Source: Nemertoderma westbladi (Eukaryota > Animalia > Xenacoelomorpha). From it: a stretch of 47,991 bases of DNA. This document shows positions 1 through 47,991 of the stretch, piece by piece; position 1 is the stretch's first letter; every line of letters begins with the position of its first letter. The DNA is taken from the NCBI GenBank assembly GCA_032718475.1, contig JAUCBJ010000464.1, positions 1 through 47,991 of the forward strand, read 5' to 3'. Below the pieces are notes generated by a model. The model had not been told where the DNA came from and made no database searches. It was given only the letters and a program-made list of their open reading frames with translations. The position numbers were made by a program, and so were the translations under genes.

Positions 1-1091
1 AGGCCTATCGTGGATACCGGTATGCAGTTTACACTTATAGTGTATATATAAGTATAATTATTAACTGGAATTAATTACAGAATACCGGTATGATTTCAGC
101 ACAAATATAAATATTATAATAGGCCTATCGTAAATACCGGTATATCAATTATTTTAGAATAATTGAATTTCTGAACTTTAGGGTTACTTGGTTACTTTAA
201 CTTACTTTATTACCGTTATTTAAGCAGTAGTCCAACTGATATTGAGACCTAATTGTTGTATGGCAGGCCTACTATTTATAAATCGTTTGAGTTGATTTAT
301 AATATATATATACCCGTTTTAATGGGTTTTGTCAATGTTTGAAATAAATGTTATTATTTCTGGGGAGCAATCACTACACAAAGCGGTGCGCTTTCAGTGA
401 AGTGCTACTTATAGGACACTAAAACAAATAATTCTAATTTACCTAAGTTACTTAATACTACAAATTACGTACAATTCGGGTGAGATTACAATCTCTAAAT
501 AAACACAAAAATTTACAAAAACACAAAATACGAATTTTCAGGGTAATTTTACAAGAAGTCTACAAACCAGCCTAACAAAGGGTTAGAAATCTGGTTATTA
601 CAACGGACAGGTTACTACGGTATTTGAAAATAATAAGTAGTAGTAAATACACTGCGCTGTCCAGATAGGAAAATACCACCGCCTGACGACCTATAGCTGT
701 ATCGCTATAGGTACTACGTTATGTATCACGGAGTGTTCCTACCTAGAAGTTAATAGAGCTAACGTACGTGCCTATCAACCACTTTACAACACAAATATAA
801 TGCCTACACTAATTACTTTCGGAAAGTACTGTACACTAAACCCTAAATTAGGTACAAGTACTTGTATAACAAATAATCAGTAGTTAAAAATACTTGAACA
901 GCTAAAAGAACCACGGTATCTGCTGGAGTGACCGGTGCACAAAATCACCAGTCTTTACCTACGCCGAGCAGCCCGTATAGTACCGGGGTTAGTTTAACTA
1001 TAACGGTATGTATAACAAACACAATTACTGTAGGAATAAACTTGGGGATATGAATGTTGCGAATAATCGCATAAACTCTGAATAATAAATA

Positions 1092-1655
1092 TTACGCTAC
1101 GCGTACAGACCATTCAAACAAAATGCAGACCAAATACTGACAGACTACTATCAAGCCTAAACAAACTACGGTATATGTAGACTCCGAAATGGTTAAGTAG
1201 TATGCGTTCTAACCCAGTAGTACGACTTATTCTTTAGATGGGGGTTTACCTTACAGCTTTTGCTGCCCCTACTTCATAACCGTTCTTTATCGGACAGATG
1301 CTTTACACACACCGAAATTTCCTCAAACCCAACAGCAGCCAGACAACTATCCAGCCTACAAATTATCTAAATAAATTATACGCTACCTGTACAGACTACA
1401 CAAACAAAGTACAGACTAAACGATGGCAGACTACTCTCAAGCCTAAATAAACTACAGGACATGCAGACTCCGAAATGATTAGGTAGTATGCGTTCTAACC
1501 CAGTAGTACGACTTATTCTTTAATTGGGGGTTTACCTTACAGCTTTTGCTGCCCCTACTTCCTAACCGTTCTTTATCGGACAGATGATCTACACACACTG
1601 CAATCCGTTCAGACTTAACAACAATCAGACAACAGTCAAGCCTACAAATTATCTG
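1092..1655. repeat. Tandem duplication (about 285 bp x2) in the Bel/Pao leader, copy A
   Basis: Block TACGCTAC...GACTCCGAAATG...CCCAGTAGTACGACTTATTCTTT...CAAATTATCT occurs twice in tandem; the same arrangement is in copy B. Confidence 0.8.
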
Positions 1656-1920
1656 TACAATCTGAGCGGGCTTACACGCCTTCTGCTCAATACTGGCCTA
1701 CAAATAAATAAAACTGACAGAAATAGGCCTAAGTAAAATCCCAATAAAAACCAGGCGTCCCCGATTAATTATTAAGACCTACCGGCTTATAATTATCAAA
1801 ATCGAATAATACTGCTGTACCTGTACTGCTATATGTACCGGTCCGGGTGGTTAGGTAGTCAGGCCTACTCGGTACCGGTTGCCGGTACTTCTGCTTTATT
1901 GCCTACTGCAATACAGAAGC

Positions 1921-1932
1921 TATATCCGTTAT
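1921..1932 (-). promoter_or_regulatory. Non-tRNA primer-binding-site position of copy A (ATAACGGATATA), complementary to LTR-internal 2657-2668
   Basis: Plus strand TATATCCGTTAT abuts the LTR edge at 1933 and is the exact reverse complement of ATAACGGATATA at 2657-2668; no TGG tRNA-type PBS here. Confidence 0.65.
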
Positions 1933-3130
1933 TGTTCGCACTTTCAGACCTTTGACAGTTTAACCCACCAAATTAGGATGTCTTCTAGATAATAAATCAC
2001 TTTTAGCCTCTGACAAGTATTTGATTCACTACACTAGTCGAAACCAATCGGTGCGCGATCATTCACCCGCTGGATATACCCGGGAGATTGGGTTCGACGG
2101 CTTAATCGTATTGCTATGTAAGCCTAATGTATTATTCGACTGACAGTATTATATAATCTCTGACAATATTATTCACCTTCGGGGAATATTAACAGTTCCT
2201 TTAGGACGTGGCGCTCTATCTATAAAAACAGAGTTATGACTTAAACTACTCACAACGATATGGCCTAATTACAATTCACATATATGGCGCATTCTTTAGG
2301 AAATGCTTCGTTATCAGTCTCACTCATACACGATGCTGCACAATACTGCACACTGATCTGCCGATCTTCACTGATTTTAGTCACATATAAAAGGAACACG
2401 GACCGAATCATGTAGGGTCTATCAAATAACATTAGATTCACTTCAACCCACTTTAACATAAGTCACAATCGTTATATGTAACCTTTCCCTCTTACCTTCG
2501 GTATATCAAGAATATTGGGTTTTCGGGGTTATTTATCGTTATTCCAAATATAATAATTCATCAACCATATTATGAAGAACCGACAGTAAATAGCAGTATA
2601 ACAGTTTGGTTTGAGACAATCAGTCAGTTTAGTTTGGTATGTTATGATTAGTTATGATAACGGATATATGTCCTTATAATTAAGCCTACTAGTGTAAGGC
2701 TAAAACAGAAAAGCACAAAATATTCCCAAGCCGCTCTCTCCTGGCTCAGGACAGAATGTAAACACTGCACATAATGCATTGAGTGATTTCTAGGAAATCT
2801 CTGTACAAGAGCCATAAAAATGCTCTGATTGGCTGACTGAACTGAGAGACGCCGTAGAACAAAGAAAATCAACACGTATGAATATCAGCTGTTAACCGTA
2901 GTCATAGTAACTACTGTTCAAGAGTAGCTATCACCTTTTGCGTCACGGAATTGCCATAGAATCATCAACTATGCCTTTCACAGTACACATACGGAGGAAA
3001 TAGCTCTTAGATCCTCTAAAAACACCGATACAGCAATAATACGGCCTCTTACACCTATTAAATCAACTACAGAGTATTTTAATGTAAAAGATAATAAAAA
3101 TAACGGGGCAATTCAGCAAAGGCTTTTACA
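1933..3130 (-). repeat. 5' LTR of Bel/Pao copy A (diverged subfamily)
   Basis: Starts TGTTCGCACTTTCAGACCTTTGACAG and ends GGCTTTTACA; homologous along its length to 3435-4581 but with many substitutions and indels. Confidence 0.88.
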
Positions 3131-3434
3131 AATCCCCCTTAGAACCAGAGTATCCAACAGTTTAATGCCAAAGCATGATGGGATGGAGTAGTAATGCTGC
3201 AATGGCGACTACATTATACCGTATGCCATACCGGTACCTGACTATACTGGCGTGACAGTACAGCAGTAGGAATACAATTCTCCATGGTTACAAGATAACA
3301 AAGAGTAATTTATTTTAGAGGATGTAGAATAGTCATTTAATTAAAAAATGTAATTACCACAAGCACAACTTAGTTATATTCTAGAATGTAACAACTCTGG
3401 AATGTAGAGCAGAATGCGATTTTAGCTTTATTTG

Positions 3435-4581
3435 TGTTTGCGCTTTTAAGACCTTTGACAGTTTAACCTGCCAAATTAGGATGTCTTTTAGATGATATAT
3501 AGTCTTTAGCCTATGACGAGTATTTGATACACTACATTAGCCGAAGCCAGTCTATGCGCAATCATTCACCCGCTGGATATACCCGGGAGACTGAATTCGG
3601 AAGCTTAATGATTGATGGTGTAAGCCTACTGTATTGTTCGACTGATCGTAATATATAATGTCTGACAAATATTATTCACTTTCGGGAAATATTAACAGTT
3701 CCTTTAGGACGTGGCGCTCTAATTATGTAAACAGAGTTATGACTTAAACCAGACGCAATGAGATGGCTATAGATTCACGTATATGGCGCATTCTTTAGGA
3801 GATGCTTTGTTATCAGTTACAATCATACACAATGCTGCACACCAATCTGCCGACCTTCACTAATTTTAGTCACATACAAAGAGAATAACAGACAATACAT
3901 GTAGGGCCTATAAAATAGCATTAGATTCACTTCAAACCACTTAACATAGGTCGCAATCGTTTATCTGTAACCGGTCTCTCTAACCTTTAGTATATCAAGA
4001 AGGTTGGGTGTCTGACTATTGATCAGTATTCCAAATATAATCTTCCATCAACAAATATAATGAATAACCGACAGCAAAAGCAGTAATGTTAAGTAAGATA
4101 TGCATGATATGTTTAGTAAGCATTGATAAAGTAACTCGTTAACTCGATAACAGATATACGTTCTATAATTAAGCCTACTAATGTAAGACTAAAGACTGAA
4201 ACACGGAGGTGCCAAAAGCCGGTGTTCTTAGGCTCTGGGCAAAAACATAACACTGAATTCCTGAGTTTCTGTATCCACCTCCAACACAGAGACAAAAAAC
4301 GCTCTGATTGGTCGACCGAACAACGAGAGAACAAAGAAACAAAGAAATGTCGACGTGGCAATATCAGCTGTTAGCCGTCGTCATGGTAGCGACACTGTTT
4401 TCAAGAGTATCGAGCTTATTGCGTCCCGAAATTGCGGATTATGTCCTCTAAAGTACAAATACAGAAGAAATATCCTCTAAAACATCAGTACAGTAAGGAC
4501 ACGGCCTTTTTATGCCCAGTAAACCAACTACAGAGTACTTTACGGGGAAAATAACCGGCTAATTACGCAAAAGCTTTTACA
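3435..4581 (-). repeat. 3' LTR of Bel/Pao copy B (1147 bp)
   Basis: Direct repeat of 14737-15902, differing by a few substitutions, one 10-bp indel and one roughly 9-bp indel. Confidence 0.95.
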
Positions 4582-4589
4582 CCGCTCCC
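4582..4589 (-). promoter_or_regulatory. Short polypurine tract (GGGAGCGG) upstream of the 3' LTR
   Basis: Minus strand reads GGGAGCGG|TGTAAAAGC at the LTR boundary. Confidence 0.6.
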
Positions 4590-4607
4590 AGAAAATGGGA
4601 TTTAAGT

Positions 4608-6166
4608 CTATAAAATATAACAAATCACAGTTTCTAAAATATAAAGATACTCTAAACAGTTAGTCTTTCTTACACAGATGGCGTTTACGCAGTTTTTTGA
4701 GGCTAGCAAGAGTCCTTTTCTCTTTGGGGCGAGCCACTTTACTAGGAGGGCTATATATCCTGGGTGAAGGATGCAATATGATTGCATCAGAAGGTGTAGG
4801 ATTATGGTCGGGGTATCCGCCGTTTCGATATGCTTCTCCTCGAGCTGATTTTCCTCCGCTCGTAGCTGGATACGTTCATCCAAAAACTCTCGCAGAGAAT
4901 GGGGTTGTCTAAGTTCGATATCTTCTTAGAGATTCTGGATTTCACAATCGAACTGAGATAAAGACAATTCGTTTATCGCTTGGACTTGCTGTTACAACTT
5001 ACGTTTATCTGAACAAACGCAGGTTTCCTTTCTGATCTTTGTAGAATAGCGTTTAACTCGTTTGGTACAACGTTCTCCGCCACTTTGGTGACAGGTTATA
5101 TCGTGTTAAGCCGGGACGATGGTAAGGGTTAAACGGCGATATTAAATGTCCGCGTCCCAATCCGGCTAGGTAGGATGGGCTAATATCTAGGAAGCCCACA
5201 ACTGGGGTGCCACCGACTAATTGTTCAGGTAACACTAGATCTTTGAGCAGTGAGTACAGCTCGGGAGGATCCGTCATACTAATAGGATCAAGAGTCTGAG
5301 GTCTCACTAGGGAATGAGGAGCTCTGATCGAGTATTCCGAAACTCTGATCATTGGTTTATTTAAGGATCGTCTGAGTCGAACGAGCGTAGGTGATACATT
5401 GAACAAGTTTCGCTCGAAACTCCCGTAAGTATAGCGAGTAAAACCGTGTTTAAAGCAACGTCTCCGCGGATGTTTATGTCTTTCTGTTTGTTGGTGGGGT
5501 CTTGGGCATTCATCGCAATAATACCAAAAACGCACGTCGTGTAGGGGAAACGCGAGTGATCTTTCTCCAGCTTACAATATTCCTCCATCCGGTACAACAG
5601 GTAGCGATCGATCGGCGGTAAGATACACCATAGTGGAATAGAGCCGTTTGAGTTCCACCATGCGGTCATGAGGTATACCTTGAGGATATCGAGTTTCTAG
5701 ATTCTGTTGACTGGTAATATCGAGATAGGTTTCTCTCAAGAATTCCAGGTATTTGGTGGAGTCGCTGCGTTTATCCGGCTCTTCGACATCTGCACTTTCG
5801 AGTCGGTTTCGAATAGAATTTTCGTGTTCGAGTCTCAATTTATCGTTCCGCTTCCGCTGGGTATGATATTTAAATAAACCATTTCCCGTTGGTGTCTATA
5901 TCGTTCGTATCGTGTAGGTCGATAGGATGACCAGTAGTTAAGAAGTCCATATACATACCATTACGATGCGTATAGCGAGCGGTGAATTTTCTACAGTCTA
6001 ACCCACGCGCAAGTTGCTCCCGGGACATTGGCGGTTAGATATAACGACCATCGTCCTCCGTAGTAGTTGGACCAGCGTCGCCGCGTATCAAGCTATCAAC
6101 AAACGCTTGTAAAGGTAGAGTATATCTTTCCCTGATACCAAGATCATCTTCTATCAACTCAATCAT
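4608..6166 (-). pseudogene. Frameshifted extra ORF of unknown family in the env position of the Bel/Pao element
   Basis: Chain of overlapping minus-strand ORFs (5572-5838, 5361-5669, 5053-5535, 4608-4883) plus an upstream frame from ATG 6166, in a segment more GC/CpG-rich than its flanks; no motif recognised. Confidence 0.5.
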
Positions 6167-6994
6167 ATCTGCTATATAAGTTTATCCATATTATAATGAG
6201 TTTATATTTAGGCGAGCGGGCGTCGCTGCCTACCCCTCTCTGCCCCCGGACAGTGCGAGATCCTCAGCGCTGGTGTACTTTCGCCGATGTGCCTATCGCC
6301 AACGTCGTAGCTGCACAACGACTACAACAACCAGCACGAGCCACTCCACCGTCCGTCCCAAAGGCTTAGATATACTTCAGGTTCTTACTGGAGAGTTAGG
6401 GTTACTTTCACAATTGCGACTCGCTACTGTAAACACACCTTAGTAGTAACATTCACCTACAAACGCACAAATTCCACGTAACAGTCACAAATGGTACACA
6501 TTCTATCACACATTCGGGTCATTTGTCCGTTAGTCAAGTGCCTTCCAGAATGTCACGTTGTTATTATGTATCCTTGGATACTAGCGGTGTGCTATTTATT
6601 CCGTATGCTATTCAATACGCAAGCCCTTTATTGTTCTTTTAACTCACTTCTAATTCTAGCGTGGTTGTTGCCATGGTGACATTATGGAAAGCTAGTGGTA
6701 GAATTAGGGTAATTCTCATGCATACAGATCTGGGATGCTATTTAATAGTAAGTCTTTAATGGTCAATATCATCTTTATATATGATTTTATGAATTTTATC
6801 GGCTATTGACTCTATATTGGAGATTCTCACACTCTAACACACTTAATAGGATGAATCTCCGCTCCCGTGATCTATTAATTAATGGAATTTTGGGAATGTT
6901 ATAAATTGCATAAAATTGCAATTTATTAAATTCATTAAAGTATGAATTTAAATTTATTCCCTGAAATTTTATTATTTGATAGTTAAATTGACAC

Positions 6995-7275
6995 AATTTG
7001 ATTCCAGAGCAGGTCTGGGGACATAGGATCCTTAATTCTATGAAAATTGTCTTTTAAGAGTATCGGTAAGTGCTACGATATCTTAATCGACTAGAATGGT
7101 TAAAGGATCTGAATTTTACAGATTTTGATTTATAGATTTGTAAATATTAAATAATTAATATTTGAGATGGGCACCAATTTATTCCAGAACTTGTCTGGGG
7201 ACGTTAACCACTGATTCTAGAATTTTGTCTTTCAAGTATATCGGTGGGTGCCGCGATATCTTAATCGACTAGAAT
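6995..7275. repeat. Diverged duplication of about 100 bp in the internal 3' region
   Basis: ATTCCAGA...GTCTGGGGAC...CGATATCTTAATCGACTAGAAT at about 6995-7097 and 7176-7275. Confidence 0.7.
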
Positions 7276-7811
7276 TGCAGATGGTCAAAGGGTTTAACAG
7301 ATTTATTTTGCGTTTTACGCTACTGTTAAAGGGACATCACGCTACTATATGTATTATTTAATATACGGTATGAGAGCAATATCGCACGAAGCAATGTCAG
7401 TGTGAAGAGGCAAGTCGTTTCCAAGGTCTACCCAGAGCTTGGTTTAGCCGAGACACGAGGATCTGAACTTTGCATTCCTAATACTCTGCTTACCAATAAT
7501 ACTTAAATATAGTAGGAGCTTTATTGTACTTTAATAAGTACGGATATTTCATCTTACTGTAGTCACGTATTTATAATATGATACGGACAGTAAGGAAAGA
7601 GAAAAAGAATTATTTATCGCCGTCGCACTAAATATAATATATAAGTAATTAAGTAATAAACACTAATATATTGCACTAATCTACTAAATAATCACTAAAT
7701 AACATTCTACTAAATAAAATTAAAGAAAACGATTATAATAAAATTACATAATAATACATACATAATATAAAATAATAAAATAATGTAGTCACACACCCAC
7801 TCCGTATGTTG

Positions 7812-8255
7812 TTACGTTATGGAGTCCCTAGATATTTGTTGGATTAGGGAGGTGGTCGTGGGAAGAGTATCTTGCCTTCCATAGTTTCCGGACAGTTTTC
7901 GGTCTCTTTCCAGTAAACATAAACGACCAGCTGGGCGATTGAGTGGTTGTGTTACTTTCTCCGCTCCCTTGGCCTGTCTAATCTTCGCCGGGTTAAGATG
8001 GGGAGGCCATTCATCTTCTTTACTTAGGAAGTCGGGTTCACCTAACCAGTCTGGAGTATCTGTAAGTTCTTGAGGAGTTGCTCCTCTGGAGGCGATGTCG
8101 GCTAGATTGATCGTCTCGGGGCAATGTCTCCATTGATCTACATTGGAGTTGATGTCGTCATTATCTGAGGAGTATGGTGTTCCCTCAGTTGGGTCGTCAA
8201 CTTCACTGCTCTCCACTTCCCGTTCACTTAATTGATATACCTGTTCTTTTGGTAA
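7812..8255 (-). pseudogene. pol: pol remnant: end of Bel/Pao RNase H fused to extreme integrase C-terminus
   Basis: WRHCPETINLADIASRG...WLGEPDFL...WP fits the Pao RNase H end (W.H....NPAD..SRG...W..GP.FL); LNRPAGRLCLLE fits the RP..KLCLL end of Pao integrase; same frame as gag, separated by one TGA. Confidence 0.75.
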
Positions 8256-11200
8256 TCATTCCATAAGAGTTCTACGAGAAGGGCCAGTAAAGTACCAACC
8301 TACTCTAGTTCTTCCCGCATAAACTTGTAGAGGTTGCGGTTGAGCAGGCCGTTTCTCCAATGTCTCGAGCGCTTCATGCGCATTTGGACCGATGAGTATT
8401 TGGACTCCAGGGTAATCGGTGTTGAATCTAGGTATTTCAAACTGCTGGGTGAAATCGTCCTCATCCCAGTTATAAGGTTCCACTTGGCTGGTCGCGAAGT
8501 TCTTTATCGCTAACATTTTTACTGACCTTATGCTGTGTTCTCCTAGTTCATCCTGGGGGGTGGACAACGCACCTACATAATAATCTGCGATTACTGTAGA
8601 TTTCCAAACCTGCATAATTCCTGACATGTTTAGCTTAGTTCGGAACTTGGGTTGTCCAGCAAAGATGTCTTCGGCTAGTTCTTTGTCGATGAATGTTCCT
8701 GTACTACCGGAGTCAAGGAGGGCGTTCACTACATAACTCCTTTTAGGTCCGTGGACCCTTACCTGTACTACAGGAAATTCTCGGATTCCTACATTGGAAG
8801 GTGGTGCTTTCCAAGATGGTTGTCTGTCAGAAGTAGTTAGGGGGGGCTCGCTGTCGGTGTCTTTTTCATACGTAAGTGCTCGATACACTGCGGTATTTGT
8901 TAGGTAACAGGATTCGTTTTCGTCGGAGAATTCGTCCGTATAGAATCCTTCCATCTCAGAATATTGGTCAGTGTCGTTCACATCACTGAATTGGACATAT
9001 AGTTCGGACTCACTTACCTGACTCGGGCTGTTTCGTTCGAATTCCGTGTGCAACAAGATATGATGTTTTGCGCCGCACTTTGCACACCTTACGTCGGAGT
9101 AACAGGTTCGCCGTTGGTGTCCTCGTCTGAGGCAATTATAACACAACCGCTTATCCCACATGATTTCACGTCTGTCCTTTAGTGATTTCCCCAGGAATTC
9201 ATCACACGCACTTAAACGGTGGGGCCCATCGCACAGCACACATTTGGGCTTGATGTTACTTACTTTAACATGTGCTGTGTGGTGCACGTTCGTTCTTTCC
9301 TCGGGCTTTCTCACCTGAATTCTCTTGGGAGACGTAGGAGGAGTTTTTCTTACCTGTTCTCTCCTGTCATTGGTTCGAGACTTGAATTTAGTTACCTGGT
9401 CTTTAGGCGTTTTATTGACATAATAAGATCTTTCAGTGTCTTTCCCGCTATCCTCTCCTTGAGAAGTCTGGCTTTCGCCGTCGTCTGTATAACACACTGG
9501 TGTTACCCTTCTCCTAGAAACGGGTTTCTCACTTACCTTGTTTTCCAGTGTCTTCTCTCTGGACTGCCTTAGGAGCTGTAATTTCACTTCTCCATCTAAG
9601 AATGACATGAGATCAGCCATGGTAGGGTCTCGTCGTTGTTGTTCCATCATATATAACACTTTCTTGTCCCAGCGTGTACCTACTCCACCCTTGGGCAAAG
9701 TAGATGCTAAGGCTCCTACAACCATAGAATTCTGGTATTCATGAGACTTACCTAGCCAATCTAATTGTCTACAGATCTCCTGAATCTCATCGGAAAACTC
9801 TATAATCCCGCTGCTAAGAAACTTTCGGGGCGCCATTAATTTTGCATACAAATACCTAGCTATGTTATTCCTATTACCATACCTGATGTTTAGTGTATCC
9901 CAAACTTGTCTTAATCCGTCTGGATGTCCAATAAACTTTAGCGCCATTAACTTGGGAGATCCTTCCAAGCACTCGATGAGGAATCTAAGTTTCTCTCCAT
10001 TAGATAGCACAGAGTTCTGTATGTTATCTTTGTAATATTCATTAAAAGGTAACCATTTCATCTCATCTCCATTGAACTTGACGATCTCTCCCACCTTTAC
10101 CGCTTGCCGGGCTTCGGTTCTAGCCATTTGACGCGTAAAACTTTCTTGGGCCATCGTGTTATTTAATATCGAGTTATCGGTATATAAATTTCTCGGATTA
10201 TGATCCGGTCTATAGGGAATATCATTATCAACAGGTCTATAATTACTCTTAATAGGGTTCACTATAGGAGTTTCTACTTCGCTAGCAGTATAGATGCGTG
10301 TAGGCTCCACACCTTGCGCATGAGATACTTCAGACCTAACAGGTTGACACATTGTTACAGGGGGTGGTGGTATACCCTTTTGTGTATTTACTAATTTATC
10401 GCGTTCTAGCACGATACTTTGCTGCACTTCTTGCAACTCTAGCCTACTTTCCCTTACTGTGCCCTTGAATTGCTGAACGGTCTCCTGCATCTGTCCGAGC
10501 AGGAGATCCATCCCCCGTCGTCTCTCATCCACCCATTCGACCGCCGAAGCGGGATTCGCCAACGTTGTAGCGGGCGGACGAGGGACAACGGGCGACAAAT
10601 CTTGAATATTTCGCTCGGAGTCCAGGGCATGAACTGTCTCATGGGCTGTTCTGCTGGGCACAGGTAGCTTGGTACTGTGCAAAGGGAATTTAGAGGTAGG
10701 TTCAGGGAGTACAGGTGTCTCTATCACCGAAGGGGTGATTTCAAGAACAGGCCTAATTATTTCAGGCTCATCTACTATAGTAGGGAGTCTTTCTATTGTA
10801 ATTATTTGGTCTGTGGGTTCTGTACTACCTAAGTTGGTGTTATTTAGTTGCCTTCTAACAGCTGGAGGCAAATCAGGCAATTTCTGACGGTGGGATGTTC
10901 TTTTACGTCTGCTTAGACGAGATCTATTTCCTTTGCCTTCAGTATCGGTGGTATCGCCTTCCTCAGATGATGTATATCCCTGTCTTTTGGGGGTAGATCG
11001 ATTCATCATCTGCATATTACTAGCTGTTAACTGTTTATTTATGCAGTCTTGATTCTCCTGAATATTTTCCAGTTCTAATTGGGCGATCTCTTCAGCCGCT
11101 ACCCGTTCTGCTTCTGCCGCTGCCATTGCCGCTTTTCTTTCCATTTCGGCTGCTTTTCTTTTCGCTTCTGCCTCTGCCGCTGCTGCTTTTCTTTCCATTT

Positions 11201-12548
11201 CGGCTGCTTTACTTTTCGCTTCTGCCTCTGCCGCTGCTGCTTTTCTTTCCATTTCGGCTGCTTTACTTTTCGCTTCTGCCTCTGCCGCTGCTGCTTTTCT
11301 TTCCATTTCGGCTGCTTTACTTTCCTCTTCGGCTGCTTTCCTTTCCGCTTCGGCAGTTGCTACTGCTGCTTTCTTTCTGTCTTCTATACGTTTTTTCTTT
11401 ACTTGTTCTTCTTGGACTCGTGTGATGCGGAGTTGTTCATCAAATTTAGCCTGGTTCGCAGCCCTCATTTCCACATCGATGGCATCCAACACACGCTGAG
11501 TTCCTTCACTATTAGGGCTAAGTCCATCTAACCTTCTCCTCAACTCCTCATCACCTAAAAAACGTTGATAGTCTGACAGATAGATGTCAATGGCATCCCT
11601 CTTATGCGGCTTCTCTGCCGTCGCTTCACTTTCCACTTGGGAAAAAGTAGCGTCTGTTGATTCTCCATGGGTTGAGCGCTCCTCCAGCTGAGCTTTCCAC
11701 TGAGCTGTTCCTTGAACCTGGAGATTCACCCGTTGAAACCAAGTCTTTACGGCAACTTGCAACGACGTGTCTTGTCTTCTTTTAGAAGCCTCTTCAAAGG
11801 CTGATAATATTAGCCTGATTCGCAGAATTCTTTCTCTAACTTGATAAAGCAGTTGTCCCTGCTCTTGAGGTCCTTGAGGTTGTTGGAACAGTTGTTCTTT
11901 TACTCGCTCCATAGAGCTGAAAAATCCCTGTGCGTATCCGGCTGCGGACCTCTTCCACACAGCTGGATCGATGGTTTCCTTGGCTACTCCCATCCGGTGT
12001 ATGTCTTCCCAGGCAGCTTCTGATAAATCAAACGGGAGTCCGGGTCCGGGGAAGTTCCATTGCGACTCAACAATAGACTTCAGTTCTTCCTTTGTGTATC
12101 CCGCATAACTATCTTTAGTTGATCGCTGACTTCTCGCCCAATCGATCTGGTGTTCTCCCACCGCGATCAATATCCTAGTGAGTACGGCTGCAGGCAGGAT
12201 GAGAAGGGGATCCGAATAAACCGCATCCGTCATCTTTGCTCTGCGCTCGGGTGTCAGCTCTACAGTATTTTCACTACTGGAGCTGTCGGGCCGCTGAGAA
12301 ATAAGTTCTTGGCTCGCGGGTTGTTGCTGTTCCGCTGCTTCTTGGTCCCGCTTGACCTGAGCTCGAGTGCCTATGATAGACCTATGGTGTTGGACCAGCC
12401 TAGGTTCTGATATTACTACTGGAGGGATGACCTTCCTCACAGTGGGAGGTGAACTGAACTTAGGACTAGACGGTTCTACACCTCTATCTGAGTCGCAGAT
12501 AGTTACATCTAATAAACTGTCTGACAGGTTCTGCTTAGTATCAGACAT
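8256..12548 (-). CDS. gag: Bel/Pao Gag-protease polyprotein (about 1430 aa from first ATG, MSDTKQ)
   Basis: DUF1759-like capsid region (FNGDEMKWLPF...EKLRFL...TLNIRYG); three Bel/Pao zinc knuckles (CVLCDGPH, CYNCLRRGH, CAKCGAKHHILLH); aspartic protease ALLDSGS; uninterrupted ORF. Confidence 0.93.
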   Translation of the reverse strand: MSDTKQNLSDSLLDVTICDSDRGVEPSSPKFSSPPTVRKVIPPVVISEPRLVQHHRSIIGTRAQVKRDQEAAEQQQPASQELISQRPDSSSSENTVELTPERRAKMTDAVYSDPLLILPAAVLTRILIAVGEHQIDWARSQRSTKDSYAGYTKEELKSIVESQWNFPGPGLPFDLSEAAWEDIHRMGVAKETIDPAVWKRSAAGYAQGFFSSMERVKEQLFQQPQGPQEQGQLLYQVRERILRIRLILSAFEEASKRRQDTSLQVAVKTWFQRVNLQVQGTAQWKAQLEERSTHGESTDATFSQVESEATAEKPHKRDAIDIYLSDYQRFLGDEELRRRLDGLSPNSEGTQRVLDAIDVEMRAANQAKFDEQLRITRVQEEQVKKKRIEDRKKAAVATAEAERKAAEEESKAAEMERKAAAAEAEAKSKAAEMERKAAAAEAEAKSKAAEMERKAAAAEAEAKRKAAEMERKAAMAAAEAERVAAEEIAQLELENIQENQDCINKQLTASNMQMMNRSTPKRQGYTSSEEGDTTDTEGKGNRSRLSRRKRTSHRQKLPDLPPAVRRQLNNTNLGSTEPTDQIITIERLPTIVDEPEIIRPVLEITPSVIETPVLPEPTSKFPLHSTKLPVPSRTAHETVHALDSERNIQDLSPVVPRPPATTLANPASAVEWVDERRRGMDLLLGQMQETVQQFKGTVRESRLELQEVQQSIVLERDKLVNTQKGIPPPPVTMCQPVRSEVSHAQGVEPTRIYTASEVETPIVNPIKSNYRPVDNDIPYRPDHNPRNLYTDNSILNNTMAQESFTRQMARTEARQAVKVGEIVKFNGDEMKWLPFNEYYKDNIQNSVLSNGEKLRFLIECLEGSPKLMALKFIGHPDGLRQVWDTLNIRYGNRNNIARYLYAKLMAPRKFLSSGIIEFSDEIQEICRQLDWLGKSHEYQNSMVVGALASTLPKGGVGTRWDKKVLYMMEQQRRDPTMADLMSFLDGEVKLQLLRQSREKTLENKVSEKPVSRRRVTPVCYTDDGESQTSQGEDSGKDTERSYYVNKTPKDQVTKFKSRTNDRREQVRKTPPTSPKRIQVRKPEERTNVHHTAHVKVSNIKPKCVLCDGPHRLSACDEFLGKSLKDRREIMWDKRLCYNCLRRGHQRRTCYSDVRCAKCGAKHHILLHTEFERNSPSQVSESELYVQFSDVNDTDQYSEMEGFYTDEFSDENESCYLTNTAVYRALTYEKDTDSEPPLTTSDRQPSWKAPPSNVGIREFPVVQVRVHGPKRSYVVNALLDSGSTGTFIDKELAEDIFAGQPKFRTKLNMSGIMQVWKSTVIADYYVGALSTPQDELGEHSIRSVKMLAIKNFATSQVEPYNWDEDDFTQQFEIPRFNTDYPGVQILIGPNAHEALETLEKRPAQPQPLQVYAGRTRVGWYFTGPSRRTLME
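11110..11350 (-). repeat. Coding 54-bp tandem repeat (KAAEMERKAAAAEAEAKS, about 4 copies) in Gag
   Basis: Seen directly in both DNA and translation. Confidence 0.9.
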
Positions 12549-13887
12549 ATTTGTGTGCACAGTTGAATGCCTACTGTTATATTATAGCCTAAGCAAGACT
12601 AGTAATTCAGTATTAACTGCTAGCCTAGTAATTAATTACCGATACTGCTACTCAGTGTAGCGTGATATATATATAATATTAGAATACCGGTATGCTTATA
12701 GTATATATAAGTATTATTAGTAACTAGAATTAATTACAGAATACCGATATGATTTCAGCCTAAGTTTATATATATAATAGGCCTATCTTGAATACCGGTA
12801 TACAGCTTACACTTATGATGTGTATATATAAGTATAATTACAGACTAGAATTAATTACAGAATACCGGTATAATTTCAACCTATATTTATAAATATAATA
12901 GGCCTATCGTAAATACCGGTATACCAATTATTTTAGAATAATTGAATTTCTGAATTTTAAGGGTTACTTGGTTACTTTAACTTACTTTATTGCCGTTATT
13001 TAAGCAGTAGTCCAACTGATATTGAGACCTAATTGTTATATGGCAGGCCTACTATTTATAAATCGTTTGAGTTGATTTATAATATATATATACCCGTTTA
13101 ATGGGTTTTGTCAATGTTTGAAATAAATGTTATTATTTCTGGGGGAGTCACTACACATAAGCTGTCCGCTCTCAGTGGAGTGCTACTTGTTAGACACTAA
13201 AACAAATAATTCTAATTTACCTAAGTTACTTATACTACAAATTACGTACAATTCGGGTTGAGATTACAATCTCTAAATAAACACAAAAATTTAATTACAA
13301 ATACACAAATACGAATTTTTTAGGGTAATTTTACAAGAAGTCTACTAACCAGCCTAACAAAGGGTTAGAATATCTGGTTATTACAACGGACAGGTTACTA
13401 CGGTATTTGAAAATAATAAGTAGTAGTAAATATATTGCGCTGTCCAGATAGGAAAATACCACCGTCTGACGACCTATAGCCGTATCGCTATAGGTACTAC
13501 GTTATGTATCACGGAGTGTTCCTACCTAGAGATTAATTTCCGCGGTCTACCAGAACCAACGTGCCTATTAACCACTTTACAACACAAATATACTGCCTAC
13601 ACACTAATCACCTTCGGAAAGTACTGTACACTAAACCCTAAATTAGGTACAAGTACTTGTATAACAAATAATTAGTAGTTAAAAATACTTGAACAGCTAA
13701 AAGAACCACGGTATCTGCCGGAGTGACCAAAGCACAAAATCTCCAGTCTTTACCTACGCCGAGCAGCCCTGATGTAGTACCGGGGTTAGTTTAACTATAA
13801 CGGTATGCATAACAAGCACAATTACTGTAGGAATAAACTTGGGGATATGAATGTTGCGAATAATCGCATAAACTCTGAATAATAAAT

Positions 13888-14455
13888 ATTACGCTACGCG
13901 TACAAACCACTCAAACAAAATGCAGACCAAATACTGACCGACTACTATCAAGCCTAAACAAACTACGGTATATGCAGACTCCGAAATGATTAGTTAGTAT
14001 GCGTTCTAACCCAGTAGTACGACTTATTCTTTCACAGGGGGTTTACCTCACAGCACTTGAAGCCCCTACTTTCCTAACTTAGCACTTTATCGGACAGATG
14101 CTCTACACACACCGAAATTTCCTCAAACCCAACAACAGCCAGACAACTATCCAGCCTACAAATTATCTAAATAAAATTATACGCTACCCGTACAGACTAC
14201 ACAAACAAAGTACAGACCAAACGCTGGCGGACTCCTATCAAGCCTAAATAAACCACAGGACATGCAGACTCTGAAATGGTTAAGTAGTATGCGTTCTAAC
14301 CCAGTAGTACGACTTATTCTTTAGATGGGGGTTTACCTTACAGCTATGGCTGCCCCTACTTCCTAACCGTTCTTTATCTGACATACACTCTACATGCACT
14401 GCAATCCGTTCAGACCTAATCAACAGTTAGCCAACAGTCAAGCCTACAAATTATC
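13888..14455. repeat. Tandem duplication (about 285 bp x2) in the Bel/Pao leader, copy B
   Basis: Homologous to 1092-1655. Confidence 0.8.
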
Positions 14456-14725
14456 TGTACAATCTGAGCAGGCTTACACGCCTTCTGCTCAATACTGGCC
14501 TACAAATAAATAAAACTGACAGAAATAAGTAAGCTCCAAAAGAAACAAGGGGTGTACAGTCCCTAATCTCTTAAACAGCCTACCGGTATACAATACCACA
14601 ATCGAATAATACTGCTGTACCTGTACTACTGTAGGTACCGGTCCGGATGATCAGGCAGTCAGGCCTACTGGTTACCGGTCGACCGGTACTTTCGACTAGA
14701 TTGCTTACACCGCAATCCAGAAGCA

Positions 14726-14736
14726 ATATCTGTTAT
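14726..14736 (-). promoter_or_regulatory. Non-tRNA primer-binding-site position of copy B (ATAACAGATAT), complementary to LTR-internal 15459-15469
   Basis: Plus strand ATATCTGTTAT abuts the LTR edge at 14737 and is the exact reverse complement of ATAACAGATAT at 15459-15469 (4147-4157 in the 3' LTR). Confidence 0.65.
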
Positions 14737-15902
14737 TGTTTGCGCTTTTAAGACCTTTGACAGTTTAACCTGCCAAATTGGGATGTCTTTTAGATGATAT
14801 ATAGTCTTTAGCCTATGACGAGTATTTGATACACTACATTAGCCGAAGCCAGTCTATGCGCAATCATTCACCCGCTGGATATACCCGGGAGACTGAATTC
14901 GGAAGCTTAATGATTGATGGTGTAAGCCTACTGTATTATTCGACTGATCGTAATATATAATCTCTGACAAATATTATTCACTTTCGGGAAATATTAACAG
15001 TTCCTTTAGGAAGTGGCGCTCTAATTATGTAAACAGAGTTATGACTTAAACCAGACGCAATGAGATGGCTATAGATTCACGTATATGGCGCATTCTTTAG
15101 GAGATGCTTTGTTATCAGTTACAATCATACACAATGCTGCACAATGCTGCACACCAATCTGCCGACCTTCACTAATTTTAGTCACATACAAAGAGAATAA
15201 CAGACAATACATGTAGGGCCTATAAAATAGCATTAGATTCACTTCAAACCACTTAACATAGGTCGCAATCGTTTATCTGTAACCGGTCTCTCTAACCTTT
15301 AGTATATCAAGAAGGTTGGGTGTCTGACTATTGATCAGTATTCCAAATATAATCTTCCATCAACAAATATAATGAATAACCGACAGCAAAAGCAGTAATG
15401 TTAAGTAAGATATGCATGATATGTTTAGTAAGCATTGATAAAGTAACTCGTTAACTCGATAACAGATATACGTTCTATAATTAAGCCTACTAATGTAAGA
15501 CTAAAGACTGAAACACGGAGGTGCCAAAAGCCGGTGTTCTTAGGCTCTGGGCAAAAACATAACACTGAATTCCTGAGTTTCTGTATCCACCTCCAACACA
15601 GAGACAAAAAACGCTCTGATTGGTCGACCGAACAACGAGAGAACAAAGAAACAAAGAAATGTCGACGTGGCAATATCAGCTGTTAGCCGTCGTCATGGTA
15701 GCGACACTGTTTTCAAGAGTATCGAGCTTATTGCGTCCCGAAATTGCGGATTATGTCCTCTAAAGTACAAATACAGAAGAAATGGCTTTTATGTCCTCTA
15801 AAACATCAGTACAGTAAGGACACGGCCTTTTTATGCCCAGTAAACCAACTACAGAGTACTTTACGGGGAAAATAACCGGCTAATTACGCAAAAGCTTTTA
15901 CA
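14737..15902 (-). repeat. 5' LTR of Bel/Pao copy B (1166 bp)
   Basis: TG...CA ends, followed by TSD ATTTG; direct repeat of 3435-4581. Confidence 0.95.
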
Positions 15903-17049
15903 ATTTGCTTCACCTCAATAAACTCTCTTTTATTCTTGCGCTCCCTCAATTTCTTGTCTATCAGTCAAAATACTTGATTTAATAAACTTAATATTATTAT
16001 AATAAACGTAATTATCGTTCTGCCTGTCTACGTCTGCCTATACTGTATATAGAGTATGCGCTTTCGAATGGTAAATATTATGAATCTACCTTACCTTACC
16101 ATACAGCCATAGCAAATGGTTGTTATGATAGGTGACTTGCAAAAAGAATGCACCTACTTCCACTATATCGACGGGTTTCCTGAGTAATTACTAAATTATT
16201 TTTAATTGTTTAATTACCGGGACCGGTAAAGGCGGTAAGCTACGAATTGAATTGAATACGTCGGTAGATAATCTACTGACGTATTCATTTAATATAAAAC
16301 TAAGCTACGGAATTCTGGAATTCGAATTCCCACTTGAACCACTCATTCTTCAACTTGTAGGTTTAGGCAACAAAACTTCAGAGATTATTTTACACGTATC
16401 GGCGTCACTTCCCCAAACAGCCAAAGAAAGTAATAAAGTCAGTGTAAAAAGTCAGTGTAATTTGTTAATGACATCTCTTTCAGTCTGTACTGCCAATAAG
16501 AGTGCAGTATTTAGAATGCTGGAATGGAACTAGAGACGGGCCTAGTGGCCCGTGAAGCAAGTCGTAGGAGACAGTACGAGTCAAGTAAAAGCTTTTTGTT
16601 CTTTCTGATTGGGCGTAGTCCCGGTGGTGCACGAGAGATTTTCTAGACAACTTCAAACTATATACTTATTATGTTGTAATCATCTAATGAATTATAAAAG
16701 CTGTTGTGATTATAGAAGATAGAGAGCGGTTAGAGAAATGGTTATTTTATTATATCGGATAGAGCAGTCGGAGTCTCAGAGAGGAGTCAAAGTGTCAATT
16801 GATTAATAATACTAACAGCAGTTGTCATGAATTCAATACAATCGTGCCAAAGAAGTAATGTGGCAAATTCGTTCTTATTTTTGTAAATAAAACAAGTTGA
16901 GATGTTTCAATGTAAACCGCGATTAACAATTTACAGTGCTGTTAAATGTAATATTTTTAACGATATTTTTAATTATTACAACAATTTATATTATTGTTTT
17001 AACAGAGTACATTTCAGATAGAGTACTGGGATAGCGTGACCGAGTAAAC

Positions 17050-17651
17050 ACACGTTCGTGGGGACTTCGCGCAGCACGTAGTCGGCAAGCCTTGGCTACG
17101 GTTCATATAGAGCAAATGGGGCATGTCTAGTTTGGACCCCATATCCCATGCTATAAATGTATTCATTCGATATACAATCATATGTTAATCCGCTAGGTGG
17201 TGTCAAATTGTTATTCTGCAATTTCGTACTTACCAGTGCAGCACTGTACAGCAGTACCGTACCGGTAGGCCTATGTCATTACTTCTGAGTCTCTAGCGGA
17301 TCCCCAATTAAATGTCTTAACTTTTCAATTTCGTAAAAGATAGACTTCATGATTCTCTACAGGCCACCAAAATTTCAGCTCAGGAAAATGAGGCCTTCCC
17401 GAGAAATTTAACATTTTCTAAAAACCACATAATCTGTCGTAGCTGACGTTAGACTGCATGATTTTTCACCAAACTTTGCAAACTTTCTAAACTTTCTCTC
17501 TACTACTTACCAACTAAGTTTGGTTCAATTCCGAACCAGCGATGCAGAGATATTCGCGTTCAAACATTTACCAGACAGACAGACGGACATGCCCCATTTG
17601 CCCTATATGAACCGTATGCCAAGGCTCGCCGACTACGTGTCTCGCCCCACA
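17050..17651. mobile_element. Non-autonomous element with roughly 55-bp subterminal inverted repeats (MITE or DINE-1/HINE-like)
   Basis: CACGTAGTCGGCAAGCCTTGGC...GGGGCATGTC (17075-17128) is inverted at 17586-17639; (CAGA)n-CGGACATG core typical of Helentron-associated repeats; outer motifs recur at 32085 and 35029-35045. Confidence 0.65.
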
Positions 17652-19344
17652 ACCCTTACTAAACTTGGCAAGTAATATGCTTTTCTGCAGTTTGGGCCTA
17701 TTCAATATAGCATTCATTCACTAGGCCCTCTCTATCATTTCTTTTTCATGAGCACACCATCTGGTGTTTCTATTATTGAGTCTATGGCAATTTTCGTGTT
17801 ATGGGGCTATTTTTCGAAATAAAGCAAGTCGAGATGTTTCAATTTAAACCGCGATTTCACAAGTACCCATAGAAATCTATTTTCATGGTTCATGCAAAAT
17901 TTCATCAAAATCGTTTAAAGCCGTTTTTGCTCTAGGTCAGTAGATGCATAGGTAGTAGCCTGTAGCCAGTAGCTTTTTTTTCTTACAGTATAATCAAGTC
18001 TTACGACTTGCTAATTATCTGTGATTGTTGTTATCTGTCCTGGTGTACCGCACAGCCGTACTCGAACCTACTTCCATATATTGCACATATAGGCATATTG
18101 TGTATTGTAGTATTGACCTGCTGACAATCAGTTGGTATCTGCCATTATTATACTGTATTACAGTATTATACTGTACAGTGCACATATAATTATTATTATT
18201 ATTATAATTAATTAAATTAATAATATTACATCATGTTATTTTGATTCATGTTTGCCAGTTTGCATACACAACAGTACGAGTATACAGTATAGGGCAGTAG
18301 GGGACTGTCGAGGCGTTTATGGGAGGCTAACCTGAAGATGCCTAGTAAGCCGTTATGTAGTTCTAATGAGTGTTATCAAAGCCTCGGTATACCTGCCGCA
18401 TATAGCAGGAACACTCACAAAAGTGTGGGGGTATATATATATTATCTAATATATACATCTTAACGAGATCTAGAATTAGTTACTGTAAGTATAAGGCCTC
18501 AGCACTTACAAACTGCTTCAAAGGGGTACGATAGTTACGTGTAAACCGTTCCGTTATATTGTGTTGTTGGCTAGTAAATGTACGTATGACTTACACATAT
18601 CACAGGTAGGACGCTACTTTGCCTAGTGCGTGGTAAGCGCACGATTTACTCGAATCACTTGCATCGGTGGTAAATAATAGTTACTAGTTGGGAATAATAT
18701 AACAATACTGTGGACTCATACATTCGCATTAAATGAACCGAGTCTTATTACTGACAGGGCGCACTTACGTTTATCGTGTGGAAATCAAGTTGGTTTGATC
18801 TTTAGTCCAATATATTCATCAACAAGTAGTGCAAATATAATAGATTGCAAATGATTAGTTGTTAATGCAAGCAATTAGTTGTTAATACAAGTGATAGGCT
18901 ATAAAATCGATGTAAATTACCTTAAGATGTTATTAAGGTTAAGCCCTGCCTTAGCGAGGCTAACAGCAGTTATATATGAATACACAATGTTCGGTAAAAA
19001 TAGAACAGCCAATAAGACGCAAGAATACCCGCTATATAGAATATTCGGTAGCTACCAATGAGAGTTCAGCAACACTACAACCGTTGTTAGGCAACAATAT
19101 AAACAACCTTATGGGCTATTCAATACGTTCGAAGTACAAATATTATATGCACTGAAACCGAATAATAACCCGATGAAAATATAAGATTTCTGTATACAGT
19201 TAGCATTGGCAGCAAAAGGGACGATCGGAGATATTTACACTACCGGAAGAGGTACGTCATCTCATCCTCGATAGGACGAATATATTATACGGATCGGATA
19301 ATACGAAGGACATCAACGAATCCATGAGTGGATACATAGGCTGA

Positions 19345-22300
19345 TAGGTGCAACGACTATTCCACAGTAATAGTTGGTGATTTTAACTGGCCTGACAACA
19401 GTTTTCCTAACTGTAATGTATATAGTGATTTTAATTATTTTTTATTGCGTTGCGACCTAACTCAATTTGTCAATTTTCCAACAAGGTACCAAAACACTTT
19501 AGACTTATTGTTATGTAATGATGACGACTTTGTATCTAATACTATGAGTTTACCTAATTTTGATACCAGCGACCATTCATCGTTTAGTTTCGTTGTCAAT
19601 GAAACTAGTGTCAGTGCAGAACCAGACACTGAAGTTTATTGCTTCCGGAAAATGAATGTGAATGGTATCAAAACCTATTTAGAAGAAGTTGATTGGTCTG
19701 CTCTTTTTAATAATTGTGATGATGTTCAGTCATGTCTCGATATTTTTAATTCTGAAATATCTTCTGCTTTTGATACCTTTGTGCCAAAATACTTTCGTAA
19801 TACCAAACCGCGTAGGTACCCACTGCATATTAGAAAAACCCAAGCCAGGAAACGTCGTTATTGGAAACGGCGACATTCTGGACCTGATGGAATGAAAAGT
19901 TCCGGCAAGAAAACGCCACATGCTCAGAACACTTGCATAACTTTCGCCGGAAATAAGAGCATAATATCTTACATAGCGGTGACCGGAATGCATTTTATAA
20001 ACATGTTTATAAGAAACGTAACACTTTTAATTCTGTTGCTCCACTGAAATATAACGGCGTACTCTAATTTATTCTGAAAATGATAAATGTAAATGTTTAT
20101 TGGAGCAGTATTCTTCTGTAGGAGTTTCCGACAATACTACTACTACTAGGATCGGCATGCTGCATTGCAGCTGCATTTTTAAGAATGCTGTGCCGGCTTG
20201 TCAACAAAATTGCACCGCCACAACTCCCTATCACCCATGACATTTGCTAGATCATCCGCATCTTCAAGGCCAGTTTCCTTTAAGATTCGTCTCAAGAAAG
20301 TCATGGGCTGTCCACCATGCTTATTCACTCCATGAGGCTGCCAAAGTACAAGATTATGCACTGGCTGGTCCTCACGGCGAAAGCAATGTCCTGCAAAGCG
20401 GAGGCGATTTTGTTCTAGTGTCAAGCTTGGGGGAACCAATGAGACACCTCCAATGTTATATACAGTAGTGTCTGGTTGGAGATGTGTGCATTGTACTTGA
20501 CACAATGAACCCGGCGTAGCATTCTTGTGAATGTGCCATCCAGAGATTTGGTGTCCTCAGCAGTTAGAGCCCAGCAAGGACTCCCGTAGAGGAGTACTGG
20601 AACTACTGCTGCTCTAAATAATCGGACCTTAACTTTCCGATTAATTCTCGGTGACTTCCAAATCCTGGAAAGCCTATTCAAGGCTGCCCATGCCTTTCCC
20701 TTACGTATTCGAAGCGTATACGTACCATTGTTTCCGACAATGGTTTTTGTCCATCTCTAGTTTGTCCATCACTGATTGCACATTTTCTAATATTAAATTT
20801 AACACAAAAGGTTTTGAAGGCAATGTGTAAATTACAACTTAAATATAGCCACTGTCTTAATGGTGTTCCTGTAGCTGTGCTAATAACGAACTTGCTATGC
20901 CACTCGCACACATTTTTAATTTATCTGTTACGACTGGTCAGGTACCTTCAATGTGGAAATGTGCTGACGTAATACCTTGCTATATGAAAGGAGACCATTC
21001 ACTGGGTGAAAACTATAGACCTATATCACTTACTTCGTCAGTGTGTAGATTATTCGAACGTTTGTTAGTATCAGAAGTTATTGATTATCTGTGCAATAAT
21101 AAACTACTTTCCCCAGTTCAATACGGTTTTCTTAGTAAACGTAGTGCTGTTTGTTTCACAGTTGCTTGATTGTACTAGTAACTGGTCACGTGCAATTAAC
21201 GACCGGTTATTTACAGATATCGTTTATATAGATTACGCGAAAGCGTTTGATACTGTTGGTACTCATAAATTATTGTCTAAACTACAATGTTTTGGTATTA
21301 GCGGAAATGTTTTGTTATGGTTAACTAATTTCCTTACAAATAGGCAGCAACGAGTAAAATTAGGAAATAGCTATTCATCCAACATGGCAGATAAATCTGG
21401 TGTACCACAAGGTTCGTGTATCGGGCCACTTATGTTTATTTTATACATAAATGATTTACCTGATATATTTTCTTCATAATACATTTAAAACCCGTTTATA
21501 TGCTGATGACACTAAACTTTTTTCCAGTTTCGATTCACCTGGTGGTCGATATAGATTACAGGCAGATTTAGACGCCTTTTCTGATTGGTCAGATGTATGG
21601 CAACTTAATGTGTCCAAGCATAAATGTAAAGTTCTTACCGTAGGAACTTCTAATGTACCAGATGCAGTGTATTCAATCAATAACTACATATGCACTTGAA
21701 AATGTGTCATCTTTCCGTGATTTAGGAGTAGAAGTTGATAGTAAGTTATATTTTGCAAATCACATTGATTTAATAACTAAAAAGTGCTATAAAGTAATTA
21801 ATTGTTTATTTAGGTGTTTTTCTACTAACAACTGTGGAGCTATTTTATTTGCCTATAAAGTGTACGCAAGGCCACGTTTAGAATATGGTAGTGCAATATG
21901 GAACCCTTTTTGTAATTCAAAATCTTTTCTTGGCCTAACAGACAAGCTTGAGTCGGTCCAAAGATATTATACCCGTAGGTTATTCCACCGGTGCTATTTC
22001 GATACTGATGCTTGTTACCTAAGAAGGCTAACAATTTTGAAATTACAATCACTAGAACTTAGACGAGTGCATATTGACCTAATTACTGTTTTTAAAATAC
22101 TCAATGGTTTTATTTCACTGCAGTAGAATCTAATAATTTATTTGTAAATGTAAATTCATCTTCAATAAGACTGAGGGGGCACCCTTACAAATTGCAGCAG
22201 GGACATTGGAGAACTGTTGCGGTGCAGAACTCATTTACAAATCGTGTTGTGACTGTTTGGAACAATCTACCTTACGTTGCAGTAACTGCCCCCTCAGTTG

Positions 22301-22648
22301 AATTGTTCAAACGCCATATTTATGTGTGAGATTTTAACAATTGGATTAAATTTGACCGAAATTTGTAACTATGCCAATTTCTAATTATTTTCTATTTTTC
22401 ATATCATTAGTTCTATCTGAGTTCAACTCTTTTTAGCGACCTACACTTTTATTTTAACATGTAATAATATTTTAGCGTATTTTAATTTCGTTTTTAATCT
22501 TATTTTAATATGGTACCATAGTATAAGTAGTTTTGTTTTATTCACTGTTCAACTTTCTCCTGTTTTATTTTATTATGTGCAGTTTTATTTATACGCTTCT
22601 ACGACAGCGGTGTCTCCACCCAAATAATATAATAATAATAATAATAAC
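19345..22648 (+). mobile_element. Decayed, 5'-truncated CR1-type LINE (APE endonuclease end plus RT)
   Basis: VGDFNWPD, NTLDLLL, SDH, NYRPISLTS, DYAKAFDTV, GVPQGS, YADD, RPRLEY and LRGH motifs split over several frames; (TAA)n tail near 22623-22648. Confidence 0.9.
20136..20729 (-). mobile_element. 5'-truncated RTE-clade LINE fragment nested in the CR1
   Basis: KVRLFRAAVVPVLLYGSPCW and RLRFAGHCFR C-terminal RTE motifs; (TAG)n tail; 12-bp TSD GTTTCCGACAAT at 20124-20135 and 20730-20741. Confidence 0.88.
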
Positions 22649-23311
22649 GCTAAATTCACAGGCTGACAGGTATTGTGTTTAGCGGCTATAGAATCGCAGG
22701 GAACACTACACGGAATGGGTATGATTGAAACTGAAAGCACCCAGCCCCAGCCACCGTACCTCAACGGGAAGTATTGCCATAGTATTGGTATTGGGACAGC
22801 ATAAACCGATGGAATGGATACAATATCCAATCACTACGCTAGTGTCGGAAGATTTCGCAAACACGTGTCCGAAACAAAGAAAAAAATGGAGATGGATGAA
22901 AGGTCCGCGACCTACGAATCTACCGTTACTGTCGAAGCAACAGCGACACACAGACACAAATAGGCAAGAGCTGCTGGGACCGCGACCGGTGGAGAACCCG
23001 GAGATTGGATGGCCACATTTAACTTTAACCAGATATTTTTATTGGTATATTGGTGAGGTACATAGGATGACTAGTTGATATCAGAAACAATATAAATTGC
23101 AAGTCACAAAACCATTATTATTCACGACACTTCTTCTGGGGTCAATCCATATCGCTCGACAGGTTTATCCGACAGCAGGTGCCCTTGCCGAACTCAGAGA
23201 AAGTGAGAGACGGGAGGTAGACATTTAACTAGAGATACACTCAGGAATCGGATAGTACGATTTCGAACTCTCACCACCCTAACGAAATCTACTAACAAAC
23301 AAGCGTTTTCT

Positions 23312-23655
23312 CTTATATTTTCTGCTGTGTAGAGTTTCCCCCTATATTTTCTGTTGTGTAGATTTTTCCCCAATATTTTCTGTTGTGTAGCGTTTCCCCC
23401 TACAGTATATAATCTGATGCATAGCATTCCCCATATCTCTATATTTTCTGCTATGTATTATTTCCCCATATATTTTCTGCTATAGTGTTTCCAGTTTCTC
23501 CACTATATTTTCTGCTATATAGTATTCATTACCCCCTCCCTACATTCTCTGCTGCAGCTGCATAGCATTTCCCCTTATATTGCCCCCCCCCCCCCCCCCC
23601 CCCCAATATCTTCTGCTCTGCTATTTAGCATTTCCCCCTATAATGTCTGCTGTGA
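23312..23655. repeat. Degenerate minisatellite (about 27-30 bp, ATATTTTCTGCTGTGTAG-TTTCCCC) with a poly-C run
   Basis: About ten degenerate units run up to and overlap the cytohesin stop codon. Confidence 0.8.
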
Positions 23656-24825
23656 AGCGCTCTTCTTCCTAATACTCAATATCTCATTCAAGGCATCTCT
23701 GCTAATACTGGCTCGTATACTTTTCATCCATTCCTTCTTTTCCAAACTGTACTGGGCACTCATTCGGTAGGCCGTGTGTTTCCCCGGTACCATCCTCCCA
23801 TCCGAATCAGCCTTACAAGCCTGTATATATCCGTCAGACTGTCCCGAAACACTGTAGATCTCGAAACAGTTGGGTTTCTTGGAGTCTTCTACCTCCTTTA
23901 TGCTAACATTCTTTAATGGTACGATACCTTTTGGCTCTTTATCCTGGATGTTCTCAAAATAATACAGACAATTTTCAGTTAAAATAAACCAACGGCGTCT
24001 CCACGACTTGTAACGACCTCCTTGTTTCCATAGATACCCCTCTTTATCGGGATTAAAGAATGTGTGAGTAAGATCTGATCCATCATCATCTGGGACGGCA
24101 AAGGGCTCCTCACGAATGTTCGCGTAGAGATTGCGTAGTAACTCCTCGGGGAGATCGGAACCGTCGTTAATACCGCGGTTCATAAGGATGAACCGCTCCA
24201 CCGAGGGTTTATCCTTCACATTCGGGTTGTGTAAACTCGTGTTCAGCATAATTATAGCGAAGGAAAGAACGAAACAGGTATCCGTGTTGCTGAACATACT
24301 TGGGTTGCACTCACAGTAACGCAGCGCGAACGTTTCCATCATACGGTCGATCTTCTGAGCTTCTCCCGGAAGTCGGAACGTCCATAGAAACTGACGCAAC
24401 GCGTTGACTAACAGCAGATCCGTAAAGTTATGACGCTCGACGAATTTGTGGAGGACAGGAACGTTCCCCAACTCGCCTAGATATTCCCCTATCATGGTTT
24501 TATTCAATCCGTCTACGTTAAACAAATACTCCGACTTGCTTTCCGGGGTGTCCTCGATAAGATTATTGGCTATCATGTACTCGATTCCTTTGTTGCAATC
24601 GACATTAAACATCCGACGACCAATTGCTAACGATTTTGATCGCGTTGTCGCTTTCGCGTCTAACGGTACCGGCTCTAAGCGGTCCAACTCCTGCGTTATT
24701 GATTGAATTTCGTTCTTAATTTCTTGGATTTCTTTAAGAAGTTCTATTTTCATTTTATGGATGTCGGCCAGTAATTCGCGCGTTTCAGCAGTCAAATCTG
24801 CGCCAAAATTTGAATATTTATCCAT
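23638..24825 (-). CDS. CYTH: Cytohesin family Arf guanine-nucleotide exchange factor (coiled coil-Sec7-PH-polybasic), single exon, 395 aa
   Basis: N-terminal coiled coil; Sec7 [12 protein letters not shown] with catalytic Glu and [16 protein letters not shown]; PH domain [15 protein letters not shown]...[15 protein letters not shown]; basic tail IRKK. First ATG at 24825; the longer ORF call runs into a MITE. Confidence 0.95.
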
Positions 24826-24859
24826 GCTCGGCTGGTCTTGCTTTATGTACACTAGACTT

Positions 24860-25405
24860 CTGCCGTGCAATGTAAAAAGACCGCAAGTCACAAAAAGTCA
24901 TTTCGAGTAAAACGCAAATTACTGTTTTCCTTCCGATTGTTGGTTTAAAATGTCCGTAAATTACTATTTTTTATAACCCTACGCAATTGGGGGTGGGAAA
25001 TTTTTATACGTGATTATTTTTCACTTTTCATTAATATTTTGACTTCAGGGTAATTTTTTCTACTTACGGTGTTTTTTCATTATACAAAACTGTATGTAAA
25101 TACATATTTCAAGACACATATTTCAAAAAAACCGTATGTGCGTTTTCTTATTATCTATGCAATGACAAAACACCGCAAGTCTTGTTGACTTACGGTTTTT
25201 TTTGCATAAATTTAAGTGACTCGTTGTTTTTCCTTTGTAACACTATATATATGTTGTGCCTTACGGCCTTTCTACATTGCATATCTTGAGAACTAGAGTG
25301 TATACGGTGTTCTCGATTTTACCATTAGATAGAGCGCATTTTTTAGACCCAGAAAAGTGAATTTTGGAAAAATGCGACTAACTGTCTTTTTACATTGCAC
25401 GGCAG
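24860..25405. mobile_element. MITE with 22-bp TIRs and 4-bp TSD (possibly Sola-type)
   Basis: TIR CTGCCGTGCAATGTAAAAAGAC (24860-24881) and its reverse complement at 25384-25405; TSD ACTT on both sides. Confidence 0.85.
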
Positions 25406-27719
25406 ACTTATCAAGGCAACAAGGCACCAAGGATATTTTTAGAAGCTTGTTAACAGTTCACAGTTGAATGAGCTTCATTTTATAAAATCTAGCGCCATAT
25501 TCGTTAGGTAGCAACTAAGTTGTAAAATCTTTTTCCAAAACTTGTATTGTAAAAGCTATGGTGGCAATGAATGGCCATTTAGGCAATTCTTTAATCATAA
25601 TTTGAAAAAGTTGTTTTATTTATTTTATACACGTTTTATAACCATCCTATTCTTTTTAAATACAAACCTGGCTTTTGTCTAAAAATGTTCTATACATACA
25701 TTTTTTCAAAATAAAATAGTAGTCTAGTACATTTCCAAAGAAAGAAATTCATAAAAACTAGCTAGTAGATAAAATTTGGTGGGGGCCGGGGGGTGTTCGC
25801 ATACTGCACCAGTACCCCCCCCCCCCCCCCCCCCCCGTACAACAACGTAAATTTTAAAGCCCGGTCGAAATAGTGTTAACAAGGTGCAAAAATTGATCAA
25901 AAAGTATGTACCAAAAATTTGGTTTTGTGAATTTAAAAACAGTAGCTACCTAAAAACCACTAGCTATGTAACAAAAAAACCAATAGAAAACGTCTCGGCA
26001 CTACTACAGTATGTGTATTGACCATATTTTTTATGACCATATTTTTTTACTATAACTAGTTTTTGCTACTTTTTTTTCGAACTATTATATTTCATGTTAG
26101 CTGATTGTTAGGTAAAAAAATTATGTTCTAGAACAAATATTTTTTGTTCTAGAACATTTTTATATATAAAAAAAATTTATTAAAAATTTATTATTATGTG
26201 TAATAAATTGTTGATTTATCTATAAACATTAAAAAATACATATTATCAGGCTAGCTAGTGATTTTCCAAATTAGCTATTATTTTTAAAAAAAAATTCAAA
26301 AAAAAAATTTCTTAAAAATTAGTAATTATGTGTAATAAATAGTTTATTTATCTATAAACATTTAACATTTTTTTAAAAAAATACAAATTATCAGGCTAGC
26401 TAGTGATTTTAAAAAATTATTAAAAAATTAAAAAATTATTAAAAAAAATGTTTTTTCAAAATTATATTCTTTTCTTTTATACTATTCTTTGGAAATCTCA
26501 ATAATATTTGTATCTTTAGAGCACTTTATGTTTTCGTGACGTGGCAATTTATTTAACGAAAACAGTTAAAGTGAACCTACTACTGTAAACATTAAAAAAC
26601 ATTCTAGAATAATATTTTGAAGTATTTAAAGGCGACAGATTAACATTTTAAGGTGTATTATTAGGAATTATAAATTTTTAAAAAAATGTTCTAGAACAAA
26701 AAAGATTTGTTCTAAAACATTTTTTTTTTGCAAAACTATATCTAATATGACATAGAACATTAAAAAAACAAAGTAGCAAAAACATAATAAGGAACACTCT
26801 TTCTGTCAACACAAAAAGTAATGTTTCCATTACAGCTAGTTTTTGCTATTTTTTTTAAATGTTATAGAACACGTGTTAGAACACATTTTATATTTTTTAT
26901 ACTAGCTAGATTTTTTTACTTTTTTATAAATGTTATAGAACAATTATTGTTAGTTATGAATTTTGATAAAAATTTTTGTTCAGAACACATTTTTTTTCAA
27001 GAACATTTTTTGGAAAAAAATACCAACCTACTGTTAGAAGGTCAAATATTTGTTCTAAAAAAAAACCTCGAGGTAAAGGTTTTTGATATTAAAAAAATGG
27101 TGAAACAATGGGTACGCAAGGTACTGTATAGTAATGCCCGTATTTCACTATGGAAGAAGCTTCGATGGACGATATTTATGGTGAAGTAGTCCCAAATAAT
27201 AGTGAGAAGACTTACAACAAATAAAACTACGTAAGTTGTGGCAAAAAGTAACATTTTTTGTCTTGCTTTCTTTCAAGCCTTATTTTTTGCCACCACTTAA
27301 ATAGTTATTATCGCTTTTGGAAATTTTTCAATACTATTGATAATTTTTATACAACTTTTGCTAACGAAAATGGTGCTTAAATCGCTATAGCTCGCTCAAT
27401 ATTTTTTTGTTATTTTCATTTTTTTAAGTAAAATTTAATGCTCTCTGGTTGTTTTTCACATGCTTTTTCACGTGAAACCAACGAAAACTATGGAACAGTA
27501 GTAGATGTGATCAGAATAATTATATACCATATTAGTAATTTAATTTAATTGACTTTTAGTTTTTAATTAATTTGTCCCCCGCTCCCAGTCATACTATTCA
27601 ATTCGCAAAGCAAGATGTTTATTATATTAAGATAATTTTCTGTCAAAGCTAATTCTCATTATTCTCGAATAATGATGATTAATGAATTTCGTTTAATAAT
27701 ACAAATATTCCACCATTAT

Positions 27720-28030
27720 GTATCACATTATGCAGTACACTCAAAGCCTTGACGTGTGCAGCTACTGTACATCTCAAACTGTGCTACATTTTACTGCAGT
27801 TGCATTGCAACGAAGGATTCTTAATACTGTAGTTGTTCAGGGCCAGGAGGCCTGTCTGTCATGACTGGAACCACCTTATTCTCTAGGCCTACTACATCCC
27901 AACCATTTAAATTGCATTCATTTGTCACTCAATCCCATCCAAACCATACAGTGCAGTGTAGTTGGCGATAATAGCTCGTTGGGAATGGAATATTGTACAG
28001 TAGCTGCTGAGAAGTTGGATGCAGATTTTC
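27720..28030 (-). pseudogene. Heavily decayed C-terminus of an Academ-like DNA transposase
   Basis: Across frameshifts the minus strand reads PTS.AA..YHS.RA...VWMG...GW...VPVMTDRPPGPEQL..ILRCNC followed by Cys-rich codons, as in the LPPT...GW...PAP...Cys8 tail; family assignment is from memory. Confidence 0.45.
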
Positions 28031-29689
28031 TGGTTTCAGAACAAATTTATATTTTTAAATCTTTTTATATAATACTGTATATTGTGTCACTTAATTTCCC
28101 GTTAACTAAAGAAATTGCTTTATTTCCTGCTTCTTTTGATTGTCGATTTAGTTATTTGCTGTGCCACCGGGACCAGCCCATTTCTGTGTGACAGTCATTG
28201 ATTATTCTCCAATGATACAATTGTGCTGGCAAAGAGCACAAACATGGGTAGGAATATTTCTATTTTTACCTTATTGATATCAATTAATTTATTCGTTATG
28301 CAAATCTAGTAAATGCAGAGTAAATAATAAAATATGAAACAGAAAATAAACCAAGTGAATTGTGATAACAAAGGGTAAAACCTCGATATACACAAATAAA
28401 TGTTTGTCGAGAAAATCTTTTTAGTGTAAAATATCTAACACACCCAAATAATTATTTATTACATGGGAAAAAAGTAGAACTTTTTTTCACTATAGGCCTA
28501 CTCGAGGCATTTTATTTACCGTTACTAAAGGGTCGAGAGAACATCGAAAAAAAAGGGTCTTGGCCTACGTTTTATTTCAGATTTTAACAGATTTTAACCT
28601 TTACTGTGAATATATGGCAGCATGTCGGTCAATTGAGTTTACTTATTATTAAGAACTTGGTAAGTTATAAATATATTAATAGGGCCTACTAACTAACTGT
28701 ACTTGTCATTCTCATAAAGCTTAGTGTCACACTTATTCAGTTTATTAGTAACATTTGAATTGTATATTTTATTACTTGAATAAATATAACATACCGGTAC
28801 TGTATTTATTCAAGTTTTCCAAATAATTATTTGAAACGACTTCTCAGGATATTGTAGAATGCAATCAATTTTAATAGTCTTTCGCTCAAGTTGCTGGCTG
28901 GCTGTTGATTTTTTAAATGACTGCTCTTTTCCCATAAGTCATGGCCAACCCATTCTAATTACTGTATGTATTTTTTACTCTAATTATTTGAATAACCTCA
29001 TATCCTAAACACAGTGCAAAGTTTATATCTTATATATTAATACTGTATTTAATTTTACCTTAATTAATGACCCCCGTGAGTTCCTTAGAGCCTGGGTGTT
29101 TCTCTCCCACGTAGTTTTATTTAGTTATTAATCTAAAGGCCTACTGTACAGTTGTATGTGTTCATTATGTTTTTATCGTTAAACTTACTGAAAATACAGA
29201 TACAAAAGTTAACAAACATTATTTCATGTTGCTATGGTTTGTCAGGGCACATTTTGCCATTTTTTACCTAAATTTGACTCTTTTTGGCATATATGTCAGC
29301 TAGGCCTACCACAAACAAATTGAAAAGTGATCATACAGTAGGGTGTGTTTACACCACTCAATCATGATTCATGCCAAATTTCAGGTGAAGACGTTCATTT
29401 TTGGAAAAGCCTTTGAAATATGAAATAAATTGCATTCGTCAGAAAGTGCATTTAAAGTTTATGGTTAGGGTACTGTAATTTAAATAAGTCTGTCCATTGA
29501 ACTGTTGGAATGCACACAATCCAGCTAAAAAATTTGTTGCAGTTGTTAAAGATTTTTTCCGGATCGGTCATTTCATTTCCGAAGTGAGTTTTCTCATTTG
29601 ACACCGTCATGTCAGTCTGAATTGCTGTCTGTCTGTCCGTAAAAACATAACATAAAAGACATACCTGTATAACATAAAAATATAATGTG

Positions 29690-30430
29690 GCATTAACCTT
29701 ACCATACAATCATTACTGTTGTCAACTTCTCATTCCTATCCATGATGTACGTAGGCTACATGGCTTCAAGCAAACAAAATATAATATGGAAAAAAGTACA
29801 AAATTATGCTCTACGATCAATATTTGGAAAGAGGACGAGAGACTGCTCTGGCACCGAACTCCGGGGAAACGCAAAAATACCTCTGCTTTCATCATATCGT
29901 GAATATTTCGGCATAATTTTTCTTTACAAATTATTTAAACAATCTGTTAAAACCCTTTCAAAATCTATGTAGAATGTCAAAATCTGCCTTTTCTAAACAA
30001 CAAAATTCAAAACACAAATCCCCGCACACTGAAAATAAAAATACCGAAAACAAATAATAAATAAATACGGTTATAATAGCCTGACAATTAAATTAATCAA
30101 ACTCTGGAATAAGTTTACCTATAAAAACAAGAAAATCCACAAGTTTACCCGACCTTAAATCAAAATTATCAGAAACTATTATTAACCCGCTATTCCAGAG
30201 AAGAAGTAGCATAATGTAGTAAATACTGTAGGTGGTAAATATATTACTTACTATAGATAAACAGATAAACGATTTTTAATTACTTTAGCCTAATTAATTG
30301 GTAGACTTGTGTAAACGATATCACAGCACTGAGGCTTATTCCCATGCTATTTATCAGCATTCATTCTGCCTGTAATTTATTTATTTATTTACAGTTCTAT
30401 GGGAATATACTAAGATTATTATTATTATTT
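29690..30430 (+). mobile_element. Decayed 3' fragment of an L2/CR1-group LINE
   Basis: LPYNHYC, KKVQNYALRSIFG and KLWNK post-RT motifs, followed by an AT-rich UTR and an (ATT)n tail. Confidence 0.55.
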
Positions 30431-30454
30431 CATTTTAAACAATAAACATAATGT

Positions 30455-31170
30455 CGTCCCTTTCATTTTAAATAGGACAATATGATAATGCTCTCCATAG
30501 CGAAAAATATTGTCCTATTTACATTATATATTTAATTCACCGCGTCACTCACCCCACAACAATTCACTTATTATCAACAATTCACTTTCATTTTGAAACC
30601 ACCAATATGACATTTTTGCCGAAATGGAGATTGCTGCATTTCTTTCTGTTAAAATGTATTCTGAATCCGATTAACACACCTATATACCAGTTTTGCATAG
30701 ACCGCATGATAAAGAATTATTTTTTTGAAACAACCTATATAATACATGTTACTATTATAAATAGAGTAAGCCTGGGAAACGGTAATATAAAATTGGAAAA
30801 AACGTATCAGGAGCTAGAATTGTTGTTTATTATGATAGAGGGTGATTTGTTTTATATTTTTAAAACTTAATAATCGAATTTGTCTTGAGAGTTTTAATGC
30901 TTTTTGAGTAATCATTGTAAAAAATGTAATATTTTTTTTGAAACAACCAATATCCCTATACATTGTTTCCTACCTATAATATATTACATAATTCCAATAC
31001 CATAACTATTTTTGTTTAAAATCGTTACATTTAATGGATTTAAAAGTAAATAAGACCAAAATCTTGGAATATTACTTTCAAACATTAAACAAACAAAATT
31101 GGAATCGAAAATGCCGTTTTATAGGAAAAGTCAATTTTGTCATTTAGGTTGTTTGAAAATGAAAGGGACG
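30455..31170. mobile_element. MITE with TIR CGTCCCTTTCATTTT and 4-bp TSD ATGT (possibly Sola-type)
   Basis: ATGT|CGTCCCTTTCATTTT ... AAAATGAAAGGGACG|ATGT. Confidence 0.8.
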
Positions 31171-33043
31171 ATGTAGTAACATGTATGCATATACAATATA
31201 GTAAGTACTGTAGGCCTATATTTCGATTATTCTAATGCACAAATAACCAGAAAAGTGGCTCACAATGACAAACCGATATAGTATTTTGAATCAGTGCATA
31301 TAAATTGATCATAAAAGTTAAAATTGTATTATTTTTAAGCTGTAATGTCTAGAAAATTTAAAATGAACGGACCCGGGCCATGAAAAACCGGCCAATGTCC
31401 ATTCTGTAGGCCTACGTACATATATTTTAAAACAAATACAGTATGTATAAATAGTGTTTTATCTTAATTAGTTGTTGGTCCTTTACAGTATTAAACCTTT
31501 TCTTCAGTGCAACAGTGCGCTGGTGTCTTGAATATGCACGCTGGGTGTGCATTTCCGCTCTATCCTGAATCCGTGCCAGAATGGTAATTAAACACATAAG
31601 TGTTTCATCACGGGCATAGGGAAAATCGACAAAAAAGTTGCCCCCACTGGTACGGATTCAGGACATTACCTGCATTTCTAATGATATTTAATTTTAATCT
31701 TGATTCGCCATTTTATAATTATTTCAATTTATCACCCCTCGTAATATGAAGGTCAAGGTATCTCCCCCCCCCCCCGTCCCATCCGGGCACCAAATTTAAA
31801 GTAGAGAAGTGAGTGCTTCTCTGTAGGCCTACTATTTCCTGATTGGTTTTAAATTGGGTACCTATGGCAACGCTTTATCTGCACCTGGCTTCAATGCCAC
31901 ATGGATTGCTTTAAAAAAACGGTTGTTAGGCAAAAGCTAATCATTATTTTTTTCATTTTCCCTCTTCATTCTGCATTCAGTAAACAGCTGAACAGTAAAG
32001 ACTGATAGACGAAATCATTCATTCAATCATTCAGGCATTGCTGAATTCAGCGATTCACGCATTGCATAGGCCTAGTACAGTAGTACACGTTGTGGGGTCT
32101 TCGAGCAGCACGTGTTCAAATGTTCAATGACTGAGCAGCGACTAATTAACAAATTTATGAGAGATTCATTGACCAGCTACCGACAGACCAATATTGTGAC
32201 ATATATTTTAGTTTAATGTTTGATTCAATTAGAGGCACAAATTAAAAAGGCTACAAATATATAGGGGTGAATAATTAAATTAGTCACCCATTTAGGCCTA
32301 AAAGGTAGCCAAATATAAGTTGCAATCTATATAAATTTTTAAATTCAGTAGTGTGGGTGTGTTGTGTATTGATTCCGTAGATTTCATGTTGAAATAGCGT
32401 TCATTAATTTAATTTCTATTTAATGATTCATGCATACAATTACACACATTAAATTAGTTCGCGTGTGTTAAGTGTGTAAGATTTGATTGTTTCGTCACGA
32501 ACCCATTAGGGCACAGAAACTGACGGATTCTTCGCGAATTTCGCAAACGTCGCAAACTTCGGGAATTTGTTCTACAATTTTGACTCCTTAAGCAAAAGGG
32601 TCCCGAATGAGTTTTTTAACCTTTATTTTTTGTGATTTTGAGTGCTTTTTTTATACTAGTGAATATTACGCTGATGGCGAGCCATCAGCGAACTGATATA
32701 ATTATACTATGGCCGTTTCTCAAAAGTCTGTGTGTGACGTGTGTGTGAGTGTGTGTGTGTGTGTGTGTCGGTAGCCATAAATGTCGGAAGCCATAATCGA
32801 AGTTAATATCTTCAGCTAAATTGTACGGTTGAATCGAATTATTTCGATTCTTCTATCGGTAATTAATTATTTAGGGGGGTAACATTTATCCCATCTGGTA
32901 TAAAATTAACATGGGTAGATTCGCCGTGTCCCATTCTATCAAAGTCTTTACTTTATACTCGAGATTAATGTCAAGTTTTATAGTTATTATATATTTATAG
33001 TTATAGTATTTATAGTTTTATAGTTACAATTTTGACTCCTTAA

Positions 33044-33423
33044 GCAAAAGGGTCCCGAATGAGTTTTTTTAACCTTTATTTTTTGTGATTTTGAGTGCTT
33101 TTTTTATACTAGTGAATATTCTAGAACCTAGGTTAGTAGATTTTTAATGGTATATAGCTAGTATTTTTTACTAGCTAGTAATTTTTGGAAATTATTTTGG
33201 TCATTAATATATTCTTCAACAGTTTAACCTGAAATATCATGGACTTTCACATTTTTTATAATTTCAAAAAATACTAGCTAGCAAAAAATCACTAGCTATC
33301 ATAAAAAACATATCTACTAATGTTGTAGAACTTTCACCAATACCAAAAAAATTAAAAAACTCTAAAAAAGGATTGGTGAAAAATGGCTGGGGTGTCGACA
33401 GGGCGAAGTAGGGACCGTGTTGC
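33044..33423. mobile_element. TTAA-flanked MITE (possibly Kolobok-like)
   Basis: TTAA|GCAAAAGGGTCCC ... GGGACCGTGTTGC|TTAA imperfect TIRs, with internal inverted symmetry (TAGCTAGTA motifs). Confidence 0.6.
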
Positions 33424-33671
33424 TTAACCCCTTAGAGCCTATGACGTCCACTGCACGTCACAATGGACAGCACGAAGACGTGCAGTGGACGTCATGCTGG
33501 AATACATGTTTTATTGGAAGGCTCTTGGAGTAGGTATACTGGTGGATAGTATTAATGACATTTATTGCTCTTCGTGGCAAAAAATCCATTCTGTACTGTA
33601 GATAGGCTGTATTGTAGACTGTATTATTAGTGTTAGGTATATGGCGTAATGCCAACCACAGTACAGTAGTT

Positions 33672-34210
33672 CAGACTGACAGAGAGACCGACAGACAGAC
33701 AGACTAGATTTATGTAAACGTGTAAACTGACATCAGAAATGAAATCAGCAACCCTTAAACCCCCATAGCGAGAATGTTGGTTAGTTAGTATACTTTCTTA
33801 AGTTTTCACAGACTGACTGACAGAAAGACCGACAGCCAGACAGACTAGATTTTTTTTAAACGTGACAACTGACATCTGAAATAAACTTAGCACCCATTAA
33901 AACCCCCATAACAAGAATGTTAGTTAGTTTGTATTCTTTTTTAAGTTTTGACAGACTGACTGACTGACAGAAAGACCGACAAACAGACAGTCTAGATTTA
34001 TATAAACCTGAAAACTGACATCAGAAATGAAATCAGCACCCCTTAAAACCCCCATAGCGAGAATGTTAGTTAATTTGAATTCTCTTTTATGTTTTGACAG
34101 ACTGACTGACAGAATGACCGACAGACAGACAGACTAGATTTATGTAAACGTGAAAACTGACATCAGAAATGTAATCAGCACTCCTTAAAACCCCCATAGT
34201 GAGAATGTTA
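33672..34210. repeat. Tandem array (about 140 bp x4) with (GACA)n/(GACT)n microsatellite, Helentron/DINE-core-like
   Basis: Repeating CAGACTGACAG...CTAGATTTATGTAAACGTG...GAAATCAGCACCCCTTAAAACCCCCATAGCGAGAATGTTAG. Confidence 0.85.
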
Positions 34211-35564
34211 GCGACAAGTTTTAATTATTAACCATATTTCGTAAGATATATTTTAAAACATTTATTTATTAATAATGCAATAATTGAATAACCAGATAAC
34301 GGAACGACAAACCGAATTGAAACTTTTAATTACTAATAATAATTGTGGTGAGAGGTGATGGAAATCAAGGATATATGTTGTTATGTTATGGAGCACGCGT
34401 TGGTAGGCACAGACAGGCAATGAATTGATGTCTGTTGAGATGTATTGAAGGAGCACTATTCCTTCATTAGTAATAATATTAATGTCATTGAATAACTGAT
34501 ACCTAAACACACACACACCCCCCCCGTCAGCCAGTTCTATGGAGAGTGAGTGAATTGATAGGGAATTAATGCTATCCTACCATCCCCAACCAGCAGCAGT
34601 CTGCCTCTAACAGGCCAGGACATTCTCAGCGTTGCTAAGACACGGGAAGGAATTACTCCGTATTGACTGTCATTAGGCGGTTAGAGCCTGCGTGTGAATT
34701 AATTGATAAAAATGCAATTTTAATTGTAAATCAATAAATAACTATAAACCTTGACATTAATCTCGAGTATAAAGTAAAGACTTTGATAGAATGGGACACG
34801 GCGAATCTACCCATGTTAATTTTATACCAGATGGGATAAATGTTACCCCCCTAAATAATTAATTAACGATAGAAGAATCGAAATAATTCGATTCAACCCT
34901 ACAATTTAGCTGAAGATATTAACTTCGATTATGGCTTCCGACATTTATGGCTACCGACACACACACACACACAGACTTTTGAGAAACGGCCATAGTATAA
35001 TTATATCAGTTCGCTGATGGCTCGCCATACGTGTCTCGCCCCACATTACATATTGAAGTACCGATCTGCCGATCAGCCGAGTAGTGTCTACATCATTGTC
35101 CAGAATAGGGTGTTTCCCTTCACTTCTATGGGGCTTTCTATTATTCCTACCTGTCCCAAATACGTTGTGTAATGATTTCCAACCTGTCCAATATAGGGGC
35201 ATCCAATGAAATCATCATATGAGCCAACTCCTCGTCATCGAACCAATACCAACATTCCTAAAGTTAGGCATCTCCCTTATTGGCTGTATAATGTAAAGGT
35301 TAATGGAAAATTCCACTGATATATAATCCAAGTGTCAGCTACGAATCCGGGGCTCATTATAACAACCTATACTGGACAGAGCAACGTATTTGGGACAAGA
35401 GCTGGTTGAGGTATATGTACAGTGGAAATTCCCATTCTAAATAAGGGCATTTGGAATACATGTTCCCTAGTTATGGTTAAAGATATACTGTGGGTGCCTT
35501 GCAAATGGCCTGTAAGACTGTGATGCATTATAGGCTATAGTGTCACCATAGTCACGTTAGTTCA

Positions 35565-35657
35565 TTTCATGTTGTGCAATTTATTCATATTGTGCAATTT
35601 ATTCATGTTGTGCAATTTATTCATTGTGCAATTTATTCATGTGGTGCAATTTATTCA
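35565..35657. repeat. 18-bp minisatellite TTGTGCAATTTATTCATG, about 5 copies
   Basis: Seen directly. Confidence 0.85.
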
Positions 35658-35772
35658 CATATAATAAATCTAAATACATTCGTATAATAATAATTAAATG
35701 ACAATCAAATTAGTGATATCGCAACCTCCTCCCCCAGACTCAACTTCATCCCAAATAGTCCTTAATAAGTCT

Positions 35773-36657
35773 TAAATTTGACTCAAATAGGTTGTTTGTG
35801 TCCCATATAGGGTGTTTGTGTCCCGTATAGGGTGTGAAGTGCTTATAATGATTTCAAATAGTTTCGAAATGTAATGGAATACCCAAAAGAATATAGAATT
35901 CATTATCATAGCTTTCATTTAAATTTGTCCCAAATAGGTTGTTTGTGTCCCATATAGGGTGTTTGTGTCCCATATAGGGTGTTTGTGTCCCAAATAGCGT
36001 ATGACTTTCTCAAAATGATTTTACGTAGTTTATAAATATAATGGAAATACTCAAAAGAAAATATAATCCACTATCATAGCTTTAATTTAAATTTGTCCCA
36101 AATAGGTTGTTTGTGTCCCATATAGGGTGTTTGTGTCCGGTATAGGGTGTGAAGTGCTTATAATGATTTCAAATAGTTTCGAAATGTAATGGAATACCCA
36201 AAAGAATATAGAATTCACTATCATAGCTTTCATTTAAATTTGTCCCAAATAGGTTGTTTGTGTCCCATATAGGGTGTTTGTGTCCCAAATAGCGTGTCAC
36301 TTTCTCCAAATGATTTTAAATAGTTTCTAAATCTCATGGAATACTCAAAAGAATATATAATTTAATACCATAGTTTTAATTTCAATTTGTCCCAAATAGG
36401 TTGCTTTTGTCCCATATAGGGTGTTTGTGTCCCGTATAGGGTGTGAATTGCGTATAATGATTTCAAATATTTTCTAAATGTAATGGAATACTCAAAAGAA
36501 TATAGAATTCACTATCATAGCTTTAATTTAAATTTGTCCCAAATAGGTTGTTTATGTCCCATATAGGGTGTTTGTGTCCCATATAGGGTGTTGAATCCCA
36601 AATAGCGTGTGACTTTCTCAAAATGATTTTATATAGTTTATAAATATAATGGAAATA
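35773..36657. repeat. Satellite array: six monomers of about 147-168 bp with 19-bp subrepeats (GTTTGTGTCCCATATAGGG), alternating A/B variants
   Basis: Monomers start near 35775, 35921, 36089, 36236, 36385 and 36531. Confidence 0.9.
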
Positions 36658-37032
36658 CTAACACATGTAGCACAAAAGCAGCAAATGACTTTCTAACTAA
36701 CTCTGTAACGTCTTTATGAATATTAACATATTATACTGATATACAAATTACATCGATTATTATAGTTAGGACAGACAGACAGGGTAAGGCGCACAACCAC
36801 GGCCTACATCTGTACATAAAATAGGCTACAGTATGGTAACTACCGGTACCTTCTTACATCCCCCGCGTTACCAAAAGATCGACCCGATCTTAATAAATGA
36901 AAATATCTATTTATCACAGTAAATTAACCAAATTTACAACACAAATTAAATTACTTTCAGTTTCACTCATCTCAAAGTCAAAATAATTGTAATCGTAACA
37001 AACAATTAAAATATATGAAAAATACAGAAGTT

Positions 37033-40000
37033 TTATTTATTTGCACAATCTGCACAAAACCACTTTTCTGTATTTGGTTCACCAGTTAATCCTACACAAT
37101 GAAAATGAAACCAGTCCATACATTTATCACAACCTACCATCGATGGTCCGTCATCTTGCCACGGAATACCACATAAAGGACATAAAATAATTTCTGATTC
37201 ATTTTCAAATGGTGGTTCTTCGTTCTCACGTTTACAATCAGTTTCGCGACCTAACGGAGCATTAGGTTGTCTAGTTGTCAAGGTTATTCCTGTCGGTAGT
37301 GATGGCAAATAAGGTCCTGCTCGCAACCTAACGTCATCTCTACTAATAGTTTTTGATTTATCGCTAGTTTTATTTAATTGAATAACCTTCACATTTTTAT
37401 TGTCTAAATCTACAATTCGAAAGGGTCCTGAGTATTTTGGAGCAAGTTTATGGTCCGAACCAGGTAAAATAGAATGATCTCTGCACCAAACTAAATCTCC
37501 TACTCTAACATCAACTGCACATACTTTCTTATCAAAATTACGTTTCTGCACAATTTGAGACTCATGTATGGCTTTTCTAGCTAGAGACCAAATTTCTGAC
37601 ATTCTCTCACCTATAATTCTAGCTCGTTGATCAGGTGTAAATTTATCACCTTTTGGAATAATTAAATTGTCCACCGGTCTTCTAGCTTCAAAACCATGCA
37701 TTACATAAAATGGAGTCTGATTAGTACTACTTTGTACTGTATTGTTATAAGCAAATTGGACAATAGGTAGAAATTCATCCCAATTTCTATCTTTGTGGTT
37801 TGTTACTGCACGTAATAATCTAATTACTGTTTGTATTGTTCTTTCAGCCAAACCATCGGATTGAGGATGATATGGAACTGCAAATATTTTTTTCGTATTA
37901 CAACGTTGCGCAATTTCATGCACTAATTTCGATCGATAATTAGGACCTTGATCGCTAAGTAGTAATTCTGGAGCACCGTAACGTAAAACTATGCGATTTA
38001 CAAAAGCATTCGCAGTCTCTACTGCTGTCGAATTACGAAGTGCTACAAATTCACAATATTTCGTCAAATAATCTATAAATATTGCAATATATGTAAACCC
38101 ATTTCTAGTTGGAATAAACGGTCCTAATAAATCAGATGCTACTCTCTCATAAGGTCTATCTACTTCAATTGATTCGAGTTCATGTCTGGTTCTAGAATCT
38201 CGACTTACTGCACATTTTATACAATTTCTATAATACAAATCAATAGCACTGTACATACCTTTCCAATAATAAAAACGAATTATAGTACTATACATTTTTG
38301 AAGTTGCAAAATGTCCAGACGAACTCGTTGAATGGTATGCTTCTAACAAAATATCTTGTAAAATCTTCGGCACAACACTAAGCAATCTAACTTCACTACT
38401 TCTACTACCTTTTACTTGGTATCTATAATAAAGTATATTATCTTTCAACTCATAATGTTGTGCCTCCAATAAAATAAGATTCGCTTGTTTCTTATTATTT
38501 GGTAATTCTTTATCTCGCAAATATAGAATAATCGGTCTAAGTTTTTGATCTTGTATTTGTTTTATACCTAGATCCATTTTTAACGGCACAAAATTTATAT
38601 CAGGGTCTACACTCAAAATATCAACATCTTTCTCTTTAATCAAATCTATTGGACATTGTCCGCTCGATTTTTCAACACAACATTGTGGTGCCAACCGACT
38701 CATAGCGTCAGCATCACTATGTTTAGGTCCGGGTCGATAGCGGATCTCACAATTAAATTGAGACAACCACATCGCCCAACGTGCTAATCGACCTTCAAGA
38801 TTACTAGCTGTAAGTAAATGAGTTAAAGCTGTATGGTCCGTATACACAATAAATCGACGGCCATACAAATATGATTTAAAATGTTTTATTGCCCAAATCA
38901 CAGCTAAACATTCTAAGTGACTAATACCGTAGTTACTTTCACTACCATGCAATACTCTAGATGCATAACCTACAGGCTGTGGTTTATCGAACTCATTTAA
39001 CTGCGCTAAAACGGCGCCAAGTCCAGTTTTACAAGCATCAGTATGAATATAAAAGTCTTTACTAAAATCTGGATGTACAAGACATGGTGGATTAGTTAGC
39101 GCGCGTTTAATATCGTCAAACGCGTTTTTTTGCAGTGTTCCCCATACAAAAACTACGTCATTCTTAATCAAGGTAGTAAGAGGTTTCAATCTATGAGCGC
39201 AATGTGGGATATAAACTCTATAATATGAGGCTAACCCGGTAAAACTACGAACATCTTGTTTATTTGTTAGCTCTTTGATACTAACAATTGCGTTAACTTT
39301 CTCCGGATCTGGGTGCCTCCCTAATTTATCTACTACATGTCCCAAATAAACAATTCGAGGTACAATAAAATAACACTTTTTAAGTTTCAGTTTTATACCT
39401 GCTTTTTCTAACGCACTTAAAACTAATTCTAATCTCTCTTTAGCCTCTAAAAATGTGTGACCAAAAATTAACACATCATCCATATAAATTAAACAACTTG
39501 TGTACTGCAACCCGTACAACGCTAAGTCCATAACACGTTGCCACGACGACGGTGCGTTACACAACCCAAAAGGCATTCTATTGAACTGGTAGAAGCCTTT
39601 ATGTGTAGCAAATGCAGTCTTACAGCGGTCTTCAGTTGCTACGTTAATCGCCCAATATGCCGAAAATGCGTCTAGTACTGTGAAGTACATTCGTTTTTTA
39701 GTTCGTTCTGGCGACCCAATACAATCCATCAATTCTTGGATCGATGGTAATGGATATGCATCCTTCTTCGTAATCGCGTTTAATTGTCTGTAATCAACAC
39801 AGAATCTATAACCTCCCCCTTTCTTTAGAGCGAATACCGGACGAGACATCCACGGACTCTCGGAACTCTCAATAATTCCTTTTGCCAGCATTGACTCGAT
39901 ATGCTGTTCTACCATTGGCCAATGCGATCGTGGTATACGTCCCCCTTTTTGGCGAATCGGTGCCGATTCACCAGTATTAATATGATGTTGGACACCTGGT

Positions 40001-42222
40001 ATAAAACCAACATCCGTCTCGTCACGAGCGAAAACTGTTTTATGTTTAAACGCAATATTAATAATCTCATCTTTCTCAACTTCATCACATTCTTCGAATC
40101 CAAATTGCATTTCAGATTTTAGTTCTTCTCTAGTCCATGGCTTCTTTGTTGTTTCTTGTACTGGATATGACATACAAGTATCACTTTCATCTTCAATTAA
40201 TATTTCTGATTCAACATTAATTGTATTTACAGTTCCCAATTTAGTTTTCTTGTTTATTCTGATTGGAATTTCAAAAGGATTCATCAATTGTACAGGAATT
40301 TGTTGTAATTCATCCGGTTCTACTAGAGCGCAAGCTGCTGTAACCGAATGGCGCTTTGGGAGTTTAACTGCCTGATCGAAAACTACCGACTGAGATTCAC
40401 CTCGATTGATATGCGAATCAAGTTGACCAGTAATAATTAAACGACTTCTAGGAGGAATTATTACAACATCACTACACCACACCACCGACGATTCACTTTC
40501 GCCGATTACTCTAGACTTCATCTTCGATGGAATCTCCTTTCCATCTACAGATATTGTTAAATGACCTTGCGTCATGTCAAGGACACATCCAAATGCAGCC
40601 AGTAAATCCAATCCAATCAATAATTCATGTCTGCAGTTCTTTTGCACTAGTAGATCAACTTCATGTTCCAATTCTCCCAGTTTCATTTCAGTTCTAATAA
40701 TACCATCAATATCCAACGAATGTCCTGAAGCAGATTTCGGATCGTAAGGTACTGAACGTTTATTAAATTTCATCTTTGTTTTATTCTGTAGTCTAAGCAA
40801 TGTTGCTGGACTAATAATAGAAACTTCACTTCCAGGGTCTACAAAACCAATAATATTTATACCATTGAGAGTAGCAGACACAAATGCACGGCGTAAGCAT
40901 TGACCGTTCCATCCTTTGTTTGAATCTGGTTCAATGGAATCACAGAATGCTTCATCTATATTCTCAGAAAAACAATCTCGATAATCTTCCTTCTCTAGAT
41001 TCATCATATCATTTCCAATTTGTACAAGACTACAACCAAGTTCACCTTTTGTAGTCGTTTCTGTAGCTTTCCCTTTACTACGGGATGAAATTTCCATAAT
41101 GTTTTCTTTACAATCTTTAGCAATGTGTCCCGTTTTCCTACATTTGTAGCAAAATGTGGGTGCTCGACATTGTGATGCTACGTGTCCATTTTTATTGCAA
41201 TTGAAACATTTTTCATTTCGATTTCCAGAGTAATAATTTCCTTTCCTTTGGTCCCTCTTACAAAATTTATGTTTATCTGAATTTGAAAACCCAGCTGTTA
41301 CAGTGGATACATCAGTACTTCCAGACTGGCTACCAATGCTACGAGGATATTCAACATCAAACTCATGGGCTTTCTGAAATAATTCTTTCCATGTAGAATC
41401 TGGGTTATTTCGACGCCACCCTTTTAATCGACCCCGAACTTCATTACGAATATTCATTGAAAAGAAATCCTGTAGAATTCCTTGTTCGCCATCTTCCGAA
41501 TGCTCTTCTCGTCGACGACGGACTGTCATCATAAACCTCTCTATATATTCCGGCACTGTCTCATTAATTCCTTGCCGACAGTTGGCAACATCGCCAGCTG
41601 TACTTCGCTTATGATCCCCCAATATTCGTATTATCGCTCTCTTTAAGGTATCGTAAGTCGAATTATCACTTTCATCTAAAGTTTCCTCTAACATTTTATG
41701 TAAATGCCCTATCTTTACAAGCAACCGATTTTTCTGTTCCATTATTGGTACCTGTGAATCTTTCATAACCCTCTCATAATGGTCATCAAACCATTCGTCT
41801 ATTGACATGACTTTAGGATCAAACGGTGGAATCTTCTCTGTCGACTTCGTTGATCGTTCCGCAGTAAACCGTGAGCTAAATCCAGGACTTCTCGAAGGAA
41901 CATCTATTTCAACATCATCATGGGTAGGCCCCCTCGGCGCCCGTGTGATATTAGAAGCCATCAGATTATTAAACATCTCTTCTTCTCTACGGTTTCTTTC
42001 TGCTGCTTCAAATTGCGCTCTTTCGATCCTTACTGTCTCATTTGCATGTAAACTATTCATCATATCTGATATCATTTTAGTTTGAGCCTCCATTGTCCTC
42101 GCCATCGTATCTGCGAATGTTTGCATCATTAATTTAAATTCTCCATCTCGAGTTGATTCAGCAGATGCACCTTCTGTAGTCTTTGACTTCGTAGATCCTT
42201 CGCCTTGACTATGTTTACTCAT
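37033..42222 (-). CDS. gag-pol: Gypsy Gag-Pol polyprotein (Gag CCHC x2, protease, RT, RNase H, integrase, C-terminal PHD finger)
   Basis: CFNCNKNGH and CYKCRKTGH; FVDPGS; RFCVDYRQLN, MPFGLCNAP, YMDD; TDAC, TDH, DAMSR; HHCC, SDQG, PQSDGLAER, GPF; terminal C4HC3 PHD. First ATG at 42222 (frame open from 42357). Confidence 0.95.
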   Translation of the reverse strand: MSKHSQGEGSTKSKTTEGASAESTRDGEFKLMMQTFADTMARTMEAQTKMISDMMNSLHANETVRIERAQFEAAERNRREEEMFNNLMASNITRAPRGPTHDDVEIDVPSRSPGFSSRFTAERSTKSTEKIPPFDPKVMSIDEWFDDHYERVMKDSQVPIMEQKNRLLVKIGHLHKMLEETLDESDNSTYDTLKRAIIRILGDHKRSTAGDVANCRQGINETVPEYIERFMMTVRRRREEHSEDGEQGILQDFFSMNIRNEVRGRLKGWRRNNPDSTWKELFQKAHEFDVEYPRSIGSQSGSTDVSTVTAGFSNSDKHKFCKRDQRKGNYYSGNRNEKCFNCNKNGHVASQCRAPTFCYKCRKTGHIAKDCKENIMEISSRSKGKATETTTKGELGCSLVQIGNDMMNLEKEDYRDCFSENIDEAFCDSIEPDSNKGWNGQCLRRAFVSATLNGINIIGFVDPGSEVSIISPATLLRLQNKTKMKFNKRSVPYDPKSASGHSLDIDGIIRTEMKLGELEHEVDLLVQKNCRHELLIGLDLLAAFGCVLDMTQGHLTISVDGKEIPSKMKSRVIGESESSVVWCSDVVIIPPRSRLIITGQLDSHINRGESQSVVFDQAVKLPKRHSVTAACALVEPDELQQIPVQLMNPFEIPIRINKKTKLGTVNTINVESEILIEDESDTCMSYPVQETTKKPWTREELKSEMQFGFEECDEVEKDEIINIAFKHKTVFARDETDVGFIPGVQHHINTGESAPIRQKGGRIPRSHWPMVEQHIESMLAKGIIESSESPWMSRPVFALKKGGGYRFCVDYRQLNAITKKDAYPLPSIQELMDCIGSPERTKKRMYFTVLDAFSAYWAINVATEDRCKTAFATHKGFYQFNRMPFGLCNAPSSWQRVMDLALYGLQYTSCLIYMDDVLIFGHTFLEAKERLELVLSALEKAGIKLKLKKCYFIVPRIVYLGHVVDKLGRHPDPEKVNAIVSIKELTNKQDVRSFTGLASYYRVYIPHCAHRLKPLTTLIKNDVVFVWGTLQKNAFDDIKRALTNPPCLVHPDFSKDFYIHTDACKTGLGAVLAQLNEFDKPQPVGYASRVLHGSESNYGISHLECLAVIWAIKHFKSYLYGRRFIVYTDHTALTHLLTASNLEGRLARWAMWLSQFNCEIRYRPGPKHSDADAMSRLAPQCCVEKSSGQCPIDLIKEKDVDILSVDPDINFVPLKMDLGIKQIQDQKLRPIILYLRDKELPNNKKQANLILLEAQHYELKDNILYYRYQVKGSRSSEVRLLSVVPKILQDILLEAYHSTSSSGHFATSKMYSTIIRFYYWKGMYSAIDLYYRNCIKCAVSRDSRTRHELESIEVDRPYERVASDLLGPFIPTRNGFTYIAIFIDYLTKYCEFVALRNSTAVETANAFVNRIVLRYGAPELLLSDQGPNYRSKLVHEIAQRCNTKKIFAVPYHPQSDGLAERTIQTVIRLLRAVTNHKDRNWDEFLPIVQFAYNNTVQSSTNQTPFYVMHGFEARRPVDNLIIPKGDKFTPDQRARIIGERMSEIWSLARKAIHESQIVQKRNFDKKVCAVDVRVGDLVWCRDHSILPGSDHKLAPKYSGPFRIVDLDNKNVKVIQLNKTSDKSKTISRDDVRLRAGPYLPSLPTGITLTTRQPNAPLGRETDCKRENEEPPFENESEIILCPLCGIPWQDDGPSMVGCDKCMDWFHFHCVGLTGEPNTEKWFCADCANK

Positions 42223-42485
42223 TTTGTCCGCCTCCTCTATTTCTTTATGGTAATTCTCTCTAACTTCCTTTGGCGACTGGCGAGTTATCCGTTTTTTTGA
42301 ATCCAGCTCTCTATTCCTGTATTCAGTTAGTAGTCGCTGTATAGGCAATAGGTGCACCCTACCCTTCTCATATTCTAGTAGTCTGCTGTCTGTTCTAGGC
42401 TGTCTGTTCTATCTGTCTATGTACCGGCACCGGTTCTCTATGTTTACTGCCGAACTCCTCCAACAACTGTGCTATTTCAAGCGCA

Positions 42486-42500
42486 TCGGTGGGACCTCCA
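42486..42500 (-). promoter_or_regulatory. Primer-binding site complementary to the tRNA-Gln 3' end
   Basis: TGGAGGTCCCACCGA directly after the 5' LTR; eukaryotic tRNA-Gln ends ...TCGGTGGGACCT(CCA). Confidence 0.85.
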
Positions 42501-42730
42501 TGTAATGGGCGGCTTATCTGCTTTAGCCTCAACCCCCCTCCCTCGAGTTCTCTAGCGCATGTAGCACAAAAGCAGTAACGTCTTTATGAATATATTAACA
42601 TATTATACTGATATACAAATTACATCGATTATTATAGTTAGGACAGACAGACAGGGTAAGGCGCACAACCACGACCTACATCTGTACATAAAATAGGCTA
42701 CAGTATGGTAACTACCGGTACCTTCTTACA
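42501..42730 (-). repeat. Gypsy 5' LTR (230 bp)
   Basis: TGTAA...TTACA ends; matches 36658-36858 except for a 24-bp indel and a few changes. Confidence 0.88.
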
Positions 42731-44318
42731 ATAGGGTACATCAACTCAACCTGCAGACCTGTCTGCTGTCAGACAACAGGTTTTACTGCATACTGCAGTA
42801 CTGTATAAATATCAAACATCGCGTTCTGATTATATTAAAGTCCCTTTCTCGTCATAAATATTAGGCCCTAATAAATTTGAGTATGCTAACGCCACGAAAG
42901 GCATCGTTCCATTAGATTAACTCGTTCTGATTTAATATATGTTTATTGAGTAAGAGTAACCTAAACAAACAACCATCATCGCGGGGACTATAGTCTACCA
43001 GAACCCCTGACCCCCCTCTGCCCCTCTTTATCTGTTTATCAACCATACATCCATGGGACTTGAACAGTACTTCAGCATTGAAATGTTTTGGACGTTTTGT
43101 TATGAAAGTAAAAAAATAGAAGTCTGAAAGTTTTGTTTGTTTTAATTTTTCAGTCAGTCACATTCCACCAAACCAGCAACAGTCCCATCCCTTCCCACTA
43201 TCCCGCGGACCACCACACTGTTTCATTATACTGTTATAAAGTATTCCCATCTCGATGATGGGAATTAATCAGTAATCCGATGGGATTCAAATCCCATCTC
43301 GAAGTAACAGCAAAACAATAACGAAAGTCAATAGCTTTACAGTTATATTTGATTGCATTGAAAGTTAATAGAAAGAAGAAGTTAAATTGCATATCCATTA
43401 AAATATCATGAAATTGATACGGCAGTTTATAGTAGATTAAAACGGCCACAGGCCACAGCAAGATTTATAAAATGAATAATAAGTAAAATCAGCACACAAT
43501 ATTATCAATATAGACATTGAAGAGAATTTAATAAACAAATATTATAAAAAATATCTACTAACAATCAATACATGATATACTGATATATATAATATATATA
43601 CATCAGCAACTACCATCGCCACTCTGGTTCAATCAGTCAGTCCGGTATCATTGTTAGCGTTTTGTTGAATCACCCACTCATCCTCAGACCCTCATGGACA
43701 CCGACGACGAGCTCTAACCCTAACCGTTAGTCGATTCCTCCTTGACTGGAAACATCAGGTTCGGGCCGTTCGGCCCATACAAAGTCATTAGCCTCCATGC
43801 CTGAACCCGCAGGATCATAAGATCTACAGTATGTATCGGTATATCGTTCAGTCATTTTTTCCTTTGTCAGTACTGTAGTATTGATAGGCTCCGTCTCAAT
43901 TCAATTCAATTATTATATTATTTCATGATAGATATATATAAATTTATTTACCGCACTTATAATATAGAAATATTGATATATATATGTATAGATGTATATT
44001 AAAAAAAAAAAAGTGCAGGCTGGTTATATGGCTGGTGGCAATAGCCGAGCTAGTCAAGGCCTCCAGCTAAACCAATTGGGGGGGGGGGGGGGGGGGGGGG
44101 TAATTAAAAATAGATGTACTCACGGGTTGTCAGAATTTATATTATTATTTGTATTGTATTTAATTAATTTCGTCAATTTTAAATATTTAAAATAACAAAT
44201 CCAAAAGTGTAGTATCCTACCATGCGGCCCCTTAATAGATTAATATTTATTTTTTAAATATGATTGTATTATTTTATTATATTATTACTATAATTATTTA
44301 TTTATATATTAATATTAT

Positions 44319-47300
44319 TTAAGTCATATTGTCTTTCAGGTGTTTTTTTAATGTTTGTTTAAATATTGTTGCGGATTTTATATTTATAATATTGTTTGGT
44401 AGACTGTTCCAAAATAAAGGTCCTAACACGGAGATAGATTGGTGAGCGACATGTAGATGAGTTAGAGGAATTACTAGTTTACCTGAGGCGGACGATCGGG
44501 TGTTGTAATGATGAAATTCAGATGATTTAGAAAATAGAGTCGATAAAGGGTGATTTGTATTTGATAAAGCATCAAAAAGTAGTTGGCCTAAGTGAAATTT
44601 AAATAGAGATTCAAGGGGGAGAATATTTAATGATCTGTAAATAGGGATAGAGGAAGCTTGGTAGTGGCTAAAAGTTATGCAGCGAATTATTTTATTAATT
44701 TTTATTCTAAGCGGGCGTATTGTCGTTGTATGTGTGGAACCCCATGCTAATATAGAGTATGTAATATACGGATGTACGAGACAGAAGTAGAGTGTGCGAA
44801 GAATTTCAAGGGGAAATATGTGCCTTAATTTATAAAAAATGCCTGATGTTTTGCAAATTTTAGCGAGGATATAATTAATATGTGATTTCCAATTTAGTTT
44901 TCGGTCCATCAATACACCTAGAAATTTCGCACACTCCACCTGTTTAATATTATTGTTTTTTATTTTTATTTTCGGTAAGCAGTCGTGCCGTTGATTACTG
45001 GATATGAAATATTCTGTTTTAGTTAGGTTTAGTGATAAGCGGTTGTCGACTAGCCAATCAGAGATCTTGTCTAGCTCGTAGTTAGCAGTAGTAATTAGTA
45101 GTTCAAGATCTTTGTGGCTATGAAGAAGGGTTGTGTCATCAGCGAAGAGGGTGGTCAGAAGGTTAGAAGCGTTAGGTAGATCATTAATATATAGTAAGAA
45201 GAGTAGTGGTGATAATACCGAACCTTGGGGAGTGCCACAACTCAGATGCAAAGGCGGTGAAAGACAGTTATTTAGAGAAACAGATTGTGACCGGTTTGAT
45301 AAAAAGCTTTGAAATAAATTTTTTGGTGTTCCGCGGATTCCATATGTATCTAATTTTTTTAATAAAATGTTGTGATCTAATGTATCGAATGCTTTTTTCA
45401 AGTCGATATAGATAGCACAGGCTGAGTTTTTAGAGTCCAGTATAGATCGAATTTTTTCAGTAACCGTTAATATGGCATATGATGTTGATATTTTTTTCCT
45501 GAAGCCGAACTGTCGTGATGTTAAAATTGAAAAGCGTTCGAGGTAGTTTTGAAGTTGGGAATATATAATTTGTTCATAAATTTTGCTAAATACCGGTAAG
45601 AGAGAAATTGGGCGATAGTTATTTGGATCGAGTGGATCACCCCCCTTATAGTTTGGTATTATTTTAGCATATTTTAGGCAATCAGGAAAGTTTCCAATAG
45701 TAATAGATAGGTTAATTAGGTAAGTAAGGTGGTGAGCAAGTGGTTCAGCAATGGTTCTTAGAAGTTTAGTAGGAAAGTTATCATTAGTAGCGGAGTTTGT
45801 ATTTAATTGTAGTATCAAGTAGTGGATTTCCGGGACAGTAGTGGGTACTAGAGAGAATGATTTAGAATTATAGCTACGGATGTGTCGGGTAGGTGATCGT
45901 ACTGGGCGGGGCATAGAACGTTCTAATTTTGAGCCTATAGAACTGAAATGCTCATTTAATGTGGAGGCAATTTTAATAGGGTCATTTGTTGTTTTGATGC
46001 CGTCGCTCGTAATAAAATTCATCTTAGTTGGCATTGCCGATTTTTTGGATCTATGTAGAACAGAATTAATAACAGCCCAGGTTTTGCGCATGTTGCCTCT
46101 GTTTTTATTAAATTGTGACTCATAGTACGATTTTTCTGCAGCTTTTAATATTGTATTAAGACCGTTTTTATATTTTTTGTAATTTGATTCGTTATATGCT
46201 ATTGGAATTTTTAAAAATTTGGAGAAAAGTCTGTTCTTTTTTTTAATACATTTTAATAAGGCTTGAGTTATCCATGGTTTGTGTGTAATCTTCCTTTTCG
46301 GTATAAATTTTTTTGGTAGGTGTTTATTACATATTTTTTCAAAATATTGGTAAAAGTGTTCGAATTTTGATTCATTTGGAATATCTTGCGATCTGTATGA
46401 GCTCATTGGAACCGATTGGAAGTCAAATAAAAAGTCTGTGGCCTTAAATTTTGAGTAGTCATAGGTTGTTATTTTTTTGGGTTGTTCAAAAAATGCTGAG
46501 AACTCCTGAAAAATTGCAAAAGTTGCTAAATGGTCCGTTGTGCCATACTCAGATAAAAAGACTCCAGAGCTGTTTATGCATGTCGAAATATTTGTAATTA
46601 TATGATCCAGGGTAGAGTTTGCTCCAAAGACTATACGTGTAGGTTGTTTTATAAGCTGAGTAAATCCGTAAGAGGATATTGTCTTAAGATATTGGGAACT
46701 TTCCTTGGTTATTTTGTTAAGGTTTACGTTAAAATCGCCAGCAAGTACAATATCTACATTTAGATTAGAGATGGATAACAAAAGTTTATCGAAAATTTCA
46801 TGGAATGTATTAAAATTAACAGATGGTGGTCTGTAGATTATACCTACTAAGAGATTTTTATTGCTATTTGTTTTAATTTGAATCCACTTGTTTTCAATTC
46901 CGTCGACTTTTAATTCAGGTTTTTCCAGAAAATTTATGTTGTCTTTGATGTAGTAGCCTACGCCCCACCCAGTACCAGTTTTTCTTCCGCTCGGCCGGGC
47001 TGAAAGGAAGGGACCGGCATATCCTTCTATTTGTAGTTTACTTAAGTCTTCATTCTCGCCTACGAGAGTTTCTGAAAAAGTTAGCATATCGAAATCATGT
47101 TCTAATGTACTTAAAATATCGGTAGTTGGTGATAGATTTCGGTTTAAACTCCTACAGTTGAGGTGGAAAATAGAAAAGTTAGGTTTAGAATTTATCAACT
47201 GAATTTCATCATTGAACCCGTCGTCAGTATAGTATTCGCTATACCTGGCGGTGTTTAAGATATGTATATCAGGGTCTATTGAACTAAATTTTGGATTGGT

Positions 47301-47615
47301 AATGTCGCTGTTAAAATCGGAAATAATTGTCGAGGATTCAAATATATCGTCGTCGTCTGAAGAAATAGTTGTAAAAGGGAAAATATCATAATAACAATGC
47401 ATACAATAATGACCAGAAAAAGATTTGGATCCATATAATTCATTGAGTTCAGCAATAGTCAGGTGAGAACCGCATGGTAGGTGGAACCAATTTCTACATA
47501 AAATACAGTGAAAGGGAATATCAGAAGGGACAAACTGTGAGTAGCAAAATGTGCATGAGGAACAGGGGGAAGGGGGAGGGGTTTGGGACAGGATTCTTGT
47601 AATTGGGATAGACAT
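44319..47615 (-). CDS. LINE ORF2: N-terminal PHD finger, APE endonuclease, reverse transcriptase (1098 aa)
   Basis: CTFC...CILCRNWFHLPC...CMHC; HLNCRSL, YRPP, GDFN, TDH; NYRPISLL, DLKKAFDT, PQGSVLSP, FADD; no stops. Confidence 0.95.
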   Translation of the reverse strand: MSIPITRILSQTPPPSPCSSCTFCYSQFVPSDIPFHCILCRNWFHLPCGSHLTIAELNELYGSKSFSGHYCMHCYYDIFPFTTISSDDDDIFESSTIISDFNSDITNPKFSSIDPDIHILNTARYSEYYTDDGFNDEIQLINSKPNFSIFHLNCRSLNRNLSPTTDILSTLEHDFDMLTFSETLVGENEDLSKLQIEGYAGPFLSARPSGRKTGTGWGVGYYIKDNINFLEKPELKVDGIENKWIQIKTNSNKNLLVGIIYRPPSVNFNTFHEIFDKLLLSISNLNVDIVLAGDFNVNLNKITKESSQYLKTISSYGFTQLIKQPTRIVFGANSTLDHIITNISTCINSSGVFLSEYGTTDHLATFAIFQEFSAFFEQPKKITTYDYSKFKATDFLFDFQSVPMSSYRSQDIPNESKFEHFYQYFEKICNKHLPKKFIPKRKITHKPWITQALLKCIKKKNRLFSKFLKIPIAYNESNYKKYKNGLNTILKAAEKSYYESQFNKNRGNMRKTWAVINSVLHRSKKSAMPTKMNFITSDGIKTTNDPIKIASTLNEHFSSIGSKLERSMPRPVRSPTRHIRSYNSKSFSLVPTTVPEIHYLILQLNTNSATNDNFPTKLLRTIAEPLAHHLTYLINLSITIGNFPDCLKYAKIIPNYKGGDPLDPNNYRPISLLPVFSKIYEQIIYSQLQNYLERFSILTSRQFGFRKKISTSYAILTVTEKIRSILDSKNSACAIYIDLKKAFDTLDHNILLKKLDTYGIRGTPKNLFQSFLSNRSQSVSLNNCLSPPLHLSCGTPQGSVLSPLLFLLYINDLPNASNLLTTLFADDTTLLHSHKDLELLITTANYELDKISDWLVDNRLSLNLTKTEYFISSNQRHDCLPKIKIKNNNIKQVECAKFLGVLMDRKLNWKSHINYILAKICKTSGIFYKLRHIFPLEILRTLYFCLVHPYITYSILAWGSTHTTTIRPLRIKINKIIRCITFSHYQASSIPIYRSLNILPLESLFKFHLGQLLFDALSNTNHPLSTLFSKSSEFHHYNTRSSASGKLVIPLTHLHVAHQSISVLGPLFWNSLPNNIINIKSATIFKQTLKKHLKDNMT

Positions 47616-47883
47616 GACAGTTTAATTTATCTCGTACTGGAACGGACCATACATTACATATATATAGATAATATATCTGTACTTCAATACTCAATTAAAA
47701 ATAAGATTTCTTAGAATGGCAGACATTTTACAGTTGTTCTAAATTTGATTTCCTTAGTAATATCCCTCACTTGGTTCATTATTATTAAAATTCCTTACTC
47801 AGATCTTCTTTCTTAATTAAATTATTTAATTAATTAATTCGTTAATATAAAAATACCGTGCGTCCGTTAACAGCTTGCTTCCT

Positions 47884-47991
47884 TCATGGAAGTTTGTCGG
47901 ACTCGAGCGACTCGAAGGAGTTACTGATTTGAATAGGTTTACCGGAGACGCGACTGCTCGATGCATCGCGTGGACGGAGAGATCGATCAAC
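47884..47991 (-). CDS. Probable C-terminal end of LINE ORF1 (partial at window edge)
   Basis: Open frame VDRSLRPRDASSSRVSGKPIQISNSFESLESDKLP* upstream of ORF2; the SNxFxxL motif is common in LINE ORF1 proteins. Confidence 0.4.
   Translation of the reverse strand, partial: VDRSLRPRDASSSRVSGKPIQISNSFESLESDKLP

Follow-up and report, generated by a model that had tools for sequence, protein, structure and literature searches.

We report that element B, a Bel/Pao retrotransposon on the minus strand of a contig of Nemertoderma westbladi (JAUCBJ010000464.1, assembly GCA_032718475.1), probably primes its own minus-strand DNA in a Tf1-like manner, with a primer that would lie inside the RNA and be held in place by a tether. 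The window, i.e., the whole stretch of DNA that was analysed, is 47,991 nt long and also contains copy A, a diverged member of the same family that extends past the left end of the window. That the primer is encoded by the element in some form is likely. As far as sequence comparison goes, the signature is real and well supported, and it represents a variant of a known mechanism; what is new here is the covarying tether, the corrected expectation for the transcription start site (TSS) and the controlled survey of public contigs. Bel/Pao is one of the three superfamilies of LTR retrotransposons and, to our knowledge, self-priming has been shown only for the fission-yeast element Tf1.

Element B and its primer-binding position

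Element B carries most of the marks of a Bel/Pao element (Table 1): a DUF1759 gag with zinc knuckles followed by an aspartyl protease, TG...CA LTRs, a short target-site duplication (TSD), a polypurine tract and, as a remnant only, the Pao-type RNase H region. The gag-protease ORF matches PF03564 (Pfam, E 3e-12), and the homologues found for its protein were all Bel/Pao (5/5), each with PF05380 and PF03564. The RNase H remnant (8189-8004) comprises about 50 aa and, taken alone, had no Pfam match. Because reverse transcriptase (RT) and integrase were not detected, we regard the element as non-autonomous, and because its two LTRs differ by 4 substitutions and 2 indels, its insertion appears to be young. 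The proteins are of the Bel/Pao type and not those of a Ty3/gypsy chromovirus polyprotein, which excludes membership of Tf1/sushi, and the 18-nt tRNA-Arg or tRNA-Gly primer-binding site (PBS) of the ICTV description is absent. Thousands of short Logan contigs from the DNA runs of two studies cover the family LTR, so the family is evidently abundant in the organism, although the top run may be the one from which the window itself derives; a 30-nt LTR word had no match in metagenome or viral contigs, and a representative search for a close or autonomous partner gave only about 24-49% identity, mostly in the zinc knuckles.

Table 1. Coordinates of the features of element B and copy A in the window.
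Feature	Position	Strand	Remarks
5′ LTR of element B	14737..15902	-	TGT...ACA, 1166 bp
3′ LTR of element B	3435..4581	-	second copy of the partner site at 4157-4147
TSD CAAAT, 5 bp	15903..15907 (left copy); 3430-3434 (right copy)	-	
Purine-rich tract abutting 3′ LTR of element B	4582..4590	-	
Gag-protease ORF	8256..12581	-	1441 aa stop to stop; DUF1759, zinc knuckles, aspartyl protease motif
Pao-type RNase H (Peptidase_A17) region remnant	8004..8189	-	tblastn E about 1e-6, 4 Bel/Pao polyproteins
Primer-binding position of element B	14726..14736	-	directly 3′ of LTR, without TGG
LTR segment complementary to PBS	15459..15469	-	predicted self-primer 3′ end at 15459
Tether segment upstream of primer site	15489..15509	-	pairs with U5 14843-14835 and 14814-14803, 21 bp in B; A/B covariation
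U5 partner of tether	14803..14843	-	two arms around a 20-nt insert
U5 arm of 13-bp U5-leader helix	14933..14945	-	invariant between A and B, no covariation support
Leader arm of U5-leader helix	14600..14612	-	about 125 nt past LTR
Small hairpin 3′ of PBS	14699..14717	-	closing pair G-C in B, T-A in A; read from sequence
CCAAT word, candidate promoter element	15619..15623	-	conserved in A and B
5′ LTR of copy A	1933..3130	-	872/1166 B positions identical
Primer-binding position of copy A	1921..1932	-	
LTR partner site of copy A	2657..2668	-	12 bp
Tether segment of copy A	2688..2705	-	pairs with 2038-2030 and 2009-2001, 18 bp

Several features of the interior may be recorded here. About 3 kb of internal sequence (4600-7800, minus strand) replaces the RT/integrase region and contains short ORFs, and none of the four ORFs scanned had a Pfam match. 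The long N-terminal part of gag includes tandem alanine/glutamate/lysine-rich repeats (11110-11377, minus strand). In both copies, the 2.2-kb leader holds two tandem units of about 290 bp (13874-14456 and 1084-1654), and a leader block that is nearly identical in A and B (14465-14525 and 1665-1724, both minus strand) has a pyrimidine-rich acceptor-like word with a donor-like word about 20 nt later; this block may be used in a spliced gag mRNA that skips the PBS.

How might such an element prime its DNA synthesis? Read on the minus strand, ATAACAGATAT (14736-14726) comes immediately after the final ...AACA of the 5′ LTR at 14737; this LTR end was set by two things, the 3′ LTR and the 5-bp TSD CAAAT. 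The initial annotation had noted that TGG is missing here and that these 11 nt are perfectly complementary to a segment of the LTR. Both observations are borne out. The first TGG lies at +18 in B and none occurs in the first 30 nt of A, and the exact 11-bp complement occurs twice, at 15469-15459 (LTR positions 434-444) and, in the 3′ LTR, at 4157-4147. Element B thus has the hallmark of Tf1-type elements, a PBS of about 11 nt that is perfectly complementary to its own LTR and lies at the LTR border. The compensatory change that had been claimed for copy A is likewise present: 1932-1921 pairs with 2668-2657, an A>G change in the PBS being matched by T>C in the LTR, and 12 bp are retained.

We noted three properties of this pairing. 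First, in both copies, the site:PBS duplex ends exactly at the LTR/PBS border. Border-anchored matches as good as those observed arose in 69 of 20,000 simulated LTRs for B and in 19 of 20,000 for A, and empirically at 181 of 46,814 window positions, so that the chance in this strict test is 0.1-0.4% per copy (about 0.4% for B); in a looser search, with offsets of 0-4 and spliced forms allowed, the observed score was reached by 2 of 66 leader positions in B and by 1 of 66 in A. Second, each PBS fits only its own LTR, the cross-fits being poor (score 7 for the A-PBS on the B-LTR and 8 for the B-PBS on the A-LTR). Third, A and B agree at 10/11 positions at both the PBS and the LTR site, compared with 26/59 just after the LTR site and 29/46 just after the PBS, and the conserved block stops 1 nt past the LTR site. 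The earlier statement that the neighbouring bases diverge between the copies therefore holds for the 3′ flanks but not 5′ of the LTR site, where 9/11 and 30/40 positions are identical and the upstream flank is thus conserved too.

Two other sources of a primer were considered and rejected. For a splice-junction primer in element B, the best spliced alternatives (10 and 11 bp, with a weak donor) are shorter than the contiguous match. Priming by the tRNA-Asn anticodon arm, suggested by its loop motif, is unlikely, given that copy A alters the would-be invariant U33.

The predicted tether and the 5′ end of the RNA

In a census across about 1460 nt, 61 helices of at least 8 bp proved to keep their register between A and B; the top four by Watson-Crick pairs were the U5-leader helix, the site:PBS helix and the two tether helices. 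The tether helices, with a combined length of 21 bp in B and 18 bp in A, each carry one compensatory and one one-sided tolerated change between A and B, and the 13-bp U5-leader helix (14945-14933 with 14612-14600) spans the PBS. Within the window's family, covariation was read from two copies, A and B, which show three compensatory changes in total, across three helices. A count of helices that reach 9 bp and carry a compensatory change, with thresholds chosen after the list had been viewed, gave three, compared with a mean of 0.17 in 150 block-shuffled alignments, none of which had as many. The loose ends of Logan contigs, read by eye, contain an LTR variant by which the terminal pair of the U5-leader helix would change from G-U to A-U.

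Because the covarying helices tie 15509-15489 to U5, the primer-bearing RNA is likely to begin at least 40 nt upstream of 15469, and the TATA-like word would consequently lie inside the RNA. The initial annotation had placed the TSS at or just upstream of 15469, with the site forming the first 11 nt of the RNA; in view of the covarying tether upstream, this is probably wrong, provided that the 5′ copy is the one used. Lying 10 nt before the site, the TATA-like word could itself point to a TSS downstream of the site. Neither AATAAA nor ATTAAA occurs downstream of the site in A or B.

When nested folding was applied to an RNA starting at the site, the probability of the primer helix was about 1.0 in A and 0.09 in B, and with a start about 30 nt upstream it was 0 in both. 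The tether and primer helices cross each other (a pseudoknot), and nested folding cannot hold the two together; in a two-strand model of B, also unable to hold both, the two competed at 0.43 to 0.56.

Based on these features, we suggest the following course of events. The segment at about 15509-15459, for which we predict a place close to the RNA 5′ terminus, would base-pair both with U5 and with the 11-12 nt after the LTR. The TSS would be situated at about 15510 or farther upstream, the primer would be kept close to the PBS by the 21-bp tether, and a cut just 3′ of 15459 (15459/15458), possibly made by RNase H as in Tf1, would generate the primer. RT, RNase H and integrase would be supplied in trans by an autonomous relative. 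From the primer, DNA synthesis would run through about 720 nt of R-U5 before transferring to the 3′ LTR. The primer would also serve as the template for the PBS of the plus strand; any substitution in the LTR site would in this way pass into the PBS, and the matched change between A and B would be accounted for.

A stretch of the LTR downstream of the primer site (15219-15296, minus strand) contains intron-like words, namely a donor that is stronger in A, a branch-like word and AG. Contigs of a run guessed to be RNA cross it unspliced; were it removed from packaged RNA by splicing, the stretch should no longer be there.

Distant Bel/Pao elements and alternative explanations

We scanned metagenome contigs with five Bel/Pao polyproteins and, from the best 79 of at least 569 confirmed loci, examined 51. 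The 5′ LTR end was definable at seven loci, six by LTR-copy divergence or a TSD and one (L049) by the contig end. None of the seven has TGG within 4 nt of the LTR end, and all seven have a self-match of 10-15 bp to their own LTR when a PBS spacer of 0-4 nt is allowed, a range picked after viewing these loci. The match is contiguous in two of them (L047 and L072), and in the other five (L013, L017, L029, L049 and L054) it exists only across a predicted GT-AG junction, the donors including GTAAGT and the acceptors being rich in pyrimidines. Since the partner is often an exon-exon junction (5/7), it would be internal to the RNA. In the control, 4 of 462 leader positions reached the observed scores, and among cross pairs only 2 of 70 reached 10 bp (mean 6.4).

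At 39 further loci, the choice of the LTR end among the ACA words was a guess; of 533 candidate ends, 25 (in 22 loci) score at least 10, compared with 4 when the positions were shifted by 60 nt as a control. Seventeen of the 39 also contain an ACA word with TGG after it that could not be assigned to a true LTR end, and some of these elements may therefore be tRNA-primed. Combining the seven loci with a definable end and the ten hits judged clearest gave a set of 17 loci with 15 distinct PBS sequences; 16 of the 17 paired stretches begin with GT or AT, as do those in the window, a regularity that points to a primer with a defined 3′ end. A raw count, with no null, places AATAAA or ATTAAA 12-94 nt after the site in nine of the ten relatives with a full LTR, and L017 and L047, also with no null, have a TATA word that precedes the 3′ end of the site by 130-220 nt; from these signals, the site in the relatives probably lies inside R.

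The relatives share 20-27% identity over long gag-protease alignments, and what they show is a superfamily-level pattern, not the pattern of the window's own family. An upstream tether like that in the window was seen in two of ten relatives, so a tether common to all of them is unsupported. Symmetry between the PBS spacer and the spacer at the polypurine tract holds at some loci only, and no Bel/Pao relatives were found in viral contigs. Two loci are unusual in structure: L029 (8908-15933) is a full Bel/Pao element with the TSD GTGAC and identical LTRs ending in TA instead of CA, its PBS and its purine tract each being set off by a 4-nt spacer, and L046 (1-13571) consists of head-to-tail tandem Bel/Pao copies sharing LTRs, which may be an assembly artefact.

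Taken together, the match statistics, the fact that the duplex ends exactly at the border and the self-match in distant Bel/Pao elements (7/7) support the proposal of Bel/Pao self-priming made in the initial annotation, except for its Tf1-style detail that the primer is the first 11 nt of the RNA. We incline, by a small degree, to the broader view that a large part of animal Bel/Pao is tRNA-independent and uses an internal R-region primer ending in A-pyrimidine, which would be splice-built in many families and in others, such as that of element B, contiguous (perhaps after intron loss) and combined with a long U5 tether.

Could the primer be LTR RNA from a source other than the molecule's own 5′ end? 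A short transcript of the LTR alone might act in trans, or the 3′-LTR copy might pair with the 5′ end and circularise the RNA. We consider this possible though unlikely. The site and the tether are present in both LTRs, but cutting of the 3′-LTR copy would strip that molecule of its R and poly(A). The TATA-like word near 15480 would put the segment in U3, whereas the site of the relatives is probably in R, judging from the TATA and AATAAA/ATTAAA words described above. Also in favour of such a primer is that the partner in five of the seven relatives exists only in spliced form while the DNA keeps the intron, for which an unspliced genome and a spliced primer RNA as separate molecules would be the easiest reading.

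It is rather improbable that the pairing is functional without serving as a primer, for example in packaging, dimerisation, a translation switch or protection of the PBS, with priming achieved by other means such as a tRNA fragment. A host-encoded primer should keep the PBS constant, whereas the PBS differs between A and B and has 15 forms among the 17 loci, each matching its own LTR; moreover, the edge of the duplex coincides with the LTR end or lies 2-4 nt away from it, where a primer 3′ end is required. These points have to be set against the priming of Belpaoviridae by tRNA-Arg or tRNA-Gly in the ICTV description (PMC8742986), the existence of half-tRNA primers in Ty1/copia (according to the available part of PMC6317226) and the fact that crossing helices could be alternative states. 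Chance complementarity, to which a long (1166 bp), AT-rich LTR lends itself and which the looser search reproduces at a few leader positions, is hardly credible in view of the strict test, the compensatory change, the helix null (0/150) and the recurrence of the signature in all seven relatives.

Relation to known systems and other features of the window

Self-priming by Tf1 reportedly needs extra RNA structure around U5. Like element B, the elements Tf1/Tf2 (Schizosaccharomyces pombe), Tf1/sushi and Tcn1 lack a tRNA PBS and have about 11 nt after the 5′ LTR that are complementary to the LTR; the Tf1 group, however, belongs to the Ty3/gypsy chromoviruses, a superfamily different from that of element B. 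In Tf1, the first 11 nt of the RNA are made into the primer by an RNase H cut after base 11 (PMC7175516, available part), whereas the primer of element B is probably internal, with at least 40 nt and the 21-bp tether upstream. The loop of about 720 nt in element B and the splice-built partner of its relatives are both unlike Tf1, and cleavage is predicted by analogy.

Self-priming has been described for Tf1/sushi and Tcn1 and predicted for the copia TAR clade (Houba and Osr-1) in the sections available of PMC6317226. The TAR clade resembles element B in that self-priming outside Ty3/gypsy was predicted from sequence alone, and differs in that it belongs to plant Ty1/copia; no Bel/Pao case is named in those sections. 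The dictyostelid Skipper elements also lack TGG, and their primer is unexplained; in the accessible portion of PMC5006619, no complementary LTR region was found for them, whereas element B has one that covaries.

According to the ICTV description, Belpaoviridae are primed by host tRNA-Arg or tRNA-Gly at an 18-nt PBS, in agreement with the initial annotation that Bel/Pao elements are normally tRNA-primed, and their replication, assumed to be tRNA-primed, is poorly understood (PMC8742986). Element B shares with them the DUF1759 gag, zinc knuckles, protease, Pao-type RNase H remnant and purine tract, and its LTR falls within their range of 0.2-1.2 kb (PMC8742986); it differs in having no tRNA PBS and no detected RT or integrase. 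As the initial annotation had supposed, no report of Bel/Pao self-priming was found in the literature searched, mostly open-access main texts; it may yet be recorded in Repbase, GyDB or older papers. None is named in the available parts of PMC5006619, PMC5445492, PMC5443660, PMC3601003, PMC2864245 and PMC8220671, and a term search of PMC3118150 and PMC554778 returned neither PBS nor tRNA. A connection between splice junctions and self-priming was likewise not reported in the literature searched, mostly open-access main texts.

If the proposed reading is true, the self-priming mechanism of Tf1 would extend to a metazoan superfamily, and a different architecture, with an internal, tethered and often splice-made primer, would be added to it. 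It would also bear on whether self-priming or tRNA priming came first, a question raised in PMC3601003 (available part), and may explain why annotation pipelines that match tRNAs only fail to call a PBS in such elements. The model predicts an RNA 5′ end near 15510 or upstream.

The window contains no tRNA gene, and the region 12500-16000 had no Rfam match and thus shows no sign of a known ribozyme. A Ty3/gypsy element (36705-42730, minus strand) contains an ORF of 1791 aa with a PHD finger at its end; the LTRs of this element measure about 155 bp, and the 5′ one is missing the terminal A and has no TGG after it. An uninterrupted cytohesin-like ORF (Sec7 and PH; 23638-24897, minus strand) is possibly a retrocopy. 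The ORF of a non-LTR retrotransposon, with endonuclease and RT, lies at 44319-47621 (minus strand), and a separate endonuclease fragment is found at 19340-20047 (plus strand). Tandem arrays with a period of about 145 bp occupy 33674-34211 and 35772-36659.
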